Origin: Eubacteriales bacterium | GTDB taxonomy: Bacteria > Bacillota > Clostridia > Saccharofermentanales > DTU023 | Direction of reading: 5' to 3' | Assembly (NCBI GenBank): GCA_030532065.1 | Contig: JAUNLW010000001.1 | Location: 240,132-304,131, forward strand | Length of the DNA stretch: 64,000 nucleotides | Shown here: positions 1 to 64,000 of the stretch, one piece after another | How positions within the stretch are numbered: position 1 is the first letter of the stretch | How the letters are laid out: each line of letters opens with the position of its first letter | The notes under the pieces: model-generated | Databases searched by the model: none | The model's input: the letters and a program-made list of their open reading frames with translations, nothing else | Told to the model about the DNA's origin: nothing | Translations under genes and position numbers: made by a program

Positions 1-404
1 TATCCCTTGCATTAAATCCGCTTTTCCTGCACATCTACATTAATGTAATGGGTAAGGGCCTGGTTGGTATCGGTATGGCTCACGCGTCTTACAGTGTAGT
101 GAATGCCATCCTGGTCTTTATTCTCTACCGCTGGCACCGACCCGCCATGCGGCCCTATCGTCTTTTGCCATTTATCATACGAGTCGCGATGTGCACGCTG
201 ACTTCAGCCTTGGTCTTCCATAGTCTGCAGCAGATACCGCTTTTCCCACAAAATAAAATTGTCCAGCTTGTTTTCTTTGGCCTAAAGTTTATGGCAGGTT
301 TAGCCACTTACTATATAACCGGTATTGCAGTTGGGCTAAGAGAAGCCGTAAAACTGCAAGCCAGCCTGCGCCGTGCCCTTGGCTTGCCGAAGTTGGCTGA
401 CTAG
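1..404 (+). CDS. C-terminal fragment of a MurJ/MviN/SpoVB-type (MOP superfamily) polytopic flippase; the 5' end lies outside the window
   Basis: The frame is open from base 3 to the stop at 402-404. It has hydrophobic helices (GIGMAHASYSVVNAILVFILY, LVFFGLKFMAGLATYYITGIAV) and a short basic tail. The family call is by eye only. Confidence 0.4.
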   Translation, partial: SLALNPLFLHIYINVMGKGLVGIGMAHASYSVVNAILVFILYRWHRPAMRPYRLLPFIIRVAMCTLTSALVFHSLQQIPLFPQNKIVQLVFFGLKFMAGLATYYITGIAVGLREAVKLQASLRRALGLPKLAD

Positions 405-419
405 TGAGTAGAATCAAAT

Positions 420-1907
420 TTAAAATTCGCGTGTTTTGGGCTTTGTGACTGCCTTGCGCCTTGCCGCGCTGTTGGTTTGAGGTTTATTAGAACGCTCTTG
501 AGGCTTGGCCTTGTTTTTTCTGGCAGAGCCTTTATTTTCCTGGCGTTTGTTATTTGTCTGCTTACGGCGTTTGTGGCTTTGTGAACGACTGGGGCCACTA
601 TTGGAACGGCGAGCGCGGTTAACACGACCGGCCCGATGTGGGTTATAGCGGTCTTCTGCCGATACTTCTTTAAGATAGGTTGACTGCGCTCTGATGCGCG
701 CAGCAACCTCCTGCTCCAGTTCTTTGCTGATAAATTGAGTTTCAGATCGCGGGCGTTCCCAAGCCTGCCGTTCAGGATTGATGTGTAAATTCCGGCAGAA
801 TTTGTCAAAAGCAGCCTCTTCTCCTGGTGCCACAAAGGAGACGGCAATACCGCGATTGCCCGCTCGGCCGGTCCGGCCAATACGGTGGGTATAGTTTTCC
901 AAGTCTAGAGGCAGATCGTAGTTGAAAACAATATCGACATCGTCTACATCCAATCCACGAGCAGCTACATCAGTTGCGACCAGAAAATCCAGCTTGCAAC
1001 CGTGGAAGTCCTGCATCACGCGATTGCGCTTAGATTGAGGCAGATCACCTTGCAAAGACGCGGCACGGAAACCCTGGTCTTGCAGTTTGGTTGCCGTAAT
1101 ATCGGCAGATTGTTTCGTGTTAACGAAGATCAGGCCTTTTTGGCTGGCAAATTTCTTGCTTAGATCCACGATGGCCTCAATTCTCTCAGCTCCATTGGCC
1201 ATTACATAAAGCTCATGTATATCCGGTTTGTCTTCCGCAATGGCAGCAACTTTAATTTCCACTGCCTGCTTCTGATAGAGCCAGGAGATATCCATAACTT
1301 CGCGTGAGAGCGTGGCCGTAAAGAGCCCCATCTGCGCGCCACTCTGTACTTGTTTGAGAATATACTTAACGTCATCGATAAAGCCCATATCCAACATGCG
1401 ATCGGCTTCATCTAACACCACAAAGCTTACTTGCTCCAGGCTGAGATTGTGACGTTTGAGATGGTCGATCAGGCGACCCGGCGTGGCAATAATCAGCTGA
1501 GGCTTTGCGCGCAGCCGATTGATCTGCTCCTTCATGCGAGCGCCGCCGTAGATAGCGAGACTACTGATCTCAGGTAGCCTTTTGGTAAGCAGGAAAATAT
1601 CATCTTCTATCTGACGCACTAATTCTCTGGTAGGGGCCAGGACCAGTCCCTGGGTCGCTTGCTTATCAGGATCTATTTTCTCAATCAAAGGGATGCCGAA
1701 GGCAAAAGTCTTACCGGTGCCGGTAGGAGCTTCCGCGATAACATCGCGTCCTGCCAACATAGCTGGTATGGCCTGTTCCTGTACACTGGTACAATAATGT
1801 ATATTTTTGGTGGCTAAAGCAGCCACAATCTCGGGATCAATGCCGAGTTCAGAAAAGCTAAGCTCTGTATTTAAATTATCCAAAAGGAACCTCCCTTGCT
1901 TATGCAA
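420..1907 (-). CDS. DEAD-box ATP-dependent RNA helicase with a basic Arg/Lys-rich C-terminal tail
   Basis: Motif I is AEAPTGTGKT, motif II is VLDEADRMLDMGF, the motif III variant is TAT, and motif VI is HRIGRTGRAG. The last ~90 aa are a K/R/N/S-rich low-complexity tail. Confidence 0.92.
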   Translation of the reverse strand: MHKQGRFLLDNLNTELSFSELGIDPEIVAALATKNIHYCTSVQEQAIPAMLAGRDVIAEAPTGTGKTFAFGIPLIEKIDPDKQATQGLVLAPTRELVRQIEDDIFLLTKRLPEISSLAIYGGARMKEQINRLRAKPQLIIATPGRLIDHLKRHNLSLEQVSFVVLDEADRMLDMGFIDDVKYILKQVQSGAQMGLFTATLSREVMDISWLYQKQAVEIKVAAIAEDKPDIHELYVMANGAERIEAIVDLSKKFASQKGLIFVNTKQSADITATKLQDQGFRAASLQGDLPQSKRNRVMQDFHGCKLDFLVATDVAARGLDVDDVDIVFNYDLPLDLENYTHRIGRTGRAGNRGIAVSFVAPGEEAAFDKFCRNLHINPERQAWERPRSETQFISKELEQEVAARIRAQSTYLKEVSAEDRYNPHRAGRVNRARRSNSGPSRSQSHKRRKQTNNKRQENKGSARKNKAKPQERSNKPQTNSAARRKAVTKPKTREF

Positions 1908-2033
1908 CTGCTTAATTTTACCATGAATGCGTATCAGAGGCGGTTTGGCTGTACTTTAGATACTGTAGCGCTTAACTTAGATGCTATAATGGCTGATAAT
2001 ATATAGGCCAATTGAGCCATAGGAGTAGCAAAT

Positions 2034-3308
2034 ATTTATAACACAACTGATAATACACCAGATAAGGCTATTCTCTTATCTCTTTATATTACGGACGGAT
2101 CCAGCTCGGAAGCAGAGGTCGAAGCCTCTTTGGAAGAGCTGGTTGACTTGTGCGAGGCCTGCGGTATAGAGGTAGTAGCCAAAGATATGCAGAAGCGCCC
2201 GGCGCCTGACGCCGCTACGGCGGCAGGGCAAGGCAAGATCAGCGAGTTGGGGCATATGGCTAAATCACTGGGAGCAAATACTCTGGTATTCGATGGTAAG
2301 CTGTCTGGCAGCCAGATGGCCAATATCGCAGAGTTGTCGGAGCTCAAAGTCCTGGACCGTACCCTGCTTATTTTGGATATCTTTGCTCGCCGTGCCAGTA
2401 CCAGTGAAGGCGTATTGCAGGTGGAGATCGCTCAACTGCGTGACCGCTTGACTCGTCTGGCCGGTTCCGGCGAGGCCCTGTCTCGGCTGGGCGGCGGTAT
2501 TGGTACCAGAGGACCAGGCGAGAGTAAGCTGGAGAGCGATCGACGCCATATCCAGAGACGGATCACTGTGTTGCGTAAGAAACTTAAAGAACTTGAATTA
2601 AGAAGAGACTTGGTCAGGCGGCGCAGAGGAGAACGAGAGGCAATCAATATCGCAGTGTGCGGTTACACCAACGCCGGTAAAAGTAGTTTGATCAACGCTC
2701 TTTGTGATACAGACTTGCAGGCCTTTGACCAGGTATTTGCTACCTTGGACCCACGAGCCAGACGCCTGCCCATAGAAGGTCCGGAGATACTCTTGTCGGA
2801 TACGGTCGGCTTTATCCGCAAACTGCCTCATGAGTTGGTTGAGTCTTTCCGTTCTACCTTAGATGAGATCCGCTATGCTGACCTCATTATTCAGGTTACC
2901 GATATTTCCGATCCCGATGCTGCTAATGCCTGCGCGGTAGTAGAGGACACCCTGAAAGAACTGAAAGCAGACCAAAAACCACGGCTCCATGTCTTCAATA
3001 AGATGGACCTCTTAAGTCCTCGCGCCAGAGAAGTTCTGCTCTTCCGTCCGCGCCCACCGGAGAATGTTAAAGAGTGCTTTGTTTCAGTGGCTGATGGCTA
3101 CGGTATGGACGATCTGCGACAAACTTTGCTGGACTTGATTTCTCAGAAATGGTCTACTCTGGAAGAAGTCTTACTTCATCAGGAGCAGGCTAAATTAGAA
3201 GCTATCCGTCAGAGTGGTTGGATCAAATCACTCAGCTATGAAGATGACGGTATTCATATTAAATATAAAGCGCCTCAAGCTACGCTGGATCGCTTGGCCA
3301 AAATGTAG
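2034..3308 (+). CDS. hflX: GTPase HflX. The 5' end is uncertain: ATT at 2034 is proposed, and the first canonical codon is TTG at 2130.
   Basis: G1 is GYTNAGKSSL, G3 is DTVGF and G4 is NKMD. The HflX N-domain sequence KAILLSLY...SLEELVDLCEACGIEVV begins at 2064, upstream of any ATG/GTG/TTG. An AGGAG at 2021-2025 lies 8 nt before ATT 2034. Confidence 0.85.
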   Translation: MYNTTDNTPDKAILLSLYITDGSSSEAEVEASLEELVDLCEACGIEVVAKDMQKRPAPDAATAAGQGKISELGHMAKSLGANTLVFDGKLSGSQMANIAELSELKVLDRTLLILDIFARRASTSEGVLQVEIAQLRDRLTRLAGSGEALSRLGGGIGTRGPGESKLESDRRHIQRRITVLRKKLKELELRRDLVRRRRGEREAINIAVCGYTNAGKSSLINALCDTDLQAFDQVFATLDPRARRLPIEGPEILLSDTVGFIRKLPHELVESFRSTLDEIRYADLIIQVTDISDPDAANACAVVEDTLKELKADQKPRLHVFNKMDLLSPRAREVLLFRPRPPENVKECFVSVADGYGMDDLRQTLLDLISQKWSTLEEVLLHQEQAKLEAIRQSGWIKSLSYEDDGIHIKYKAPQATLDRLAKM

Positions 3309-3322
3309 TAAGGAGTGTACTT

Positions 3323-6022
3323 ATGCAAATAATGCAAGGGAAAAGATATTTTGACGCTCCCCCAGTTTATGAGCTCAGAGATATAGTTGCGCGTGGTAAA
3401 GAAATATATCCCGATCGCAATGCCATAGTTTATCGGGACCATGGTAGAGGTGATCCTGTTTATGTCACTTACAGCGAGCTATACGATAAAGTGCAGGCCT
3501 TTAAAGAAGCCCTGCTTCACCTGGGCTTGCGCCAGGAGAAGATCTCTCTGGTGGGCGCTAACAGCTTTCACTGGATGTTGTCTTATTTGACTATCGTGGA
3601 CCAGGTGGGCGTGGTTTGTCCGTTAGATGCCATGCTGACTGGACCGGAACTACTCCAACTTTTGCTGCGGAGTCGTTCGCGCGCTCTCTTGGCCGATATG
3701 AAGAGCCTGGAAGCTCTGGCGGACCAGATGGTTGATGCCGACATGGTTGAGCACTGGATCCTGATCAACTACGACCCCAAACGTGAAAAAGAGAATATGG
3801 AGAAATTCCGCGAACACGTAAGTGAGCTGGGCGCAAATTTTTACCTGTTAGAAGATCTTATTTCCATGGGGCAGGAACGGCTGGATCGTGGTGAAAGGAG
3901 TGAAGTCTGGCCCATTACCAGCGACGAGATGGCGGTACTGCTTTTTACTTCCGGAACCACGTCGGAATCTAAGGCAGTCATGCTCTCCAATGCCAATATT
4001 ACGGCAGACGTCAGGGCGCTTTTGGAAACGGTTGGCTTTAAAGACCCATTGAGAACGCTTTCACTCTTGCCCCTACACCACACTTTTGAGCTGACTTGCG
4101 GCTTTCTCAGTGTTCTGTCTTTGGGAGGCCAGATCCATATTTGTGACGGCCTGCGCTATATCGGAAAAAATATTGAGGAATACAAAGTGCACATGGTCAT
4201 TGGTGTGCCCAAAGTATTTGAGGCGATTTATAAACGAATCCAACAAAATATCGACCGCAGCGGTCAGCGCAAGAGCTTTAAACGTGGCTTGAGGTTATCC
4301 AAATTCCTGCTCTTCTTTGGTGTTGATAAGCGAAGAGAAATCTTCTCTGCTATCTTGGATGGCTTAGGCGGTAATTTCTATGTAGCTATTTCCGGAGCTG
4401 CGGCCTTGGATAAAGAGATTATTGATTTCTTCTACAATATTGGTATCGAGATTCTGCAGGGTTATGGCCTGACAGAAACTGCGCCGGTTATTTGTGGCTG
4501 TAATACTCAGTACAACGTGCGCGGTTCTTGTGGACAACCTCTTTCTGGCGTTACCTTAGCCATAGACGCAGATCATCCTGGGGTACCGGGAGAAATTCTG
4601 GCCCAGGGCGATATGGTCATGCTGGGCTACTACCAGAATGAGGAGGCTACCAAAGACTCCTTTGCCTCTGATGGCTGGTTTAAGACTGGCGATATCGGCT
4701 ACTTCGACAAGAAAAAGAAGGTGCTGTATCTCACTGGAAGAGCCAAGTCCATGATTGTCTTGCCTTCTGGCAAGAAAGTCTTCCCAGAGGAACTAGAAAG
4801 TTTGCTTAACGCCAATGAGATAGTGAAGGATTCATTGGTCTTCGGTCAGAACTCCGACAAGGGAGATGTGGTAATTACGGCTAAGATCGTTCTGGACCAG
4901 GATAAGCTTGCCGAAGAGAATATCTCTGACGAGAGTCTGGCTGAAACTTTGGATGAATATATTAGAGAAATAAACCGCGATTTACCCAGCTTCAAAGGTA
5001 TCCGCTCTTATGCCTACAGTTTCCAGGATATGGTCAAGACAACCACGCTAAAAGTCAAACGCCATGTGGAAACAGAACGGATTAAGAATTTACTGCAAAG
5101 AGAAAAATTAGGCTGGCGTGACTTAAATGGTGTAAATCTTGACTTGTTAGAAGCTGGACTGCAGCAGGAAAAATCAGCTGCTGACGCAGAAACAGCCAGC
5201 GCTGAGCCGGAGCTTGGTAAGGCACAACTAAGACCGACACCCGTAGACAAGTTGGCAGCATCTAGAACTACGCTTAATGTTGCGGCAGGCTTAGACTGGG
5301 ATCAGCTGGAAACCCAGGATATTTACCTGGCAAAAGTTGAGAGTGTAGCTGCCTATGACCGAGAGTTAAGACGACTCAAGCGAGAACTGGATGAGGAGTT
5401 GGCTATTGATATCTTGCGTCAGGGCCAAGAAGAAGACCTGATCTACATGAAGGAAAATGAGGAGCGTAAGACGCTGCAAAGCCAATACCAGGACAATATC
5501 GAGCACCTGCACGAGGAGTACAGACAAAAATTACTGTCTTTCCGCTCCAAGAATGAAGATGAGAATCTGCAAAAGAAAAACCTATACCAGCAGAGCAACA
5601 ATGCCCTTATCAAAGACTTCTTCCGTGATTTGGGAGAATTTAATCAACATCTGCCTGAACATAAGAGTATGACAAAAGAAGAGAAGCAGCAGCGCAAACA
5701 GGCAGAGAAAGCATTGAAAGCCAGCCTTAAGGCTAACGCCGCCGCGGATAAGAGACAGCGTAAGGCCTTCAAAAAGCAGCTTAAAGATCAGCACAAACTC
5801 TTTGAGTCTCAGATTAAGCAACGCAAAATAGAGCGTCAGGGCCGTTATAAGGCTTATCAAAAAGAACTGAAGCAGCGCCGTGAATCAGACCAGAATCAGT
5901 ATGAAGAGCTCAATCGGGACATTAACAAGGCTCTGAGCGCTAACCGTCAGCTGAATCAGGAACTGCGTAAAGAACAGTCTGACCTGCTTAAGCATATTAA
6001 AGAAAAAAATCGGCAGTATTAA
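3323..6022 (+). CDS. AMP-dependent long-chain acyl-CoA (or acyl-ACP) synthetase fused to a ~300-aa charged coiled-coil C-terminal extension
   Basis: AMP-binding motifs are LLFTSGTTSESKAV, GYGLTETAP and WFKTGDIGY, and an SD TAAGGAG precedes the ATG. Residues ~600-899 are K/E/Q/R-rich heptad-like sequence. Confidence 0.8.
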   Translation: MQIMQGKRYFDAPPVYELRDIVARGKEIYPDRNAIVYRDHGRGDPVYVTYSELYDKVQAFKEALLHLGLRQEKISLVGANSFHWMLSYLTIVDQVGVVCPLDAMLTGPELLQLLLRSRSRALLADMKSLEALADQMVDADMVEHWILINYDPKREKENMEKFREHVSELGANFYLLEDLISMGQERLDRGERSEVWPITSDEMAVLLFTSGTTSESKAVMLSNANITADVRALLETVGFKDPLRTLSLLPLHHTFELTCGFLSVLSLGGQIHICDGLRYIGKNIEEYKVHMVIGVPKVFEAIYKRIQQNIDRSGQRKSFKRGLRLSKFLLFFGVDKRREIFSAILDGLGGNFYVAISGAAALDKEIIDFFYNIGIEILQGYGLTETAPVICGCNTQYNVRGSCGQPLSGVTLAIDADHPGVPGEILAQGDMVMLGYYQNEEATKDSFASDGWFKTGDIGYFDKKKKVLYLTGRAKSMIVLPSGKKVFPEELESLLNANEIVKDSLVFGQNSDKGDVVITAKIVLDQDKLAEENISDESLAETLDEYIREINRDLPSFKGIRSYAYSFQDMVKTTTLKVKRHVETERIKNLLQREKLGWRDLNGVNLDLLEAGLQQEKSAADAETASAEPELGKAQLRPTPVDKLAASRTTLNVAAGLDWDQLETQDIYLAKVESVAAYDRELRRLKRELDEELAIDILRQGQEEDLIYMKENEERKTLQSQYQDNIEHLHEEYRQKLLSFRSKNEDENLQKKNLYQQSNNALIKDFFRDLGEFNQHLPEHKSMTKEEKQQRKQAEKALKASLKANAAADKRQRKAFKKQLKDQHKLFESQIKQRKIERQGRYKAYQKELKQRRESDQNQYEELNRDINKALSANRQLNQELRKEQSDLLKHIKEKNRQY

Positions 6023-6070
6023 GCACTACTGCTGATTGACTTTGCTAAATTTTCGGAGGGAAGTAGATGA

Positions 6071-6811
6071 CTAGTAGCCAAGTTCTGACTGCCATTCTTG
6101 GAACTTTTGCTCTAAGGCAGCATTTAGCTCCTTGGCGTCATCAAAATCGCCACCCTCTATACAAGTAGCAAAATAGAGGGTCAGATTCTTAGGATGACCT
6201 TTCTTGTCGCGGAAACGCGGTAGTTTCTGGCCGGGAGGCCAGATATCGTGGCCGCCCTTAATATAAACAGGTAAAATAGGAGCCTTGTATTTATAACCTA
6301 AATAAGCTGCTCCGGATTCAAAATGGCCTAGCTTGCCATTACGGCTACGCGTTCCCTCTGGATGGATAAGGATGTTGTTACCTTCGGCCATGGCATTCTT
6401 AGCGATAATGAGGCTACGAACAGCGCCTTTGCCTTTGCGGTCCACTGGTATACCTCTGGCTGCAACGGTCATTAGCTTACCTATGAGTCCGTAATCGGTC
6501 TTGAGGTCAGCGCCGATCAAGGCACAAGTACGGTCGCAGTGGTCGGGAGGAAGAGACTTTAAAATCCAAACGGCATCAATAAAGGTAACGTGGTTGGCGA
6601 TGATCACATAGGGACGATCTTGAGGGATATGCTCTCTTCCGATGATCTGCCAGTTAGCGCGTCTCCGAGTCAAGTTAGCCACAAAGTTAAGCAGCCAATT
6701 CCCGAAATAGGTGCGTGGACCAGGAATGTGGGAATGAGCCAACCGCTCATTCCTCTCTTTGGCTTTTGCTTTTCTTTCACTGTAAGCTTGCAGGCTATCT
6801 CTATCTTCCAT
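6071..6811 (-). CDS. 1-acyl-sn-glycerol-3-phosphate acyltransferase family (PlsC-like)
   Basis: It carries the HX4D motif NHVTFID and the PEGTRS block. It lies 7 nt downstream of tadA on the same strand. Confidence 0.8.
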   Translation of the reverse strand: MEDRDSLQAYSERKAKAKERNERLAHSHIPGPRTYFGNWLLNFVANLTRRRANWQIIGREHIPQDRPYVIIANHVTFIDAVWILKSLPPDHCDRTCALIGADLKTDYGLIGKLMTVAARGIPVDRKGKGAVRSLIIAKNAMAEGNNILIHPEGTRSRNGKLGHFESGAAYLGYKYKAPILPVYIKGGHDIWPPGQKLPRFRDKKGHPKNLTLYFATCIEGGDFDDAKELNAALEQKFQEWQSELGY

Positions 6812-6817
6812 ACGTGG

Positions 6818-7384
6818 CTATACCTTTGCTTCAGGATCAGTTGATTGCTGACGTCGTTCTTGCCAGGCCTCCAAGGCGGCCAACTTGCGGGCGGCGGGAC
6901 CACCAACTTGCTTTTTCTCTAACCGTCGCTCTTGAAAAAAATCTCGCAGGAGACGGCTGGAATCCTCTGCCAGGAGGCCTTCTTCCACCAGAGGCTTAGG
7001 TCCCAGATCCAGCAGGAAGAGTTGACAGGCCGAGACTACAGCGCCGGTCTTAGCTTGCCGACAAGCAAAGACCACCCGACCGATATGGCTATTAAGAATA
7101 GCGCCGGCGCACATTGGACAGGGTTCCAGGCTTACATAAAGGGTACAGTCATCTAAATGCCACGTACCAAGTTTGTCAGCAGCCCGTCTTATGGCCAGCA
7201 TTTCGGCGTGAGCGGTTGGATCTTGTCGATAGTTCGACTCGTTTTTGGCTCGCGCGACTATTTTGCCCTCACAAATTAAGACCGCCCCCACGGGTACATC
7301 ACCCAAGTCGGCGGCAGCTCTGGCTTCTGAGAGGGCCAGTTCCATCATAGCGTTATCAAACTCGCTAAAGGTCACTGTAGTCAC
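6818..7384 (-). CDS. tadA: tRNA-specific adenosine deaminase
   Basis: The CDA zinc motifs HAEMLA and PCPMCAGA are present. There is a ~30-aa charged C-terminal extension. Confidence 0.9.
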   Translation of the reverse strand: MTTVTFSEFDNAMMELALSEARAAADLGDVPVGAVLICEGKIVARAKNESNYRQDPTAHAEMLAIRRAADKLGTWHLDDCTLYVSLEPCPMCAGAILNSHIGRVVFACRQAKTGAVVSACQLFLLDLGPKPLVEEGLLAEDSSRLLRDFFQERRLEKKQVGGPAARKLAALEAWQERRQQSTDPEAKV

Positions 7385-7401
7385 TTAAGTCCCTTTTTCT
7401 C

Positions 7402-7430
7402 TTGCAACTGGCTTAGCTTTTCCATAGAAT
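7402..7430 (+). promoter_or_regulatory. Sigma-70-type promoter for the 7524 gene
   Basis: TTGCAA (7402-7407), a 17-nt spacer, then TAGAAT (7425-7430). Confidence 0.5.
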
Positions 7431-7523
7431 AATACAACGTAACATTTTAGACAAACCAGGCGGACCACAGACCTTGTGGGGTGGGGTCCCTTGGATACTT
7501 CTATTAAAGGAGATATAAGTTTA

Positions 7524-8252
7524 ATGGCGTTGAAAGAAGGACGTTGCTATAACTGTGGTTCTATTCTCATGCTGGATCCGCAGCAGGAGAAAGGGCACTG
7601 CATCTATTGTGACGCAGTTTTTGATAACAAGCTCGCTTTTGAGATTGCGACCAATCCTCAAGGCTATGAGTTCAAAAATGAGAAGATGGAAAAATACACA
7701 GGTCCCAACCTGGATCCGACCAGTCAGACAGGTGCTATAGATGAGGACGCCCTGCATGCTGCCATTGATCATAACGCCGCCAAACGGGCACTTAAGCAGC
7801 AAGATAGCGTGGGAAAGCCCAATCTGTCTGAAGAGAGTATTCCCGAGCTCAAGGCTTCTAAGAAAGCTGTGCTGATTACTATTTTAGGTATTGTGATCTT
7901 TTTTGGCCTTTTCTTCGCCATTGCTATTCCCAAAATTAATCATCGCGAAGAAGTGCGCAAACAACTTACAGCCAACTTCATCGACGCCGAAAAACTACCA
8001 CTCACTTATGGCGAGAACTTATTGATCCGTGGTGGCGCCAACGACACTGTTGTGATGGCTTTCAAAGAAAAACCGGAGGAAGATACTGTAAGGAGCTACT
8101 GGGAGACTTATGCTCAAGAGCGCGCCAAGCTTCTTGATCTGGAAGGCGACGCTAAATATAAAGGCCTGGAAATGGAAGTTATCTCCGCTGATGGCGGTTA
8201 CCTGCTCACTTGGACTCCAGAGAATAAGTTGAGCGTCGAGCCCATACAATAA
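7524..8252 (+). CDS. Hypothetical zinc-ribbon protein with one central TM helix
   Basis: An SD AAAGGAG precedes ATG 7524; the ORF-track start at 7476 has no SD. It has a CxxC...CxxC ribbon (CYNCGS...CIYCDA) and a TM segment AVLITILGIVIFFGLFFAIAI. Confidence 0.55.
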   Translation: MALKEGRCYNCGSILMLDPQQEKGHCIYCDAVFDNKLAFEIATNPQGYEFKNEKMEKYTGPNLDPTSQTGAIDEDALHAAIDHNAAKRALKQQDSVGKPNLSEESIPELKASKKAVLITILGIVIFFGLFFAIAIPKINHREEVRKQLTANFIDAEKLPLTYGENLLIRGGANDTVVMAFKEKPEEDTVRSYWETYAQERAKLLDLEGDAKYKGLEMEVISADGGYLLTWTPENKLSVEPIQ

Positions 8253-9244
8253 TGGCTATACTCTCTGAGTTAGAGCTATTTTCCTTAGACGATCTGGAAG
8301 CGGAATTAGGAGCCAGGAGCTTTCCTGATTTTGTCGCTCGTTCTGAAGCAAGCTTTAAGACGCAGGTCAACCAGGTCATTAGTGAACTGCTGAAAAGAGA
8401 AAGCCTGGAGATGGTTTTCATTTCCGGACCTACCTCTTCCGGCAAGACGACTTTTACCAACCACCTGGTTCGCAGCCTGACCAAGCAAGGCCGCACGGCC
8501 TGCCTCCTGTCCATAGATGATTACTATTTCGAGCAGTCCACCGAGTATGACGCCTGGGGTCGACCTGATATGGAAAGCATTGATACCATAGATATGGCCT
8601 ATCTGAGACAGGATTTGGGTATCCTGGCTCAGGGCGGTGAAATTGTCATGCCGGTTTTCGACTTTAAAGAACGCAGGCGTCATATTTTACTTGAGCGTAC
8701 CTGTCGCTTACAGCCAGGTGGAGTGCTGCTGGTAGAAGGCCTGCATGCCTTATCTGACGAAGTGATTGGTACGTTAGATCCGGAAACTTATCTCACAGTA
8801 TTTATCATGCCTTATGCCCAATTTATTGAAGATAAGCGAAGCCTTTCTCCGGAAGACCTGAGAAAATTGCGCAGAATTTCTCGTGATGTAAATTATCGCA
8901 GAGCCACAGCGCTTTCAACCTTAGATTATTGGCCGGCTATCGCAAAAGAAGAAGCTGCTACCATCACAGCTTACCTGGGCCGCGCGGATTTCTATATTAA
9001 TTCCTTCCTGCCTTATGAGCTGGTGGTGATAGCCCCAGCAGCGAATCGAGCCATTCAGGACTCTCTGGTGCTTTACGAACAAGGTACCTTACCTCCCTCG
9101 GATAATGTCAAACCTGGTGTGTATTATGCTGACCTGGAAGCGGCAGTGGCAGATGCCAGACGCTTGTCTCAGGTAGCAGAACTATTGCCCAGTGTTGACA
9201 GCTCTGTAATACCGGAGGATTCTATTTTACAAGAATTCATTTAG
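8252..9244 (+). CDS. P-loop nucleoside/uridine kinase family protein
   Basis: The Walker A motif is ISGPTSSGKTTF, followed by SIDDYY as in Udk/PRK-family kinases. Its ATG overlaps the upstream stop (TAATG at 8250-8254). Confidence 0.6.
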   Translation: MAILSELELFSLDDLEAELGARSFPDFVARSEASFKTQVNQVISELLKRESLEMVFISGPTSSGKTTFTNHLVRSLTKQGRTACLLSIDDYYFEQSTEYDAWGRPDMESIDTIDMAYLRQDLGILAQGGEIVMPVFDFKERRRHILLERTCRLQPGGVLLVEGLHALSDEVIGTLDPETYLTVFIMPYAQFIEDKRSLSPEDLRKLRRISRDVNYRRATALSTLDYWPAIAKEEAATITAYLGRADFYINSFLPYELVVIAPAANRAIQDSLVLYEQGTLPPSDNVKPGVYYADLEAAVADARRLSQVAELLPSVDSSVIPEDSILQEFI

Positions 9245-9400
9245 GGCCGCTCTGGGGCCGGGTACCCGTTGTTACAGTGTTTTTGGGCGGGTATCGATAT
9301 ACTTCAAACAACAAGTAGCTAGGAGAAGCGGAACGGTAACAAGAGACCGCAGAGCTTCCTGGAGCGTAAATATTAGACATTTATTTAGGAGGAAAGAAAA

Positions 9401-9718
9401 ATGACTTTAGAACTTACAGATAAAAATTTCCAAACAGAAGTATTGGAAAACAAAAATCCTGTTTTGGTAGATTTCTGGGCCAGCTGGTGTGGACCTTGCC
9501 GTGCTACCGGTCCCATTGTTGATCAATTGGCTGAGAACTACGAAGGCAAACTGGTCGTAGGTAAGGTAAACGTTGATGATAACCAACCTTTAGCCGAGCG
9601 CTATAAGGTCATGAGTATCCCCACTCTGATCATTTTCAAAAACGGTGAGATCGTTAAAGAAATGGTTGGTGCTAGACCCTATGATGAGTTGGCTGCTGAG
9701 GTAGATAAGGTCCTCTAA
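9401..9718 (+). CDS. trxA: Thioredoxin
   Basis: The active site is WCGPC, the length is 105 aa, and a strong SD AGGAGG is present. Confidence 0.96.
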   Translation: MTLELTDKNFQTEVLENKNPVLVDFWASWCGPCRATGPIVDQLAENYEGKLVVGKVNVDDNQPLAERYKVMSIPTLIIFKNGEIVKEMVGARPYDELAAEVDKVL

Positions 9719-9749
9719 GATCTGCTAATTCAAAGTAAACAAAAGCAAA

Positions 9750-9786
9750 AGGCGCAAGTCTCAAATCGAGAACTGCGCCTTTTTTA
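9750..9786 (+). terminator. Intrinsic terminator of trxA
   Basis: The stem AGGCGCA / TGCGCCT is followed by TTTTT. Confidence 0.75.
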
Positions 9787-9828
9787 CGAAATGAAAGCTT
9801 GTTTCTTATTGAGAAAGCCGAACGGTTG

Positions 9829-10476
9829 CTACTTCTTAAGCAAGGGCCTTAAAGGCATGTAAAGGAAGCCAACAGCTACGGATATAACTGCTCCCTTGAT
9901 GAGGTTGAAGGGCACGAATACCCAGGTGATCAGACTGGGCAGATCGTGCACTAGCGTGTTACCACTGGCATTAGTCAAGCTGATGATGGCATCCATTTGG
10001 AAACCCATCACGTTGACGTAAAAGGGAATGTTAATGAAGTAGTTAAAGACGCAACCAACCAGCGCCATGGCCAGAGTGCCAAAAAACATGCTTAGATAGG
10101 CTGCTCTACGGGTGCTGTGCTTTTTATAGATAAGACCGGCCACAGCTACAAAACTGCTGCCGATAATAAAGTTGGCCAGTTCTCCCACGCACATGGTTGT
10201 GGTGAAGGGAAGATGCAGTAAATTCTTTACAAATTCTACAATCACGCCTGCTAAAGGTCCCATGCTGAAAGAGGCGAGTAAAGCCGGAATCTCACTGAAG
10301 TCAAATTTGAGAAAAGCTGGCATCAGCGGAACGGAAAACTCCAGCAGCATGAGCACAAAGGCGAGGCAGGAAAGGATTCCTAGCTTGGCAATAGTATGAG
10401 TATGCGTTTTCTTTTGCTCAAGGGTGTAGTTTTTAGCCTCATTGGCTGTCAGTGTGGCGGTTTTTTCTTGGTACAT
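9829..10476 (-). CDS. ribU: ECF-transporter S component, riboflavin type (RibU-like)
   Basis: It is a ~6-TM, 215-aa protein with the FDFSEIPALLASFSMGPLAG block. It sits directly downstream of an FMN riboswitch. Confidence 0.75.
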   Translation of the reverse strand: MYQEKTATLTANEAKNYTLEQKKTHTHTIAKLGILSCLAFVLMLLEFSVPLMPAFLKFDFSEIPALLASFSMGPLAGVIVEFVKNLLHLPFTTTMCVGELANFIIGSSFVAVAGLIYKKHSTRRAAYLSMFFGTLAMALVGCVFNYFINIPFYVNVMGFQMDAIISLTNASGNTLVHDLPSLITWVFVPFNLIKGAVISVAVGFLYMPLRPLLKK

Positions 10477-10513
10477 TTTGTTTCTCCTTAGGCTTTAATT
10501 TGCCTCAGGGCAT

Positions 10514-10546
10514 AAAAAACCCGACCCAATAAGAGTCGGGGTTTTT
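10514..10546 (-). terminator. Riboswitch expression-platform terminator (attenuator) upstream of ribU
   Basis: The minus strand reads AAAAACCCCGAC-TCTTATTG-GGTCGGGTTTTTT, a GC stem plus a U-run between the aptamer and the ribU SD. Confidence 0.75.
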
Positions 10547-10565
10547 ACATAAGAAGTTAACAAAT

Positions 10566-10700
10566 TAGCGTTTCCTCTCATCCAGACTTTACTGTCGGTC
10601 AAGGACTCTCACCTTGTCGGATCATTGCGGATCTCGCGGACTCAAGCTTTTCTTGCTAATACCGCCGGTAGGGAATTGCACCCTGCCCCGAAAACGCCTC
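10566..10700 (-). promoter_or_regulatory. FMN riboswitch (RFN element)
   Basis: The minus strand reads GGAGGCGTTTTCGGGGCAGGGTGCAATTCCCTACCGGCGGTA...AGTCCGCGAG...GATCCGACAAGGTGAGAGTCCTTGACCGACAGTAAAGTCTGGATGAGAGGAAACG. This matches the conserved RFN core blocks (GGGGCAGGGTG.AATTCC..ACCGGCGGT, CCGACAGT..AGTCTGGATG.GAG). Confidence 0.88.
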
Positions 10701-10701
10701 C

Positions 10702-10730
10702 ATTCTAGCACTGACTCCGGCCTCTTGCAA
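10702..10730 (-). promoter_or_regulatory. Promoter driving the FMN riboswitch and ribU
   Basis: On the minus strand: TTGCAA (10730-10725), a 17-nt spacer, then TAGAAT (10707-10702), immediately 5' of the aptamer. Confidence 0.6.
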
Positions 10731-10735
10731 GGCGA

Positions 10736-11059
10736 CTAAAGACCTTTGACACTGTAAGCCGGCGTAACCAGCAGTTGACCTATACCTGTGTTAGCAAAAT
10801 CGAACTTCTGTTCCAGAGCCAGAATCAAACTTTTGACCTTATCCTGGGGAGTTACGATCAGAATCAAGGCTATCTGTTCCTCCAGCTCTACATTCCAGAA
10901 GGTTTCCTGCTTTTGATGGCTGCTGGATCTGGTTTTAAAAATAGTGGCGCCGCTGGAGCCGTTGTCTTCGGCAACCTGGATTACTTCATCAACCAAAGAA
11001 GGAGTCACAAAGACATGAATTATACTAGGCATGTTCAATCTCCTGTCCATAGAGGCCAA
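10736..11059 (-). CDS. P-II-like (GlnB-fold) small regulatory protein. The start is probably ATG 11032 (MPSIIHVF...).
   Basis: The beta-alpha-beta pattern IIHVFVTPSLVDEVIQVAEDNGSSGATIF...ALILIVTPQDKV resembles the P-II family. It is the last gene of the DUF1538 operon. Confidence 0.55.
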   Translation of the reverse strand: MASMDRRLNMPSIIHVFVTPSLVDEVIQVAEDNGSSGATIFKTRSSSHQKQETFWNVELEEQIALILIVTPQDKVKSLILALEQKFDFANTGIGQLLVTPAYSVKGL

Positions 11060-11738
11060 CTACCCGGCTTAAAGGGTAGGCGTACTGGATACCGGTGTTC
11101 TCCTTGTGCATCTCAAAATGATGCTCCAAAGCGGCGGATACCTTGTCTAAGATTTCTGTTTCCAAAACCATGAGCACTACATCTTTTTGTGGCTCGATCG
11201 GGAAGTCAAAAAGCATTTGGCTGTGACTGGAAGCGCCTCGCGCGTGAATAAAGGTTGCTCCCTTGGCGCCGGCTTCCTCTGCCACCCCGACAACCTCTTC
11301 TCCCAGACCGTAATCTACCACGCAGTGCAAGGCCACATAGCGTACCTCATGCAGCATGGACTCAGTTGATCGAAGTTCATTGAAGCGTAAGTGCTGACCT
11401 TGGTCATCTAAACCACAGAAATATTGGAGAGGGCAAGTAAAGGCAATGCCTTTGCCGGCTTCGCGCAAATTAAGTTTATCGGTGGCCAAGTCCAGGATCT
11501 GACCGATCTCAGACTTGCTTTGTACAATAAGAATTATGTCCCGCTTGACTTCACTCAGACCCAATATCTGCAAGAACTTACTGGGGCGTGAACCACTGCC
11601 TAAGAGCACGGTGGCACCGGTAGAAAAGTGTGCGCGCAGGCCGGCGAGCAACTTAGCGCTTTGATTGCGATCCACGATAAAACAGAGCAGCTCATAATCA
11701 GTGAGAGCGGAGCTGATGTCAGTATTAGGAGTTGACAC
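11025..11738 (-). CDS. Tandem P-II-like domain protein
   Basis: Two repeats of the same fold pattern are present (LLCFIVDRNQSAKLLAGLRAHFSTGATVL...; ALHCVVDYGLGEEVVGVAEEAGAKGATFIHARGA...). It overlaps the permease gene by 14 nt. Confidence 0.5.
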   Translation of the reverse strand: MSTPNTDISSALTDYELLCFIVDRNQSAKLLAGLRAHFSTGATVLLGSGSRPSKFLQILGLSEVKRDIILIVQSKSEIGQILDLATDKLNLREAGKGIAFTCPLQYFCGLDDQGQHLRFNELRSTESMLHEVRYVALHCVVDYGLGEEVVGVAEEAGAKGATFIHARGASSHSQMLFDFPIEPQKDVVLMVLETEILDKVSAALEHHFEMHKENTGIQYAYPLSRVVGLYGQEIEHA

Positions 11739-13242
11739 GAGATACCTCCTTCTTGTTTTGTTTACGTGCCTTTACCTTGTAGATTAAACCCAGTATTTGC
11801 AGGGATACCAGAGGTGAGGTACAGACTAAGGCGATAACTCCGTAGCCTTTTTGTACGACAAGGGTGGGGTCCAGGGCATAAGCCGCGCCTTGAGCGAAGG
11901 TGAGAACGAAGGTGGCGGTCATTGGACCGGAAACTACTCCGCCCGAGTCAAAAGCAATACCGGTAAAGAGTTCGTCGTTAATAAAACTGAGAGCTATAGC
12001 AATAATGTAAAGTGGTAATAAGATATACCACAGCTGTAGACCAGGAATAATGATCCGTAGGATGGAGATGGCTACCGCGATAGCTACACCCAAGCTCAGG
12101 AAGATCATGACTAATTTGTGTGATATGGCACCGGAGGTCTGTTCCTGAATCTGCTTGGTAAGAACATGCACTGCCGGTTCAGCCAGCACCGTTGTCATGC
12201 CCAGGAAAAAGCCCAGGACTACCATCAACCAGGTGGGGTAGCTACGCATGATATGCATGGATAAGAGCTGAGCAGTCTGCATAAAGCCGCCTTCAGCACC
12301 AATGGTAAAAATGGCCAGACCAAGGATGCAGTAGATGAGTCCCACAAAGATACGCCCGTATTCTCTAATTCTGGTTTCTTTGGTAAACCCGTTGATCAAA
12401 AGGAAAATGACTGTAAGAGGCATAATTGCCATGGCAGCCTGGCGGAACATGGGGCCCGTTACGGCTTTAAAAGGATCGAAGAAAAAGCTGCCGGATTCTG
12501 ACAGCAGCAATTCACCCTGCAAAGAGCCTTGGCCAGACAGGGTTCCGAGAAAGAGCACTGCAATTACCGCGCCGCTGGAGGCCAGTCCGACCATGCCGAA
12601 AGTTTCTGATCCGTCACGTGAAGAGCTACGTGCCATAGCCGCCAGACCGGTGGACAGAGCCAGGAGGAAGGGAGTCGTAATAGCGCCAGTGGTAGCTCCG
12701 CAGGCATCGAAAGCCATGGCCAGATATTCTGAGGGGCTAAGTAATGCCAGGACCAGCACGACCAGATAGGCTGACACGAAGAGGTATCTGAGCTTTATTT
12801 GCTTAAATATACGCCAGAAGCCCAGCATGACCATGAAGCCTAAACCGGTGGAAACTGCTAACATCAGCTGAGTATAACCCAGGCCGCCCTGCGTCAGGTC
12901 ATCTATATTGCGGGCCAGGATCATGAGATCTGGCTCGGCAATATTGATCAAAAAACCGAGAGCGAGAGCGGCAGGTAAAACAATAAAGAGCTTACCTGTG
13001 CGCGCGAGACTTCGGCTCAGAGAGGAGCCAATCGGAGCGATGCTGGTGTCAATGCCCAACAGAAATATGGTGAGCCCAACTAATACCAGGCCGGCTGCAA
13101 ATAAGAAACGGCCGCATTGCATGCCGTCTAAAGGGCGGAAAAGTAATTGGAGCACCAAAACAAATAGCGTGACGGGCAAGACGGAAGCAAGCACTTCTTG
13201 AAATTTTTCTTTGAGTACGGTCAAAACCTTCTCCTTAACCAT
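11725..13242 (-). CDS. DUF1538-type polytopic membrane protein (putative permease)
   Basis: It has ~12 predicted TM helices, and the family is recalled from its usual pairing with P-II-like genes. ATG 13242 lacks an SD. An in-frame TTG at 13224 is preceded by AAGGAG with a 6-nt spacer and may be the real start. Confidence 0.6.
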   Translation of the reverse strand: MVKEKVLTVLKEKFQEVLASVLPVTLFVLVLQLLFRPLDGMQCGRFLFAAGLVLVGLTIFLLGIDTSIAPIGSSLSRSLARTGKLFIVLPAALALGFLINIAEPDLMILARNIDDLTQGGLGYTQLMLAVSTGLGFMVMLGFWRIFKQIKLRYLFVSAYLVVLVLALLSPSEYLAMAFDACGATTGAITTPFLLALSTGLAAMARSSSRDGSETFGMVGLASSGAVIAVLFLGTLSGQGSLQGELLLSESGSFFFDPFKAVTGPMFRQAAMAIMPLTVIFLLINGFTKETRIREYGRIFVGLIYCILGLAIFTIGAEGGFMQTAQLLSMHIMRSYPTWLMVVLGFFLGMTTVLAEPAVHVLTKQIQEQTSGAISHKLVMIFLSLGVAIAVAISILRIIIPGLQLWYILLPLYIIAIALSFINDELFTGIAFDSGGVVSGPMTATFVLTFAQGAAYALDPTLVVQKGYGVIALVCTSPLVSLQILGLIYKVKARKQNKKEVSRVNS

Positions 13243-13383
13243 CTTTAGAAGTGGAAGCTAAAGCCACTCGCATATATTGTGCAAGCAGTGTGGACCCCGT
13301 AACCGTAGGTCAAGTAGCTTCGTCCAGATGGGCTAATTTTAGCAGTTATGATGGAGCTCTAGCAAATGTTTGCTCTGTTCACA

Positions 13384-13392
13384 TGATAGAAT
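13384..13392 (+). promoter_or_regulatory. Extended -10 promoter (TGaTAGAAT) for the DUF368 gene
   Basis: TG at 13384-85 and TAGAAT at 13387-92. It is flanked by the inverted repeat GTTCACA (13377-83) / TGTGAAC (13399-405). Confidence 0.4.
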
Positions 13393-13437
13393 GCTTACTG
13401 TGAACCTGTAACAAGCAAAGGAGCAGTAAATAGAACA

Positions 13438-14364
13438 ATGCAAACAGTTGATCTACAGCATCAAAGTGGAGGTGGCTATGATCCACCGGCAAATCCTGGT
13501 GGCAAAGACTGGTTTCTGCGCTTCTTTAAAGGAGTGCTGGTGGGAATTGGCGCTATCTTGCCGGGACTGTCCGGTGGTGTGCTGGCAGTTATCTTCCGTC
13601 TATATACGCCGATCATGCGCTTCTTGGGCAAGATAACCTATCGTTTCTCAGATAATCTACGTTATTTTCTACCGGTAGCTTTGGGACTAGCGGGCGGAGT
13701 CTTTATTTTCGCTTTCTTTGTGTCCGCTGCTCTGGGCTCTTATGCCAGCTTTTTTACCTGCCTTTTCGTTGGCCTGGTAATCGGCACCTTCCCCTCTCTT
13801 TATCGTGAAGCGGGAGCCAAAGGTCGTCAAACACGCAACTTTGTCTATCTTGCCATCGCGGCCTGCCTGATTTTTGCCTTGATGCTGGTTGGAGAGCGTC
13901 GACTGACTCAGGTTGAGCCTAATTTACCGGTTTGGTTTCTGGTAGGAGCCATTGTTGGCCTGGGCGTTATCGTGCCGGGTCTCAGCCCGTCTAACTTTTT
14001 GATCTATTTTGGCCTTTATAAACCTATGTCCGATGCCATAAAAAGCCTGGACTGGCCGGCAGTTATTCCTATTGGCATTGGTGGCCTGGTCAGCGTATTA
14101 CTCCTGACCAAGCCGGTAAACTATCTGCTGGATAAGCATTACGCAGCCATTTATCACACTATCCTGGGACTGGTAATTGGTTCTTCCTTAGCTATATTGC
14201 CTACGGTTATCATTCCCGGCCTTAGTTCTGCTAAACTAGCGGAATTAGGCTTGAGCTTACCACTAGCCCTCTTGATTTGCCTGGGCTTCCTTTTGGTTGG
14301 TGTTCTTGCTTCTACGGCCTTCAACCGCTTGAGCCCCGATGAGGCGGAGGCTAGTCAAAAATAG
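13438..14364 (+). CDS. DUF368 family membrane protein (family proposed as undecaprenyl-phosphate translocase, PopT-like)
   Basis: It is polytopic and has two PGLSGG / PGLSPS repeats (ILPGLSGGVLAVIF, VIVPGLSPSNFLIYFG) typical of DUF368. Confidence 0.65.
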   Translation: MQTVDLQHQSGGGYDPPANPGGKDWFLRFFKGVLVGIGAILPGLSGGVLAVIFRLYTPIMRFLGKITYRFSDNLRYFLPVALGLAGGVFIFAFFVSAALGSYASFFTCLFVGLVIGTFPSLYREAGAKGRQTRNFVYLAIAACLIFALMLVGERRLTQVEPNLPVWFLVGAIVGLGVIVPGLSPSNFLIYFGLYKPMSDAIKSLDWPAVIPIGIGGLVSVLLLTKPVNYLLDKHYAAIYHTILGLVIGSSLAILPTVIIPGLSSAKLAELGLSLPLALLICLGFLLVGVLASTAFNRLSPDEAEASQK

Positions 14365-14379
14365 CCTGTCCCGCCAACG

Positions 14380-14408
14380 TTGACAATTGGAATAAGTGAT
14401 GTTTTAAT
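14380..14408 (+). promoter_or_regulatory. Candidate promoter of the ferredoxin gene
   Basis: TTGACA (14380-85), a 17-nt spacer, then TTTAAT (14403-08). Confidence 0.4.
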
Positions 14409-14490
14409 GACTTTGGCTAATGAGCCTAGCTGATTAGTCAACAATATTTTGCTCATGCACAGCACGGTTGCTATATAAGGAGGTAAACCT

Positions 14491-14661
14491 ATGCCACATG
14501 TGATTTCTGATGCCTGCATTATGTGCGGAAGCTGCGAGGGTGTTTGCCCTGTAAGCGCTATTTCTGCCGGTGATACCCAGTACCAGATCGATCCTTCTGT
14601 CTGCATCGACTGCGGCGCTTGCGCCGGTGTATGCCCGGTAGGCGCTATTTCTCAGGAATAG
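14491..14661 (+). CDS. fdx: 2x[4Fe-4S] clostridial-type ferredoxin, 56 aa (absent from the ORF track)
   Basis: Translation is MPHVISDACIMCGSCEGVCPVSAISAGDTQYQIDPSVCIDCGACAGVCPVGAISQE, with two CxxCxxCxxxCP motifs. An SD AAGGAGG lies 7 nt upstream. Confidence 0.88.
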   Translation: MPHVISDACIMCGSCEGVCPVSAISAGDTQYQIDPSVCIDCGACAGVCPVGAISQE

Positions 14662-14725
14662 TTAATTTGATCTTGACCAGTCATTATGATTGGTTTGAAA
14701 AGGTCGACCTTGCTGGCCGGCCTTT

Positions 14726-16471
14726 TTATTTTCCCGGATATTTTTGGCGTAGGCGTTCCCAAGTGGCCAAATTGCCTCGTGGCAGATCTTCGTAATCTGC
14801 GCGAATAGCCGAAGCGAGTTGTCCATCTTCTTTTTGGCCATAAGCTAAAACGAAGTCATAAAAACGGCTAAAAAATTCATCGCGTGAAAGTGAGCGATCC
14901 AGGAGACCGTTTCTATAGAAGTATTTACCAGCCTGCAGGAAGAAATCAAAGTTATCCCAGTCAGTGGGCGGTTGCAAATTATCCTGACCTGATTCTGGCA
15001 GGGAAATTCCAAAATACGCAGCATCTTTTTGGGCCAAATTCTTATTTAATTCTAGAATTAGTTCTCGGGAACGCTGAAAAACACCTTCGCTGTTAAAACG
15101 CTCAAATACGGATTCCAAGTGCTTCAATTCTCGCAATTCCTGATAAGTCAAAAGATCAGTGGCTAAAACTTCGTATGGAGCTTCTCTCTCCCAGATAAAG
15201 CCACGCTTAGCGGCATCTGTAGCCATGGCTGTTCCTTTTAACACTTTAAGAAAGCCCAACTGGATCTGCTCAGCACGGCTGGTGAGGATGAGACGGAAGG
15301 AGCGAGCGATGGAATCCATATCCTGCTCTGGCAGTCCAAAGATCAAATCAGCGTGGCAGTGGACGCGACCTTGCTCTGCCAGTATCTGCAGTGATCGTAA
15401 GATATCAGCTGTTTCGGGAGCACGGTTGACTGCGCGTAAGACGCGAGGAGAAAAGCTTTGTATACCGACCTCAAACTGGAACAATCCTTGAGGCGCTTCT
15501 GCCAAGAGTTCAAAATCCTTCCGCTCCAGGAGTCTGGCTTCAATCTCGAAATGGAAACGCGTAAAAGGCGGGAAATTCTGCTCTCCTTTGAGATAACTTT
15601 TATAAGTGTTAGCCAGGTTTTTATCCTGAGTTAGGCGCTCTTGAGTATGATCAATTAAGAAACGCCAAATCTCACGCGCGCGACTAGGAGCGGCGTTAAA
15701 GCTTCGGTCAATAAATTTAACCAGAGGGGTAGCCTGTTCCATGAAGTAACCGAGCTCCGGTTTTACCAGATCCAAACTTCTCACTCTCAGTTTATGGTCC
15801 AAAGAGGAGAGGCAGTAAGAACAGTTGAAAGGACAACCACGTGAACTTTCGTAGTATACGTAGCGATGTTCTAAGTTTTCGAGACCATTTGGATAGAGGA
15901 AAGGCAATTGGTCAAGCGGAACTATTTCTGGATCCGGGCAATGGTGGAAATCACCCAGATCATCCAGCCAGGCAAAACCGGGAATAGGGTATTTAGCCTG
16001 AGCCTTAAGTTCCAGTAGACGGGGAAGGAGCAGGCTATAGGGGAGTTCACCTTCACCGGTGGAGATGATATCCACACCTTCAATTTCCCGTAGACTTGCT
16101 TCAGGGCTATAAGCTACTTCAGGGCCACCCAGGCCTATAAGCAGCTGGGGTTGCACTTGCTTTAAGTCTGCGACAATACATTTGATCAGCTCAATATTCC
16201 AAATATAGGCAGAGAAAAAACAGGCGTCAGCCTGGCAATCACAGATTTTATTGAGGATAAGGTCTTTGCTCTGGTTGATATTGTGTTCCAAAAAGATCAG
16301 CTCCGGCAGTTTAGCTGCGGGGACTTTGGCGCGCACATAGTTCAGGATAGAACGAATTGCTGGGTTGGAATGTGTAAAACGGGCATCCAGAGCCACAAAA
16401 ACGACTTTTGCTCCTTTGTCCCTGCTCGAGACAGTAGAAGTTGTGAGTTGAGGTGTTTTAATTTGTTCCAT
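14726..16471 (-). CDS. B12-binding-domain radical SAM protein (DUF4080-type C-terminus)
   Basis: The radical SAM cluster motif is GCPFNCSYC. The N-terminal Rossmann-like region is typical of cobalamin-binding class B enzymes. The length is 581 aa. Confidence 0.75.
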   Translation of the reverse strand: MEQIKTPQLTTSTVSSRDKGAKVVFVALDARFTHSNPAIRSILNYVRAKVPAAKLPELIFLEHNINQSKDLILNKICDCQADACFFSAYIWNIELIKCIVADLKQVQPQLLIGLGGPEVAYSPEASLREIEGVDIISTGEGELPYSLLLPRLLELKAQAKYPIPGFAWLDDLGDFHHCPDPEIVPLDQLPFLYPNGLENLEHRYVYYESSRGCPFNCSYCLSSLDHKLRVRSLDLVKPELGYFMEQATPLVKFIDRSFNAAPSRAREIWRFLIDHTQERLTQDKNLANTYKSYLKGEQNFPPFTRFHFEIEARLLERKDFELLAEAPQGLFQFEVGIQSFSPRVLRAVNRAPETADILRSLQILAEQGRVHCHADLIFGLPEQDMDSIARSFRLILTSRAEQIQLGFLKVLKGTAMATDAAKRGFIWEREAPYEVLATDLLTYQELRELKHLESVFERFNSEGVFQRSRELILELNKNLAQKDAAYFGISLPESGQDNLQPPTDWDNFDFFLQAGKYFYRNGLLDRSLSRDEFFSRFYDFVLAYGQKEDGQLASAIRADYEDLPRGNLATWERLRQKYPGK

Positions 16472-16507
16472 AATTTCACTTTTTATCTGATATTTATTTG
16501 AGCCATT

Positions 16508-16543
16508 ATACTCCAGCTATACTCCAGCGGTCATCTGGAGTAC
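16508..16543. repeat. 11-bp tandem direct repeat overlapping an 8-bp perfect inverted repeat (candidate operator)
   Basis: TATACTCCAGC occurs at 16508-18 and again at 16519-29. TACTCCAG (16521-28), a 7-nt spacer, then CTGGAGTA (16536-43). Confidence 0.6.
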
Positions 16544-16625
16544 GAGATAACTGTTGCTACAAACTTAAGGCATAGGCCGAGATAGGGCAAATTTTTGGAA
16601 ATTTAAGTAAAAAATAGCAGCTTTA

Positions 16626-16654
16626 TTGAGCCGTTATAGGCTTTTTGCTAGAAT
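16626..16654 (+). promoter_or_regulatory. Candidate promoter of bcd-etfBA
   Basis: TTGAGC (16626-31), a 17-nt spacer, then TAGAAT (16649-54). Confidence 0.5.
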
Positions 16655-16692
16655 TGAAGTTATGAAATGTCAATCGAGGAGGTAGACAGATT

Positions 16693-17832
16693 ATGGATTT
16701 TAACTTATCCCCAGAGCATCAGATGGCCAGGGACCTGTTCCGCTCTTTTGCGGAAGCGGAGGTGGCTCCTTATGCTGAGGCTACGGATGAGACTCACGAG
16801 TTCCCGCGAGCCATTGTTGACAAGATGCAGAAGTATGGCTATTTAGGTATTCCATTTCCGCGGGAATTAGGTGGACAGGGTTGTGATAACCTCACCTACG
16901 TCCTTTGCGTAGAGGAACTGTCTAAGGCTTGCGCATCTACCGGCGTGGTAGTATCAGCCCATACCTCGCTTTGCTCAGATGCCATTTATAAATATGGTAC
17001 AGATGAGCAAAAAGAAAAATTTCTGCGTCCTCTGATCAGTGGCCAGAAATTAGGGGCTTTTGCCCTGACCGAACCGGGCGCCGGTACGGATGCGGCCGGT
17101 GTTCAGACCAGAGCAGAGCTGGTGGATGGCCATTATATCCTTAACGGAAACAAAATTTTTATCACTAATGCCAAAGAGGCGGACACTTATGTGGTTCTTG
17201 CCATGACTGATAAATCCCAGGGCACCCGTGGTATTTCCGCTTTTATCGTGGAAAAAGGTACGCCGGGCTTTGACTTCGGTCCAGCTGAGAAGAAAATGGG
17301 TATCCACGGCTCATCCACACGTGAATTGATCTTCATTGATTGCAGCATCCCTCAGGAAAACCTTTTAGGTAAAGAGGGCCAAGGCTTTAAGATCGCTATG
17401 TCTACCTTAGACGGCGGCCGTATCGGTATCGCCGCGCAGGCTCTGGGAATCGCGGAAGGCGCTTTCGATAAGGCAGTAACTTACGTAAAAGAGCGTAAAC
17501 AATTTGGCCGTCCTTTGGCTAAGTTCCAAAATACGCAATTTACCTTGGCTGACATGAAGACCGAGATCGAAGCGGCTCGCTATTTAGTTTATTACGCCGC
17601 CTCACTCAAGGATGCCGGTCAGAGATACAATACCGCTGCTGCCATGGCCAAGCTCAAGGCAGCAGAAACAGCCATGTTTGTAACCAACAAGGCTGTCCAG
17701 CTCTTAGGTGGTTATGGTTATATCCAGGGCTACGAGGTAGAACGCATGATGCGTGACGCGAAGATTACCGAAATTTACGAGGGAACCTCTGAAGTTATGA
17801 AGATGGTTATCTCAGGAGATATTTTACGTTAG
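16693..17832 (+). CDS. bcd: Short-chain (butyryl-CoA-type) acyl-CoA dehydrogenase
   Basis: It is a full-length ACAD fold (GAFALTEPGAGTDA, catalytic region ...ITEIYEGTSEV). It is followed directly by etfB and etfA. Confidence 0.9.
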   Translation: MDFNLSPEHQMARDLFRSFAEAEVAPYAEATDETHEFPRAIVDKMQKYGYLGIPFPRELGGQGCDNLTYVLCVEELSKACASTGVVVSAHTSLCSDAIYKYGTDEQKEKFLRPLISGQKLGAFALTEPGAGTDAAGVQTRAELVDGHYILNGNKIFITNAKEADTYVVLAMTDKSQGTRGISAFIVEKGTPGFDFGPAEKKMGIHGSSTRELIFIDCSIPQENLLGKEGQGFKIAMSTLDGGRIGIAAQALGIAEGAFDKAVTYVKERKQFGRPLAKFQNTQFTLADMKTEIEAARYLVYYAASLKDAGQRYNTAAAMAKLKAAETAMFVTNKAVQLLGGYGYIQGYEVERMMRDAKITEIYEGTSEVMKMVISGDILR

Positions 17833-17842
17833 GAGAAGCGGG

Positions 17843-18625
17843 ATGAAAATTGTAGTTTGTATTAAGCAAGTTCCTGACACCAACGAGGTACGCCTGGACC
17901 CGGTCAAGGGTACGCTGATCCGCGAAGGTGTTCCCAGTATTATGAACCCGGACGATAAGTCGGCTTTGGAAGCCGCTCTCCGTTTAAAAGATGAATACGG
18001 TGCTGAAGTAACCTGTATCTCCATGGGCCCACCTCAGGCCGATGCCGTATTACGTGAAGCTTTTGCCATGGGTGCCGATCGTGGCATTCTGGTAAGTGAC
18101 CGTGCCTTCGGTGGTGCTGATACCTGGGCCACATCTTCAACTCTGGCCGGCGCTATTCGCAAACTGGACTATGATCTGATCATCACTGGCCGCCAGGCTA
18201 TCGATGGTGATACAGCTCAGGTTGGACCTGAGATCTCAGAACATCTTGGTATCCCTTGTGTGTCTTACGCTGAAGAGATCAAATTGGTTGATGATGCCGT
18301 TGAAGTAAAAAGACAATATGAGGACAGCTACCACATCGTACGTGCTAAACTGCCTTGCCTGATTACCGCTTTATCTGAGTTAAACCAACCGCGTTATATG
18401 ACACCCGGTGGTATCTTTGCTGCTTATCGGGAAAAAGAAGTGGATATCTGGGGTCGCGCGGATATAGATGTAGAAGACGAAAATATCGGCTTGGGTGGTT
18501 CTCCGACACGAGTCGCCAAGTCCTTCCCCAAGAGCTTAAAAGAAGCTGGCGTGACCATCCAGAAAGATGTGGATGAGTCTGTTCAGTTTATTGTTGATAA
18601 GCTTAAAGAACAGTATATTTTATAG
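17843..18625 (+). CDS. etfB: Electron transfer flavoprotein beta subunit
   Basis: The N-terminus is MKIVVCIKQVPD and the length is 260 aa. The Bcd-Etf context suggests, by inference only, a ferredoxin-reducing bifurcating complex. Confidence 0.92.
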   Translation: MKIVVCIKQVPDTNEVRLDPVKGTLIREGVPSIMNPDDKSALEAALRLKDEYGAEVTCISMGPPQADAVLREAFAMGADRGILVSDRAFGGADTWATSSTLAGAIRKLDYDLIITGRQAIDGDTAQVGPEISEHLGIPCVSYAEEIKLVDDAVEVKRQYEDSYHIVRAKLPCLITALSELNQPRYMTPGGIFAAYREKEVDIWGRADIDVEDENIGLGGSPTRVAKSFPKSLKEAGVTIQKDVDESVQFIVDKLKEQYIL

Positions 18626-18637
18626 GAGGAAACCGCG

Positions 18638-19657
18638 ATGGATTTAGAAGCATATAAGGGTGTTTTCACTTTTGCCGAACAAGTAGATGGTAACTTGACT
18701 CCGGTTTCTTTGGAGCTTTTAGGTATTGCCAGTGACTTGGCTGAGAGTTTGCGCGAGCAGGTTACAGCGGTACTATTGGGCAAGCAAGTCCAAGACCTGG
18801 CTCCCGGCCTTATCGCTGCCGGTGCTGATAGAGTAATTGTGGTAGATGATCCGGAGCTCGAGATCTACCGTACTGAGCCCTATACTCAGGCTATTTGTGC
18901 CGTGATTGAGGCTTATAAACCGGAAATCTTCCTGGTTGGTGCTACGGCTATCGGCCGTGACCTGGGACCCAGAGTAGCCGGTCGAGTACATACTGGTCTT
19001 ACTGCTGACTGTACAAAACTCGAAATCTGTGAGTTGGAAGATGGCAGTAAACAGTTCCAGATGACCCGCCCCGCCTTTGGTGGCAACCTGATGGCTACGA
19101 TTCTCTGCCCAGACTTCAGACCGCAAATGGCTACGGTTCGCCCTGGCGTAATGGTACGCAAAGTCGCTGATCCTGACAGGAAAGGCGAGATCGTAAACTT
19201 TGACGCTAAGCTGGAGAAGAATAACTGCTATGTTGACGTACTGGAAGTGGTTAAGTCAGCTCATAACAAGGTAGATATTCAGGATGCAAAAGTTCTGGTC
19301 TCCGGTGGACGTGGCGTCGGTGATCCGAAAAACTTCGCGATGTTGCAAGAGTTGGCAGATGTCTTAGGCGGTGAAGTTTCCGCTTCCCGCGCAGTCGTTG
19401 ATGCCGGCTGGCAAGGTAAAGAACGTCAGGTTGGACAAACTGGTAAGACTGTACGACCCAACCTCTATATCGCTGTGGGTATTTCCGGTGCTATCCAGCA
19501 CTTGGCTGGTATGGAAGAATCGGATTACATCATTGCTATCAATAAAGATCCGGACGCGCCTATTTTTAAAGTAGCGGATGTTGGTGTAGTGGGCGACCTC
19601 AACAAGATCGTTCCTGCGCTGACTGAGGCCATCAAGGCCGAACAAGCCAAAAAATAA
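18638..19657 (+). CDS. etfA: Electron transfer flavoprotein alpha subunit
   Basis: The FAD-binding blocks VSGGRGVG and YIAVGISGAIQHLAGM are present. Confidence 0.92.
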   Translation: MDLEAYKGVFTFAEQVDGNLTPVSLELLGIASDLAESLREQVTAVLLGKQVQDLAPGLIAAGADRVIVVDDPELEIYRTEPYTQAICAVIEAYKPEIFLVGATAIGRDLGPRVAGRVHTGLTADCTKLEICELEDGSKQFQMTRPAFGGNLMATILCPDFRPQMATVRPGVMVRKVADPDRKGEIVNFDAKLEKNNCYVDVLEVVKSAHNKVDIQDAKVLVSGGRGVGDPKNFAMLQELADVLGGEVSASRAVVDAGWQGKERQVGQTGKTVRPNLYIAVGISGAIQHLAGMEESDYIIAINKDPDAPIFKVADVGVVGDLNKIVPALTEAIKAEQAKK

Positions 19658-20430
19658 TGCGAATAGCTGTAATTACCGGCGCCTCGGTCGGTTTGGGCGC
19701 GGAATTTGCCAAGCAGATTGCCCAAACCGCGGGCCCGGAACAATTAGATGAGCTATGGCTAGTAGCAAGAGGGGCAGAGCGTCTCAGACAAATGGCAGAC
19801 ACTCTGCCTTTGCCTTGCCGTTGTTTTGCCCTGGATCTGACTGAGGAAGCGAACCTCAAGGAATTAGCCAAGGCCTTTGCTGATGAGCAGGTAGATATCC
19901 GCTATTTGGTCAACAATGCTGGCTATGGCACGCAGGGGCCTTTTGCCGAGGTGGAGGAAGCTAAACTTATGGCCTGCCTGGACCTCAACATCCGAGCCCT
20001 GGTGCAGCTGACACATATGGCTAAACCCTATCTCAGCAGGGAGTCACAGGTTTTTCAGATATCATCGGTATCGGCCTTTATGCCACAGCCCAATTATGCT
20101 GTTTACTCATCCTCAAAAACTTTTGTGCTGCATTTTGCCAAAGCCTTAGAGGCCGAATGGAAGCGGGAAGGTATAAAGGTGGTTGCCGTATGCCCTAATC
20201 TAATGGCTACCGACTTTTGTGAACGCGCCGAAATGCCAGTCCAAACCTTAAAAGTTAAGGCATTAGGCCTGGAACAGCCAGAAAGGGTAGTGCGAGTTGC
20301 ACTGCGAGCCGGCCGGAAGGGAAGGGCGGTCGCGCTTTCTTCTTTCAGCGGAAAGCTATTACGGCTGGCAGGTAAACTGCTGCCTCATAACTTTATACTT
20401 TGGATTGAACGGGTCTTGAGCTTATACTAG
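19657..20430 (+). CDS. Short-chain dehydrogenase/reductase (SDR) family oxidoreductase
   Basis: It has ITGASVGLG (TGxxxGxG) and YSSSK (YxxxK). Its ATG overlaps the etfA stop (TAATG). Confidence 0.82.
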   Translation: MRIAVITGASVGLGAEFAKQIAQTAGPEQLDELWLVARGAERLRQMADTLPLPCRCFALDLTEEANLKELAKAFADEQVDIRYLVNNAGYGTQGPFAEVEEAKLMACLDLNIRALVQLTHMAKPYLSRESQVFQISSVSAFMPQPNYAVYSSSKTFVLHFAKALEAEWKREGIKVVAVCPNLMATDFCERAEMPVQTLKVKALGLEQPERVVRVALRAGRKGRAVALSSFSGKLLRLAGKLLPHNFILWIERVLSLY

Positions 20431-20478
20431 TCCTGCAAACCTATTTTATTAACAATTTTATATACAAGGAGGTAGACC

Positions 20479-22050
20479 ATGCCAAAGACCAAGACTGTGG
20501 CAGATTTATTTGTCGGTTTGGCGACCAGGAGCCTACCCACTAACTGGGATCAGTTAAGTCAAATGACTGTAAAGTCCATTCAGCATGATTCTCGCCGTAT
20601 AGAAGCGGGAGATATTTTCGTGGCCGTAGCCGGATTTGAAGCTGATGGACACCATTATCTGCCCCAAGCTCAAGAACGAGGAGCGCTTCTGGCGGTGGTT
20701 GAAGAGCCGCGGCCTGATCTGGACCTGCCTCAAGTATTAGTGGCCAACAGCCGCTTAGCACAAGCCGAACTGGGCGCCAGTTTTTATGATCATCCCAGCC
20801 AAGAGTTAAGCGTCTGCGGTATCACCGGTTCCAACGGCAAGACTTCCACCAGTCTAATGTACAGGCAAATCATCGAGCAGGCGAAGGGACCTTGTGGACT
20901 TATTGGTACAGTGGCCTACGAATCGGGTACGAGCACTGTAGCTTCCAATCTAACGACCCCAGACAGCCTGGACTTGCAACGCTATCTGCGTGAGATGAGT
21001 GACAACGGCTATCGCTATGTTGTCATGGAAGTATCTTCCATCGGTCTGGATCAAGACCGACCTCACGGGACGGCTTACGATGTTGCGGCTTTTATCAACA
21101 TAGGACGCGAGCACCTGGATTACCATGGTGACTTGGAACACTATCTCGCGGCCAAGAAAAAACTCCTGAAGTTACTTAAACCGGAAGCTGTCGTAGTGCT
21201 TAACTTAGATGATAAATTGTTAGCACCTATGGCAGAGGAGTTGAAGCATCCCGTCTTGACCTTTGGTACTAATTCCAATGCAACCCTGCGAGCGGAGAAT
21301 GTGGATCTCAGTACCGGCTTCGCGCGCTTTGATCTGGTATTTGATCCGCAACAGCTGTCAGCAGAAGGCAGAATTAAATTGGCTGTTAAGACAAGTAAAT
21401 CCTGGCAGGTACAGCTGAAAGTGCCTGGTTTCCATTCGGTGTATAACGCCTTGGCCGCCGCGGCTTGTGCCCTGGTTACAGGCGCCAACCTGGAAGAATG
21501 TGTGTTAGGACTTGAAGCCTATGGCGGAGTTGAGCGCCGCTTCCAGCTGGTCTACGACGGAGATTTCCGTATTTTTGATGACCACTTTGCTAATAGTAAG
21601 AATATTGCCATGACTCTCACTACTTTGAGCAAAATGGATTATCGCCAGTTGGTTATATGTTATGCTGTGCGTGGAAAACGTGGTGTTACTGTAAATCGTG
21701 AGAATATAGAAGCGCTCAATAATTTTATACCACAGTTGAAAATCAAAGAATTTATCGCCACCAGTTCACAGGACGTAGTAGGTCATTACGACGAAGTGCA
21801 GCCAGAAGAACTGCTGGTATATAGGGAAGAAATGGCCCAAAATACTTTAGAGGATCGCTTCACCGACACCTTAGACGAGGCGATGGAGTTAAGTCTGGAA
21901 GCGATGGAACCGGGCGATGTCCTCTTGCTGGCTGGTTGCCAGGGTATGGATGCCGGAGCCAGGATCGCTCTCAACAAGTTGGCTGATCGCTATCCCCAGG
22001 AACGTGAGAAAATCTTATTGCCCCTGAAGGATAGAGTGTGCGGGTGGTAG
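20479..22050 (+). CDS. Mur ligase family protein, MurE-like, with a diverged C-terminal domain
   Basis: The N-domain is MurE-like (IQHDSRRIEAGDIFVAVAGFEADGHHY). The P-loop is GITGSNGKTST and the central domain is intact (MEVSSIGLDQ..., REHLDYHG, AAKKKL). The C-domain lacks the usual DYAHTP / DNPR / GKGHE blocks, which read DDHFANS / SSQD / GCQGMD instead. Confidence 0.75.
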   Translation: MPKTKTVADLFVGLATRSLPTNWDQLSQMTVKSIQHDSRRIEAGDIFVAVAGFEADGHHYLPQAQERGALLAVVEEPRPDLDLPQVLVANSRLAQAELGASFYDHPSQELSVCGITGSNGKTSTSLMYRQIIEQAKGPCGLIGTVAYESGTSTVASNLTTPDSLDLQRYLREMSDNGYRYVVMEVSSIGLDQDRPHGTAYDVAAFINIGREHLDYHGDLEHYLAAKKKLLKLLKPEAVVVLNLDDKLLAPMAEELKHPVLTFGTNSNATLRAENVDLSTGFARFDLVFDPQQLSAEGRIKLAVKTSKSWQVQLKVPGFHSVYNALAAAACALVTGANLEECVLGLEAYGGVERRFQLVYDGDFRIFDDHFANSKNIAMTLTTLSKMDYRQLVICYAVRGKRGVTVNRENIEALNNFIPQLKIKEFIATSSQDVVGHYDEVQPEELLVYREEMAQNTLEDRFTDTLDEAMELSLEAMEPGDVLLLAGCQGMDAGARIALNKLADRYPQEREKILLPLKDRVCGW

Positions 22051-22098
22051 AGCTCAAGCCTTGGCTCGGGCTTGGAAAGCCCAAGTCAAGCGCCCGTG

Positions 22099-22127
22099 TT
22101 GACAAGGCTCTTAAATACTAGTATTCT
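22099..22127 (+). promoter_or_regulatory. Candidate promoter of rpmE
   Basis: TTGACA (22099-104), a 17-nt spacer, then TATTCT (22122-27). It leaves a ~85-nt leader before the ATG. Confidence 0.45.
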
Positions 22128-22215
22128 TTACTTTGCTTTAGAGCAATACTCCTCCCGCTGACACGTGTTATGAGACCAAAGGTACGCACGGTAGTGGGAT
22201 CAATGAGGTGAGAAA

Positions 22216-22443
22216 ATGAAAAAAGATATCCATCCCAAGTATGGTAAATGCGTAGTTACCTGTGCTTGTGGCAATACCTTTGAAACTGGCTCCACTGTAG
22301 ATAAGCTAAACGTAGATGTCTGCTCTGAGTGCCATCCTTTCTATACTGGACGTCAGAAGTTAGTTGATACCGGTGGACGTGTAGATAAGTTCAGAAAACG
22401 TCAGCAAGCGGCTCAGAACAAGGATTCTCAGACCGAAGCTTAG
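22216..22443 (+). CDS. rpmE: 50S ribosomal protein L31 (Zn-ribbon, type A)
   Basis: It begins MKKDIHPKY and has the CxC...CxxC cysteines. Confidence 0.96.
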
Positions 22444-22464
22444 CAAACCTATTTTGGTAAACAA

Positions 22465-22514
22465 GGAACAGGTGTTATTTCCCGTGAGGGAAAGTGACCT
22501 GTTCCTTTTGTTTT
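22465..22514 (+). terminator. Intrinsic terminator of rpmE
   Basis: A perfect 9-bp outer stem GGAACAGGT / ACCTGTTCC, an inner TTTCCC / GGGAAA stem, then TTTTGTTTT. Confidence 0.85.
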
Positions 22515-22536
22515 GCTCAGAAAGGGGAGCTAAACA

Positions 22537-23427
22537 ATGACGGTTCGGGACTGGATCCGCAAAACAACTGACAGTTTGACTTCAGGTTTAGAGCTAGAGC
22601 GGGAAGAAGCCAGACAGGAAGCGCGTATTATTTTGGAGGAAGTATGCGGCTGGTCCTGGGCAGACCAACTGCGTTTGGCAAACTGCGAGTTGGACGCGTA
22701 TGCCTTAATGGAATTAGACAAAATTCTTGACCGACGCTTAAAACACGAGCCCTTCACCGCAATCTTTGATTCCGCCTATTTCTATGGACGTAAGTTTCGC
22801 CTACAGGCAGCCACCCTGGCGCCTCGCCCAGAAACTGAGCTCTTAGTGGAATGGGCTTTAGAAATCCTAGATCAAGCAAACAGGTCTCTGATATCACCTC
22901 TCAGGTTGGCAGAACTCTGCGCTGGCTCGGGAGCGCCAGGTTTAAGTCTTTTAGCTGAACTTAAGCAGCAGGCTAAACCGGCAAAGCTGCTACTGCTGGA
23001 CCTGTCAGCTCAAGCCTTAGACGCGGCTAAAGCTAACGCGGAAGAGCTTGGCCTGGCAGAGGATTGCCGCTTTGAAGAAGCCGATCTCTTCCCCCGGCAG
23101 GCTGAGGAATTTGATATAATTTTGGTTAATCCACCCTATATACCGACAGCTGATCTGGATCAGCTCATGCCGGAAGTAAAAGATTACGATCCGCGCCTGG
23201 CCTTAGACGGAGGAACGGACGGCTTGGACTTCTACCGACGTTTAGCGGCCGGGATCAGACCTTATCTGGCTACCGGAGCCGCGTTGCTCATGGAGCATGG
23301 CGCCGGACAAAGGCAGGCAATATGCGAAATTTTTAAGACCGCCAGCGAGGAGTCTAACCCTTATATAAGTTATCGTGACGACTATGCCGGCTGGGACAGA
23401 CTGATAGCAGTCAGTTATCCTGTTTAA
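22537..23427 (+). CDS. prmC: Release-factor glutamine N5-methyltransferase
   Basis: It has the NPPY motif (VNPPYIP) and a SAM-binding region, and it lies adjacent to prfA. Confidence 0.9.
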
Positions 23428-23440
23428 TAGAGGAAATACT

Positions 23441-24520
23441 ATGGAAAGAATACAGACAGACGAATTATATGCCAGGCTGGAAGCAACTTATAATAGCCTG
23501 AGCGAGAAAATGAGTGAGCCAGAGATCGCTGCTAATCCAACCGAATATCTTAAGTTGGCTAAAGAATTCAGTGATATTGAGCCCATGTTAAAACTCTTAC
23601 GCAAAGAACGTGCCTTGGATAAGGAATTGGCTGATAACCAGGAGATTTTCCAGGAAACAGACGATGCTGAGCTACGGGAGTTGGCGCGTGAAGAGATCTC
23701 ACGTATAGAAGAAGAGCAAGAGAAACTGCAGACTGAGATTCAGATTGCTCTGATCCCCAAGGACCCGCTGGATGAAAAGAACGTAATTATTGAGATACGA
23801 GCCGGTACAGGTGGTGATGAAGCGGCGCTCTTTGCCGCTGAGCTTTACCAGATGTACCAGTACTATGCGGAGCAGAAAGGCTGGAAGACAGAGCTTTTGG
23901 AAGCCAGCGAAACCGATATCGGTGGCTTCAAGGAAGTTATCTTCTCAGTTAACGGTCAAAACGCCTACAGCAATCTTAAATTCGAATCGGGTACCCACCG
24001 GGTCCAACGCGTTCCGCAAACCGAGTCGGGTGGACGTATCCATACTTCTGCTGTAACTGTAGCCGTACTGCCGGAGGCCGATGACGTGGAAGTTCACATT
24101 GATCCAGCAGATCTGGAAGTTGATACCTATCGCGCTTCCGGTGCCGGCGGCCAGCACGTAAATAAAACTTCTTCGGCGATCCGTATCACCCACTTGCCTA
24201 CGGGCATCGTGGTAACCTGCCAGGACCAAAGATCACAGCACAAGAATAGAGACCGCGCCATGATGATCCTCCGTTCTCGCCTTTTGGAAATTCAGCAGGA
24301 TTCGCAAAACGAAGCAATTGCCGAAGAACGTAAGAGCCAGGTAGGCTCAGGTGATCGTTCCGAGCGCATTAGAACTTATAACTTCCCGCAAGGCCGGGTA
24401 ACCGACCACCGGGTAGGACTCAGCCTCTACAATATCGACGAAGTGATGGCCGGCGGTATCGAGCCCTTCATTACTGCTTTACAGGCTGATGCCCAGGAGA
24501 AAGCCCTGGAGAAACTCTAA
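23441..24520 (+). CDS. prfA: Peptide chain release factor 1
   Basis: It has the GGQ motif ([11 protein letters not shown]) and the [17 protein letters not shown] block. Confidence 0.96.
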
Positions 24521-24521
24521 T

Positions 24522-25691
24522 TTGTCAGAGGCTATCTATAAAACGCGAGTAATCAACACCCGTGACCTGCCGGAAACTGCACTCGCACTAGTGCAGATGC
24601 TGGCGGGTCCGGCCCAGGCTATTCAGAGGGGAGAGCTGGTTGCCTTTCCCACAGAAACGGTATATGGCCTTGGAGCTTCGGCCTTTATGCCAGAGGCTAT
24701 CTCCAAGATATATGAAGTAAAAGGCAGACCGCAGGACAATCCTCTAATCGTTCATTTAGCCGATCTGAAAGATTTGGAACAGGTGGCTCAAGATATTCCT
24801 GATATCGCCTATGAGCTGTTTAAAGCTTTTAGCCCTGGTCCCTTAACTTTGATTTTGCCCAAGAGTGACTGTATCCCTTACGAAGCTACGGCCGGCTTGG
24901 ATACAGTCGGCATTCGTTTCCCCAAAACAGCGACCAGTCGAGCGCTGATTCGCGCGGCCGGGCCTCTGGTTGCTCCTTCCGCCAATCTTTCCGGTCGCCC
25001 CAGCCCTACGCGGGCAGAGCACGTCTTGAGCGACTTGGACGGCAAAATACCTTATATACTGGATGGTGGCAACTGCCAGATAGGACTAGAATCTACCATC
25101 TTAGACCTGACTCAGGATCCGCCGCAGATCTTACGCCCCGGTGGTCTTACTCAGGAAACTTTGGAAGCCTTTCTGGCAGAAAAACTAACGCGTTTTCAGG
25201 CTAAGCCCGGCGTAACCGGCCCTGCCAAAGCTCCAGGTATGAAATATCGGCATTACGCTCCTAAGGCCCTGGTTACTGTTTACCAGCAGGAAAATCAAAA
25301 GCAGGCTTTTGCTGATTGGATAGAGGCCAGTTCCGACAAGCGAATCGGCCTTTTCCTTTCAGACAGAGAAGCAGAAGAATTTTCTGGCTATTTGACCTCT
25401 CGCTTAGGCGAGGAAGCTGCCAGCCATAAGCTAGCTCATTTATCTTTTATCCCGACAGAAGGAGAAGTAAATCCAGCTTTTCAAAAGCCCATCCTGTTAT
25501 ACAGCTATCAGGGTGTGACGGAGGCAGCGCACGACCTTTTTGCCGCTTTTCGCTTTTATGATGAGCAGGGCGTAAGCCAAATTTTTGTACAAGGCGAAGA
25601 AGTCAGCGGCGCAGGACAGGCCTACATGAACAGACTAAGTAAAGCCGCAGGCGGGGAAGCGAAGCCTCTGGAAGTCTATAAGCACCACTAA
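24522..25691 (+). CDS. tsaC: L-threonylcarbamoyladenylate synthase (Sua5/YwlC long form)
   Basis: It has PTETVYGLGA, SANLSGRPSPT and a C-terminal Sua5 domain. The start is ambiguous. TTG 24522 directly follows the prfA stop, while the ORF-track ATG at 24489 would overlap prfA by 32 nt. Confidence 0.85.
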   Translation: MSEAIYKTRVINTRDLPETALALVQMLAGPAQAIQRGELVAFPTETVYGLGASAFMPEAISKIYEVKGRPQDNPLIVHLADLKDLEQVAQDIPDIAYELFKAFSPGPLTLILPKSDCIPYEATAGLDTVGIRFPKTATSRALIRAAGPLVAPSANLSGRPSPTRAEHVLSDLDGKIPYILDGGNCQIGLESTILDLTQDPPQILRPGGLTQETLEAFLAEKLTRFQAKPGVTGPAKAPGMKYRHYAPKALVTVYQQENQKQAFADWIEASSDKRIGLFLSDREAEEFSGYLTSRLGEEAASHKLAHLSFIPTEGEVNPAFQKPILLYSYQGVTEAAHDLFAAFRFYDEQGVSQIFVQGEEVSGAGQAYMNRLSKAAGGEAKPLEVYKHH

Positions 25692-25695
25692 CCTC

Positions 25696-25724
25696 TTGCC
25701 AAGGGCAGGCCCTTGTGATAGACT
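25696..25724 (+). promoter_or_regulatory. Candidate promoter of rpsF-ssb-rpsR
   Basis: TTGCCA (25696-701), a 17-nt spacer ending in TGa, then TAGACT (25719-24). Confidence 0.5.
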
Positions 25725-25807
25725 TTCTAGCGCAATTTCATATTTGCAACCCCTTGCGCTCAGCAATCTGAGTCTGAGTGCCATTAGTCCGAAAGGAGGT
25801 GACAGTA

Positions 25808-26095
25808 GTGAATAGATCCTACGAACTTTTGTATGTTCTTAAGCCTGATCTGGGCGAAGAAGGCCTGGCAGCCATGGATGAGCGTATCCAGGGCATTATT
25901 AACGCCAACGGTGAAGTTTCCGAAGTTGATGTTTGGGGAACTCGTAAATTAGCTTATGAGATCCAAGATTACAAGGAAGGTTATTACGTGGTGGTTGAAT
26001 TTGCCAGCGAGCCAAGCTTCCCGCAAGAACTGGAACGTCAACTGCGTATCAACGATAGCGTTCTGCGTTATCTCATCAGCTCTTTAGAAGAGTAA
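25808..26095 (+). CDS. rpsF: 30S ribosomal protein S6
   Basis: GTG 25808 is preceded by AAAGGAGGTG. The product VNRSYELLYVLKP matches the usual S6 N-terminus; the ORF-track start at 25778 is upstream of the SD. Confidence 0.92.
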   Translation: MNRSYELLYVLKPDLGEEGLAAMDERIQGIINANGEVSEVDVWGTRKLAYEIQDYKEGYYVVVEFASEPSFPQELERQLRINDSVLRYLISSLEE

Positions 26096-26147
26096 GAAGC
26101 AGACAAATCCCATAGTCGGGATAGTGCAAAAAACGGAAAGGCTAAAG

Positions 26148-26597
26148 ATGAACAAAGCAATTTTGATGGGACGCCTTACAAAGGATCCCGAATTAAGAAC
26201 AACTTCCAATAACGTTTCTGTCTGTTCCTTTACAGTAGCCGTTGATCGGCGCTTTAAGAACGCTCAAGGTGAGCGAGAAACAGATTTCATCCCCGTAGTT
26301 TGCTGGCGCAACACGGCAGAATTTGTTGCCCGCTGGTTTTCCAAAGGCCAAAGGATTGCCTTAGTTGGTTCCATCCAAGTACGCCATTGGGACGATGAGT
26401 CTGGTAAGCGCAATTTTATGACCGAAGTGGTCGCGGATGAGGTTTACTTTGCTGACTCCAAGTCCAGCGGTAACCAAAATAACTATGACGATAACGGCGG
26501 CTATAACAAGCAGGCAAACTCCAATCCCATCCCTGAGGGAGACGGATTCCTGCCCACGACAGATAACGACGAATCCTTTTTGCCTTTTGATCTTTAA
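26148..26597 (+). CDS. ssb: Single-stranded DNA-binding protein
   Basis: The OB fold begins MNKAILMGRLTKDPELR. It has a Gly/Asn-rich linker and an acidic tip ending ...FLPFDL. Confidence 0.93.
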   Translation: MNKAILMGRLTKDPELRTTSNNVSVCSFTVAVDRRFKNAQGERETDFIPVVCWRNTAEFVARWFSKGQRIALVGSIQVRHWDDESGKRNFMTEVVADEVYFADSKSSGNQNNYDDNGGYNKQANSNPIPEGDGFLPTTDNDESFLPFDL

Positions 26598-26639
26598 GCA
26601 ACGTTTTTTGATTTGAATTATTTTTGAAAGGAGGCCTCA

Positions 26640-26897
26640 ATGGCCAATCAAAGAAAAGGTGGCGGTGGACACAGAAATTTCCGCCCCCGCCGCGGCAGAA
26701 GGAAAGTATGCCTTTTCTGTGCCGAAAAGCGTGATCACGTTGATTATAAGGACGTAGATACTTTACAAAAATTTGTCTCGGAGAATGGCAAGATCCTGCC
26801 CAGACGTACTACCGGCGCTTGCGCTAAGCACCAGAGAGCAGTAACTACCGCCATCAAGAGCGCACGTAAAGTTGCTCTGATGCCTTACTCAGAATAG
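26640..26897 (+). CDS. rpsR: 30S ribosomal protein S18
   Basis: It has CLFCAEK...VDYKD and ILPRRTTG...KHQR. Confidence 0.96.
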
Positions 26898-26907
26898 GAG
26901 CAAACAG

Positions 26908-27357
26908 ATGAAAGTATTACTGCTAGAGCACGTTGAAGACCTGGGTAAAGCTGGTGACCTGGTAGAAGTAAAACCCGGTTATGCCAACAACTATCTCCTG
27001 CCTCGTGGCTTAGCTGCTATCGCAACCAAAGCCAACATGAATGAGATCAAGGCTAAGCAGCGCGCTGCTCAAGCCAGAGCTCAGCGTGAGCTGGAAGCTG
27101 CCCAAGAGCAGGGCAAGAAACTCCAGGGCAAGGTCGTTGTCATCAAGGCTAAGAGTGGTGAAGCTGGCCGTCTCTACGGCACCATCACCAACCAGGATGT
27201 AGCAGACGAGTTGCTGCAACATGAGATTGAGGTTGACAAGCGCAACATCCAGATCTCCGAAGATATCAAGACTGTAGGCAAGTACGAAGCTCAAGTACGC
27301 CTGCATCCTGAAGTTACAGCTGATTTTGTGATTAGTGTAGAGGCCTTGGAGGAGTAG
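26908..27357 (+). CDS. rplI: 50S ribosomal protein L9
   Basis: It contains MKVLLLEHVEDLGKAGDLVEVKPGYANNYLLPRGLA. Confidence 0.96.
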   Translation: MKVLLLEHVEDLGKAGDLVEVKPGYANNYLLPRGLAAIATKANMNEIKAKQRAAQARAQRELEAAQEQGKKLQGKVVVIKAKSGEAGRLYGTITNQDVADELLQHEIEVDKRNIQISEDIKTVGKYEAQVRLHPEVTADFVISVEALEE

Positions 27358-27360
27358 CCG

Positions 27361-28746
27361 ATGGCTAACGCTCCAAGCGCTTCTTTTAACCGTGAACCGA
27401 ACAGCCTGGAAGCAGAACAGGCTGTACTCGGTTCGGTTTTGGCTGATAGCAAGAATCTCTACCACGTGATCTCTCGTCTGATTCCAGACGATTTTTATTA
27501 TCCTAATCACCGTGATATCTATATTTCAATGCAGAACCTTGCCTCAGCCTCCGCCCCTATAGATATTATTTCTTTGGCTAACGATCTTGACAGACGTCAG
27601 ATCCTGGACAAAGTGGGCGGTGTAAAGGTCTTATCTGACCTTAGTAATTTTATTTCTATCCACAACACCGAATATTATGTTGACCTGGTTAAGCAAAACG
27701 CGCAATTGCGTCAGTTGATCAAGGCCTTCCGCGAACTGCAAGCCTATTGCTACGGTGAAGAGGCAGAGGTAGAGCAGGTGATCAACATGGCAGCCATGCG
27801 CCTGCAACAGGTCCGTGGTAATGAGCGCGCTGGTGATTTTGAACGTGTCGGTGAAGTAATCATGGCTCAGATCAATGAGCTTATGGAGATGTCCAAGCAG
27901 GAGAAAAGCCCTCTGCAAGAGACCGGCTTTGCCAGCCTGGACCAAAAACTTGGAGGACTTCGCAAAGGCGCTCTCTACATTTTGGCCGCCCGACCCGGTA
28001 TGGGTAAATCCGCCTTTGCCTTTAATATCGCACAACGCGTGGCTTCTATCTATCAAGTGCCTACGGCGATTTTCAGCTTGGAAATGTCCAGCCAGGAAGT
28101 CAGTAGCCGCTTCCTTTCAACATATTCCATGATTGAGTCGGAAAAACTCAATACAGCAGATCTCAGTCAACAGGAGTGGACGAGGCTCAGCGAAAAAGCG
28201 GCGGACTTTTTCCCTACACCCATTTTTATCAATGACCGACCGGCCATTGGACCAATGGAAATGCTGGCCCGCTGTCGTGAACTCAAGCTCAATGAGCCCG
28301 ACTTGGGCCTGGTAATTGTGGACTATCTGCAGTTGATGTCTTCTGACCGCTCAAGGGCGGATGGGCGTCAACAGGAAATCTCAGATATTTCCCGTAATCT
28401 TAAAATTATGGCCAGAGAACTGGATGTACCTGTATTGGCACTTTCTCAGCTCAGCCGAGCCTGCGAAGCCAGGTCCAATAAACGGCCCATGCTGTCTGAC
28501 CTAAGAGATTCCGGCGCTATCGAACAAGATGCCGACGTGGTCTTGTTCCTTTATCGTGACGCTTATTATCCCGACGATGAGGCGCAGGGAACTCAAGCTG
28601 CTCAAGTTTCAGAGCAAGCCGAACTTATCATCGCCAAGAACCGTCAGGGTGCCACGGGCACAGTCTATCTGGGCTGGCGTCCGGAATACACGCTTTTCTA
28701 CGATTTAGATCCTCGAACTGAAAACCGCGAGGCTCCACCTTTCTAA
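27361..28746 (+). CDS. dnaB: Replicative DNA helicase
   Basis: The DnaB N-domain begins EAEQAVLGS. Walker A is ARPGMGKSAF. The SQLSR and DLRDSGAIEQDAD blocks are present. Confidence 0.96.
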   Translation: MANAPSASFNREPNSLEAEQAVLGSVLADSKNLYHVISRLIPDDFYYPNHRDIYISMQNLASASAPIDIISLANDLDRRQILDKVGGVKVLSDLSNFISIHNTEYYVDLVKQNAQLRQLIKAFRELQAYCYGEEAEVEQVINMAAMRLQQVRGNERAGDFERVGEVIMAQINELMEMSKQEKSPLQETGFASLDQKLGGLRKGALYILAARPGMGKSAFAFNIAQRVASIYQVPTAIFSLEMSSQEVSSRFLSTYSMIESEKLNTADLSQQEWTRLSEKAADFFPTPIFINDRPAIGPMEMLARCRELKLNEPDLGLVIVDYLQLMSSDRSRADGRQQEISDISRNLKIMARELDVPVLALSQLSRACEARSNKRPMLSDLRDSGAIEQDADVVLFLYRDAYYPDDEAQGTQAAQVSEQAELIIAKNRQGATGTVYLGWRPEYTLFYDLDPRTENREAPPF

Positions 28747-28747
28747 A

Positions 28748-29758
28748 ATGGCAGCCCCACGCTTTCGTGAAGATTCGGGGCTTTTCATGAGCCTGCGACA
28801 AGAACTCTGCCGAAGACTTGCTTTGGACGGCAGTCATTTTGTGTTAGCAGTTTCCGGTGGAGCGGATTCTATGTTCCTGGCTTATTTTTTTATCTGGCTG
28901 AGAGAGTTAGCGGATATCAAACTTAGCTTAGCTCACTATAATCACCAGCTGCGTCCGGGAGCGGATGAGGTGGAGAGCGAGGCAATAAGTAATTTTTCCC
29001 AAACATGGAATTTACCTTATTTTGAGGAGTCAAGCTCAGTGCTGGACTTGGCTAAAGAGAGAAAAGCGGGAGTGGAAGAAGCGGCTCGTTTTGCTCGCCA
29101 TACTTTTTTAGAAAACATCCGCCAGAAAGTAGAGGCCACTGATCCGGCCAGGCCCGTTTATTTGGCTATTGGCCATAACGCAGATGACCTCCTGGAAACT
29201 CTGCTGATAAATCTTGGCCGCGGCGCTGGTATTGCGGGACTGGCCTCTATGCCATATTTTGACGGACGCATTGCGCGTCCCTTGCTGATCCTTCCCCGTA
29301 CAGATATTCGCGCTTTCCTAAACCAAAGAGATATTAGTTATTTTGAGGATGCCAGCAATGAGAGTCCGGAATATTTGCGCAATCGTATTCGTATGGAACT
29401 TATTCCGCTCTGGTCGGATATTCTGGGTTATACGCCGCTAAAACAAGCTTTTAACTTAAGTGAGCACATGCGGGAAGAAAGTCTGGCTTTGGACGAACTG
29501 GCTGGACTTGCCTTAGAGGAAACCGTGTTAACTGAAGGTGGATTGAATTTAAAAGCCCTGGATGCCTGGCCGAGTGGACTTTATTACCGAGTTATTGATC
29601 TTTACCTGAAGCGCCAATTAGGGCAGGATTACCAACTGCCGGCTGCCAGTTTCGCTGTTTTGGAAAGGAAATTAGAGCAGTTACCATGCAGGGCATGTAT
29701 TACTTTAGCCGGTGCCAGGCAACTGGAAGTTCGTGACTGGTATCTAAGGCTACGCTAG
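28748..29758 (+). CDS. tilS: tRNA(Ile)-lysidine synthetase
   Basis: It has the PP-loop SGGADS and sits in the conserved tilS-hpt-ftsH order. Confidence 0.85.
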   Translation: MAAPRFREDSGLFMSLRQELCRRLALDGSHFVLAVSGGADSMFLAYFFIWLRELADIKLSLAHYNHQLRPGADEVESEAISNFSQTWNLPYFEESSSVLDLAKERKAGVEEAARFARHTFLENIRQKVEATDPARPVYLAIGHNADDLLETLLINLGRGAGIAGLASMPYFDGRIARPLLILPRTDIRAFLNQRDISYFEDASNESPEYLRNRIRMELIPLWSDILGYTPLKQAFNLSEHMREESLALDELAGLALEETVLTEGGLNLKALDAWPSGLYYRVIDLYLKRQLGQDYQLPAASFAVLERKLEQLPCRACITLAGARQLEVRDWYLRLR

Positions 29759-29925
29759 ACTTACCCTTGTGGCGTAGTTGGACTATCACTGATATAATCA
29801 AGCATAGGCATAAAGGCGATTGTAAGTTCGGGACGGGTTTCCCTTGTACCGAGCTTTCTTTTGCGCTATTGTATGCGAATGAATTAAGGCTAATAGTCTC
29901 AAAAACTAGAGGTAGGCGGAATATT

Positions 29926-30450
29926 ATGGATAAGTCTAAATTAAGTGCTGCGATTTATACAGAGGCAGAAATTAGGCAAATGGTTAAGCGCGTTGCCGAG
30001 CAGATTGAGAAAGATTACGCGGGCGAAGAAGTGGTGCTTATTGGTGTACTTAAGGGGTCAGTGGTCTTCATCAGTGACCTTATGCGTGCCCTGGACCTGG
30101 ATGTATTGCTGGACTTTATCGTAGTTTCTTCCTATCAGGGAACCAAATCTACGGGTGTGGTAAAAATCATTAAAGATGCCGATATCGAAATCAGTGGCAA
30201 GCATGTGATACTGGTTGAGGACATCGTAGATACGGGGCTCACCTTAGCTTATCTGCGCGATCTCTTCCTGGCCAGAAAGCCTGCCAGCCTTGCTATCTGT
30301 ACAGCTTTTGACAAGCCTGACCGTCGTCAGGTGGCTGTGCCTGTAGACTATATCGGGCTGGAAGTACCCAATGTCTGTGTAGTTGGTTACGGATTGGATT
30401 ACGAACAGAATTACCGCAACTTACCTTATCTTGCGGCTTACGAATTTTAA
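29926..30450 (+). CDS. hpt: Hypoxanthine phosphoribosyltransferase
   Basis: The PRPP loop is VEDIVDTGLTL. ATG 29926 gives a normal ~175-aa HPRT; the ORF-track extension from 29767 has no homology. Confidence 0.92.
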   Translation: MDKSKLSAAIYTEAEIRQMVKRVAEQIEKDYAGEEVVLIGVLKGSVVFISDLMRALDLDVLLDFIVVSSYQGTKSTGVVKIIKDADIEISGKHVILVEDIVDTGLTLAYLRDLFLARKPASLAICTAFDKPDRRQVAVPVDYIGLEVPNVCVVGYGLDYEQNYRNLPYLAAYEF

Positions 30451-30477
30451 GCTAACTCTATTTAGAAGGAGTTGTGA

Positions 30478-32517
30478 ATGCAAAACAATAAACGACCCCG
30501 TAGTGGAGCGTCATTTTATCTGATCTTAATATTGGCAATCATTTTGTCGAGCATGTTTATGAGTTCGCGGACCAGCAATGATCAGCGGCTTTTATCTGCC
30601 ATAGAGAAGGATATTACTTCCGGCAAGGTGCAGTCAGTAATTATCAATGGTAATGAGCTAGAGGTCATCACTCGTTTCCAGGATGGTAATGCTCCTGCTT
30701 CCTATACCAAAACGATCAGCCCCTATATGCTGGAGTATTACCACCAGATGCTTAGAGCAGCGGTGGATGCAGGCAAGATCGAGAGCTTTGACTATAGACA
30801 GCCGGCAGACTTTACAGGAGTATTTAATATCTTCCTCATGGCCTTGATGATCGGCTCCATGATTTTCTTTATGTATGTCAGTTTCTCCAGCCGTAACCAG
30901 GACGGTAGAAACGCGCTCAATTTTGGACGTAGCAAAGCTAAAAAACAAAAGCCCCAAGATAACAAAGTCACTTTTGCCGACGTGGCCGGCGCGGATGAGG
31001 AGAAGGGCGAGTTACAGGAACTTGTTGATTTCCTTAAGAATCCCAAAAAATATACCAGTCTGGGCGCTAAGATACCTTCCGGTATTTTGTTGGTTGGCCC
31101 TCCGGGTACAGGTAAGACCCTGCTCGCCAGAGCAGTAGCCGGTGAGGCCGGTGTACCTTTCTTTACCATTTCCGGTTCTGACTTCGTAGAAATGTTTGTC
31201 GGTGTCGGTGCTTCCAGAGTACGTGACCTTTTTGCGGACGCGAAAAAACAAGTACCTTGTATTATTTTCATTGATGAGATCGACGCGGTTGGCCGTCACA
31301 GAGGCGCTGGCCTCGGGGGTGGGCACGATGAGCGCGAGCAAACCCTGAACCAACTGTTGGTTGAGATGGACGGCTTTGGACCTAACGAAGGTATCATTGT
31401 CATGGCAGCTACCAACCGTCCGGATATTCTGGACCCCGCGCTTTTACGTCCCGGTAGATTTGACCGCCGTATCACCGTTAACCTGCCTGATATGCAGGGC
31501 CGTTACGAGATTCTCAAGGTTCACTCCAGAGGTAAGCCGCTGGCTTCCAATATCAACCTGATGGATATCGCCCGCATTACTCCCGGATATAGCGGCGCGG
31601 ATCTGGCCAACTTGCTTAATGAGGCTGCTCTCTTGGCTGCTCGCCGCGATGCTAAACAAATTGTGTACTCAGATATCTCCGAAGCGGTCTATAAGATTGC
31701 GATGGGCCCTGAGAAAAAGAGCCGCGTGCTTACCCAAGAGGAGAAAAACCTCACGGCCTATCACGAAGCTGGCCACGCTATAGTAGCGAGACAAATTTCT
31801 GATCGCCAACAAGTGGAACGTATTTCTATCATTCCCGCTGGTGGAGCTGGTGGTTATACTGCTTACAAGCCGATTGAGGATTTGTCTTTCGAGACCAGAG
31901 ATAATCTCTACAAGATGATCATGATCGCCCTGGGCGGTAGAGCCGCTGAGCAGTTGACTCAACCGGATATTTCCACAGGCGCTTCCAATGACTTGCAGAA
32001 AGCCAACCAGATTGCCAGACAGATGGTCACAAAATATGGTATGAGTGATCACGTGGGCCTCTTCGTTACTCAGGATGAAGGCGAAGTTTTCCTCGGCATG
32101 GAATATGGTCATACCAAGCAATATAGTGAGAAGATGGCAGCTGAGATCGACGCGGAAGTTGCTAGACTCCTCAATCAGGCCTACAAGGAAACTGTCGAGC
32201 TCTTGCAGAAAGGCCGAGTCTTGCTGGAAGAAACCGCCAAACTCCTGCTCGAGAAAGAGAAAATTGAAGGCCCTGATTTTGAAGAGATCTACAAACAATA
32301 TGCTGTGGACTTCAAACCGGCACGGGGCGGCAAAGATGCTATCTTTATCTCTGAGTTAGGCAAAGAAGCCGCTGCGCAAACAGACACAGAGGCAAAGCCG
32401 GATGATAAAGAAGATACTGAAACTTCCGAAAGTGAACAGCCACAAGAGGATTCAGACAAAGATCAATTGCCGGATAAACCCACTGACGGCTCAGATCCTG
32501 ATCAAGATACCAAGTAA
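30478..32517 (+). CDS. ftsH: ATP-dependent zinc metalloprotease FtsH
   Basis: It has two N-terminal TM helices, the AAA motif GPPGTGKT, the SRH region, the HEAGHA zinc site, and an acidic low-complexity tail. Confidence 0.97.
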
Positions 32518-32530
32518 TGGGATAAACGAT

Positions 32531-32559
32531 AAGGCTAAGCGCAGTTTGCGCTTAGCCTT
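32531..32559. terminator. Hairpin in the convergent ftsH/murC gap
   Basis: AAGGCTAAGCGCA-GTT-TGCGCTTAGCCTT forms a 13-bp perfect stem. Confidence 0.65.
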
Positions 32560-32573
32560 TGTCCTTACTGCTT

Positions 32574-32608
32574 AAACCTCCGTCTGTTGGGTCGGAGGTT
32601 TAATTTTT
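32574..32608. terminator. Second hairpin/terminator in the convergent ftsH/murC gap
   Basis: AAACCTCCG...CGGAGGTTT is followed by AATTTTT on the + strand. Confidence 0.65.
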
Positions 32609-32618
32609 GCTGGCAAGA

Positions 32619-34133
32619 TCAGGATCCCTTTAGCTCATCGGTGATGCTTAAGTGTTTGGAGTAGTGATCGGTCCGGGCAGTTAAATGATCACCTACCTGA
32701 CGGATATTTTGCCCCATGAGGAGGACCAGGTCACCTTCTCTAAGTTCTTGCCGCAGATAGTTTTCCAGATCTTCCGGTTTGGCCATAAAGCGAGCTTTGC
32801 CGCCAGCTTCATTGATTTTATCGGCGATAGTCTTGGCAGAAAAACTACGATCTTTTTCGCGATCGTCATAGACTTCCAGAATGACGGTCTCAGACTCATT
32901 TTTGAGTGCTTCGACAAAGCCTTCGGCCAGGCCCTTGGCACGAGAAAAGCTGATAGCCTGGAAGCAGGGAATTAAACGTTTGTAGCCCATCTCTTTGGCC
33001 GCGGCTACCGTAAGTTTTACGGAATCTGGATGGTGAGCGTAGTCGTTTACTACCAAAGCACCGTTATAAGTCCCACAGATAGTAAAGCGGCCTTCCGCGC
33101 CGCGGAAGACACGCAAACTTTCTTTCGCGGACTCAAAGTCTGCTCCGGCCAAGTGCGCCAGCAGTACAGCGGCTGCCGCGTTTTCTACGTTAAAGCGCGC
33201 GGGTATGGAAAGTACAAACTGACCCAGGTCCTGGCCTCGGTAGCTTAGCTTGAAGTGAGGCAGACCCTGTTGGTAACCAATTTCGCCAATTACCATATCC
33301 GGTCCTCGCTGCCCGATCTGGTCTCTCTCATAGCCAAAATAATAGTAATCTAACTGCTCCAGCTGACCTGGCTTGATTTCTTCTACCATTGTCAGCAGCT
33401 TTGTTATATGTGGGTCAAAGCTAGGTAGGACTACTTTGGTTCCTGGTGCTTGCAGGCAAAGATAGTTAGCAAAAGCGCGAATCACGTCATCCATGTGAGG
33501 GAACAGGTCAACATGATCGTGGTCCAGATTAAGTATGGCGGTGATCGTAGAAGCAAAACTATAGAAAGAGTAGTTAAATTCGCAAGCTTCTGACAGCAAG
33601 AGATCAGCGCTGCCTACATGGACTGTAGATTTAAAGCGATCCAGTTCTGCTCCCAGGTGCACAGTAGCGTCCAGGCCGGCGTCTAAAAGAATATAAGCCG
33701 TCATGGCCGTAGTAGTGGATTTCCCATTAGTACCCGCTACATTGATTACCTGATTAAATTCTCGGTTGAGAAGGCCCAGCCAGTCACTACGTTCAATGGT
33801 GGGCAGTCCTTGCTCTCTGGCAAAAACCAGCTCTGGATTATCCTGAGCTATGGCCGCCGTATAGACCACCACATCGGGCTGGAATTCAATGATATGGTTA
33901 GCGCTGTGGCCTTGATAAATTTTAATTCCCAGGCTTTTCAGATAGGCACAGCGGTCATTGTAGGAACGATCAGAACCTGCCACCAGCTGACCGCGTGATT
34001 GGGCGAGTTCCGCCAGACCGGACATGGAGATACCGCCGATACCTACAAAATAAACATGACGTTGAGGCTCCATTAGGTATTTATATTTTTTAAAATCGAG
34101 AATAGCTTTCGCTTTTTGATCATGATGATCCAT
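32619..34133 (-). CDS. murC: UDP-N-acetylmuramate--L-alanine ligase
   Basis: It has GIGGISMSGLA, GTNGKSTT and DYAHHP. ATG 34133 is supported by an AAAGGA SD. This leaves a 20-aa N-terminal extension relative to the internal ATG at 34073. Confidence 0.9.
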   Translation of the reverse strand: MDHHDQKAKAILDFKKYKYLMEPQRHVYFVGIGGISMSGLAELAQSRGQLVAGSDRSYNDRCAYLKSLGIKIYQGHSANHIIEFQPDVVVYTAAIAQDNPELVFAREQGLPTIERSDWLGLLNREFNQVINVAGTNGKSTTTAMTAYILLDAGLDATVHLGAELDRFKSTVHVGSADLLLSEACEFNYSFYSFASTITAILNLDHDHVDLFPHMDDVIRAFANYLCLQAPGTKVVLPSFDPHITKLLTMVEEIKPGQLEQLDYYYFGYERDQIGQRGPDMVIGEIGYQQGLPHFKLSYRGQDLGQFVLSIPARFNVENAAAAVLLAHLAGADFESAKESLRVFRGAEGRFTICGTYNGALVVNDYAHHPDSVKLTVAAAKEMGYKRLIPCFQAISFSRAKGLAEGFVEALKNESETVILEVYDDREKDRSFSAKTIADKINEAGGKARFMAKPEDLENYLRQELREGDLVLLMGQNIRQVGDHLTARTDHYSKHLSITDELKGS

Positions 34134-34421
34134 TTTGATAGTCCTTTTCTAGACCAGTCTGCTCTCTTGGAGAAGCAGCTATCGCTTGTAATAGACTCAT
34201 TATACTGTAGGCAGCGCGCTTGTGCAGAGATGAAAAAACAGAGAAAAAACGTTGCTAAACGAAGGGTTTAGCCGATTTTTAGGCGTTTTTAGCTAAAAAT
34301 TGCGCAATTCAACGCTCCGTTGCTAGTATTAAGCATTGAAAAAGGCACAATGAAATTAAGTTTGCTCCGTGAACCTGCAGAGACTATAAAGCGCCTTAAT
34401 CGGCGATTTCGCGCGGCTTGC

Positions 34422-34450
34422 TTGACAGCCGTAAAAGCGGGTGCTAATAT
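34422..34450 (+). promoter_or_regulatory. Promoter of rplU-prp-rpmA
   Basis: TTGACA (34422-27), a 17-nt spacer, then TAATAT (34445-50). The ~75-nt structured leader before rplU may be an L21-type ribosomal leader; that was not verified. Confidence 0.6.
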
Positions 34451-34528
34451 ACTCAAGCGACCGCTCCGCCTGGGCTGGAAAGCTTAAGCTGCCTTGAGTG
34501 GGCGAGACTGTTTACAGGGAGGAAAAGC

Positions 34529-34840
34529 ATGTACGCTATTATTAAAACCGGTGGAAAACAATATCGGGTAAGTGAAGGTCAGGAGATCTTTGTAGAGAAA
34601 CTGCCCGTAGAAGCCGGCGCCGAAGTAGTTTTTGATGAGGTTCTCGCAGTAGGCGAGGGTGCCGATATTGCCTGGGGACAACCCTATGTAGAAGGTGCCA
34701 AAGTTACTGCCAGCCTGGTTAAGCACGGTAAAGGCAAAAAGATCGATGTCCTCACGTACAAAGCCAAGAAGGGCTACCGTCGTAAGAAGGGCCATCGTCA
34801 ACCTTACAGCAAATTAAAGATCAATTCCGTAGCGCGCTAA
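34529..34840 (+). CDS. rplU: 50S ribosomal protein L21
   Basis: The N-terminus is [14 protein letters not shown]. Confidence 0.97.
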
Positions 34841-34869
34841 ACAGCGTGACCCAATAGACTGGTACAGTC

Positions 34870-35223
34870 ATGGTAGAAGCAAAATTCTATACCGATAAAC
34901 AAGGGGTAGTCAGAAAGTTTGACTTTTCCGGTCATGCCGGTTATGCGGAGCACGGATTGGACATTGTGTGTAGTGCCAGTTCGGCCATCAGTCAAACCGT
35001 GATCGGCACTTTAGATGAGTTACTAAAGAAAAAACCGGATTACCACATTGACCCGCAAAGTGGAAGAATTGTCTGCTGCATACCTGACTACTACAACTAC
35101 GGAAAAACGGAACAAATCGTTATCGGGGCTCTGATGTATTCAGCGCTCATTGGCATGAAGCAGCTGGAGCCTAATTACGGTGACTATGTAAAGGTAGAGG
35201 AATTGGAGTACTTGGAGGATTAG
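34870..35223 (+). CDS. prp: Ribosomal-processing cysteine protease Prp
   Basis: It lies between rplU and rpmA. The catalytic His/Cys region is [21 protein letters not shown]. Confidence 0.85.
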
Positions 35224-35227
35224 AAAT

Positions 35228-35524
35228 ATGATTAGAGTAGACTTACAAGTTTTATCAAGTAAAAAAGGTGTAGGTAGCAGTAAGAACGGCCGTGATTCAC
35301 AAGCCAAGCGTTTAGGCGCCAAGCTGGGTGATGGTCAGTACTGCTTAGCCGGTAACATTATTTATCGTCAACGTGGAACCAAGATCCATCCCGGCACAAA
35401 TGTTGGTAAGGGCAAGGACGACACCTTGTTTGCCTTAATTGATGGACAGGTTCGTTATGAGCGCAAGGGTAAGAAGCACACGCAAGTTTGCGTGTACCCT
35501 GTAGACCTCGAAGTTGCCGAATAA
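35228..35524 (+). CDS. rpmA: 50S ribosomal protein L27 with a Prp-cleavable N-terminal extension
   Basis: [24 protein letters not shown] contains the mature-type SKKG..S.KNGRDS block preceded by a ~10-aa propeptide. Confidence 0.96.
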
Positions 35525-35563
35525 TTAGCTGACAGTTTACTGGCAGATTAGTTTTTACGACCT

Positions 35564-35600
35564 GAAGCCCGGCTTGTATTTTGCCTGGGCTTCTTTTTTT
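35564..35600 (+). terminator. Intrinsic terminator/attenuator between rpmA and obg
   Basis: GAAGCCC...GGGCTTC is followed by TTTTTTT. Confidence 0.7.
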
Positions 35601-35617
35601 CATTTAGGAGGTTAACT

Positions 35618-36907
35618 ATGTTTTTTGACCTGGTTCGCATAGAAGTGCAATCCGGCCGCGGCGGCGACGGAGCAGTGAGTTTCCGCAGAGAAAAATTCGT
35701 GCCTAAAGGCGGCCCGGACGGCGGTGACGGAGGCAAGGGCGGAGATGTCATTTTGCGTGCTAACGAGCAAAAGTCCTCCTTGTTGGACTTCCGCTTCAAG
35801 CATAAATTTGTAGCGGAAAATGGTAACAACGGCATGGGAGCCAAGAAGTTTGGTAAGGCAGGTCAGGATCTGGTGATTGAGGTGCCCTGTGGAACCTTGG
35901 TCTACGATGATGAGACTGATGAGCTGATCGTAGACATGGCGGAGCCAGGCCAGGAATTCTTGCTCTTGCCTGGTGGCAAGGGCGGCCTGGGGAATGTTCA
36001 CTTTAAGACCAGTCGCCGACAGGCTCCCCGCTTTGCCAGAGCCGGTGGACCTGGGCGCAAACTCCAGTTGCGCCTGGAACTAAAGCTTATCGCGGATGTG
36101 GGATTGCTGGGCCTGCCCAATGCCGGTAAATCCTCGCTCTTGGCTCGCATGAGCAGGGCAAAGCCTAAGATTGCGGATTACGCTTTTACCACCTTAGAAC
36201 CGCAACTTGGAGTGGTTGACAAGCATGACCTGTCTTTCGTTTTAGCTGACCTGCCCGGCCTGATCGAAGGCGCGGCAGAAGGCAGAGGACTGGGCCACAG
36301 TTTCCTACGCCACGTGGAACGCTGCCGCTTGCTGCTGCACGTAGTAGATGCTGCTCCGGAAGAAGGCCAGCCAAGCCCTTTGGAAGCCTATCGCTCAATC
36401 AATGAAGAGCTATCCTCTTTTGATGAAGCTCTGGTAGACCGTCCTCAGATCTTAGTCTTAAACAAGATGGATCTCTTGACCGAAGAAGAGCGGGCCAAGG
36501 TGAGCGGGGAGTTCGCGGGTGTAGTTGACAACTACTATTGGATCTCCACGGTCACCGGCGAAGGTATAGAAGAACTTAAGCAGGCGATTTTTGATCTCTT
36601 GCCCAGCTTACCCGCAGTGGAGATCAGTGAGGGTGCTGGTGAAGACTGGCAGCTCTACCGCTTTGAAGAGACTGAGCCTTTCTACATCGAAGAAGAAGAT
36701 GGCCAGGTCTACCTTTATGGTGATTGGATTGAGAACCTCACTAATTCCACCAACTTTGATGACTGGGAGAGCTTCCACTATTTCCAAAAGGAACTGCGGC
36801 GCAAAGGTGTAAACCGCGCTCTTAGAGAAGTGGGAGTAAAAGATGGTGAGTGGGTTGATATCGCTGGTGTAGAATTCCAGTTTATGGGAGAAGACGAAGA
36901 AGATTAG
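35618..36907 (+). CDS. obg: GTPase Obg/CgtA
   Basis: The Obg fold begins MFFDLVRIEVQSGRGGDGAVSFRREKF. G1 is GLPNAGKSS and G4 is NKMD. A C-terminal OCT domain is present. Confidence 0.96.
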   Translation: MFFDLVRIEVQSGRGGDGAVSFRREKFVPKGGPDGGDGGKGGDVILRANEQKSSLLDFRFKHKFVAENGNNGMGAKKFGKAGQDLVIEVPCGTLVYDDETDELIVDMAEPGQEFLLLPGGKGGLGNVHFKTSRRQAPRFARAGGPGRKLQLRLELKLIADVGLLGLPNAGKSSLLARMSRAKPKIADYAFTTLEPQLGVVDKHDLSFVLADLPGLIEGAAEGRGLGHSFLRHVERCRLLLHVVDAAPEEGQPSPLEAYRSINEELSSFDEALVDRPQILVLNKMDLLTEEERAKVSGEFAGVVDNYYWISTVTGEGIEELKQAIFDLLPSLPAVEISEGAGEDWQLYRFEETEPFYIEEEDGQVYLYGDWIENLTNSTNFDDWESFHYFQKELRRKGVNRALREVGVKDGEWVDIAGVEFQFMGEDEED

Positions 36908-36984
36908 ACCCGCGGCACAGTTTGTTGACCAAAGTGGAATTTTAAACTAAATAAAGTTGCCCTCTTCCTTCAAGCAGTCAATTT

Positions 36985-36993
36985 TGTTATAAT
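36985..36993 (+). promoter_or_regulatory. Extended -10 promoter (TGtTATAAT) upstream of the rubredoxin gene
   Basis: TG at 36985-86 and TATAAT at 36988-93. Confidence 0.4.
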
Positions 36994-37048
36994 TAAGCGG
37001 CTAAATGCAAAAGATTGATCGTAGTATCAAGAGAAAAGTGAGGGAAAA

Positions 37049-37207
37049 ATGGATAAATACATTTGTGACCTTTGTGGTTATGTCTATGACCCCGCGGAAG
37101 GTGACCCCGATAACGGAGTAGCACCCGGTACCGCTTTCGAAGATCTGCCCGATGACTGGGTTTGCCCCCTGTGCGGCGCGAGCAAAGATAATTTCTCTCG
37201 TCAATAG
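37049..37207 (+). CDS. rd: Rubredoxin, 52 aa (absent from the ORF track)
   Basis: Translation is [52 protein letters not shown], with CxxCG and CPxCG knuckles. Confidence 0.88.
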
Positions 37208-37225
37208 AGCAGTTTAGAGAAGACT

Positions 37226-37262
37226 AAAAAAGCGACCTCGGACTCAAAACGGGGTCGCTTTA
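37226..37262. terminator. Bidirectional intrinsic terminator between the rubredoxin gene and the convergent 37302 gene
   Basis: A 10-bp stem spans 37231-40 / 37250-59. It is flanked by A6 upstream and TTT downstream, so a U-run forms on either strand, stronger on the minus strand. Confidence 0.75.
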
Positions 37263-37301
37263 ACTTTACTTAAATTTTATCTTACTCTTTGTTAAAAACA
37301 G

Positions 37302-37838
37302 TTATTCATCTCTGCTCAAGTCAGCCAGCAAAAAGCGGTAAATATCCGCGGCCCGATTCGGCCAGTGATCACAAAACTTCCTGGCCCTCGCTTCTTCAGG
37401 CAAGTCTATGTGGATAGAAAGTAGAGTCTGCCCCTGATCTTTGATTTCCAAATAAGTATCGTAACTGCCATGCCCATTCATTTGGTAAAAAGCGTTTACT
37501 TCGGAAGCGGCTTTGCTCTCTTTGGATAAAGCCTTGATCTGTTTGCGCACAGGCAGGCTGATCTGGCCGGACAGCTGATCCAGAACCGCCTCGCCGGCGG
37601 CGGTTAGATAGCAGCTTTGGCGTACTCTTCCGGAAGCATCTCGCCTCAGCTCGTTTTTCGCTTCTAGAATGCTGACTAATTTTTGCTCAGACAAGGTCGA
37701 CAGGGCTTCGGCGATGGTAAAGTAATCAAAAAATAAGGTATCCTGGGCCAAACTTTGCAGTTCGGCAGGGCTTAGACCTGGCAGTTCCTTCAATATGGCC
37801 AGTAAAATCAATTTTGCTTCATTGGTATTGGCTTCCAT
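37302..37838 (-). CDS. DUF4364-like putative transcriptional regulator (winged-helix N-domain)
   Basis: NEAKLILLAILKELPGLSPAELQSLAQD...FDYFTIAEALSTLSEQKLV resembles the PadR-like DUF4364 proteins of Clostridia. The call is from memory only. Confidence 0.4.
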   Translation of the reverse strand: MEANTNEAKLILLAILKELPGLSPAELQSLAQDTLFFDYFTIAEALSTLSEQKLVSILEAKNELRRDASGRVRQSCYLTAAGEAVLDQLSGQISLPVRKQIKALSKESKAASEVNAFYQMNGHGSYDTYLEIKDQGQTLLSIHIDLPEEARARKFCDHWPNRAADIYRFLLADLSRDE

Positions 37839-37944
37839 TGCCTGATTCCCTTTCTACATTTAGCGGCTGAAACTTAGTATAATTGATTTGTTGGACTTGA
37901 GCGACCGTAACGATTCGGTCCTCCTGCCCCGGAAGGAAACGCTA

Positions 37945-38649
37945 ATGATTATTGATATTATCATCGCGATCGTATTCGTTATCTACCTTATTCGTGGCTG
38001 GCGCAAAGGTGGTCTCTACAGCATCGGCCTGGCCCTGGCTTTAGTATTGGCCTTTGTCTTGGCTTCTAATCTATCCGGTCTGGTAGCGGAAAAGACTTAT
38101 AACTTTGCCAAAGACCAGGGGCTTTTTGCCAACATGGAAAATCAGATCACCACTGACCTCAAAGAAGGTGAGACAGTCAATCAAAGTCTGGATAATCTGG
38201 GCTTGCCCGAAGCCTATCAGAAAATAATTGGTAGTGATGGCGATGGTATTGTGGGCTCCATGTTAGGAGTGGTAGAAGATCTGGGGGCTGAGAGTAAGAG
38301 GCAGGCCGACCTTCTGGCCAGCCAGCTGACCAGTAATCTAATTTTTGTCACAATTAAGATTGTGGCTTTTCTGTTAATTTTTTTCCTGAGTTTTATTCTT
38401 TTAAAGGCCCTGCTGCGTTTACTTTCTAAAGCAGTAAACGCTCTACCACTGATTGGTGTTTTCAACCGCGCGCTAGGCCTGCTCATTGGCTTTGCCCTTG
38501 CTATCTTGATCACGGGCACCTTGCTCTCACTCCTGCCTGGCCTGCAGGCGAACTGGCCTGGCCTGGAACGCGCCCTGGCAGAGTCCAAGCTGGCAACGGT
38601 TATTCGAGATAGCAAACTTTACTATGCCATTTTAGACACAATCTTTTAA
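37945..38649 (+). CDS. CvpA-family membrane protein
   Basis: ATG 37945 is preceded by a GGAAGGA SD. The N-terminus MIIDIIIAIVFVIYLIRGWRKG is typical of CvpA, and there are 4-5 TM helices. Confidence 0.6.
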   Translation: MIIDIIIAIVFVIYLIRGWRKGGLYSIGLALALVLAFVLASNLSGLVAEKTYNFAKDQGLFANMENQITTDLKEGETVNQSLDNLGLPEAYQKIIGSDGDGIVGSMLGVVEDLGAESKRQADLLASQLTSNLIFVTIKIVAFLLIFFLSFILLKALLRLLSKAVNALPLIGVFNRALGLLIGFALAILITGTLLSLLPGLQANWPGLERALAESKLATVIRDSKLYYAILDTIF

Positions 38650-38669
38650 GATTCCTTCATAATCCTTGC

Positions 38670-38698
38670 TTGACAACTAGGACGGCCCGCTCTATATT
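38670..38698 (+). promoter_or_regulatory. groESL promoter
   Basis: TTGACA (38670-75), a 17-nt spacer, then TATATT (38693-98). Confidence 0.65.
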
Positions 38699-38707
38699 GT
38701 CTATTGT

Positions 38708-38734
38708 TTAGCACTCGAAAGCGAAGAATGCTAA
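38708..38734 (+). promoter_or_regulatory. CIRCE operator (HrcA binding site)
   Basis: TTAGCACTC-N9-GAATGCTAA compares with the consensus TTAGCACTC-N9-GAGTGCTAA, with one mismatch. It lies between the promoter and groES. Confidence 0.85.
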
Positions 38735-38813
38735 TGACAGATAAAGATTCATGTCTATGGCCCTCACGAGCTGGAACTCATAGGTGTGAAGCAGATATTT
38801 AGGAGGATTATCT

Positions 38814-39098
38814 ATGAAAATTAAACCTTTAGCTGACCGCGTAGTCATCAAGATGCTCGAAAAAGAAGAAGTGAGCAAGGGTGGCATCGTGCTGCCGGAA
38901 TCTGCCAGAGAAGAACCCCAAGTAGCCGAGATCGTGGCTGTAGGACCCGGTGGCGTAGTTGATGGCAAAGACGTGATCATGGAAGTGGAAATTGGTGATC
39001 GGGTAATCTTTAGCAAATACGCCGGTACGGAAGTAAAGATGGATGGCGAAGAGTACACCATCATTCGTCAGAGCGACATTCTCGCTATCGTAGAGTAA
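38814..39098 (+). CDS. groES: Co-chaperonin GroES
   Basis: It contains MKIKPLADRVVIK...GGIVLPESA. Confidence 0.97.
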   Translation: MKIKPLADRVVIKMLEKEEVSKGGIVLPESAREEPQVAEIVAVGPGGVVDGKDVIMEVEIGDRVIFSKYAGTEVKMDGEEYTIIRQSDILAIVE

Positions 39099-39111
39099 GC
39101 CAGTGATATAA

Positions 39112-40749
<1,638 letters not shown>

Positions 40750-40760
40750 AATAAACCACA

Positions 40761-40790
40761 AAAGCTAGGCAGCTAAACTGCCAGCTTTTT
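40761..40790 (+). terminator. First groEL terminator
   Basis: AAAGCTAGGCAG-CTAAA-CTGCCAGCTTTTT. Confidence 0.7.
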
Positions 40791-40801
40791 AAGCACATAG
40801 T

Positions 40802-40840
40802 AAAACCCCGATCGGCTTTGCCGACTGGGGTTTTTGCTTT
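40802..40840 (+). terminator. Second (tandem) groEL terminator
   Basis: AAAACCCCGATCGG-CTTTG-CCGACTGGGGTTTTTGCTTTT. Confidence 0.75.
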
Positions 40841-40912
40841 TATTGCTTTAGCCAGCCCCCAGGTCTCTTTGTTATAATGGGTTAAAATACGCTTTTTAGA
40901 GGTTTGGGATTC

Positions 40913-41809
40913 ATGGATTTCTCCTTGCAAGAGAAACATAATCGGATAGAAGAAGTATTGCGGGAAGCAAAGTGTGACTATAAGCTTGAGCTCTTTCCTC
41001 ATCAATTATTGGTAGCGGCAAATGAGGTCGCGGCAGTCAATATGGATCGCTCTCCTACGATCTGTAATGCTAATTTACGTGCCGGAGGCTTAGCCTGGAT
41101 GATCTCTGGCTATTCATTTGTTTTCCGTGGCCAAAGAGCACACAAGGGAGAAAAACTGATCAGCGAGACTTGGGCAGACGAGATCAAGGCGGTACGATTC
41201 CGCCGTAAGCATTTGTTTTTCCGCCAGAATACCGACTTAGACCGTGTGTTTGCCTGTGCCGCTTCAGATTGGTTCATCGCGGATCAGGAAAGCCGCCGCC
41301 CCATGCGTCCTTTTGACTTATTGAATCCTGACGAGCCGGAAATATGGCAGGGTTGTTGTCCGGAACTGACTGAATTTAGAGTTAAGCGTTTACCGGCCTG
41401 GCTGGATGAGAACACGGATAACGAGTCAAAATACTTCTTTCGTGACTTTCAGGCCGATTATTCAGATCTTGACTGTAATAACCATTTAAACAATACCCGC
41501 TATCTGGCTTTTAGCCTGGATGCGCTCTTTAGTTTCCTGGCTAAAGAACAAATAGAAATATTACATAAACTTCAGATCAAAGAGATCCATCTCAATTTTG
41601 TGGCTGAGGTCCTGCCGCTGGAGACCGTGAGGATCTTCCTTAGACCACAAACACAAATTGAAGACCAGGAAGTAAGCTTTACTTACCAGGGTGAGAGCGT
41701 GAGCTTTAACGAGAAGAGCACCTTCCTGGCCTATGATCTTGAAGGTTATAATCTCACACGTAATCAAGCGGCCTTCCGTGCCCAGATAATGCTGGCGGAT
41801 GGCGAGTAA
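40913..41809 (+). CDS. Acyl-ACP thioesterase family protein (double hotdog)
   Basis: It has the blocks ISETWADEIKAVRFRRKHLFF, SDWFIADQESRRPMRP and YSDLDCNNHLNNTRYLAF. A TGtTATAAT extended -10 lies at 40870-78. Confidence 0.65.
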   Translation: MDFSLQEKHNRIEEVLREAKCDYKLELFPHQLLVAANEVAAVNMDRSPTICNANLRAGGLAWMISGYSFVFRGQRAHKGEKLISETWADEIKAVRFRRKHLFFRQNTDLDRVFACAASDWFIADQESRRPMRPFDLLNPDEPEIWQGCCPELTEFRVKRLPAWLDENTDNESKYFFRDFQADYSDLDCNNHLNNTRYLAFSLDALFSFLAKEQIEILHKLQIKEIHLNFVAEVLPLETVRIFLRPQTQIEDQEVSFTYQGESVSFNEKSTFLAYDLEGYNLTRNQAAFRAQIMLADGE

Positions 41810-41823
41810 GAAAGAGGCAGGCG

Positions 41824-43011
41824 TTGAACCAAAGCAGGAATAAACGACCGGCTAAGCCCGTTGATAACCGTCCTGAAAGTTGGCGAGAGGCCATTTTAGA
41901 CAGGCGGCATCTGGCCTTTTTAGGCATACTTATTTTACTGGTTTTAGCCTTGTTTGTGACTTTTATTCTCCTACTGCCTCGCAACCAGGCTAAGCAGGCT
42001 CTACGCGCCAGTACGGAATTAGTCACCAAAGAAAAAAGAGATCTTGATGCCCATATTCTGGCCCATGCTCAGCCTTTGAGCGATAATATACTGACTTACC
42101 TGGGTGGCGAACTGCGGCTGGAAAGCTACACCGGTCAACAGATCTTCGTCCATCAACTAGCAGCCCAAAGCCCAGTTAGCTGGATAGAACAAGGGCAAGC
42201 GATTGTAGCGGACCGTAACGGTCATAACCTGGTTTTGATTCAGGACCAGGCTGTAGCCTATGAGCACCAACTGGATGGTAGCTTTGCCGGTGCCAGTCTG
42301 TCCGCTTCCGGTCAGGCGCTGATTATTGATGAGTTGCCTAATGACAAGGCTAAAGTCCATCTCATCGCGAGCGACGGTCAAAGAATATTGAGTCTGGGCT
42401 TTGATAAGACCGGTTATCCTATTACGGTTTCCTTTACGCGTGATGGCAAAGCTTTTGACGTGCTGATCTTAAACAGCTCCGGCTCAACACTTAAGACGGT
42501 AGTGCGTCGTTATGATCTAAGTGGTTCCTTGCTAGGCCAAAGGACCTTAGAAGCAGAGAATGGACTATTCTTTGGCTTGTTACACGATAACCGTGATCTA
42601 CCGATCATTTACTCTCCGTCCCAACTGGTCAAGCTTAACTTTGATGAAGAAAGCCCCATTTACAGTTTGGACTTCGCGTCTATCCTGGGAGCGGAATGCG
42701 TTGGCAGCAACCTCTACTTGATAGCCAATACGCAAAATGACGCCTATTACTCACTTTATCAGGTGGATGGAGAAGGACAGGTCAGTGAGTTAAGTAACAA
42801 CGTGGGCCGCGCGAAGCTGGTTAATTATTCAACAAATACCAACAAGCTATATTTTGTGGTCAATAATGTGCTTTTCTCGCAAAAAGTAGATGATCAGACA
42901 AGCCTGCGCAGCGCGTCTTTAGACGCGGAGATTTTAAGTTACCAGGTACTGCCTAACGGACATATAAATGTCCTAACCGGCGCGGGAGCCCGCATGATCA
43001 GGACACCTTAA
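41824..43011 (+). CDS. Hypothetical single-pass membrane protein with a ~330-aa extracytoplasmic domain
   Basis: It starts with TTG. It has a basic N-tail, one TM helix (LAFLGILILLVLALFVTFILLL) and a beta-rich remainder. No recognisable motif was seen. Confidence 0.4.
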   Translation: MNQSRNKRPAKPVDNRPESWREAILDRRHLAFLGILILLVLALFVTFILLLPRNQAKQALRASTELVTKEKRDLDAHILAHAQPLSDNILTYLGGELRLESYTGQQIFVHQLAAQSPVSWIEQGQAIVADRNGHNLVLIQDQAVAYEHQLDGSFAGASLSASGQALIIDELPNDKAKVHLIASDGQRILSLGFDKTGYPITVSFTRDGKAFDVLILNSSGSTLKTVVRRYDLSGSLLGQRTLEAENGLFFGLLHDNRDLPIIYSPSQLVKLNFDEESPIYSLDFASILGAECVGSNLYLIANTQNDAYYSLYQVDGEGQVSELSNNVGRAKLVNYSTNTNKLYFVVNNVLFSQKVDDQTSLRSASLDAEILSYQVLPNGHINVLTGAGARMIRTP

Positions 43012-43012
43012 G

Positions 43013-44332
43013 ATGGCTGTGGCTACCCAAAAAGTAAAAGTGCTCATAATAGGAGCTGGACCCAGTGGCTTGGCCGCTGCTATCGCGGCAGGTGAAGCCG
43101 GCCTCGCTCCGCAGGATTTGGTCGTGCTTGAAGCCCAGAATATTCCTGGCCGCAAGATCCTGGCTAGCGGCAATGGTCGTTGTAATTTAGGCAATTTAAG
43201 CCCACTTCCGGAAAACTATCACAGTAGCCGGCCGGAGCTTGCCGAACGTTTGCTTGAGAAACTAGCCAGCGCTTATTCGTTAGATTTTTGGCGCCGCGCC
43301 GGTATAGCAATCAAGGCAGATGAAGCCGGCCGACTCTATCCTCAATCCGAAGAGGCGGCTGCCGTGCAACGTATGCTACTTAGGCGTGTAAGTCATTTTG
43401 GCTTTACAGTCGAAATGGCCAAAGCCCTAAAGGCTATCGCGAGATCAGGCAAAGGCTATCTCGTAACCTGTAAAGATGACAGCAAGTGGGAAGCCGAGGC
43501 TGTAATACTGGCTCTCGGTGGACCAGGAGGTGCTGACTTGGGCGCAAACGCTAAGGCACAGGCTCTTTTTGATGGGCTTGGCCTGGACACAGTAGACCAG
43601 CGTCCGGCACTGACGCAGATATTACTGAAAGAAAATGCTTTTCTAAAGAGAGCACAAGGTAGTCGCTTCAAGGGCTCCGCGCAAATTGCTAGCAGCCGGA
43701 GCAAGGTTAGAGGCGAGTTCCTCTTTAGCCAACGTGCGCTGTCGGGTATTGCTGCGCTTGACTTGTCCAATCTCTTAGCAAATACGCAAGGCAGCTTTAA
43801 GGATAAAGCTGAAAACAGTGATTTTATCTTTTCTAAACCCCTTAGGCTGGAATTGGATTTTTTGACAGAATATACAGAGGCAGACTTACGCAAGTTCCTT
43901 GAGGCGAAGCAAGACAGCTTTCGCCAAGAGATAACTAAGAACTGGATCGAAGAGCAAAGCTGCCTATCGTATCTGCTTGACTCTCTGATCAACGCTAAAC
44001 AGGTTAAAGCCTATTTGCTGGCTGAGGGTAAAGGCAGGCTGTTAGATACTAAAGAAGTTTTTTCTAAAGCTCAATTGGCTAAGCTAGCCCATGCGCTTAA
44101 ACATTTTCCACTCACTGCCATCGGCCTTCGGTCCTATAAGTTCGCGCAGACAGCCAATGGTGGACTCAGTCTGTCAGAGCTTGACGAAAACCTACAAATA
44201 AAAAAATACCCCGGCCTCTTCGCAGTCGGGGAATGCCTGGATCTAACGGGAAACTGTGGTGGCTACAATCTTTACTTTGCCTTTGCGTCCGGTTATCTGG
44301 CCGGACAGACTGCTAAAGCTTATTTGAGTTGA
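43013..44332 (+). CDS. HI0933/BaiN-like FAD-dependent oxidoreductase
   Basis: It has the dinucleotide fold VLIIGAGPSGLAAA and the C-terminal block GECLDLTGNCGGYNLYFAFASGYLAG. Confidence 0.8.
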   Translation: MAVATQKVKVLIIGAGPSGLAAAIAAGEAGLAPQDLVVLEAQNIPGRKILASGNGRCNLGNLSPLPENYHSSRPELAERLLEKLASAYSLDFWRRAGIAIKADEAGRLYPQSEEAAAVQRMLLRRVSHFGFTVEMAKALKAIARSGKGYLVTCKDDSKWEAEAVILALGGPGGADLGANAKAQALFDGLGLDTVDQRPALTQILLKENAFLKRAQGSRFKGSAQIASSRSKVRGEFLFSQRALSGIAALDLSNLLANTQGSFKDKAENSDFIFSKPLRLELDFLTEYTEADLRKFLEAKQDSFRQEITKNWIEEQSCLSYLLDSLINAKQVKAYLLAEGKGRLLDTKEVFSKAQLAKLAHALKHFPLTAIGLRSYKFAQTANGGLSLSELDENLQIKKYPGLFAVGECLDLTGNCGGYNLYFAFASGYLAGQTAKAYLS

Positions 44333-46299
44333 CCTAACAGATCTCCGCATTTGACATAGAGCTCATAGAGATTCTCCAGACGCTGATGCTGGCGGGCAAA
44401 TTCCTCATAAATTTCGCTACCTTCTACCTGACCGAATTGGGTGCTCAGGTCAGAGGTGGAGTCTTCCAGAGCAGCAATCTCAACTTCTATATCTCTCACC
44501 GCTTCCGCCAGCTGGGCGCGCAATTGGCGCTCAGTACGGCGTTGATTAGAGCGAGGTGGAAGTTTAGCCAGTTGTGGTAAAAGAGCCAGTTCTTCTTTAG
44601 TAAAAAGACTTGCCCCTGACTCTTCTTGCTTAATGTTTTGCTTGCTACTTGTTTCTTTATCAACTTCTGACGTACCCGAGAGAGCTTGTTTAACTGCTCT
44701 ACGATAGGAATTATAACGTGGAAAAGGCCTAACTTCACGACCAACAAAACCATAGATCTGCTCGCCTATACGCTCGATAAAATAACGATCGTGGCTGACA
44801 GCTACGATTGTCCCCTGATAGCGTTCCAGGGCACTTTCCAGGATTTCAGAAGAAGAGATGTCCAAGTGGTTGGTAGGCTCATCCAGGAAAATCAAGTCCG
44901 GTTTCTGCAGCAGGATCTGGGCTAAAGCCAGACGGGATTTTTCACCACCAGACAGGCTGGCTACCGGCTTTTCCAGGTCTAATCCATAGAAGGAATAACC
45001 GGCCAGGTATTCGCGACCCTGGTTAGAGGTAAGTGTTTCCTCATAGGAGAGCAGACTCTCGATAACCGTAAGGGTCGGGTCTGGGAAACGCTGAGTCTGG
45101 TCCAGACTAGCATAGCGCAGGTTAGGAGAGAGGCTGATCTCTCCTTGTAAATAAGGGTTGCGCGCGGAGAGGGCCTTGAGCAAATTAGTCTTTCCACATC
45201 CGTTCGGCCCACAAAAAAGGATTTTATCGCCAGAATATATATCCAGATCTAATGGGTGAAAGAGTTCGTCTTCCGCGTCAGGAAATTGGATTGTCAGAGC
45301 GCGCGCTGAGATGAGCAATTTTTTGCTTTCCATACCGGCGGCTTCTTCCAGATAACGCAACTTAAATTTGGGGGAGACGCGAACGTTCTGTTCTTTAAGT
45401 TCCCGCAGACTATCGTTGAGCTTGGCTAACTTTTTTTGTCTACTGTGATAAGAAGCGATCTTGCGGTGAGAATATAAAGTTTGCACAACTTCTTCTTCGT
45501 GTTCGATTGCTTTCTCCAGTTTGCTTTGCTCGCGCTCGCGGCGCAGCTGTTCCTTAGCCTGTAATTCCTTGAAGGTAGAATAATTACCGCGGTAAAGCGT
45601 TAATTTACCGGTGTTCAACTCGCCGGTAAGATTACAAACCTGATCGAGAAAATGCCGGTCATGAGAGACCACAATCAAGGTGGATTTTAAAGAGGCCAGC
45701 TTTTCTTCCAGCCATTCAGAAGCTTCCAGATCCAGATGGTTGGTGGGCTCGTCCAGTAAGATCAAATCCGGTTCTTGTATCAATATAGTGGCTAAGGCCA
45801 ATCTCATACGTTCACCGCCGGATAAACTGGCTTTCTTCTGACCAATCTTAGCCGGATCCAGCCCCAGGCTGGCCGCGGCTTGCGCTAGACGATATGGATA
45901 GTCCCAGGCTCCTTTAGCTTCATATTTAGCCTGTAAATGAGCGTATTCATTTAATAACCGCTCGTCATTCGGATGCTCAGCCATGGCACGTTCCAGGGCC
46001 TGGCGCTTTTCATTTAAACGCTGGAATTCAGGATGATCCAGTGCGGTAAGTTGACCTTCATCAGCACGAAATTCCTGCTCCAGATAGGCAGGGATAACAC
46101 CGGCAGCCAAATGTATACGCGCTTCTTCGTTGTCTGCCTCTTCTTTTCCGCTGATCAGGCGCAGTAAAGTAGTCTTGCCTGAACCATTATGTCCGATCAG
46201 GCCAAGTTTGTCCCCGCGGTCCAAAGTAAAGCTCACATCTTTGAGCACGTTTTTGGAAAAATAGGATTTATTTAAATTTTCGACTGAGAGAATACTCAT
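44320..46299 (-). CDS. ABC-F family ATPase (tandem ABC domains, no TMD) with a C-terminal coiled coil
   Basis: Walker A motifs are GHNGSGKTT and GPNGCGKTN. Signature motifs are LSGGERMR and LSGGEKSR. It has a charged inter-domain linker, and its 3' end overlaps the convergent gene by 13 nt. Confidence 0.9.
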   Translation of the reverse strand: MSILSVENLNKSYFSKNVLKDVSFTLDRGDKLGLIGHNGSGKTTLLRLISGKEEADNEEARIHLAAGVIPAYLEQEFRADEGQLTALDHPEFQRLNEKRQALERAMAEHPNDERLLNEYAHLQAKYEAKGAWDYPYRLAQAAASLGLDPAKIGQKKASLSGGERMRLALATILIQEPDLILLDEPTNHLDLEASEWLEEKLASLKSTLIVVSHDRHFLDQVCNLTGELNTGKLTLYRGNYSTFKELQAKEQLRREREQSKLEKAIEHEEEVVQTLYSHRKIASYHSRQKKLAKLNDSLRELKEQNVRVSPKFKLRYLEEAAGMESKKLLISARALTIQFPDAEDELFHPLDLDIYSGDKILFCGPNGCGKTNLLKALSARNPYLQGEISLSPNLRYASLDQTQRFPDPTLTVIESLLSYEETLTSNQGREYLAGYSFYGLDLEKPVASLSGGEKSRLALAQILLQKPDLIFLDEPTNHLDISSSEILESALERYQGTIVAVSHDRYFIERIGEQIYGFVGREVRPFPRYNSYRRAVKQALSGTSEVDKETSSKQNIKQEESGASLFTKEELALLPQLAKLPPRSNQRRTERQLRAQLAEAVRDIEVEIAALEDSTSDLSTQFGQVEGSEIYEEFARQHQRLENLYELYVKCGDLLGQLK

Positions 46300-46410
46300 A
46301 GACTAATCATAGGGGATAAGAGACAGCTTGCAAAGGACTTTTTGTTTGCTATAAACTGGAATGAAATAAGCAGAAAGGATCTAATTCTCTTCGAGAATTG
46401 TCAGATAATT

Positions 46411-47043
46411 ATGATTAATGTTTTCCGAGGCCATAGGTATCCTAAAATTATTGTAGCTTTCTTATGCCTGGCTTTTTGCCTAACTACCGTAGCTTGCCAA
46501 GGCCTTTCTGAATTTGGCCTGTCAACCGATAAAACCGCGTCTGATGCAGACTCTACGGTCGAGAGTAAAGTCGCCTCATACACCGGCCCCACTGGAGCTG
46601 AACCCAGAAAAGATTCTGACTTTGGCCAACTAAGCCTGGAAGACCAGGACTTACTCTTAACTTGGATGGACAGCGTTAAGACTAGCTACCAGGCCTTAGC
46701 GTCAGAGTTGTCTGATTTTTCAGGTCAACTGCCTGAGCTAAAGGCGGAAATGCAGGAAAAAGCCAAGCTGGCAGAGTCGGAGATTTTCCAAAATTTCAAG
46801 AATAAGTGCCAGGAAGAGCTTGACAAATTAAAAGCTTATGCCGAGGAGAAACTTCCCGAGGGAGCAGATAAGATCAAGGAGCAGGTCAATAAGCTCAACG
46901 GTCTTTACCAGGACTTTTTAGACAGACTGAGCCAGGCTGACAGCAAGGCAGATGATTTCTCCGATCAGCTGCAGGAAGATGTAAACAAGCTGATTAGCGG
47001 CTTACAGGATGTTCTGGATGCTTTCTTTGATTTCAAGTCCTAG
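46411..47043 (+). CDS. Putative lipoprotein with a helical, coiled-coil-like ectodomain
   Basis: The signal peptide KIIVAFLCLAFCLTTVAC has an imperfect lipobox. The remainder is E/K/D/L/Q-rich helical repeats. Confidence 0.45.
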   Translation: MINVFRGHRYPKIIVAFLCLAFCLTTVACQGLSEFGLSTDKTASDADSTVESKVASYTGPTGAEPRKDSDFGQLSLEDQDLLLTWMDSVKTSYQALASELSDFSGQLPELKAEMQEKAKLAESEIFQNFKNKCQEELDKLKAYAEEKLPEGADKIKEQVNKLNGLYQDFLDRLSQADSKADDFSDQLQEDVNKLISGLQDVLDAFFDFKS

Positions 47044-47071
47044 TACTTCAAGTGAAACAGCGCACATTTTT

Positions 47072-47103
47072 AAAAGGCGGGTCTTTGGAGGATCCGCCTT
47101 TTT
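47072..47103. terminator. Bidirectional terminator between the lipoprotein gene and the response regulator gene
   Basis: AAAAGGCGGGTC-TTTGGAG-GATCCGCCTTTT. Confidence 0.75.
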
Positions 47104-47141
47104 GCATACAAGCAAAGATAATTTATGGAAAAACTCGTTCT

Positions 47142-47756
47142 CTATATTTGTTCTGGTACGATATAGCCCTTGGAAACCGCGAAGATCGCCAGTTGGGCAA
47201 TACTGGAATAGCCGGTCTTGGCCAGGATACGGTTGATATTATTGCGCACGGTATTTTCAGAGAGAAAGAGTGCTTCGGAAATCTCCTTACGGCTTAAGCC
47301 TTTGCAGACCAGGCGGAGAATATCCATCTCGCGCTCAGTCAGGTCCAGTTCGACCGCGCTGCTGCTCTCTTCTTCAGGAAAGGTATGGTAGTCATGCATT
47401 GTGCTCTGGATGCTTTTCAGCAACTGCTCTCTACCTACATTTTTGTAAACGAAGCTATCAGCCCCAGCTTCTTTGGCAGCGGTGACAAAAGACATATCAG
47501 GCATACCGGTCATAAGAATAACTTTGATTTGCGGGAAGCGTTCTTTGATCCGCTTAGCTTCCACGATGCCGGATTGACCCTCATCGTTGCAGATATCCAT
47601 GAGTACCAGATCGGGTTTATAGAATTCACAAAGGTCCACTACCTCGCCTGCGTAGGTAGATTTAGCCACGATCTCAATCTCATCGGACAAACTAAGTGAG
47701 TCTGCCAGTGAGTCTAGAAGGATCTGCTGGTCTTCTATCAGAATTAATCGTATCAT
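47142..47756 (-). CDS. NarL/LuxR-family response regulator (REC + HTH_LuxR)
   Basis: The REC domain has DLVLMDI and KVILMTG. The HTH is LSRKEISEALFLSENTVRNNINRILAK. Confidence 0.92.
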   Translation of the reverse strand: MIRLILIEDQQILLDSLADSLSLSDEIEIVAKSTYAGEVVDLCEFYKPDLVLMDICNDEGQSGIVEAKRIKERFPQIKVILMTGMPDMSFVTAAKEAGADSFVYKNVGREQLLKSIQSTMHDYHTFPEEESSSAVELDLTEREMDILRLVCKGLSRKEISEALFLSENTVRNNINRILAKTGYSSIAQLAIFAVSKGYIVPEQI

Positions 47757-47931
47757 TTATTACTCGTCCTTCCTCTTGCTGTCACTTACAGCTTAGTAGA
47801 CACTGATTTAATCCTTAATGAATCTATATTATAACACAGGCCATTTAGGTATCCGAAAAACAGGAATGTGAGCCTTCTGTAACTTCCTCAAGAGGAGATA
47901 GCTTATAATAAGAAAAATCGGAGGAAGCAAT

Positions 47932-50667
47932 TTGCGGAGTCAGAAATTAAGACATCTAAGAATGACCAGTGCAGAGCAAACCACTGCTGGCCGCCTTAAG
48001 AGACTGCTGGTTGCTTGTTTGCTGTGCCTGTCGTTGCTTAGCATATTTGACGGTGTGCCTACTACTGTGGCAGCCTCTACCGGCATGGGTATAGAGGAGC
48101 CAGACCTGGCTCTGGAAGCTCCCATCTATTATTTTGATTATCCCGGTTCCCTCTTTTCCAATGCAGTTTTGGGAAATTTTCCTTTTTCCTATATTGAGCG
48201 CTTGAAGAGCGAGACTTCGGTGCACCAGGAAGAACTGGCGGACAGTCTCATGCTCTTACCGGAAAATCGCGCTCATACGCTGCGGGCTAATGCGGCTAAT
48301 CAGAGCGAGGTAGCCTTTGAGCCTATATATGAGGCCAGCCTGGTAATTGCCTACGATAGTGAACGGATCAGGCATGATCTTAGAAGTTGGAAAGATCTTC
48401 TGATCGTTGCCAAAGCTGGTGAGTTACCAGAATTAGGGGTGCTGCTGGAACCGGAGTATGTCCTGGCCAGCGCGGCGCTGTATCTGGATCAGTCGGAAGA
48501 CGCGGAATTGATAAGGACGCTGGCAGAATTAAACGACCAGGGCAAACTGAAGCTTTTTAGAGGCTCAGATGCAAATTCAGGCTGGCCAGTTTCTTTGATC
48601 TCTGGTGGACTGGAGACCAGAGAATTACCGGCAGTATTATTACTATGGGATTATCAAGCGGCTCAGATCAACCGTAAGCTGGGCAGCAACTCCTATACTT
48701 TCCACTTACCTTATGAAGGCAGCTTAAGTCTGTCTTTCGGCCTTTACGCCAATGGAAGAAAGGCAAAGAATACACTGGAAAGCCGTTTACAGGAAGAAAC
48801 AAGGTTAAGTCTGGCAGAAAACTTCATCGCTTTTGGCTATCGCATGGCAGACGGAAGCTCACCTCGTACACTTAAAGCATTTTCCAATCCGCTTCTGGGT
48901 GATGAAGTTTCTACTTATGGCTATCCGGAGCCGGACGAGTATCGTGCCCCGGCCATGACCTACCGGGATTATGGAGACTTGAACCAGATCTTCCTTAGCT
49001 CTACGGCAAAACTCAGGCGTGATGTGCTGGGGAAGAGTGTTATCTTACCGGCTACACCTGAAGAAGAGCACGTGCTTCTAGTGTTACTGATCCCAATTTT
49101 TCTGATCTGGGCAGCTACCATCTTCTTCCGCATCGACGATGTGGCGATCAGGCGCTCTATTACCTTGCTTTCGCTCTGGTTCTCCTTGGCTATTATCCTC
49201 TTCTTTGTGCAGACCATGTACGCTAACAGCGCCCGGAACGATATCATCTATTACATTCGCTTCCTGCCTTTTGTTGGCATGATCGAATCCTGGTTCTACA
49301 CAGGTTTTAGTCTGGCTCGCAGCCAGGGACTGATCAAGGAAAGACACCGTCGTCTGCCATTGCTTTGCAGCATGATCTTTTACGCTCTGGGTGTTGCCTT
49401 TGTGCTCAATGACCTGCACGGCTATGCCTTTACCCTGAGCCCCTTCATGCGTATCCAAAAACTGGGTCCCCTGGGCTATCTACTGCTTTTGGCTATCTTA
49501 GGACTCTGGCTGGCAGGATTTTTCTTGCTGCTCAAATGTCAGGCCAAAATCTATACCTCCACCTGGGTCTTCCCGTTGGCAGCTTTTGTTGCGCTGTGCG
49601 CGCTAAACATCTATCTGTTTATCAGTGATGGCAGTTTGCGCTCCACCAGCTTTGATCTGCTCAATCTGGTTGGTATAGCAGTGATCTTGGAACTTAGTCT
49701 GCAAACACGCTTGATCCCAGCCAATTCGGGTTATATCAAGCTTTTCCGCTACAGTAATGTTGGCCTGCGCCTGATCAACGAAGACCGCTCAGAAGTTTAT
49801 CCACCAGAAAGAGACAACATTCCCTCGGCCTCTGCGGCCTTGATCAACGAAGCCATAGAGCAGGATCTAGCCTCCAGGCCGGAGAACTCAGGCGTGGGCG
49901 TGGCTGTACCCAGTGCGGAGCAAGAGGGCCTTATTTACCATACTTCCAAAATCAATGGTGGCTATCTGATTTGGGAGGAAGATATATCAGATGTTTTAAA
50001 ACTCAAGCATGAGCTGACCTATCTTATGGAACGCCTGGAGCAACAGGGCAGAATTTTGGCTCGTAGACGTAATATTCGCGGTCAATACCTGTCTATGAAA
50101 ATTCGCCGAGAAATGATGCAACGTCTTGAATCCAGTCTCTCAACGCAGCTGCAAGAGATAAGAAAGAGCCTGCGCGAGATAGAAGCTTCTGAAGACAAGA
50201 ACTTTGTCCGTCAGGAACTGGGACGCGTCAAGATCATGGTCTCTCAGTGTAAGCGCAAAAGTAATCTCCTGGTTAGAGCGGAGGCTGAGATCCAGGCAGA
50301 AGAAGTCTCGCTTATTTTTAACGAAGCTTTGCAGGATGCCGGCACGGCGGACATAAGCGGCTTAGTGCTGGTACAAGGCTCAGTGCCCTTAGCAACCGAT
50401 ATTCTGCTGGCTCTCTATGACTATGTCATGTACCTGCTAGCTAAAGCAGTGGGTTTAAACTCCACCAGCCTTTTCCTGAACTTGCGCTGGGACCAGGAAA
50501 AACTGACTTTACAGATTATCTTCAGCTCGGCTGAGCCCAGCCCCGAAAGTTTTTTCCAGCCGGGATCAGATCTTCTGCCGGAACTCCGGCGCCTTAAACT
50601 TGACTTACACATAGAGGTCGATGGCAATGACTGCAATATCCGCATTGTGAGAGAGGAGGGAAAATAG
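47932..50667 (+). CDS. Large membrane sensor-like protein: solute-binding-protein-like ectodomain, ~7 TM helices, coiled coil, and a degenerate (His-less) HisKA_3/HATPase-like module
   Basis: TTG 47932 lies 6 nt after GGAGGA. There is a signal/TM segment, then a ~330-aa domain with a PBP-like pattern (SLVIAYDSERIRHDLRSWKDLL). The TM block spans residues ~385-620. The C-terminal part aligns by eye to the downstream kinase, but IRREMMQRL replaces IHDVMGQRL and there are no N/G boxes. Confidence 0.6.
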   Translation: MRSQKLRHLRMTSAEQTTAGRLKRLLVACLLCLSLLSIFDGVPTTVAASTGMGIEEPDLALEAPIYYFDYPGSLFSNAVLGNFPFSYIERLKSETSVHQEELADSLMLLPENRAHTLRANAANQSEVAFEPIYEASLVIAYDSERIRHDLRSWKDLLIVAKAGELPELGVLLEPEYVLASAALYLDQSEDAELIRTLAELNDQGKLKLFRGSDANSGWPVSLISGGLETRELPAVLLLWDYQAAQINRKLGSNSYTFHLPYEGSLSLSFGLYANGRKAKNTLESRLQEETRLSLAENFIAFGYRMADGSSPRTLKAFSNPLLGDEVSTYGYPEPDEYRAPAMTYRDYGDLNQIFLSSTAKLRRDVLGKSVILPATPEEEHVLLVLLIPIFLIWAATIFFRIDDVAIRRSITLLSLWFSLAIILFFVQTMYANSARNDIIYYIRFLPFVGMIESWFYTGFSLARSQGLIKERHRRLPLLCSMIFYALGVAFVLNDLHGYAFTLSPFMRIQKLGPLGYLLLLAILGLWLAGFFLLLKCQAKIYTSTWVFPLAAFVALCALNIYLFISDGSLRSTSFDLLNLVGIAVILELSLQTRLIPANSGYIKLFRYSNVGLRLINEDRSEVYPPERDNIPSASAALINEAIEQDLASRPENSGVGVAVPSAEQEGLIYHTSKINGGYLIWEEDISDVLKLKHELTYLMERLEQQGRILARRRNIRGQYLSMKIRREMMQRLESSLSTQLQEIRKSLREIEASEDKNFVRQELGRVKIMVSQCKRKSNLLVRAEAEIQAEEVSLIFNEALQDAGTADISGLVLVQGSVPLATDILLALYDYVMYLLAKAVGLNSTSLFLNLRWDQEKLTLQIIFSSAEPSPESFFQPGSDLLPELRRLKLDLHIEVDGNDCNIRIVREEGK

Positions 50668-52236
50668 ATGTTGTACTTTTATGAGATCCCCCAAACCTTG
50701 CGCATGGCTTTGCAGATCTTTCTCCTGGCCGGTATCGCCAGTCAAATGGTACTAATGCTTATGTACTCCTTCTTCCGCAGGGGTCGTCAATATATTCTCA
50801 ATTTCTTCTTAGAGTTGGGAATCCTGTATTTCTTTATCATGCTTAACCTGTCATTGGGCTTTATCCAGTTAACTGAGCCGAAAAACCTGATCGTCTACCC
50901 TTATGCGGAATGGCGCAATCTAGGTATGCTAGCGCCCATTTTGGGTATGCCGGTGTTGATGAATCAACATCGACAAAGCGACCTGATTGCCATTCTCTGC
51001 CTGATTTTTACCTTGCCCTTTATGGAGGCTCTGGCTGGGGTCTGGTATGTCAATCTCTGTGCGTTTTTTACGGCCATTCTGCTGATTCGTTCCGCCTATG
51101 AGCTCAAGCAGAATCTCTCACATCTCAAACAAAACATTACTCGCTTTTCCATGAAACAGGCTTTTGACACCTTCCCGGAAGGCCTGGCCATAGGCCGCCA
51201 ACACGGAAGTCTTATTTTTACCAACGCCAAAATGCGTCAGCTGATGGCAGACAAAGGACTGGCGCAGGATAAGAGAACTTCTGGCCTGCGCGTAGCCTTT
51301 CGCCGCATGTTGAAAGAAGAAGAACTCGCGGCAAAACAGGCTGATGCCAGTTCGCTTACGCTTACACGCATCTCTTTGGAACAAGAGATAAGGCAGAAGA
51401 ATGAGCAGGAAGCGAAGAATAACCGCAGCTCCAGGCGTCGTGCGCATGACAGTGACGCTACGGAACCGGTACCCAACCTGCGCAGCTTTGAGAGCGGCGG
51501 GCACATATACCGTTACCAGGAAAGCAGCTTACAAGTTGGACATAAGACTTACTGGGAGGTCTTGATTAGCGATATCAGTGAGGAAAGTCACCTCATCCAG
51601 GAAATCCAGGAAAAAAACCAGGATCTGGCACAAAACAATCAACAGCTGGGCATGATGCTGCAAAATATTGAAGAGATCGAACTGGAAAAAGAAACTCGCC
51701 GTATGCGTAATCGTATCCATGATGTTATGGGACAGCGCTTATCCATCCTGCATTCCAGTCTGCAACAAATGGATCGGAGGGAAGAAGTACCTCTGACCGA
51801 TCTTTTAGACCTCCTAGAAGATATGATGGATGACCTGCAGGAAGGTGAGAAATTTGATAGTGAGCAGATATTCCACAATGTTCAAAATACGGCCGATATT
51901 GTAGGTACTAAATTAGTCAAACAGGGTGACATACCGTCTAACGAAGAAATAGCTACTGTTTTTCTGCAAATTTTGAGAGAAGCCGTAACTAACGCGATAC
52001 GCCACGGTCAGGCAGACGAAGTCTTAGCTAAATTCTATGAAGATGAGGAAAACTATTATATGGATATCAGCAACAGTGGCCGCCTGCCAGATCAGATCGT
52101 ACAGGAAGGCGAAGGTATCAGCGGTATGCGCCATAAACTAGCCGGCCTGGCCGGTCACCTGGAGATCGAGACCCGTGATACCTTTACCATCAAGGTGCGT
52201 GTGCCACATTTCGATAACTTGCCGGTAAAACCCTAA
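50668..52236 (+). CDS. Sensor histidine kinase, HisKA_3 (NarX/LiaS/DegS) type, with a 5-TM N-terminal domain
   Basis: The H-box is RNRIHDVMGQRLS (His351, nt 51718-20), the N-box is REAVTNAIRHG, and the G-box region is EGEGISGMRHKL. Its ATG abuts the upstream stop (TAGATG), and its SD GAGGAGGG lies inside the upstream gene. Confidence 0.85.
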   Translation: MLYFYEIPQTLRMALQIFLLAGIASQMVLMLMYSFFRRGRQYILNFFLELGILYFFIMLNLSLGFIQLTEPKNLIVYPYAEWRNLGMLAPILGMPVLMNQHRQSDLIAILCLIFTLPFMEALAGVWYVNLCAFFTAILLIRSAYELKQNLSHLKQNITRFSMKQAFDTFPEGLAIGRQHGSLIFTNAKMRQLMADKGLAQDKRTSGLRVAFRRMLKEEELAAKQADASSLTLTRISLEQEIRQKNEQEAKNNRSSRRRAHDSDATEPVPNLRSFESGGHIYRYQESSLQVGHKTYWEVLISDISEESHLIQEIQEKNQDLAQNNQQLGMMLQNIEEIELEKETRRMRNRIHDVMGQRLSILHSSLQQMDRREEVPLTDLLDLLEDMMDDLQEGEKFDSEQIFHNVQNTADIVGTKLVKQGDIPSNEEIATVFLQILREAVTNAIRHGQADEVLAKFYEDEENYYMDISNSGRLPDQIVQEGEGISGMRHKLAGLAGHLEIETRDTFTIKVRVPHFDNLPVKP

Positions 52237-52346
52237 AATGTCGTAAAATCAGGACTTTTGACGAACTTCTACATTATTTACCTAGCTCTTACTTGCGAGA
52301 ATTAAGAACGTCTTAGAGCGACACTAAATTCTCAAGGAGGAGCTTT

Positions 52347-54416
52347 ATGTTTAGAAGTCTTGATCAGCAGAACCTAAAAAATATTCCCATTCTGCTAAAA
52401 AGCCTAAGCCTGATTATACTGCTTATGCTTTTATGTTACCTGCCCCAAGAAGTAGAGGCCTTGACCATCCGTCACGAACCAGTACGAAATGAAAAATTTT
52501 TTGTCCGTGTCAATATGCCTGATTACGTTGAAGAGAAAGGACCGGGTTCTTACTCTGAACGAGTTGCCAGTTTCTATCTCAACTCCCACTATCCGACCCA
52601 ATACCCGAGTTTAACCTGCTTTTGCATCGAACCTTTCATTGCTATAGACGCAGGTGAGGTGACCTACAACAGTCAGGATCTTGCCTCATACCTTCAGGAA
52701 TATTACGGTTATTCACCGGACGCTGCTCAGAGAAAGGCACGCGACCTGGCAGAGGTAAGTTACTTTGCTCTGGGTGCCATACCTGCCTCGCAGCGTACTT
52801 TAGAAGATCAATTCACCTGTCAGTTACTTTTGTGGGAAGAGTTGGGTTATGAAGTTCATTTGGCCGACCCCTACTGGTATAAGCTTGGTAAAGAAAAAAT
52901 GCGTCAGCGTCGCGGGGAATACTACCAAAGACACAGCCTAGAGGGTGAGACCATTGAGTTGGAACCAGGCGGCCAACTTAGCCTCCAGGACAGCGGTTGG
53001 GCAAATCTACTGCCGGCAGCTGGATTTAGTCCCGGAAATCCAAAGGCACTTGACGAAGAAGGTCAACTCAGCCTTACCTGGAACGGAGCGGATCAGGTGG
53101 TGCTGGAAGCCTCGCGTGATTTTCAAACCGATACCAATGTGAGCATAGTAGCTGGATCATCTAACCACAATGTAGGGGCCTATGTTGCCGCCAGCAGCCA
53201 ATCCGTAGTAGAAGTTTGCAGCAGGGCTCCGCTCAAGCAACTAAACTTCAGCGTCGTATCCAAAGAAGCTCCCAGCTCCAGCTTTAAATTACAAAAGATG
53301 GCAGAGCAGATTGTAAGCTGGGAAGAGGTTGACAAGATACGGGTAAATGAAAAAGAAGAGTCAGTTTACCGTCCCTTAAGAGAAGTCAGACCGTTGGCCG
53401 GTGTCAACTTTAGTCTCACACTAAAGGAAGAATTATGGTTTAAGGGTGAGCACTATGAGCCAGATGATTTAGTGTATGAATTTACTACTGATGCGAATGG
53501 CGAGGCAATACTGGAAGAGATACCCTGCGGTAATTATCTGCTCACTGAAGAAAGCCAGGACCTTAACTATTTACCTTTGAATTCCATCAGCATTGAGATT
53601 GTTCCGGATGAAATATCCGTAGATGAAGCAGAACCATATATTGTCAACAATGAACGACGTGCCTTTGCTTTTAGCGCCATCAAGCAGCTGGAAGGAGCTA
53701 AGGATCTTAGCTACGACGAGGTGTCATCTGTCTTGCGGGAACTGAAGTTCGTGCTGCGTACCCAAGAAGACTTACCGGGTCTGGAAGAGAAATTACCTGC
53801 CGGTAGTTTGGTAGCCTGTTCGTCACTGGAGCCTTTGGAGCCATTGCTGCCACAGGCAGATCCGGCACAGGGCCAGAGCGAGTCAGAAGATGGAAACACC
53901 CTTGCTTCAAGTGATCAGCAGGAAGTGCTGAGTTTTGCTGATATGTTCCCGGCTAAAGATATCCTGAGAAAGATCAGTTTCGACTTACCTTGTTTAGCAA
54001 CGTTTAGTCTGGAGGAAGTAAATCCTGGCAACATCTACCAAAGACTGGAACCCATAGAATTAGACTTCAAAAACTTCTCAGAGCCTGAAGTTGACGCTTG
54101 GGGAGGTTATCGTTACACGCTGATGGCTCCTTTAGTAAATAAGCTGGTCCCACCGGAAGAAGTAGTGGAAGATCCCCAACCAGTTACACCGGCCCCCATA
54201 CCTGTAGAGGAGCCCGAAGCTACAGATCCACCAGTAGTTTATTTCCCCACTAATCTGGAGCAAACCATACTGCCAACGCAAAATGTAGAGGCGCCTGATT
54301 TTCTCACGCAGGTTAAGAATCTGCCGGCTACCGGTTCCGCTGAGTCCAATAAATTGGCTGCCATAGGTCTGGCTCTGGGAACTCTTATCCTTTCCGGCAT
54401 AAACAAAATTAATTAA
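52347..54416 (+). CDS. LPXTG-anchored surface protein with a thioester-domain-like N-terminal region and CnaB/SpaA-type fold domain(s)
   Basis: It has a signal peptide, a FCIE motif (Cys93, nt 52623-25) and a CQLLLW motif (Gln159, nt 52821-23). A prealbumin-like block reads GVNFSLTL...TTDANGEAILEEIPCGNYLLTEE. A Pro-rich stalk is followed by LPATG plus a TM helix plus a short tail. Confidence 0.7.
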   Translation: MFRSLDQQNLKNIPILLKSLSLIILLMLLCYLPQEVEALTIRHEPVRNEKFFVRVNMPDYVEEKGPGSYSERVASFYLNSHYPTQYPSLTCFCIEPFIAIDAGEVTYNSQDLASYLQEYYGYSPDAAQRKARDLAEVSYFALGAIPASQRTLEDQFTCQLLLWEELGYEVHLADPYWYKLGKEKMRQRRGEYYQRHSLEGETIELEPGGQLSLQDSGWANLLPAAGFSPGNPKALDEEGQLSLTWNGADQVVLEASRDFQTDTNVSIVAGSSNHNVGAYVAASSQSVVEVCSRAPLKQLNFSVVSKEAPSSSFKLQKMAEQIVSWEEVDKIRVNEKEESVYRPLREVRPLAGVNFSLTLKEELWFKGEHYEPDDLVYEFTTDANGEAILEEIPCGNYLLTEESQDLNYLPLNSISIEIVPDEISVDEAEPYIVNNERRAFAFSAIKQLEGAKDLSYDEVSSVLRELKFVLRTQEDLPGLEEKLPAGSLVACSSLEPLEPLLPQADPAQGQSESEDGNTLASSDQQEVLSFADMFPAKDILRKISFDLPCLATFSLEEVNPGNIYQRLEPIELDFKNFSEPEVDAWGGYRYTLMAPLVNKLVPPEEVVEDPQPVTPAPIPVEEPEATDPPVVYFPTNLEQTILPTQNVEAPDFLTQVKNLPATGSAESNKLAAIGLALGTLILSGINKIN

Positions 54417-54441
54417 GCCATAACTGAGGCCATGTCCACGC

Positions 54442-54475
54442 TACCCCTGTTCAGCAGAGCAGGGGTATCTTTGTT
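54442..54475 (+). terminator. Terminator after the surface-protein gene
   Basis: TACCCCTG...CAGGGGTA is followed by TCTTTGTT. Confidence 0.6.
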
Positions 54476-54548
54476 GGCTAAAGGTCAACCGCCTAGTTCT
54501 ATGTTATAATCTGGAAATGCAGTCCCTCCAGGAGGATTAGGCCACGGT

Positions 54549-55247
54549 ATGCCAGGCTTTGATTTACAATACGTTCTTATTTCCATACTGGTTTTAACAG
54601 TTTCGCTGTCTACGCACGAGTACGCTCATGCCCGGATGGCCATGGCTTTGGGTGATGATACGGCAGAAAAGTCCGGTCGTCTGACCTTAAATCCCTTAGC
54701 CCATTTGGAACTTTTAGGCACTTTAGCTTTCCTGCTCTTACGCATCGGCTGGGCTAAGCCTGTGCCAGTGAATCCCTCCAAACTGGAAAAAGCTAAGGAC
54801 GCTGAGCATGGCATGATGTTGGTTAGTATTGCTGGGCCTTTGTCTAATCTCTTGGTAGCTTTTATCGCGGCCTTCTTGTATAACCTGACCCGGGTGTTAG
54901 GTTATTTCCTGCTGCAAAGGCCTAATATCAATGTAGACACCACTGTTTTTGTTCTCAATATTTTCGTTACTATATTTTTGGCTTTCTACTATTCCAATGT
55001 CAGCCTGGCTATTTTTAACTTGATTCCCCTGCCTCCACTGGACGGATCTAAGATCCTGGCTTTCTTCTTGCCATCTAAGGCCAGCTACTATATGTACAAA
55101 TATCAGCGTTACATCAGTTTTGCCATGATCTTGCTCTTTATCTTTGCCGGCTCTTATATTGCCAAGTTTATGTCGATGGTTTCTAAACCCTTCTACTATG
55201 TTTTGATGCGCCCTTGGGAGATTCTGGCCAACGTCATTATTAATTAA
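54549..55247 (+). CDS. Site-2 protease family (M50) zinc metalloprotease
   Basis: It has HEYAHA (HExxH) in TM1 and NLIPLPPLDG (NxxPxxxLDG), and it is a polytopic protein. Confidence 0.82.
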   Translation: MPGFDLQYVLISILVLTVSLSTHEYAHARMAMALGDDTAEKSGRLTLNPLAHLELLGTLAFLLLRIGWAKPVPVNPSKLEKAKDAEHGMMLVSIAGPLSNLLVAFIAAFLYNLTRVLGYFLLQRPNINVDTTVFVLNIFVTIFLAFYYSNVSLAIFNLIPLPPLDGSKILAFFLPSKASYYMYKYQRYISFAMILLFIFAGSYIAKFMSMVSKPFYYVLMRPWEILANVIIN

Positions 55248-55270
55248 AGACGAGGAAAATGGGGGCTTAG

Positions 55271-56029
55271 ATGGAAACAATTGATCAAATCGAGATCAAA
55301 GCCTATGACAGTCCACTGGAACTATTAGACCAGCTGATCCGTGTAAGAAAAGCGGACCTTTTTGACCTGCCGATCGCGGAACTTTGCAGGCACTACCTGG
55401 AAATTCTGGAAGAGTCTTCACGCCAGGGCCTGGATATGAATCTGGCCAGCGAGTTTATTGTCATGGCGGCAACCTTGATGGAAATAAAGACCCGGATGCT
55501 TTTGCCTGAAGCGCTGGAGAGCACAGGTGGTGAAGATGATCCGCGCAGGGATTTGGTACTTCAGCTTATGGCTTATCGCAGGATGAAGGCGCTGGCGACA
55601 GATCTGGAAGAGCGTTACCAACGATTTGGACCGGTACCGGAGCGAGCTAGCTTAAAACCTTCTGATCTGGGACTTCCGGATCAGAAGGTGGGAGCGAGCA
55701 CAGACTTGGATCCGGAGCGACTCTGGCAGTCGGCTGAACGGATCAGCAGCCAGAATGAGGAACGCTATAATCCTCAGTCACGCACCATCCGGCGCCTGCT
55801 TAAGCGAGAGCAATGGTCAGTTAAAGATAAAATAAAAGAGATCTGGCGGCGCTTCAAAAGCAGCAGCAAGTTCCTTTTCAGCGAACTTTTTGCCAGCAAG
55901 AACCCGTCCAAGGGTGAGCGAATCAGCACTTTCCTGGCAATTTTGGAGATGGCGCAGCAACATGAATTGAAGGTCGAACAAAAGCAAGCTTTTGGAGAGA
56001 TCAGCTTGGAGAAGTACGATGGAGACTAA
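55271..56029 (+). CDS. scpA: Segregation and condensation protein A
   Basis: SPLELLDQLIRVRKADLFDLPIAEL is a typical ScpA N-terminus, and the gene is followed by scpB. Confidence 0.88.
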   Translation: METIDQIEIKAYDSPLELLDQLIRVRKADLFDLPIAELCRHYLEILEESSRQGLDMNLASEFIVMAATLMEIKTRMLLPEALESTGGEDDPRRDLVLQLMAYRRMKALATDLEERYQRFGPVPERASLKPSDLGLPDQKVGASTDLDPERLWQSAERISSQNEERYNPQSRTIRRLLKREQWSVKDKIKEIWRRFKSSSKFLFSELFASKNPSKGERISTFLAILEMAQQHELKVEQKQAFGEISLEKYDGD

Positions 56030-56570
56030 TTATCTGTCTAAAACCGAAGCGCTGCTCTTTGCCTCAGGCGATGGTCTGACAGCAGAAGAACTGCAGTCTT
56101 ATTTGGCGGTAGAAGAGAGAGAATTGGAAGTTATTTTGCAAAGCTTGCAAAGCAAGCTGGCGGAAGACCAGGACACAGCGCTTATGCTATGCCAGGTGGG
56201 GGAGCAGTATCTGCTGACGATCAAGCCAGAACTGCGGCAGGATTTGGTTGAATTGAGTAATTCCACTCAAAGCGCCAAATTAAGTCCTGCCTCATATGAG
56301 GTTTTGGCCACTGTCTTGTATAATCAACCGGTTACCCGCGCTCAAGTTGAGCTGGTGAGAGGAGTAAACTCCGACGGTATCATGACTCGTTTGCTGGAGA
56401 GAGGCTTGCTGGAAGAATGCGGCGTTTTAGAGCAGCCCGGAAGGCCTGCTCTCTTCCGTGTGACCGATAAATTTATGTTAGAAATGGGCCTTAGCTCGGC
56501 CAAGGATCTGGTGCCTTTGGAACTCTTAATGTACGAGAACATCCGCGCGCTGGAGGAGGGAGAAGCATGA
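56019..56570 (+). CDS. scpB: Segregation and condensation protein B
   Basis: It has EALLFASGDGLT and a second winged helix (EVLATVLYNQPVTRAQVE..RGV). ATG 56019 overlaps the scpA end by 11 nt. Confidence 0.88.
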   Translation: METNYLSKTEALLFASGDGLTAEELQSYLAVEERELEVILQSLQSKLAEDQDTALMLCQVGEQYLLTIKPELRQDLVELSNSTQSAKLSPASYEVLATVLYNQPVTRAQVELVRGVNSDGIMTRLLERGLLEECGVLEQPGRPALFRVTDKFMLEMGLSSAKDLVPLELLMYENIRALEEGEA

Positions 56571-57250
56571 GACACTACACGATTGCCATTGATGGACCTT
56601 CAGGAGCGGGCAAGAGTACCAGCGCCGACGTATTAGCTAAGCGTTTGGGTATCTCTCACCTGGACACGGGTGCTATGTACAGAGCCTTGGCTTGTGCCTT
56701 GATAGCTGATGGCCTTAACCCAGCCAAAGAAGATGAAGTAATACCTGCGCTCTCAGCTTACAGCTTGTCTGTGGAATTCACCCCAGAAGGCCAGCATACC
56801 CTGGTAAATGACCAGGATTGGACCGAGAGACTATATGACCATGAGATTTCACAAGCGGCCTCAGATGTCAGCCGTTATCCTGCTGTACGTCGTTATCTGG
56901 TAGCGGAGCAGCGTAGAATTGCCGAGGGCCAAAGCTTCATCTTGGATGGACGTGACATTGGGACGGTCGTACTACCGGATGCCGATTGGAAATTTTTCTT
57001 AACGGCCAGCCCAGAAGTACGGGCCAAGCGCAGGTTAAAAGACCTGGAAGCTAAAGGCGAAGAAATTACTTTTGCGGAAGTCTTGAAAGACATTCAAAGA
57101 CGCGATGATCAGGACCAGTCACGTGCTGACAGCCCTTTGCGCCGAGCTTCTGATGCCTATCTTATAGATTCCAGCGAACTGAGTTTCGAACAGGTGATCG
57201 AGTATATGGCACAAAAGATTGAGGAAAAGCTGGGCTTTCAGGATGTGTAG
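56567..57250 (+). CDS. cmk: Cytidylate kinase
   Basis: It contains IAIDGPSGAGKSTSA. Its start overlaps the scpB stop (ATGA). Confidence 0.93.
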   Translation: MRHYTIAIDGPSGAGKSTSADVLAKRLGISHLDTGAMYRALACALIADGLNPAKEDEVIPALSAYSLSVEFTPEGQHTLVNDQDWTERLYDHEISQAASDVSRYPAVRRYLVAEQRRIAEGQSFILDGRDIGTVVLPDADWKFFLTASPEVRAKRRLKDLEAKGEEITFAEVLKDIQRRDDQDQSRADSPLRRASDAYLIDSSELSFEQVIEYMAQKIEEKLGFQDV

Positions 57251-57965
57251 GCCTCTGCCAGCTGTCTTACGCCAGTACCACCTGGGCTGGCAAATGGTTT
57301 TCCGCCCGGTCTGGGGTTTGGGGCAGCTGCTGTTTCGCCCGCGATATCAGGGACTTGACCTGCTGCCTAAAGAAGGGCCTTATATCCTGGCGGGTAATCA
57401 TCAGAGTAACTTTGACGTGATTCTGGTCCATGCCGCCATGCCTCAAGCGGTGCGTTGGGTGGCCAAAGCAGAACTTTTTAATACACCCCTGATATCTCAC
57501 GCGGCGCGCACCTTGGAAGCCATTCCTTTAGATCGTTCTCGCGCGGATATAGCCGCGGTGAAGTCGATCCGTTCAAGTTTAAAAGAAGGCAGGGTAGTGG
57601 GTATATTTCCTCAGGCTACGCGGGTAAAGGAAAAAGATTTAGCAAATAAGCTGCCGCCCGATTCAGTTATCCGTCTTCTGGCTCGCTCCAAAGTGCCGAT
57701 CCTTCCCTTTGCCATCCAAGTGCCACTTAAACCATTCCGCAAGACGCAAGTGGTTTTTGGTCGGCCCTTTTATTTAGCGCCTGAGGCAGCAAAAAAACCG
57801 AAAGAAGCCAAACACTATTTAATGGCAAAAATATTCCAGCTGCTTGACAGGCCACCGGACTTGCCCTTGGAGGAGTGGCTTGCCGGAGGGTGTGATTTGG
57901 AGCTTATAAGTGAAAATAAACGTTCGACAGACATTATTGACAGAGAAAAAGAAGGTGAGAGTTGA
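57246..57965 (+). CDS. plsC: 1-acyl-sn-glycerol-3-phosphate acyltransferase
   Basis: It has the HX4D motif NHQSNFD and the FPQATR block. ATG 57246 overlaps the cmk stop. Confidence 0.82.
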   Translation, partial: CRPLPAVLRQYHLGWQMVFRPVWGLGQLLFRPRYQGLDLLPKEGPYILAGNHQSNFDVILVHAAMPQAVRWVAKAELFNTPLISHAARTLEAIPLDRSRADIAAVKSIRSSLKEGRVVGIFPQATRVKEKDLANKLPPDSVIRLLARSKVPILPFAIQVPLKPFRKTQVVFGRPFYLAPEAAKKPKEAKHYLMAKIFQLLDRPPDLPLEEWLAGGCDLELISENKRSTDIIDREKEGES

Positions 57966-57970
57966 CAACC

Positions 57971-60508
57971 ATGAATAACGCATGGAAAAGAGTGACAGAT
58001 TGCAATTTGGATATAAAAATCGCAGAGTCGGCCGGCTTTTGCCCCGGCGTCAAGCGGGCAGTGGACCAGGCTTGGGAGCTGACGAAGATTAAAGATCTGC
58101 CGCTTTATATGTACGGAGAAATTGTCCATAATGAGCAAGTGGTCCAGGAATTGCTGGACCAAGGGTTTCAGCTGGCGCACAGTCCAGAAGAAGTAAGCGC
58201 TCCAGGTATTTGCCTGATTCGGGCTCATGGAATACGTATTGAAGAAGAACTGGCTCTAATAGAAAAAGGCGTGGAGCTGGTTGACTGTACCTGTGGTTGG
58301 GTCAAGCGCCTACATGAGCTGGCTACTAGCTGCAAAGAAGAGGGCGATTGTCTAATCCTCTGTGGTGACCCTAAGCACCCGGAGATGCAGGGAATTTTAT
58401 CTCGGGCGAGTAAAGATACGCTGGTAATAGACAGCCTGGAGCAGGCAGAAGCTATATCCGATGAAGGAAAATCTTATATTTTAGCTGCGCAAACCACTTT
58501 TCCCGCGGTAATATTCAAAAAAATCACAAAAAGCTTGCAAACAAGCCTGTCCAAGTTAAAAATATTTGATACAATATGCTTTACAACTGCAAGAAGGCAA
58601 GAAGAAGCCCGGCTTATCGCTGAGAGTTCTGACTTAGTGTTGGTCTTGGGAGGAGCGCATAGTTCCAATACCAATAAATTGCTGAGCATCTGCCGCCAGG
58701 CTTGTAGTGAAACATATTTAATTCAACGGCCGGACCAAGTCCTCGCCATTGCTGAAGGCAGGGACTTGCGACAGATGCGAATCGGAATAACAGCAGGAGC
58801 GTCAACACCGGAACGTATGATCAGGGAGGTTACTTACGTAATGACAGAAAATCAAGACTTCAGCGCAGTAAAAGATGAAGAAAAAACTGTAGCAGCTGAA
58901 AGCCAAGAAGTGGCTGAGGAGCTCAGCACTGAGCCTCTGAAAACAGAGGAAACCGGTATTGACACAGCAGAGCAAGCTAAGCATGAAACCGCCGCGCCGG
59001 CAGGGAAAAAAGATGACGAAGAAGAATTCAGTTTCTCCGACTATATTGAAGGCATTCCCCAACTGAAGCGTGGCGCTGTTGTTAAGGGCACCATCGTTCG
59101 TTACGATGACGAGTACGTCTATGTGGACGTTAAAGACAAGTCCGAAGGCAAGGTGCCCCGTCACGAGTTCGTGGATGATCCTGACTTTGACTTAGATAAA
59201 GCTATCGCTAACCATGAGCAAGTAGAAGTTTATGTCCGCCACATCAAGAATACTGATATGGGCAAGGAAATTTCTCTGTCCAAGGCCAGAGTAGACTTCG
59301 AGCGCCACAAAGAAGTTATCCGCAAGGCTTTTGAAGAGCAAACTCCTATTGCCTGCAAAGTTACCAATATCGTTAAAGACGGTGTTATTGCCAGTTATGG
59401 CAGTGTAGATCTCTACATCCACCGTACTCAACTGGAACTCAGAGCCGTGGAAGATCTGGAACCCTATCGTGGCCAGACCTTAGAAGTTTTAGTTACCCAA
59501 TTTGACCCCTACCGCAGAAGACTCAGAGTCAGCGGTTCTCGCCGCGCTTTATTACAAGCTGAGCGCGCCGAAAAAGCTAAAGAACTGTGGGCCAACATTG
59601 AAGTCGGTAAAGAGTATGAGGGTGTTGTACGCAGCCTGACCTCTTTCGGTGCCTTCGTGGACATTGGTGGTGTAGATGGCTTAGTACACGTTTCCGAACT
59701 TTCCTGGAAACGCATCAAGCATCCTTCAGAAGTCGTACAGGTTGGCGATCATCTCAAGGTATTCGTACTGGATTACGAGCAGGAAAAAGACCGTATTTCT
59801 CTGGGCTACAGAAGACCGGAAAACGATCCTTACTACAATATTGAAGAGCGCTTCCCTCAGGGAAGTATTGTTCGCGGTATCGTAGTACGCATGTTCCCCT
59901 TTGGCGCATTCGTAGAGATCGCCCCCGGCGTAGATGCCCTTTGCCACGTGTCTCAAATCTCTACCTACCATCTGAATCATCCTGAAGATGTACTCCAGGT
60001 AGGTATGGAAGTAGATGCAAGAGTGCTTTCCGTAAGTGATAAGGAACGCAAGATCTCTATCAGCATCAAAGATGTAGAGCCTATCGATCCTGCAAATCCT
60101 GAGGATTTCATTCAGCACAAGCCTCGCGAAAACCGTGGCCGTGACGAAGATAACTCCGAGCGCCCTCGCAGAGAGAGACGTTCTCGTCAGGACAACCGCG
60201 ATCGCAATCGTGACCGTTCCGGCACTAACTATGTAGACTCCACCGGTGGATCTTCCCTGGCTTCCTTAGCTAACGTGACAGTTTCCAGTGAAGCCGGTGC
60301 CGAACTGGTAGAAGCTCTGAGAGAGCAAGAAGAAGCTGCTGAAGCCAAAGCTAAGGAAGAAGCTGAAGCCAAGAAGGCTGAGGAGATCGCTGCTCGCAAG
60401 GCAGCAGAAGCAGAAGCCAAGGCTAAAGCCGAAGCAGAAGAAGCTGCTCAAGCTGCAGAGGCTGAGGCAACTGAAGAACAGGCTGAAGAAGCCCAACCTG
60501 AAGCCTAA
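57971..60508 (+). CDS. ispH: Bifunctional 4-hydroxy-3-methylbut-2-enyl diphosphate reductase (IspH) / 30S ribosomal protein S1 fusion, with an Ala/Glu/Lys-rich tail
   Basis: The three IspH cysteine blocks are GFCPGVKRAV, DCTCGWVKRLH and DTICFTTARRQ. Four S1 repeats follow (e.g. GVVRSLTSFGAFVDIGGVDGLVHVSELS). The last ~90 aa are an EAKA-type low-complexity tail. Confidence 0.9.
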   Translation: MNNAWKRVTDCNLDIKIAESAGFCPGVKRAVDQAWELTKIKDLPLYMYGEIVHNEQVVQELLDQGFQLAHSPEEVSAPGICLIRAHGIRIEEELALIEKGVELVDCTCGWVKRLHELATSCKEEGDCLILCGDPKHPEMQGILSRASKDTLVIDSLEQAEAISDEGKSYILAAQTTFPAVIFKKITKSLQTSLSKLKIFDTICFTTARRQEEARLIAESSDLVLVLGGAHSSNTNKLLSICRQACSETYLIQRPDQVLAIAEGRDLRQMRIGITAGASTPERMIREVTYVMTENQDFSAVKDEEKTVAAESQEVAEELSTEPLKTEETGIDTAEQAKHETAAPAGKKDDEEEFSFSDYIEGIPQLKRGAVVKGTIVRYDDEYVYVDVKDKSEGKVPRHEFVDDPDFDLDKAIANHEQVEVYVRHIKNTDMGKEISLSKARVDFERHKEVIRKAFEEQTPIACKVTNIVKDGVIASYGSVDLYIHRTQLELRAVEDLEPYRGQTLEVLVTQFDPYRRRLRVSGSRRALLQAERAEKAKELWANIEVGKEYEGVVRSLTSFGAFVDIGGVDGLVHVSELSWKRIKHPSEVVQVGDHLKVFVLDYEQEKDRISLGYRRPENDPYYNIEERFPQGSIVRGIVVRMFPFGAFVEIAPGVDALCHVSQISTYHLNHPEDVLQVGMEVDARVLSVSDKERKISISIKDVEPIDPANPEDFIQHKPRENRGRDEDNSERPRRERRSRQDNRDRNRDRSGTNYVDSTGGSSLASLANVTVSSEAGAELVEALREQEEAAEAKAKEEAEAKKAEEIAARKAAEAEAKAKAEAEEAAQAAEAEATEEQAEEAQPEA

Positions 60509-60545
60509 CTTTCACCGCATTGTGAAACTTAATAAATTTAACAAG

Positions 60546-60574
60546 GCAGGTTCTGCGGGACCTGCTTTTTCTTT
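60546..60574 (+). terminator. Terminator after ispH-rpsA
   Basis: GCAGGT-TCTGCGGG-ACCTGC is followed by TTTTTCTTT. Confidence 0.7.
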
Positions 60575-60609
60575 ATGAATAATTAACTTATTAGAGAGGC
60601 ACTTTTTAC

Positions 60610-60638
60610 TTGCAGAATAGGAGCCAAGATGCTAGACT
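60610..60638 (+). promoter_or_regulatory. Candidate rpsB-tsf promoter
   Basis: TTGCAG (60610-15), a 17-nt spacer ending in TGc, then TAGACT (60633-38). It leaves a ~90-nt leader. Confidence 0.55.
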
Positions 60639-60732
60639 CTAATCTGTTTGACAACGCACGGGGAGTATGCCTGTTCTCGAGCTAGTTTTTGCTTTGAGCT
60701 GGACTTCCCGGAGGAAAAAACAGGAGGAAAAT

Positions 60733-61527
60733 ATGTCAGTAATTTCAATGAAAAGTCTACTTGAGTCCGGTGTGCATTTTGGTCACCAAACTCGCCGCTG
60801 GAATCCTAAGATGAAAGAGTATATCTTCACGGATCGCAATGGTATCTACATTGTGGACCTGGAGAAAACCGTTAAGATGGTAGACACTGCCTACGCCTTC
60901 TTGCGTGATCTTTCCCTGAAGGGTGGCTCTGTACTCTTTGTTGGCACCAAGAAGCAAGCAAAAGACGCTATCCAGGAAGAGGCTGAACGCTGCAACCAGT
61001 TCTACATCAATAATCGCTGGCTGGGCGGTACTTTAACTAACTTTAAGACCATCAGCAGCCGTATTCGTCGCATGAAAGAGCTTGAAGAAATGTCTGTTAA
61101 TGGCACTTTTGACGCTCTGCCCAAGAAGGAAGTTGCTAAACTCAATCTGGAACTGGAGAAGCTGTTAACCAACCTGGGTGGTATTCGTGATATGCAAAGA
61201 TTGCCTGACGCTCTGTTCGTGGTCGATGTCAAAAAAGAGCACCTGGCTGTCAACGAAGCTCAGAAACTCGGTATTCCGGTAGTAGCCATTGTTGATACCA
61301 ACTGTGATCCTGATCCTATCGATTTCGTGATCCCCGGCAACGATGACGCTATCCGTTCCATCAAGCTGATCACAAATACCATGGCCAACGCTATTTTAGA
61401 AGGACGCCAGGGTGTACAGACCGAGCTGCAACAGGCCGCTATGAAGTCTGACAATGCTGCTGAGATGAGCGAAGAAGAAGCCCTCAAGGTCAACGAAGAA
61501 GCTGATCTATCCGGCGAAGACGCATAA
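60733..61527 (+). CDS. rpsB: 30S ribosomal protein S2
   Basis: ATG 60733 follows AGGAGG. The product begins [27 protein letters not shown]. Confidence 0.96.
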
Positions 61528-61596
61528 GCCTAAACGCAGAAGTTTTTAAACAGAATTTAAACAAATAGATAAAAGATACTTTCCAAGGAGGGAAAT

Positions 61597-62250
61597 ATGG
61601 CCGACATTGACATTAATTTAATCAAACAGCTTCGTGAAATGACCGGCTCCGGCATGGTTGATGTAAGAAAAGCCCTGGAAGCCACGGATGGAGACCTGGA
61701 CAAAGCAGTTAACTGGCTGCGCGAGAAGGGCATGGCTGGCGCTAGCAAACGCGCCTCCAAAGTTGCTGCTGAAGGCATTGTAGATTCTTATATCCACGGT
61801 GATCGCGTAGGTGTTTTAGTAGAAGTAAACATTGAAACTGACTTCGCAGCCCAAAACGAGAAGTTCAAAGAACTGGTTCACGAAATCTCCATGCAGATCG
61901 CGGCCATGAACCCCAAGTGGGTCAGACGCGAAGAAGTGCCCGAAGAAGTCTTGGAGAATGAGCGCGGCGTTGCTAGAACCCAAGCCCTCAATGAAGGCAA
62001 GCCAGAAAAGATCATTGATCGTATTATCGAAGGTCGTTTAGAGAAATTCTACGAAGCCAACGTTCTGGAAGATCAGCCTTATATCAAAGATGACTCCAAG
62101 ACCATCAGCGATCTGGTAAAAGAGACCATCGCGGTTATCGGCGAGAATATTAGGATCCGTCGCTTCGCTCGTTTCGAAGTTGGCGAAGGTATTGAGAAAA
62201 AGGAAGAAGACTTCCAACAGGAAGTTATGGACCAACTCAACCGCAAGTAA
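61597..62250 (+). CDS. tsf: Elongation factor Ts (short form)
   Basis: It contains IKQLREMTGSGMVDVRKALE..GDLDKAVNWLREKG. Confidence 0.96.
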   Translation: MADIDINLIKQLREMTGSGMVDVRKALEATDGDLDKAVNWLREKGMAGASKRASKVAAEGIVDSYIHGDRVGVLVEVNIETDFAAQNEKFKELVHEISMQIAAMNPKWVRREEVPEEVLENERGVARTQALNEGKPEKIIDRIIEGRLEKFYEANVLEDQPYIKDDSKTISDLVKETIAVIGENIRIRRFARFEVGEGIEKKEEDFQQEVMDQLNRK

Positions 62251-62271
62251 TAATTACCAAGAAACTTTTTC

Positions 62272-62300
62272 AGAGACACGTCAGCCGACGTGTCTCTTTA
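62272..62300 (+). terminator. Hairpin/attenuator between tsf and pyrH
   Basis: AGAGACACGTC-AGCC-GACGTGTCTCT forms an 11-bp perfect stem, then TTTA. The U-tract is weak. Confidence 0.55.
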
Positions 62301-62314
62301 ATATGGGAGTAAAA

Positions 62315-63028
62315 ATGGAAAACAGACGTATATTGCTCAAATTGAGTGGAGAAGCTCTGGCGGGAGAAGCAGGCTTTGGCGTAGATCAACCTGCCCTTGA
62401 GCGAATTTGTCGCGAAGCGGCTAAGATTCAAGACGCTGGTATGGAACTGGCGATTGTAGTAGGCGGTGGCAATTACTGGCGTGGACGGTCCAGCGGAGAC
62501 ATGGACCGGACGGTAGCCGACAATATTGGTATGCTAGCAACCACGATGAACTCACTTGCTATTCAAGACTGTCTCCGACAGGCAGGTTATAAGGCGAAAG
62601 TATTAAGCGCGATCGATATGCCTAAGATTTGTGAGCTCTTCCGCAAGGAGAAAGCTCTGGAGCATATAGCGAATGGCTATATCGTGATCTTAGCTGCCGG
62701 AACAGGTAATCCTTTCTTCTCTACCGACTCCACGGCTGCTCTGCGTGGCGCGGAGTTGGAAGTTGATCTGGTCTTGAAGGCTACGCTGGTGGATGGTTGT
62801 TATGACAAAGACCCCCACCTTTATCCGGACGCGAAAAAGCATGACCGCCTCACTTACGAGCAGATGCTGGCAGATAAACTACAGGTAATAGATGCTACGG
62901 CCGCGGCCTTGCTGGCAGATAATCAACTGGATCTTCGCATCTTTGATATTACTAAAGAAGGCAATATGCTGGCGGCGGCCAAAGGCGAAAAAGTGGGTAC
63001 TTTAGTTTCACCTGCTAAAAAATTGTAG
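62315..63028 (+). CDS. pyrH: UMP kinase
   Basis: ATG 62315 gives MENRRILLKLSGEAL. The ORF-track start at 62180 would overlap tsf. Confidence 0.95.
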   Translation: MENRRILLKLSGEALAGEAGFGVDQPALERICREAAKIQDAGMELAIVVGGGNYWRGRSSGDMDRTVADNIGMLATTMNSLAIQDCLRQAGYKAKVLSAIDMPKICELFRKEKALEHIANGYIVILAAGTGNPFFSTDSTAALRGAELEVDLVLKATLVDGCYDKDPHLYPDAKKHDRLTYEQMLADKLQVIDATAAALLADNQLDLRIFDITKEGNMLAAAKGEKVGTLVSPAKKL

Positions 63029-63084
63029 TCTGGTGAGTAAATAAGCTATAATTTACCACAAGCCAACAGAGCAGGAGGTGCTTT

Positions 63085-63654
63085 ATGAGCATAGAAATTA
63101 CTAAGGCTTCCTATAAACCTTACGAAGACAAGATGAAATCCAGCCTTTCGGTTTTAGAGAGCAATTTTAATACCATCAGAGCAGGACGTGCTAATCCCAA
63201 GCTGTTAGACGGCATTAGCGTCAACTATTACGGCGTAGACACCCCTCTGCAACAGGTAGCCAATGTCCAAGTACCGGAAGCTCGTTCCATCACGATTACC
63301 CCTTGGGAGACCAAGATGCTTTCTGATATTGAGAGAGCCATCCAGGCGGCTAATCTAGGGATCAACCCTTTAAACGACGGCAAATGTATCCGCTTAAATT
63401 TCCCGCCCCTGACCGAAGACAGACGTCGTGAGCTGACCAAGGATGTCAGTAAATTCGGTGAAGAGGCTAAGATAGCTATTCGCCAGATCAGACGTGAGGC
63501 CCTGGAGCAGTATAAGGCTTATGAGAAAGACAGCCAGATCAGTGAAGATGAGTACCGTATCTTCGAGGAAGAGGTACAAAAACTGACTGATACTTACGTG
63601 GAAAAGATCGACGAAGCTGTAGAACGCAAGAACAAAGACGTCATGGAACTATAA
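63085..63654 (+). CDS. frr: Ribosome recycling factor
   Basis: It has FNTIRAGRANPKLLD and LNFPPLTEDRRREL. Confidence 0.96.
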   Translation: MSIEITKASYKPYEDKMKSSLSVLESNFNTIRAGRANPKLLDGISVNYYGVDTPLQQVANVQVPEARSITITPWETKMLSDIERAIQAANLGINPLNDGKCIRLNFPPLTEDRRRELTKDVSKFGEEAKIAIRQIRREALEQYKAYEKDSQISEDEYRIFEEEVQKLTDTYVEKIDEAVERKNKDVMEL

Positions 63655-63666
63655 ACGGCCTTAAGT

Positions 63667-64000
63667 ATGCCGAAAGCGTTACCACAACACTTAGCCATCA
63701 TTATGGATGGCAATGGCCGTTGGGCTAAGTCTAGAGAAGTTGAAGTCACTGAAGGCCATCGCGCAGGTTCTGAGAAGCTGCGCGAGGTAGTTGGTTTTGC
63801 CTTGGACGCAGGTATACCCATTCTGTCGGTCTACGCCTTCTCTACAGAAAACTGGAAACGTTCCGAACAGGAAATCCAGGGCCTGATGAGTCTAATACCG
63901 GTATTTTTTGAGGCCTATAGCGAGGAGCTTTGCGCACAAAAAGTAAAGATCCATTTTGTGGGAGACCTTACAGCTTTGCCTGAGGACGTCCAGAAAATCT
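63667..64000 (+). CDS. uppS: Undecaprenyl diphosphate synthase; 5' portion only, running off the window
   Basis: ATG 63667 gives MPKALPQHLAIIMDGNGRWAKSREV..GHRAG..., which includes the IMDGNGRWA motif. There is no stop before 64000. Confidence 0.9.
   Translation, partial: MPKALPQHLAIIMDGNGRWAKSREVEVTEGHRAGSEKLREVVGFALDAGIPILSVYAFSTENWKRSEQEIQGLMSLIPVFFEAYSEELCAQKVKIHFVGDLTALPEDVQKI

Follow-up and report, generated by a model that had tools for sequence, protein, structure and literature searches.

The locus at 47142–54416 of the window, a 64,000-nucleotide stretch of the genome of a Eubacteriales bacterium, probably encodes a three-protein signalling cassette with a pseudo-kinase as its input, the adjacent adhesin being the likeliest local target in this clade. 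A 911-aa membrane protein that has lost its catalytic residues is encoded beside an intact sensor kinase and an intact response regulator, and the linkage of these genes is near-universal across the family. The preliminary description of this locus had proposed a three-component sensory system with the adhesin as its obvious output. The first part of that idea is strongly supported by the anatomy of the proteins and the conserved gene order, whereas the second is supported weakly.

The four open reading frames, the stop/start junction with its internal Shine-Dalgarno (SD) sequence, the 110-nt spacer, and the two flanking terminators all lie where they were initially placed. The NarL/LuxR-type response regulator (RR) gene (204 aa, 47142–47756, minus strand) is read divergently from three plus-strand genes encoding the pseudo-histidine kinase (911 aa, 47932–50667), a HisKA_3-type sensor kinase (522 aa, 50668–52236), and an LPXTG-anchored surface protein (689 aa, 52347–54416). 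The 911-aa gene starts at a TTG codon with GGAGG 7 nt 5' of it. NCBI annotates the identical protein as 901 aa, starting 10 codons further in, and the long form is favoured by a homologue with 85% identity. At the 3' end of this gene is a translational-coupling junction (50652–50670, plus strand) reading ...GAGAGGAGGGAAAATAGATG, in which the SD sequence GAGGAGGG falls within the 911-aa gene and the kinase ATG abuts the TAG stop. The spacer 5' of the adhesin gene (52237–52346, plus strand) ends in the SD sequence AAGGAGG. The block is closed by a plus-strand intrinsic terminator (54442–54467) with an 11-bp stem containing 6 GC pairs, followed by TCTTTGTT, and an MFE of -19.6 kcal/mol.

On the other side of the block, the hairpin at 47072–47103 is considered a bidirectional intrinsic terminator because it folds on both strands (-20.7 kcal/mol, z -4.6 on the plus strand; -14.8 kcal/mol, z -3.0 on the minus strand) and has A and T runs at both sides. 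It separates the RR gene from that of a 233-aa protein (46342–47043, plus strand), which is secreted or lipoprotein-like with helical repeats and has a hydrophobic signal segment at aa 36–54 by hydropathy. Pfam and NCBIfam gave weak ApoLp-III and xenorhabdolysin-A-like matches for this protein and nothing else. Its orthologue lies directly 5' of the RR gene in all eight near-family loci with room for it, and the near-clade module may include it as a fifth member. Both the RR gene and the pseudo-kinase/kinase operon presumably have their promoters in the divergent intergenic region (47757–47931). Promoter-like sites in the region were not above chance (11 found versus 11.6 expected). Two -10-like elements, read by eye and from k-mer counts, recur in orthologous spacers and are candidate promoters: a TGTTATAAT-like extended -10 on the minus strand (ATTATAACA on the plus strand) and TATAAT on the plus strand.

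The architecture of the 911-aa protein was assembled from an AlphaFold model, Foldseek, domain matches in distant relatives, and a family profile search. It is predicted to consist of a signal anchor, a solute-binding-protein (SBP)-like ectodomain, seven TM helices, a small alpha/beta domain, a DHp-like hairpin, and a degenerate CA-like domain. The model was built from 7 sequences and is of medium confidence, with a pLDDT of 60 overall and 70–89 in the C-terminal third. Neither Pfam nor NCBIfam returned a match for the window protein, in which SBP_bac_6 and HisKA_7TM do not exceed the Pfam thresholds and the latter (PF16927) does not appear at E≤0.01. The putative ectodomain (48109–48861, plus strand; aa ~60–310) resembles 5t1p, MotA, FbpA/HitA, and PotD in Foldseek (E 1e-7 to 1e-5, TM 0.4–0.5, model pLDDT about 60–80), with a weak PDB profile match to 5t1p (E 0.08). 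Distant relatives carry SBP_bac_6 at or slightly under its cut-off (24.3 vs 24.6 bits). The seven-helix block of HisKA_7TM type (49057–49710, plus strand; aa 376–593) is drawn from the model helices and hydropathy peaks, and three relatives exceed the PF16927 cut-off of 28.6 bits (P0035, 37.1; P0021, 33.5; P0032, 30.3).

The cytoplasmic part includes the small alpha/beta domain (49768–49983, plus strand; aa 613–684), defined by the secondary structure of the model. It ends in a GGYxxWxxDIS motif, of which G676/G677 and DIS are almost invariant in the family, and this motif aligns with YWEVLISDIS of the 522-aa kinase. The DHp-like hairpin (50095–50277, plus strand; aa 722–782) is formed by modelled helices at 722–752 and 756–782 and carries E733 and a KR(R/K)xNL motif. 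The CA-like alpha/beta domain (50296–50652, plus strand; aa 789–907) matches DesK (7ssj/5iuj), DivL (4q20), and YF1 (4gcz) in Foldseek, and the C-terminal part retrieves the histidine kinases DesK, DivL, YF1, and WalK with E-values of 1e-7 to 1e-5. The model thus predicts a histidine-kinase-like DHp and CA fold. It is the AlphaFold model that carries this assignment, since the sequences of the pseudo-kinase and kinase families show weak homology to each other (BLASTP E 0.01, hhalign P 0.005).

Judged from its sequence, the 911-aa protein is a pseudo-histidine kinase that has lost both the phospho-acceptor His and the ATP-binding residues. It had been described as lacking the His, and E733 indeed aligns to the phospho-His of the kinase. 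Across 155 family members this column is Glu in 107, Asp in 22 (129/155 acidic), and His in one. Further along, Y834, K838, and L842 stand opposite E438, N442, and H446 of the 522-aa kinase. The family columns contain neither an N-box Asn nor the glycine boxes G1 and G2, and the lid region is full of gaps and shows no conservation. DxxxQ, the phosphatase motif of HisKA_3 proteins, is missing from the pseudo-kinase but is found in its partner kinase.

The 522-aa protein is predicted to be a HisKA_3-type sensor kinase with all catalytic motifs, including an H-box (RIHDVMGQRL), an N-box (EAVTNAIRHG), and a G2 box (GEGISGM). The ATP-domain call was made from these motifs, not from the Pfam threshold, as HATPase_c scores 19.6 bits against a curated cut-off of 26.4. 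The phospho-acceptor would be His351 (codon 51718–51720). H351, D352, G355, E438, N442, H446, G471, and G483 do not vary among 7 partner kinases from near and distant loci, and the catalytic residues are kept even in loci where the partner kinase is merely 21–29% identical. NCBIfam aligns the C-terminus to UhpB/NarQ/NarX, and hydropathy indicates 4–5 N-terminal TM helices without an ectodomain. The 204-aa protein is assigned as a NarL/FixJ-type response regulator, with REC (Response_reg, 63.2 bits) and GerE HTH (54 bits) domains that both exceed their Pfam cut-offs. Its pocket, as read from the sequence, comprises E8/D9, T83, and K104 with Asp54 as the phospho-acceptor. Full-length NCBIfam alignments to NarL, MctR, and MadR all fall under the equivalog cut-offs, and RR orthologues score 291–350 bits.

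By its conserved gene order, this trio is a cassette without a name that is widespread in Clostridia from the gut and the environment. A profile search with the pseudo-kinase recovered 1,277 representatives of 50%-identity clusters, and a metagenome scan found at least 503 relatives, many in human gut assemblies. Databases label the family only as 'hypothetical' or '7TM domain-containing', and its cytoplasmic module has no model in Pfam or NCBIfam. Database and literature searches agree with the initial impression that this is not a named system, and in Pfam, NCBIfam, and database searches the 911-aa protein matched no established family of other function. In the near family (10 loci), RR, pseudo-kinase, and kinase are kept in all loci wherever the sequence suffices; here the pseudo-kinase and kinase genes stay together, with the RR gene on the other strand. 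The distant set comprises 85 loci (27 clusters at 60% identity, 15 at 40%) with unrelated flanks. Among the 73 of these with room, the kinase was scored immediately 3' in 70, and the three misses proved on inspection to be ORF-calling artefacts, bringing the count to 73/73. The kinase followed by a NarL-type regulator was scored in 61 of 65 distant loci, rising to 64 after inspection. Three of the four misses were the same ORF-calling loci, where the regulator is visible; in the fourth, L080, the kinase is frameshifted and an RR-like ORF is present. The stop and start codons usually overlap or abut, with a gap of -3 in 26 distant loci and 0 in 7. The synteny on which the original proposal depended, in which 911-aa homologues neighbour a kinase of the same family together with a REC+GerE regulator, is therefore present in both the near and the distant loci. 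The SBP domain is fused in members of ~800–900 aa and missing from those of ~550 aa, and in one group without it (26 loci) an SBP is encoded by a gene of its own 3' of the regulator.

The 689-aa protein has the features of a sortase-anchored LPXTG surface protein with a signal peptide. Hydrophobic segments occur at aa 13–31 and 670–688, a SpaA domain at aa 348–421 (53388–53609; Pfam 27.1 bits), and LPATG at aa 659–663 (54321–54335), with LPxTG being invariant among orthologues. The Gram_pos_anchor match is weak (16.2 bits) and there is no sortase gene within the locus. It had also been called covalent-adhesin-like, a view that the thioester-type residues Cys93 (52623–52625) and Gln159 (52821–52823) favour. 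F92, C93, and P96 (F92-C93-x-x-P96) and Q159 (within TCQLLLWE) are invariant in 7 orthologues, and the motifs and their 58–66 aa spacing agree with those of P0179 and P0187, which are positive for the Pfam thioester domain (TED). The profile itself (PF08341) is less favourable, as it does not match the window protein and is sub-threshold in 3 of the 7 orthologues (best E 0.011). An hhalign comparison of the N-terminus alone with TED is weak (E about 1e-3, probability 16–24%), and the AlphaFold model (pLDDT 35) is unusable for the fold. A thioester-forming, covalent-binding adhesin is plausible from its motifs.

The link between this adhesin and the cassette is evident in the near clade only, where it is weakly supported and largely confounded by synteny. 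Near-clade members retain the adhesin, but they retain the entire neighbourhood too, from ABC-F to M50, scpA, scpB, cmk, and plsC, which confounds the conservation of the adhesin itself. A serious contender, falling a little short of an even chance, is that the cassette is real and the adhesin a mere neighbour with its own promoter, the RR acting elsewhere through autoregulation or on the 233-aa secreted protein. In keeping with this, an extra 325-aa ORF separates kinase from adhesin in L010, a terminator-like hairpin lies 3' of the kinase gene in L001, L007, and L008, and the kinase–adhesin spacers are between 110 and 311 nt long. No operator motif common to both intergenic regions was found, and the genes 3' of distant cassettes are heterogeneous. 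Against it, the adhesin stays with the cassette in L002 despite a different downstream flank, the window spacer (52237–52346) contains no terminator-like site and no significant structure (fold z -1.2), and large surface proteins follow the distant cassettes of five subfamilies.

In the preferred reading, with the adhesin as local target, the 911-aa protein would be related to sensor kinases, paralogue-like but without catalytic activity, and would act as an extracytoplasmic input module. Its SBP-like Venus-flytrap ectodomain may bind a small ligand on top of the 7-TM bundle, which would be wired to a PAS-like domain, the DHp-like hairpin, and the dead CA-like domain. Translational coupling would supply pseudo-kinase and kinase in fixed proportion. 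The pseudo-kinase would then bind the kinase, in the membrane and/or by its DHp-like helices, and shift its kinase/phosphatase balance. The kinase would in turn set the Asp54 phosphorylation of the divergently encoded RR and so control transcription, with the LPATG-anchored, probably thioester-forming adhesin as the likeliest local target and the cassette's own divergent promoters as a further possible one. In this scheme we infer that the proteins interact physically and in which direction control runs, as well as the ligand and the regulon. A bolder version, tentative and rather improbable, would make the pair an obligate heteromeric 'split' histidine kinase. One paralogue would have lost catalysis for good and turned into the subunit that senses the ligand (SBP and 7-TM); it would bear an acidic phospho-mimic in place of the His, and a KRRxNL surface particular to the family would lock it onto the catalytic subunit. 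Such pairs would form a distinct, widespread class of Clostridial/gut-microbiome signalling, often governing the display of large surface proteins or adhesins on small-molecule cues.

The partner of the pseudo-kinase may also be questioned. Conservation within the family is highest in the DHp-like hairpin, with K774 in 153/155 and R775 in 144/155 members beside the acidic E733 column (129/155). The RR docking surface in histidine kinases is usually DHp helix 1. These points favour a 911-aa protein that acts on the RR instead of the kinase, in a phosphatase-like or sequestering manner with the acidic residue and KRRxNL as docking site. This is nevertheless unlikely, as it is the kinase that is translationally coupled to the pseudo-kinase, the near clade has the RR gene on the other strand and the pair unbroken, and the DxxxQ phosphatase motif lies in the kinase. 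More improbable still is a 911-aa protein independent of the two-component pair, such as a 7-TM receptor or a transport-related protein that is simply co-transcribed with the kinase. The cytoplasmic domain's lack of a Pfam or NCBIfam model would leave room for this, the kinase interaction being deduced, but the kinase is adjacent in 73/73 loci over 15–27 divergent clusters with unrelated flanks, and both the stop/start overlap and the modelled kinase-like fold argue against it. An active kinase with a non-canonical acceptor or nucleotide site, to which conserved E798, Y829, and D830 in the CA-like domain might point, can hardly be reconciled with the missing N-box Asn and G1/G2 boxes, the gappy lid, and a His at the acceptor position in 1/155 members.

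With the kinase as partner, the locus would be a variant of accessory-pseudokinase two-component signalling, comparable with RocA–CovS, by a presumed mechanism. RocA of Streptococcus pyogenes, also a Firmicute, is a pseudokinase of six TM helices that interacts with CovS and depends on the kinase and phosphatase activity of CovS (PMC7028121). Like the 911-aa protein it is a multi-TM protein with a DHp and a degenerate CA domain that does not need autophosphorylation, and it binds a bona fide sensor kinase to modulate phosphorylation of the regulator, CovR (PMC7028121). RocA differs by description in keeping its His (H246, dispensable), in its six TM helices without an SBP ectodomain, in its location outside a covRS operon, and in its OmpR-type partner system. 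Further precedents are DivL–CckA in Caulobacter and RetS–GacS in Pseudomonas, where a kinase-like protein controls a true kinase by contact and not phosphotransfer (PMC12189002). DivL, whose structure 4q20 is among the Foldseek matches, is also substituted at the His position (PMC12189002), although by Tyr instead of the Glu/Asp seen here. DivL and RetS are proteobacterial, cytoplasmic PAS-rich or hybrid kinases with uncoupled translation and no SBP or 7-TM input.

Other systems share single elements of the cassette. TorT–TorS, LuxP–LuxQ, the XylFII–LytS/YesN 'three-component system', and CuaD–CuaSR feed ligand input to a two-component kinase through an SBP fold, with the genes clustered beside those for signalling (PMC8050422, PMC10384115). 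In all of them, however, a free or lipid-anchored SBP docks on the periplasmic domain of the kinase itself, whereas here the SBP fold is predicted to be part of the 7-TM pseudo-kinase, and the true kinase lacks an ectodomain. Intramembrane-sensing HisKA_3 systems of the LiaFSR/DesK type likewise have a multi-TM kinase without an ectodomain, a NarL-type RR, and a third membrane protein encoded in the operon (PMC7191749). LiaF is not kinase-like and no homology to it was seen, while DesK, a structural match to the 911-aa protein in Foldseek, senses alone. The 689-aa protein resembles TED/TIE LPXTG adhesins with SpaA-type stalks in its YC[IL]EP-like Cys and ATQxxIWE-like Gln motifs, their spacing, SpaA, and LPXTG, but remains under the Pfam TED threshold, which its orthologues approach at just E 0.011, and its thioester is predicted.

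Accessory pseudo-kinases have so far been a handful of single studied cases (RocA, DivL, RetS). Here the pseudo-kinase/kinase pairing is operon-encoded and conserved over a large family, which offers a natural comparative system for the control of a live kinase by a dead one. Comparing members with and without the fused SBP could reveal how inputs are added, and an abundant orphan family of gut Clostridia would gain an annotation. In this clade, the expression of an adhesin that is probably covalent (thioester) would be connected with an extracellular cue.

The 911-aa protein encoded at 47932-50667 (plus strand) has no match in Pfam or NCBIfam. In an AF2 model built on an alignment of 7 sequences, a hydrophobic anchor at the N-terminus precedes an alpha/beta ectodomain at aa ~60-310 and seven helices at aa 376-593. 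After these come a small domain of alpha/beta type (aa 613-684), a long coiled coil, a hairpin of two helices (aa 722-782), and a C-terminal alpha/beta sandwich (aa 789-907). Mean pLDDT is 60, with values of ~60-85 in the ectodomain, 70-89 in the C-terminal third, and poor values in the transmembrane (TM) block. Foldseek searches of the PDB with this model return two classes of structure: class II solute-binding proteins (SBPs) (5t1p, MotA, FbpA/HitA, and PotD; E 1e-7 to 1e-5) and histidine kinases (WalK, YF1, DesK 7ssj/5iuj, and DivL 4q20). The sequence profile of the protein reaches 5t1p at E 0.08, and remoter relatives match Pfam SBP_bac_6 and HisKA_7TM directly. As there is one N-terminal anchor and seven TM helices, the SBP-like domain would be extracellular and the kinase-like part intracellular.

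The last 260 residues of the protein align by BLASTP to the adjoining 522-aa kinase (E 0.01), placing E733 opposite the kinase His351 and Y834/K838/L842 opposite the N-box residues E438/N442/H446, while the kinase G-boxes face unconserved sequence. A word-indexed search of proteins turned up only 8 homologues of the 911-aa protein and 15 of the adhesin. The family became visible with an exhaustive profile search, which gave 1,277 cluster representatives at a cut-off of E<=1e-3 and 571 at one of E<=1e-10. About 19 full-length members are of ~900 aa, with many others of ~800 aa (SBP, 7TM, and C-terminal module) or ~500-600 aa (7TM and C-terminal module only). At the His position, 107 of the best 155 members carry Glu, 22 carry Asp, and one carries His; the N-box Asn position is occupied by W/K/A/Q/T, and the expected G-box region is gappy and unconserved. 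Conservation is instead found in a family-specific K774-R775-(R/K)-x-N-L motif at the end of the DHp-like helix 2 (K774 in 153/155, R775 in 144/155), E798, Y829-D830, and a GGYxxWxxDIS motif. Judged by the loss of the catalytic residues, the whole family, including the window protein, consists of pseudo-kinases. Comparing the pseudo-kinase family with the kinase family profile to profile gives a weak match, so only a common fold and a common W..DIS motif are claimed, and paralogy is not claimed as demonstrated. In the near-family locus L010 (L010:40-2783), the orthologue of the pseudo-kinase is broken into overlapping ORFs of 266 and 691 aa, either through a frameshift or assembly error or as a pseudogene.

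The 522-aa partner (50668-52236, plus strand) begins with 4-5 TM helices, lacks an ectodomain, and continues with a linker containing YWEVLISDIS, a coiled coil, and HisKA_3 H-box, N-box, and G-boxes. Its H-box, RIHDVMGQRL, includes the DxxxQ phosphatase motif. The H-box, N-box, and G-box residues are invariant in partner kinases of near and distant relatives, down to 21% identity. The Pfam HATPase_c match is below threshold, so assignment as a kinase rests on these motifs and on NCBIfam alignments of the C-terminus to UhpB/NarQ/NarX. The response regulator (47142-47756, minus strand) contains REC and GerE domains, both above Pfam thresholds, with the receiver residues E8/D9, D54, T83, and K104.

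All four ORFs, including the 689-aa LPXTG adhesin (52347-54416, plus strand), lie exactly where the preliminary description placed them. The start codon of the 911-aa ORF is a TTG, with GGAGG lying 7 nt before it. In the NCBI entry for this protein (P0001, 'hypothetical protein', from a Eubacteriales MAG; identical sequence) the annotation omits the first 10 codons, and the long N-terminus is kept in an 85%-identical homologue. The stop and start codons of the pseudo-kinase and kinase genes abut as described, reading GAGAGGAGGGAAAATAG directly followed by ATG. The kinase gene is separated from the adhesin gene by 110 nt (52237-52346) ending in AAGGAGG. The proposed bracketing terminators were also recovered, with a strong bidirectional terminator at 47072-47103 (-20.7 kcal/mol, z -4.6 on the plus strand; -14.8, z -3.0 on the minus strand) and a closing hairpin at 54442-54467. 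Promoter and terminator consensus scans of the region were at chance level overall. In the divergent spacer (47757-47931) and in 8/8 orthologous spacers a plus-strand ATTATAACA motif occurs, which on the minus strand reads TGTTATAAT, an extended -10 for the regulator gene; most orthologous spacers also contain TATAAT for the plus-strand operon. The GC content of the block (0.44-0.50) equals that of its flanks, and there is thus no sign of recent horizontal transfer.

Rfam gave no relevant match across 45000-56000; a sub-threshold RAGATH-25 match at 45210-45285 (plus strand; 20 bits vs 49 gathering, E 0.39) within the ABC-F coding sequence is most likely due to chance. The ABC-F ATPase gene itself (44320-46299, minus strand) converges on an HI0933-like flavoprotein gene (43013-44332, plus strand) with a 13-nt overlap, an arrangement that is kept in related MAGs. 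Elsewhere in the window, an 848-aa ORF (57962-60508, plus strand) fuses IspH/LytB to S1 RNA-binding repeats with a low-complexity acidic tail, and a LYTB and S1 product was also called in the related locus L001.

The preliminary description proposed that the His-less protein, true kinase, and regulator form a three-component system, which comparative evidence supports. Six near-family loci were found in a scan of 185,579 species genomes and eight proteins by word-indexed search, all from uncultured Clostridia or Oscillospiraceae MAGs. Wherever the available sequence suffices, the order is 233-aa gene (plus), regulator (minus), pseudo-kinase (plus), kinase (plus), and adhesin (plus). Near-family linkage alone shows little, as the wider neighbourhood (ABC-F to M50, scpA, scpB, cmk, and plsC) is also common to nearly all of these loci. 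Departing from this are L002, which has a different downstream flank, and L010, where a 325-aa acyltransferase-like ORF lies between kinase and adhesin.

The decisive observation is that pseudo-kinase, kinase, and regulator remain linked in the distant family. A metagenomic scan found at least 503 relatives, many in human gut assemblies, and the 85 distant loci studied (from 4 contigs picked for length and 80 metagenomic loci) group into 27 clusters at an identity of 60% or 15 at an identity of 40%, with no relation between the flanking genes of different clusters. A partner kinase immediately downstream was scored in 70/73 loci with room for one, corrected to 73/73 upon inspection; the three apparently kinase-less loci were rejected as exceptions, being ORF-calling artefacts in which kinase and regulator are present. 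Kinase and REC+GerE regulator together were scored in 61/65 loci with room for both, corrected to 64/65. The remaining miss, L080, has a frameshifted kinase and a regulator-like ORF just beyond the distance window used. The pseudo-kinase and kinase genes overlap by 4 nt at stop and start in 26 distant loci and abut in 7. The regulator lies after the kinase on the same strand in the distant family, and is divergent and upstream in the near clade only.

The adhesin had been put forward as the obvious output of the system, which is plausible but unproven. In its favour, the adhesin is retained beside the cassette in L002, and no terminator was found in the 110-nt spacer of the window, whose folding is similar to shuffled sequence (z -1.2). 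Against it, the near-clade link is confounded by conservation of the whole neighbourhood, an ORF intervenes in L010, and terminator-like hairpins follow the kinase gene in L001, L007, and L008. Also in its favour, large surface proteins are encoded by co-directional genes after distant cassettes in five subfamilies, namely an SLH/Shr-like protein (1,817 aa), a beta-helix protein (708 aa), Big_2 and Flg_new_2 proteins (1,351 and 813 aa), and a dockerin protein (1,024 aa). A further point against it is that other distant cassettes are followed by Band_7_1 and zinc-ribbon pairs, DUF6935, or SBP genes. On balance, the chance that the adhesin is the cassette output is roughly even.

Several features of these regions were also observed. 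DUF6935 (162 aa) is encoded repeatedly after distant cassettes (L011:11680-12165, L014:13748-14233), and a Band_7_1 (SPFH) protein together with a zinc-ribbon protein recurs at three unrelated loci (L014:10698-13393, L015:10998-13863, L037:10581-13238); all of these may be alternative members of the regulon, with a membrane/envelope theme. Near-family kinase-adhesin spacers (L001:12350-12520, L007:5318-5485, L008:7048-7210) contain a nested inverted repeat, CGACAAA...TGGC-TAAT-GCCA...TTTGTCG, which in L001 precedes a T-run, and a second repeat, TTTGTC-N4-GACAAA, just upstream of the adhesin SD. In the window, only a weak, AU-rich version is present (52240-52264). The first repeat could act as a terminator; alternatively, both could be operators. 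Counting against the adhesin as output, no operator common to the regulator/pseudo-kinase and kinase/adhesin spacers was found by k-mer counts over orthologues, which gave only -10-like boxes, SDs, and the GACAAA/TTTGTC repeat restricted to adhesin spacers. The 233-aa protein (46342-47043, plus strand) is secreted/lipoprotein-like with helical repeats and weak ApoLp-III and xenorhabdolysin-A-like matches. Its gene is the immediate upstream neighbour of the regulator gene wherever a near-family locus extends far enough, also in L002 with its different downstream context, and the protein may be a fifth member or target of the module.

The adhesin probably contains a thioester domain (TED), although the only Pfam matches are SpaA (aa 348-421) and, weakly, an LPXTG anchor. 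Seven orthologues (21-30% identical) all keep F92-C93-x-x-P96 and Q159, and the motifs FCIEP and TCQLLLWE, spaced by 66 aa, match those of Pfam-TED-positive proteins from the same search (P0179, YCLEP...ATQILIWE; P0187, YCIEP...ATQTVIWE). Pfam TED is matched by 3/7 orthologues (best E 0.011). With hhalign, 97% probability is reached only when the SpaA domain is included, the N-terminus alone giving E ~1e-3 and 16-24%. The AF2 model, from 2 sequences, has a pLDDT of 35.

Database names for the 911-aa family are only 'hypothetical' or 'histidine kinase N-terminal 7TM domain-containing protein', and no description of it was found in literature on HisKA_7TM, pseudo-histidine kinases, or three-component systems. 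The closest functional precedent for the 911-aa/522-aa pair is RocA-CovS of group A Streptococcus, in which the six-TM pseudokinase RocA interacts with CovS and needs CovS activities (PMC7028121). DivL-CckA and RetS-GacS are further pseudo-kinase precedents (PMC12189002), and SBP-dependent kinases such as TorT-TorS, LuxP-LuxQ, XylFII-LytS, and CuaD provide precedent for SBP input (PMC8050422, PMC10384115). In none of these is an SBP fused to a 7-TM pseudo-kinase that is itself obligatorily coupled, through an operon, to a HisKA_3 kinase and a NarL regulator.

An accessory pseudo-kinase system is the most economical reading. The analysis shows the domain anatomy, the missing catalytic residues of the 911-aa protein, the intact kinase and regulator, and their genetic linkage, whereas the contact between the two proteins, its sign, the ligand, and the regulon are inferred. 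The SBP/7-TM protein would sense an extracellular ligand and set the kinase/phosphatase balance of its co-translated partner, the ectodomain-less HisKA_3 kinase, which would in turn set the level of phosphorylated regulator. Ligands of SBP_bac_6-like proteins include iron, polyamines, opines, and similar compounds, from which no specific ligand is predicted. Family members of ~550 aa lack the ectodomain, and in the most numerous group of these, with 26 loci (e.g. L075:9407-12458), a separate SBP_bac_8 gene follows the regulator, as does a gene whose 533-aa product carries a LuxR HTH at its C-terminus. The arrangement resembles the fused SBP architecture divided over separate genes. The presence of a separate SBP gene where the pseudo-kinase has no ectodomain fits a modular input, in which the SBP works with the 7-TM pseudo-kinase in cis or in trans.

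Follow-up and report, generated by a model that had tools for sequence, protein, structure and literature searches.

What does a membrane protein with the outline of a histidine kinase do when a complete kinase is encoded directly behind it? The question is raised by a locus in a 64,000-nucleotide stretch of contig JAUNLW010000001.1 (the window) from a Eubacteriales bacterium, in which a protein of 911 amino acids joins a binding-protein-like ectodomain to a membrane block and a kinase-like C terminus, beside genes for a sensor kinase and a response regulator (Table 1). The ligand-binding-type domain, the inactive kinase core and the position before a working kinase and response regulator make this protein most likely the signal-sensing half of a widespread, apparently undescribed system, and with a probability of about 0.68 we take it to be the subunit that senses the ligand, with no catalytic role, in a signalling system of three proteins.

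Table 1. Features of the locus, with positions in the window and the evidence for each
Feature	Position	Strand	Evidence
SBP-7TM-pseudo-histidine-kinase gene, 911 aa	47932..50667	+	ORF listing, TTG start and RBS, 8 close homologues
Signal peptide or N-terminal membrane anchor, residues ~22-48	47995..48075	+	Hydropathy peak at residues 25-43, then TVAAS
Predicted extracellular type II periplasmic-binding-protein domain, residues 54-378, cluster-D-like	48091..49065	+	AF2, Foldseek, family profile
Seven-helix transmembrane block, residues ~379-597	49066..49722	+	AF2 helices, hydropathy scan, conserved columns
Small cytoplasmic alpha/beta (putative PAS-like) domain, residues ~608-685, ending GGYLIWEEDIS	49753..49986	+	AF2, conserved columns
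Coiled coil and DHp-like helical hairpin, residues 686-782, without phospho-acceptor His	49987..50277	+	AF2, hhalign register, column statistics
Degenerate CA (Bergerat-fold-like) domain, residues ~786-908, without N-box or G-box	50287..50655	+	AF2, Foldseek, alignment, column statistics
Partner sensor kinase, ~5 TM helices, no ectodomain	50668..52236	+	Intact HisKA_3-type H-box (H351), N-box and G-box
NarL/LuxR-type response regulator (REC and GerE), divergent	47142..47756	-	Pfam Response_reg 3e-17, GerE 1e-14; NCBIfam NarL-family
Divergent promoter region between the response regulator gene and the 911-aa gene	47757..47931	.	Conserved elements (putative promoter)
Candidate output gene, LPXTG-anchored SpaA-fold surface protein	52347..54416	+	Pfam SpaA 4.9e-6, LPXTG anchor
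Small secreted or lipoprotein-like coiled-coil protein, upstream of the response regulator	46342..47043	+	ORF; likely true start ATG 46414

Gene and overall layout

The open reading frame is a real gene, and the domain layout proposed for it in an initial annotation made from the letters of the sequence holds, including the N-terminal signal or transmembrane segment, which corresponds to a hydrophobic stretch. A GGAGG Shine-Dalgarno sequence lies 7 nt 5' of the TTG start; NCBI annotates the same gene from an ATG at 47962, giving 901 amino acids. Pfam and NCBIfam scans of the protein returned no match, and phmmer against PDB sequences gave nothing useful. The AlphaFold2 (AF2) model of the full-length protein has a mean pLDDT of 59.8 and is poor in the membrane region and ectodomain; modelled separately, the ectodomain (residues 54-378) reaches a pLDDT of 92.2 and a pTM of 0.91.

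A predicted periplasmic-binding-protein ectodomain

In that separate model, a two-lobed alpha/beta periplasmic-binding-protein (PBP) fold spans the whole ectodomain, and Foldseek and the family profile agree with the ~330-residue PBP-like domain first suspected from its alternating pattern. Searched against the PDB with Foldseek, the model gave 815 matches at E <= 1e-3, in alignments of ~350 columns to proteins of ~325 residues, with cluster-D solute-binding proteins (SBPs) on top; this is the fold class of polyamine, opine, thiamin and metal binders. The best matches were 5t1p, PotD, PotF, AttC, MotA, AgtB, TbpA and FbpA (E values of 1e-7 to 1e-11), and the likeness to these cluster-D proteins (PotD/PotF, MotA/AttC/AgtB, TbpA, FbpA and the C. 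jejuni protein 5t1p) is one of full-length fold, with TM scores of about 0.5-0.62. The family profile matches the 5t1p sequence at E = 2.3e-14 and that of PotD weakly. Relatives match PF13343 SBP_bac_6 at 2.6e-5, and one of them (P0046) scores 24.3 bits, against a cut-off of 24.6; the 911-aa protein itself has no Pfam match.

Unlike the cluster-D SBPs of importers, the domain is accompanied by no permease or importer ATPase in the conserved gene block, either in the window or in the loci of relatives, and, judged by eye, the polyamine-contact residues that follow the PxEG motif in PotD appear not to be kept. The ectodomain is absent from about one-quarter of the relatives listed. Upstream neighbours in distant loci (an oxidoreductase, a LysR regulator, a group II intron RT, a hydrolase, a methylase, a radical SAM enzyme and QueT) were scanned for a metabolic theme that might hint at the ligand, and no recurring one was found. 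Arginine deiminase and OTCase genes adjoin the response regulator gene in one locus, L031, alone.

Membrane block and cytoplasmic PAS-like domain

Behind the ectodomain, where about seven transmembrane helices had been anticipated, AF2 places seven within residues 376-594, matching the hydropathy peaks, and the cytoplasmic signalling module comes after them. Residues W393, R400, N493, H496, E587 and P596 of this block are conserved in the family. Distant relatives match PF16927 HisKA_7TM across the aligned block (E values of 3.8e-13 to 1.6e-5); the 911-aa protein, whose own Pfam scan is empty, would belong to HisKA_7TM by transitive homology only. A comparison of the 7TM profile with GPR156 gave E values of 0.38-1.5, which are not significant, and sequence similarity to class C GPCRs was set aside.

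The membrane block is followed by a small domain modelled with strands at residues 612-616, 657-660, 667-674 and 677-684 and a helix at 632-648, which we assign tentatively to the PAS type. G676, G677 and D684 are kept in 86-95% of 155 relatives, and D684 stands opposite D302 of the partner kinase in the hhalign alignment.

A kinase-like core without catalytic motifs

According to the AF2 model (pLDDT 70-87 in this region), the C terminus consists of a DHp hairpin and an alpha/beta CA domain, that is, a histidine-kinase fold. Helices are predicted at residues 686-709, 719-752 and 756-782, a cytoplasmic coiled coil, as noted initially, and then the hairpin. Foldseek matched the C-terminal model with a probability of 1.0 to the DHp-CA structures of the kinases DesK, WalK, HK853, EL346 and DivL (4q20, E = 1.7e-5).

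The similarity to the adjacent kinase that had been seen by eye recurs in BLASTP (E = 0.01), in the fold matches and in profile-profile comparison, where a deep C-terminal profile of 115 sequences aligned by hhalign with the family of the adjacent kinase, in the same order and across more than 210 columns (E = 1e-5, against 0.024 for a reversed-template control; 2.4e-7 in global mode). Pfam (HisKA_3/HATPase_c) and NCBIfam kinase models missed it, with no match at E <= 1 in the protein or in 10 distant relatives, as did a shallow 8-sequence profile against the kinase family (hhalign probability 0.3%); single domains compared with the kinase were too weak alone (E values of 0.013 for CA, 0.0016 for DHp and 0.11 for the PAS-like domain). 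The claim of homology therefore depends on the deep profile and the predicted-structure matches, and the homology is faint yet above the control.

Neither available register places a His at the phospho-acceptor site. The initial annotation paired kinase His351 with R725 (nt 50104-50106), a pairing that BLASTP recovers but only by opening a gap of 12 residues behind the hairpin; with 11 of the 12 hhalign settings, H351 instead lies opposite E733 (nt 50128-50130), and the hairpin loops then coincide. The loss of the His thus stands, and its equivalent is E733 rather than R725. Both residues are invariant within the close clade, and the E733 column holds Glu or Asp in ~83% of the family. The N-box residues E438 and N442 of the kinase face Y834 and K838, and the G-box EGEGIxGMR has no equivalent in alignment or column statistics, so that neither box has a functional counterpart, in line with the earlier remark.

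Could the protein still be an active kinase, using a non-canonical acceptor residue or ATP site? The overall DHp and CA fold is retained, and position 723 is a His in some close-clade members (4 of 8 in one set, 21% of 19 in another). Across the DHp helices of 155 relatives, however, there is no conserved His, the top column reaching 12%; the whole family lacks the N-box Glu/Asn and the G-box, and a short, poorly conserved segment replaces the ATP-lid region. We regard continued kinase activity as scarcely credible and infer, from the missing motifs, a kinase-like fold without catalytic competence.

Other positions of the module are strongly kept. K774-R775 (nearly invariant), E798 and Y829-D830 are conserved at 84-99% across the 155 relatives, in which the kinase motifs are absent, and no Pfam family covers the C-terminal region. 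These residues could point to another activity, such that the module has a new biochemical function or binds a small molecule and signals independently of the kinase. They sit, however, on elements that form interfaces in kinases, where docking explains them as well as catalysis does, and the near-obligate adjacency to one kinase family over four phyla (below) argues for a joint function; a separate activity accordingly seems to us improbable.

Partner kinase, response regulator and gene order

The kinase encoded next is intact. RNRIHD, REAxTNAIRH and EGxGxxGMR are invariant in its family alignment, and the H-box, N-box and G-box are retained at every complete locus. It has short membrane loops only and no sensor domain of its own. 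Its ATG follows directly on the stop codon of the 911-aa gene, whose coding sequence contains the RBS of the kinase; the two genes are likely translationally coupled.

The superfamily of the 911-aa protein comprises 565 cluster representatives at E <= 1e-10. Retrieval with a 6-sequence alignment yielded 24 loci in reference genomes where the contig runs on past the family gene, spread over Bacillota, Chloroflexota, Bacteroidota and Spirochaetota. In 23 of them the next gene encodes an intact kinase of the partner's family, usually with overlapping or abutting reading frames, and 20 of the 23 also have a NarL-type response regulator; a search begun from divergent kinases recovers the identical gene order. 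A cultured bacterium, Anoxynatronum buryatiense (locus L008), has orthologues of all three genes. The regulator gene is kept beside the pair in all clades, and its position and strand vary between them. This adjacency is strong comparative evidence for the role of accessory sensor that was first suggested, as a probable function. The further suggestion of a duplicated kinase that lost catalysis is right as regards the catalytic motifs, but the family is ancient and widespread rather than a recent local duplication. No prior description of an SBP-7TM-pseudo-kinase family was found in the open-access literature.

The DHp helix 2 region contacts regulators in canonical kinases, and it is on this helix that the nearly invariant K774-R775 lie. 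Signalling might then run in reverse, as with DivL, the DHp-like surface binding the response regulator in its phosphorylated or unphosphorylated state and the protein tuning the pathway as scaffold, sink or feedback sensor, with no relay of an outside signal to the kinase. DivL, whose structure is among the fold matches, is a documented case of a kinase repurposed to sense a phosphorylated regulator (PMC4211667). The complete extracellular binding domain and seven helices of the present protein, next to a partner kinase lacking a sensor, fit input sensing better, and the tight translational coupling is with the kinase gene whereas the regulator gene shifts place and strand; we hold reversed signalling to be unlikely.

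The NCBIfam matches of the partner kinase are to UhpB/NarQ/NarX C-terminal models, with UhpB the best (1.2e-9), and UhpB is controlled by a transporter-like sensor, UhpC. Together with an ectodomain in the fold class of ABC-transporter SBPs, this would suit a transceptor, in which the SBP and membrane block serve as a solute uptake device, or descend from one, and keep the kinase informed of substrate flux. The membrane block's relatives, though, match the kinase-associated HisKA_7TM and no transporter family, and neither an ABC permease nor a transport ATPase is encoded alongside. The ABC protein encoded at 44320-46299 contains a pair of ABC ATPase domains, and its counterpart in locus L001 bears ABC_tran_Xtn; it is of the ABC-F type, without a membrane partner. 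A transceptor is thus very unlikely.

Intergenic region and flanking genes

The divergent region has an AATGTGAG..CTGTAACT element and a TATAAT box common to the window and loci L035 and L036. No 8-mers were shared by the divergent promoter and the regions upstream of the flanking genes. AGGACTTTT and GAGAATT repeats are common to both flanking promoters; being conserved in the nearest orthologue only, they were not counted as evidence. A shared operator for the response regulator was considered and dropped, its candidate motifs being weak.

The SpaA/LPXTG gene, which ends ahead of a strong terminator with an 11-bp stem (54442-54467), is conserved downstream in L001, L002 and L035 and, given its adjacency, may be regulated by the response regulator. 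On the other flank, the small coiled-coil protein matches no Pfam family above threshold and has counterparts of 211-246 aa at the same place in L001, L002, L035 and L036.

A model for a sensing chain paired with a catalytic chain

In the mechanism that we propose, the PBP domain would capture a small molecule outside the cell, its fold class being that of the polyamine, opine, thiamin and metal binders, and domain closure would be relayed through the fused 7TM block to the PAS-like domain and the dead DHp and CA module. Presumably unable to autophosphorylate (no His, with Glu E733 in its place, no N-box and no G-box), this module would instead control the kinase encoded by the next, translationally coupled gene, by way of a membrane complex built on TM-TM contact, DHp-DHp pairing or both. 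The kinase would phosphorylate the NarL-type regulator, which would probably control adjacent cell-surface protein genes. The analysis itself shows the folds as predictions, the family-wide loss of catalytic motifs, the intact partner kinase and the conserved adjacency of the genes; physical contact with the kinase, whether control activates or inhibits it, the nature of the ligand and the make-up of the regulon are all points that we infer.

A more specific version, which we offer as a speculative possibility, is an obligate split sensor kinase, with sensing and catalysis on two distantly related chains whose DHp helices hold them together as an asymmetric complex; E733 might there imitate a half-site that is phosphorylated at all times, and so tilt the kinase/phosphatase balance of the partner. 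The sensing chain of such a kinase may, as tentatively, be likened in layout to the class C GPCRs, as their bacterial equivalent with a PBP or Venus-flytrap domain on a 7TM bundle.

Comparison with known systems

In LuxP-LuxQ, TorT-TorS, ChvE-VirA, HptA-HptS and XylFII-LytS, an SBP co-sensor recognises the ligand for a kinase unable to do so alone, and in UhpC-UhpB a dedicated membrane sensor gives the kinase its ligand recognition. The SBP of LuxP-LuxQ-type systems is free or lipid-anchored and docks on the kinase's own periplasmic domain; here, in contrast, it is joined covalently to the 7TM block and the dead kinase core in one chain, beside a partner kinase that lacks a periplasmic domain.

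Among pseudokinases, RocA is encoded away from covRS. It interacts with CovS in Streptococcus pyogenes and resembles the 911-aa protein in having a polytopic membrane N terminus, DHp-like and degenerate CA-like domains and no kinase function of its own, and in exerting its effect by way of a genuine kinase (PMC7028121). The membrane part of RocA consists of six TM helices, an extracellular binding domain is lacking, and its His at the expected site is present but dispensable. By comparison, the 911-aa gene abuts its kinase gene, the His is lost family-wide and a PBP domain is fused. FasB and FasC of S. pyogenes heterodimerise, and the FasB/FasC/FasA system likewise consists of two adjacent kinase-like genes and one regulator, proposed to work as a heteromer of sensor/pseudokinase and catalytic partner (PMC12675982). 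FasC, the proposed pseudokinase, keeps its phospho-acceptor His, its CA domain is dispensable, and Fas has no PBP ectodomain. Because the 911-aa protein, unlike FasC, lacks the His, phosphotransfer must go wholly via its partner kinase.

RetS keeps its kinase motifs and receiver domains, has a 7TM region and ectodomain of the 7TMR-DISM family and is not operon-linked to GacS. In Pseudomonas aeruginosa it disrupts the GacS DHp dimer, a parallel in that a receptor with seven TM helices and a sensor domain outside the cell acts on another protein's kinase activity by touching its DHp region directly (PMC8498467). DivL of Caulobacter crescentus has no PBP ectodomain and shares with the 911-aa protein a DHp and CA fold without the phospho-acceptor His. 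It has a Tyr at the His site, and its kinase-like core senses a phosphorylated regulator (PMC4211667).

Implications

Where a few individually studied pseudokinase partners (RocA, DivL, FasC and RetS) were known, the present proteins form a large cross-phylum family, in which a dead kinase core adjoins a live kinase of one specific type (23 of 24 loci) and, in most members, the dead chain bears the only obvious ligand-binding domain of the system. If the two chains are indeed a split kinase, they would make up a widespread, unrecognised class of three-component systems, whose cluster representatives number in the hundreds among anaerobic Bacillota, Chloroflexota, Bacteroidota and Spirochaetota. 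A sensing role for the dead chain would explain the signal input to a class of sensor-less membrane kinases, would label hundreds of protein clusters now called 'hypothetical' or '7TM domain-containing', and would offer a natural system for how one kinase-like chain controls another; the PBP-on-7TM layout would be a striking convergence with eukaryotic class C receptors. Adjacent cell-surface or adhesin genes may be under the control of such a split kinase, and the recurrence of downstream surface-protein genes suggests that bacteria of the gut and of anaerobic digesters use the system to regulate their cell envelope or adhesion.

Predicted architecture of the 911-aa protein

The 911-aa protein is encoded by a real ORF in the ORF listing, with a TTG start and a GGAGG Shine-Dalgarno sequence 7 nt upstream, and no family was found for it in Pfam or NCBIfam. 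The NCBI version (P0001) has 901 aa and begins at an ATG at 47962; an 85%-identity orthologue has been called at 911 aa. The partner kinase gene begins with an ATG directly after the 911-aa stop codon and has its ribosome-binding site within the 911-aa coding sequence, which suggests that the two genes are translationally coupled.

The initial annotation had described a ~330-aa periplasmic binding protein (PBP) ectodomain, about seven transmembrane (TM) helices and a C-terminal ~190 aa resembling the adjacent kinase, and each part is borne out by models and profiles. A model of residues 54-378, built on a 45-sequence alignment, has a mean pLDDT of 92.2 and a pTM of 0.91, and its 815 Foldseek matches in the PDB (E ≤ 1e-3) are all periplasmic solute-binding proteins, aligned over the entire domain. 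The best is 5t1p (E = 8.5e-12), a Campylobacter jejuni solute-binding protein without known ligand; other top matches bind polyamines (PotD, PotF), opines (AttC, MotA, AgtB), thiamin (TbpA) or ferric ions. The superfamily sequence profile also matches 5t1p (E = 2.3e-14) and, weakly, PotD, and distant relatives reach Pfam SBP_bac_6 slightly below threshold. Together, these results confirm the PBP fold to the extent that a confident prediction can. We note that in one Eubacteriales MAG (L031), and there only, the response regulator gene directly adjoins genes for arginine deiminase and ornithine carbamoyltransferase, noteworthy in view of the ectodomain's resemblance to polyamine binders.

An N-terminal signal/anchor segment and, between residues 376 and 594, seven helices emerge from the full-length model together with a hydropathy scan. 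An outward-facing PBP domain then places the C-terminus on the cytoplasmic side, and the predicted inner loops carry positive charges, read from the sequence, that agree with such a topology. Over the seven-helix block, homologous relatives match Pfam HisKA_7TM with E-values as low as 3.8e-13. Polar residues of this block that are strongly conserved across the superfamily are N493 and H496 (predicted outer end of TM4), R400 (TM1-TM2 turn) and E587 (within TM7); all four are candidates for PBP-domain contact or signal relay. Class C receptors likewise join a PBP-type domain and a 7TM bundle in one protein; the likeness of residues 430-505 to the orphan class C GPCR GPR156, seen with the superfamily profile, is non-significant (E 0.38-1.5) and most likely due to chance.

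A kinase-shaped domain without catalytic motifs

The last ~190 residues are the confident part of the full-length model (pLDDT 70-87) and consist of a helical hairpin (719-752 and 756-782) with an alpha/beta domain after it. The best 50 Foldseek matches listed for the model are all of the sensor-kinase type (histidine kinases, phytochromes and the pseudokinase DivL), among them WalK, DesK, HK853, EL346, AgrC and AdeS, with probability 1.0. BLASTP against the neighbouring kinase gives E = 0.01, and an eight-sequence profile detected no similarity to the kinase family. A superfamily profile built from 115 sequences and spanning residues 600-908 aligned to that family at E = 1e-5 (probability 82%, 212-239 columns, same order), compared with E = 0.024 over only 35 columns for a reversed-template control, and reached E = 2.4e-7 in global mode. 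On these values, homology to the partner kinase is real but very faint, and the predicted fold, of dimerisation/His-phosphotransfer (DHp) plus catalytic (CA) type, carries most weight for kinase likeness.

Invariant motifs of the neighbouring kinase family are RNRIHD, REAxTNAIRH and EGxGxxGMR. In 11 of 12 hhalign settings, His351 of the kinase stands opposite E733, N-box residues E438 and N442 opposite Y834 and K838, and D302 opposite D684; the hairpin loops coincide when His351 is aligned to E733. Arg725, originally placed at the His position, reflects the BLASTP register, which requires a 12-residue gap immediately after the hairpin, and gives way to E733; the reported lack of an N-box counterpart stands. 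Across 155 relatives, Arg, Lys, Gln or Glu occupies position 725, and position 733 is Glu throughout the close clade (100%); outside that clade it is Glu (65%) or Asp (16%). No DHp column exceeds 12% His in this set, in keeping with loss of the phospho-acceptor and with no conserved His elsewhere. The family's own conserved set comprises K774 (99%), R775, E798 (95%), Y829-D830 and G676-G677...D684. By its motifs, the C-terminal module is a kinase-shaped domain stripped of every catalytic feature. Since the His, N-box, G-box and Pfam match of a histidine kinase are all absent from the 911-aa protein while the fold is retained, it should be termed kinase-like, not a kinase.

Conservation of a pseudo-kinase, kinase and regulator trio

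A word-indexed search returned eight homologues only, all in metagenome-derived assemblies, and an exhaustive HMMER search returned 1281 cluster representatives at E ≤ 1e-3 (565 at E ≤ 1e-10). Family members appear in public records only as 'hypothetical protein' or 'histidine kinase N-terminal 7TM domain-containing protein'. Among 154 sequences drawn from both searches, 115 have at least 740 aa, enough to carry the ectodomain, and 37 lack it (450-700 aa); the PBP domain is present in most family members, not all. The earlier proposal of a duplicated kinase that gained an ectodomain does not hold as a local duplication, the family being ancient and widespread, and is qualified by the ectodomain not being universal.

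A reference-genome scan yielded 28 loci from Clostridia, Christensenellales, Syntrophomonadaceae, Tissierellia, Anaerolineae, Dysgonomonadaceae, Muribaculaceae and Treponemataceae, including cultured Anoxynatronum buryatiense (L008), which has a group II intron reverse transcriptase/maturase ORF just upstream of its module. Of the 24 loci in which sequence extends past the family gene, 23 have as their next gene a kinase of the window-kinase family (kinase-family profile E 1e-18 to 1e-90; two cut by the contig end), usually overlapping or abutting the family gene. Every complete partner kinase retains its H-, N- and G-boxes, and a NarL-type regulator is also present in 20 of the 23 loci. A search begun from divergent kinases found the same pairing: a 902-aa family member precedes kinase P0028, and a 487-aa member without ectodomain (E = 3e-31) precedes kinase P0032. 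What is conserved is the trio of pseudo-kinase, kinase and regulator; in the window's clade, the regulator is divergent and upstream of the 911-aa-type gene.

Flanking genes and candidate output

Genes upstream of the module are heterogeneous across loci. Downstream of the trio lie DUF6935 proteins (about 160-216 aa) in L003-L006 and giant wall-anchored surface proteins (at least 1400 aa) in L003, L005, L008 and L009, the latter bearing SLH or Cu_amine_oxidN1 anchors together with multiple Shr-like_HID, cadherin-like, GLUG and InlB-B-repeat domains. In the window's clade, the trio is followed by the SpaA/LPXTG protein and a strong terminator. Judging by this adjacency, control of surface-protein genes by the trio is a reasonable guess. 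In place of the DUF6935 and giant surface proteins, another subclade (L010, L015, L019, L021) has a ~125-aa ORF and ~450-500-aa ORFs without Pfam match, although the small ORF of L010 matches DUF5640.

Beside the regulator gene, a 233-aa protein combines a lipoprotein-like signal (…LTTVAC) with a long coiled-coil, apolipoprotein-like region and has no Pfam family above threshold. Counterparts of 211-246 aa adjoin the regulator gene in L001, L002, L035 (the 85%-identity orthologue locus) and L036, so it may be part of the signalling module in this clade. The regions upstream of the 233-aa and SpaA/LPXTG genes share AGGACTTTT and GAGAATT/AATTCTC inverted repeats; AGGACTTTT occurs four times in the window, against ~0.5 expected for a 9-mer on both strands. 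In L035, these motifs are kept upstream of the small gene and only in part upstream of the SpaA gene, and loci at greater distance do not keep them; the motifs could form an operator common to both flanking genes. The divergent promoter region carries a AATGTGAG(N6-7)GTAACT element and a TATAAT box kept in three orthologous loci, both persisting though protein identity drops to 54%, and may be a promoter or autoregulatory site.

Coordinates of genes, sites and regions in the window and in related loci
Feature	Locus	Position	Strand	Detail
911-aa protein gene	window	47932-50667	+	
Partner sensor kinase, NarL-class	window	50668-52236	+	NCBIfam C-terminal matches UhpB, NarQ, NarX
Response regulator, REC+GerE	window	47142-47756	- (divergent)	Pfam
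LPXTG-anchored SpaA-fold surface protein	window	52347-54416	+	Pfam, NCBIfam
233-aa protein gene	window	46342-47043		
R400	window	49129-49131		
N493-G497	window	49408-49422		NDLHG
E587	window	49690-49692		
GPR156-like stretch	window	~49219-49446		non-significant
Shared-motif region, 233-aa gene	window	46334-46399		
Shared-motif region, SpaA/LPXTG gene	window	52251-52333		
Inverted repeat	window	46383-46399		AATTCTC-N3-GAGAATT
Inverted repeat	window	52297-52333		GAGAATT-N23-AATTCTC
Divergent promoter region	window	47757-47931		
Divergent promoter region	L035	6826-7003		
Divergent promoter region	L036	4390-4557		
Downstream region	L003	5212-10007		DUF6935 / giant surface proteins
Downstream region	L004	7861-8349		DUF6935
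Downstream region	L005	11518-16447		DUF6935 / giant surface proteins
Downstream region	L006	11673-12164		DUF6935
Downstream region	L008	11730-16460		giant surface proteins
Downstream region	L009	11613-16304		giant surface proteins
Arginine-pathway genes	L031	9-2275		
Intron reverse transcriptase/maturase ORF	L008	4628-6046		

A putative split sensor

The partner kinase has ~5 TM helices with short loops and no sensor domain; the only evident ligand-binding domain of the pair is on the 911-aa protein, itself without catalytic capacity as judged by motif loss. The simplest reading of the pair is a split sensor, in which the PBP domain would bind a ligand and signal through the 7TM and PAS-like segments to a dead DHp/CA module; this module would then modulate the live kinase inside a membrane complex. 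What the 911-aa protein does, its ligand, its sign of control and the regulon are all inferred. Known parallels include RocA, a CovS-interacting pseudokinase with six TM helices (PMC7028121), and FasB/FasC, a heterodimerising pair with one proposed pseudokinase (PMC12675982); two further parallels are disruption of a DHp dimer interface in RetS-GacS (PMC8498467) and a repurposed kinase core in DivL (PMC4211667). Each of these lacks the full combination seen here of a fused PBP ectodomain, family-wide His loss and strict operon linkage, and literature searches confined to open-access papers found no description of the family. The architecture as first read and the interpretation of the 911-aa protein as an accessory sensor are supported, with corrections concerning E733, the age of the family and an ectodomain that is not universal within it.

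Follow-up and report, generated by a model that had tools for sequence, protein, structure and literature searches.

The open reading frame (ORF) at positions 52347-54416 of the window (the whole 64-kb stretch of DNA that was analysed) comes from an uncultured lineage of Clostridia, and its product is very probably a covalent adhesin of the TIE type that is anchored by sortase and presents a predicted Cys93-Gln285 thioester on a CnaB stalk. Residues 39-306 form a genuine, very divergent Class II thioester domain (TED), as judged by sequence homology and an AlphaFold model, and the protein is a divergent member of the known TED adhesins; no new mechanism was revealed. An earlier note on this DNA had read the gene as a possible LPXTG adhesin of the TIE type, and this identification was upheld by homology to proven TEDs in profile, hhalign and Foldseek comparisons. 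The same note had paired Cys93 with Gln159, an assignment that has been revised here.

Gene and domain layout

The following features were located on and around the ORF; all coordinates are those of the window.

52334..52342, + strand: strong ribosome-binding site AAGGAGGAG, read directly, with a 4 nt gap to the ATG
52347..54416, + strand: complete ORF, ATG start, 689 aa, read from the sequence
52347..52460, + strand: Sec-type signal peptide, aa 1-38 (translation inspected and relatives aligned)
52461..53264, + strand: Class II thioester domain, aa 39-306 (family profile, hhalign, AF2 model, Foldseek)
52623..52625, + strand: codon of Cys93 (FCIE), the predicted thioester Cys (invariant in 15/15, aligned with SaTIE Cys296, β-strand in the model)
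52818..52835, + strand: CQLLLW, aa 158-163, on helix α2: the helper motif TQXXΦW with Cys in place of Thr (alignment with SaTIE ATQMLIW, model)
53199..53201, + strand: codon of Gln285 (SSQSVV), the Gln predicted to form the thioester and later to carry the target cross-link (invariant in 15/15, aligned with SaTIE Gln467)
53280..53666, + strand: CnaB-type isopeptide domain 1, aa ~312-440 (Pfam SpaA, triad, AF2 model, Foldseek)
53667..54152, + strand: CnaB-type isopeptide domain 2, aa ~441-602 (triad, model, Foldseek)
54153..54320, + strand: Pro/Glu-rich linker, aa 603-658 (composition of the translation), presumed to span the cell wall
54321..54413, + strand: sorting signal, comprising LPATG (aa 659-663), a hydrophobic segment and a short tail (LPxTG invariant in the family)
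54442..54467, + strand: terminator-like hairpin with a stem of 11 bp, then a T-rich tail

The layout of the product is signal peptide, Class II TED, CnaB, CnaB, Pro-rich stalk and LPATG sorting signal. The motifs listed in the earlier note were found with exactly the numbering that it gave: FCIE with Cys93, CQLLLW with Gln159 and Trp163, KLQK at residue 314, GNYLLTEE at 395, NNERRA at 434 and LPATG at 659-663. By inspection, the signal peptide has a basic n-region and a hydrophobic SLSLIILLMLLCYL, with cleavage probable after VEA. The length of the Pro/Glu-rich linker differed among the aligned relatives, and the tail after LPATG contains a single basic residue, one Lys. The LPXTG anchor models fell narrowly below their cut-offs (Gram_pos_anchor, E 0.01; TIGR01167, 15.7 bits against a cut-off of 15.9). 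By its signal peptide and LPXTG signal the product is a predicted sortase-anchored (LPXTG) surface protein. It contains eight Cys residues, among them the extra Cys91 and Cys158 beside the predicted thioester site.

Motifs that define a thioester domain

TEDs carry three motifs, not two: [YFL]CΦζ, on a β-strand, which holds the bond-forming Cys; the weak ΦQζΦΦ, on a late β-strand, which holds the bond-forming Gln and is where the host Lys becomes attached; and TQXXΦW, formerly TQxA(I/V)W, a central helical motif beside the bond, the Gln and Trp of which are dispensable for bond formation and incompletely conserved (PMC6194298; PMC4450167). Universal conservation among TEDs is confined to the bonding Cys and Gln (PMC6194298; PMC4450167). 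The Cys296-Gln467 thioester of SaTIE has been proven by crystal structure and mass spectrometry (PMC6194298), and SfbI links Lys100 of fibrinogen Aα covalently to its ΦQζΦΦ Gln (PMC4450167). According to a preprint, the cross-links formed by other TEDs are reversible and pH-tunable (bioRxiv 10.64898/2026.02.05.703941).

The domain had been suspected of being a compact variant with an atypical Cys-Gln spacing of 66 residues. This spacing appeared atypical because the TQXXΦW and ΦQζΦΦ motifs had been merged into one. The distance from Cys to helper Gln is ordinary, being 66 residues in the window protein, 54 in SaTIE and about 54 in EfmTIE86, and the distance from Cys to bonding Gln is 192, 171 and 204 residues, respectively.

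Among the 62 ORFs of the window that are 150 aa or longer, only that of the adhesin had the Cys motif and a Q..ΦW motif at this spacing; when the adhesin protein was shuffled 20,000 times, the pair arose 46 times (0.23%). On its own, this motif-pair control is suggestive, not decisive; the identity of the TED is settled by homology.

Relatives of the window protein

Word-indexed protein searches, conducted with the TED domain and with the family alignment, returned no relatives, though relatives were present in the collection, and a related-loci search with the single adhesin protein found no locus. When 1.84 billion representatives were searched exhaustively with HMMER, ten real relatives were recovered, one with 74% identity and the others with 25-32%; all had the same length and architecture as the window protein, with which they make up an 11-member family. 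An eleventh HMMER match (P0011) was discarded as spurious, being due to low complexity. The clusters of the relatives comprise ~29 sequences, almost every one of which comes from a metagenome assembly, and the sole source name in them was "prealbumin-like fold domain-containing protein", given to sequences of Eubacteriales/Clostridiales MAGs. The set was brought to 15 sequences by four members that were reached via the neighbouring IspH-S1 gene in reference MAGs, which carry the labels Clostridiales, Bacillota or Oscillospiraceae.

Homology to proven TEDs

In Pfam and NCBIfam scans PF08341, PF20610 and TIGR03934 gave no match for the window protein, even at E≤10. The NCBIfam TQXA model matched no family member, and Pfam TED (PF08341) touched four of the 11 members, with a best E of 2.6e-4. 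When the whole protein was compared with PDB sequences by phmmer, nothing was found. In contrast, the family profile of the N-terminal domain matched one PDB family only, that of SaTIE-TED (6fx6, E 1.3e-9), via the ATQ helix. The earlier note had taken the lack of a TED or TQXA profile hit as grounds for rejecting a TED. That lack was borne out for the window protein; as a test of TED identity it did not hold, since the family profile and structure prediction recovered the domain.

SaTIE was combined with four homologues from enterococcal plasmids into a reference Class II TED alignment; PF08341 recognised four of these five sequences. The full SaTIE gene was taken from an E. faecalis plasmid record, and its numbering agreed with that published: Gln254, Cys296 (the only Cys), Gln350/Trp354 (ATQMLIW), Gln467 and Gly502 (PMC6194298). 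Because HMMER/hmmalign aligned the family with SaTIE confidently over the central helices only, hhalign was needed for the flanks of the TED. The family matched the Class II TED alignment with a probability of 99.25% and an E of 5.1e-20 over 180 columns, and Cys93, Gln159 and Gln285 were paired with Cys296, Gln350 and Gln467 of SaTIE, respectively. CQLLLW was aligned with ATQMLIW (Gln350/Trp354), and MAFFT independently gave the same four SaTIE equivalences. Gln159, which the earlier note had named as the bonding partner, was thus aligned with the helper Gln of SaTIE, whereas Gln285 was aligned with the proven bonding Gln. The residue before Gln285 is Ser, not a hydrophobic residue; ΦQζΦΦ has been described as a weak motif (PMC6194298).

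Predicted structure of the TED

The AF2 model of the TED had a pLDDT of 90.2 and a pTM of 0.84. In this model Cys93 was on strand 91-93, Gln159 in helix 152-165 and Gln285 at the edge of strand 287-289, and ~90 residues of β-strands, a β-sandwich, lay between the third helix (176-193) and Gln285. [quoted passage not shown] When the model was searched with Foldseek, only 6fx6, 6fwv and 6fwy, the three solved Class II TEDs, were returned at E≤0.001. The TM-scores were moderate (0.55/0.62 to 6fx6, ~0.3 to 6fwv and 6fwy), probably because of the orientation of the lobes.

Residue conservation and the choice of bonding Gln

Invariant in all 15 sequences were Phe92-Cys93, Pro96, Gln285, Lys317, Glu401, Asn435, Lys446, Glu557, Asn598 and LPxTG; Cys93 and Gln285 were unchanged across sequences that share ~25% identity. 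These results sustained the earlier choice of Cys93 as candidate thioester Cys: its FC is invariant, it is aligned with SaTIE Cys296 and it is on a strand in the model.

The helper motif was ATQxxLWE in most of the 15 members, yet variable. As the earlier note stated, the Gln motif here has CQ in place of TQ; the ATQxxLWE of most relatives falls in the same columns. Among the members Thr was replaced by Cys, Leu, Ala or Val, the change to Cys being that of the window protein and of P0001, and the Trp column held Tyr in three members. As aligned, a varying helper motif with a fixed Cys and Gln is the same pattern as the literature gives for TEDs.

In view of these data, a compact TED with a bond between Cys93 and the Gln159 of CQLLLW, at a distance of 66 residues, is extremely improbable. 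Both residues do sit in motifs that resemble TED signatures, the helper Gln adjoins the thioester in solved TEDs (PMC6194298), and Gln159 is conserved in 14 of the 15 sequences. The fifteenth, P0010, has Lys in this column yet keeps Cys93 and Gln285. Moreover, the SaTIE residue with which Gln159 is aligned is not the bonded one, Gln159 is in a helix whereas bonding Gln residues are on strands, mutagenesis of the TQXXΦW motif of Cpa leaves the bond able to form (PMC4450167), and the domain, having the full Class II sandwich, is not compact.

A TED fold that has no thioester and acts as a non-covalent binding module on the CnaB stalk is also unlikely. The failure of the curated TED and TQXA profiles, the altered helper motif (Thr to Cys) and the extra Cys91 and Cys158 beside the site are consistent with such a module. 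However, in a fast-evolving protein that has diverged by ~75%, no TED-lobe residues of this kind other than Cys93 and Gln285 have remained invariant; their invariance would be difficult to account for if the bond were not under selection.

The CnaB stalk

The earlier note had counted at least one CnaB/SpaA-like domain; this was confirmed by a Pfam SpaA match at aa 348-421 (E 4.9e-6, above cut-off), in domain 1, and the model contains two such domains. The AF2 model of aa 306-604 (pLDDT 85.8) consisted of two β-sandwich domains, with a pLDDT of >90 in domain 1 and a disordered acidic/Pro loop of low pLDDT at aa ~500-530 of domain 2. The best Foldseek matches of the stalk model were BaTIE, the L. 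rhamnosus SpaA pilin, C. difficile CbpA, GBS52 and a CnaB2 domain. The triads Lys317/Glu401/Asn435 and Lys446/Glu557/Asn598 were invariant in all 15 sequences, and in the alignment and the model each domain has its Lys on the first strand, its Glu on a YxLxE-type strand and its Asn on the last strand. By fold and triads these are two CnaB-type isopeptide domains, with predicted bonds between Lys317 and Asn435 (catalytic Glu401) and between Lys446 and Asn598 (Glu557).

Genomic context

The adhesin gene is preceded by a conserved group of genes, as follows.

46342..52236, mixed strands: conserved upstream module of four genes, 5' of the adhesin gene
within 46342..52236, + strand: 233-aa protein
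47142-47756, - strand: LuxR/GerE response regulator (Pfam)
within the upstream module, + strand: 911-aa membrane protein without a Pfam family
within the upstream module, + strand: 522-aa membrane protein, for which Pfam gave no family beyond a weak HATPase_c match (E 0.0013)

A HisKA_3-like H-box was discerned by eye in the ~500-aa membrane protein. All five loci with full flanks (L007-L011) had the same order, namely the ~230-aa gene, the divergent LuxR/GerE regulator, the ~900-aa gene and the ~500-aa gene, then the adhesin. In the four reference MAGs (L012-L015), whose flanks start inside the ~900-aa gene, the ~900-aa and ~500-aa genes were directly upstream of the adhesin, and these three genes co-occurred in the same four of 66 reference loci. 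At L009 the downstream housekeeping block (M50, ScpA, ScpB, Cmk etc.) was replaced and the upstream module retained. The window also matched a Logan contig.

Between loci the adhesins shared 26-30% identity, far less than their neighbours: the regulators were 69-73% identical, Cmk and IspH 56-66% and the ~500-aa proteins 48-58%. Position and identity together indicate that the adhesin is a fast-evolving positional orthologue, and it is because of this rapid evolution that the curated profiles miss the family.

It may be that the adhesin and the upstream module are one cassette, in which covalent adhesion is switched by a dedicated sensing system and Cys91 and Cys158, present in the window protein and P0001, add a redox-sensitive layer, for example a disulfide or a thiol exchange beside the bond; this proposal is doubtful. 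Neither a dedicated sensing module nor a redox Cys pair is described for TEDs in the literature cited here.

No sortase was found in the 64-kb window, where the sole TLxTC match lay within a 96-codon ORF and was discounted, and there was no sortase family among the matches listed for L001 and L007-L011.

Comparison with known systems

The closest known system is SaTIE-TED (6fx6), which was the best match both by sequence profile (E 1.3e-9) and by structure (E 3e-10). The AFCIEP and ATQMLIWELLG of SaTIE correspond to CFCIEP and TCQLLLWEELG in the window protein, the bonding Gln is in the same column, and both proteins have the β-sandwich insert and CnaB domains followed by LPXTG. Identity is, however, only ~14-19%; in the window protein the stretch from Cys to helper motif is longer by 12 residues and that from Cys to bonding Gln by 21, and the Thr of the helper motif is replaced by Cys. 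SaTIE, which was taken from a plasmid record, is 1223 aa long with a single Cys, and it includes a long repeat region at its N-terminus, four isopeptide domains and two ester domains, whereas the window protein is chromosomal and has eight Cys in 689 aa.

BaTIE of B. anthracis (BasC/BA5258, 6fwv) shares with the window protein an N-terminal Class II TED, tandem CnaB domains, an unstructured linker and LPATG, and was the best structural match for the stalk and the second for the TED. It differs in having three CnaB domains rather than two, in its ~12% identity and in being recognised by standard annotation. The Class I TEDs (SfbI, FbaB and Cpa of S. pyogenes; CpTIE, PnTIE) use the same chemistry and motif logic without the ~75-residue β-sandwich insert, and there were none among the 50 best Foldseek matches of the TED model. 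Complement C3 and α2-macroglobulin, like TEDs, use an internal Cys-Gln thioester for the covalent capture of nucleophiles; unlike TEDs, they have an unrelated fold and an adjacent CGEQ motif, and are eukaryotic or periplasmic.

Proposed mechanism

The protein would be exported by the Sec pathway and its signal peptide removed. A sortase whose gene lies elsewhere would then cut LPATG and join the protein to peptidoglycan. The Pro-rich linker would cross the wall, and the two CnaB domains, each locked by a self-made Lys-Asn isopeptide bond, would form a stiff stalk that presents the N-terminal Class II TED. Within the TED, Cys93 (FCIE) and Gln285 (SQSVV) are predicted to form the internal thioester autocatalytically with release of ammonia, while Gln159 and Trp163 on helix α2 would pack against the thioester without forming the bond. 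A nucleophile of the target, by analogy the ε-amine of a Lys, would then attack the thioester, which would leave an isopeptide bond to Gln285 and free the thiol of Cys93.

The same chemistry could be directed at other bacteria or at the organism's own matrix, in aggregation, biofilm formation or the stabilisation of mating pairs, and not at a host; we regard such a target as possible without expecting it. Efficient conjugation of B. subtilis pLS20 is described as requiring a Class II TED adhesin (PMC8092201), the recovered reference TEDs are plasmid-borne in enterococci, and the organism is an uncultured anaerobe without a pathogen context. The adhesin gene, in contrast, is on the chromosome, in a housekeeping neighbourhood that lacks conjugation genes.

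Significance

Covalent thioester adhesins have so far been studied mostly in pathogens and on plasmids. The family described here is a chromosomal, fast-evolving TED subfamily of uncultured, Oscillospirales-like Clostridia that has been overlooked by curated profiles, and TEDs are under-counted by surveys based on PF08341 or TQXA. The 11-member family alignment could seed an improved TED profile. The corrected assignment makes Gln285, not Gln159, the residue to mutate, and the fixed position of the adhesin behind a sensor/regulator module offers a route to the study of how TED adhesins are regulated.

A module of regulator and membrane-protein genes precedes the adhesin gene

A ~230-aa protein is encoded in a conserved module upstream of the adhesin gene, together with a divergent LuxR/GerE response regulator and membrane proteins of ~900 aa and ~500 aa.

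46342-52236: regulator and membrane-protein module

The adhesin gene was preceded by the same module every time, in the window, in the relatives' loci with full flanks (L007-L011) and, in part, in the loci of four reference MAGs (L012-L015), where the fetched flank starts inside the ~900-aa gene. In L009 the module was retained although the genes downstream differ. No Pfam family was found for the ~900-aa and ~500-aa membrane proteins; the 522-aa membrane protein matched HATPase_c weakly (E 0.0013) and carries an H-box-like motif, RIHDVMGQRL. In one relative (L011) the ~500-aa gene is separated from the adhesin gene by an additional, inserted 342-aa gene (6803-7831, minus strand) with a faint 2-oxoacid_dh match.

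Extra cysteines and an extended loop in the adhesin

The predicted thioester site is flanked by two additional cysteines, which were confined to the adhesin and its 74%-identical relative P0001 and are possibly a disulfide or redox feature.

52617-52619: Cys91 codon; Cys91 is two residues ahead of Cys93 and shares its beta-strand
52818-52820: Cys158 codon, in place of the Thr of TQXXΦW
~53844-53936: disordered acidic/Pro-rich loop of the second CnaB domain (aa ~500-530; pLDDT <50)

This loop is far longer in the adhesin and P0001 than in the remaining family members.

The SaTIE gene on an enterococcal plasmid

The SaTIE-TED (6fx6) query fragment is encoded at 100% identity by an ORF (3053-6724) on the Inc18-type Enterococcus faecalis plasmid record LR962419.1 (L002), which has no annotated feature across this ORF; published SaTIE landmarks agree with its residue numbering. 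LysM-domain genes adjoin related enterococcal plasmid genes.

Lineage and divergence

57962-60508: IspH (LytB)-S1 domain fusion gene

Judged by the closest reference-genome relatives of this fusion, which are uncultured Clostridiales/Oscillospiraceae MAGs (64-67% identity), the organism of the window belongs to this lineage. Between the window (52347-54416 and neighbours) and L007-L011, identity is 24-36% for the adhesin and the ~230-aa protein, compared to 48-73% for adjoining genes. This much faster divergence suggests that selection on these surface-exposed proteins is diversifying or relaxed.
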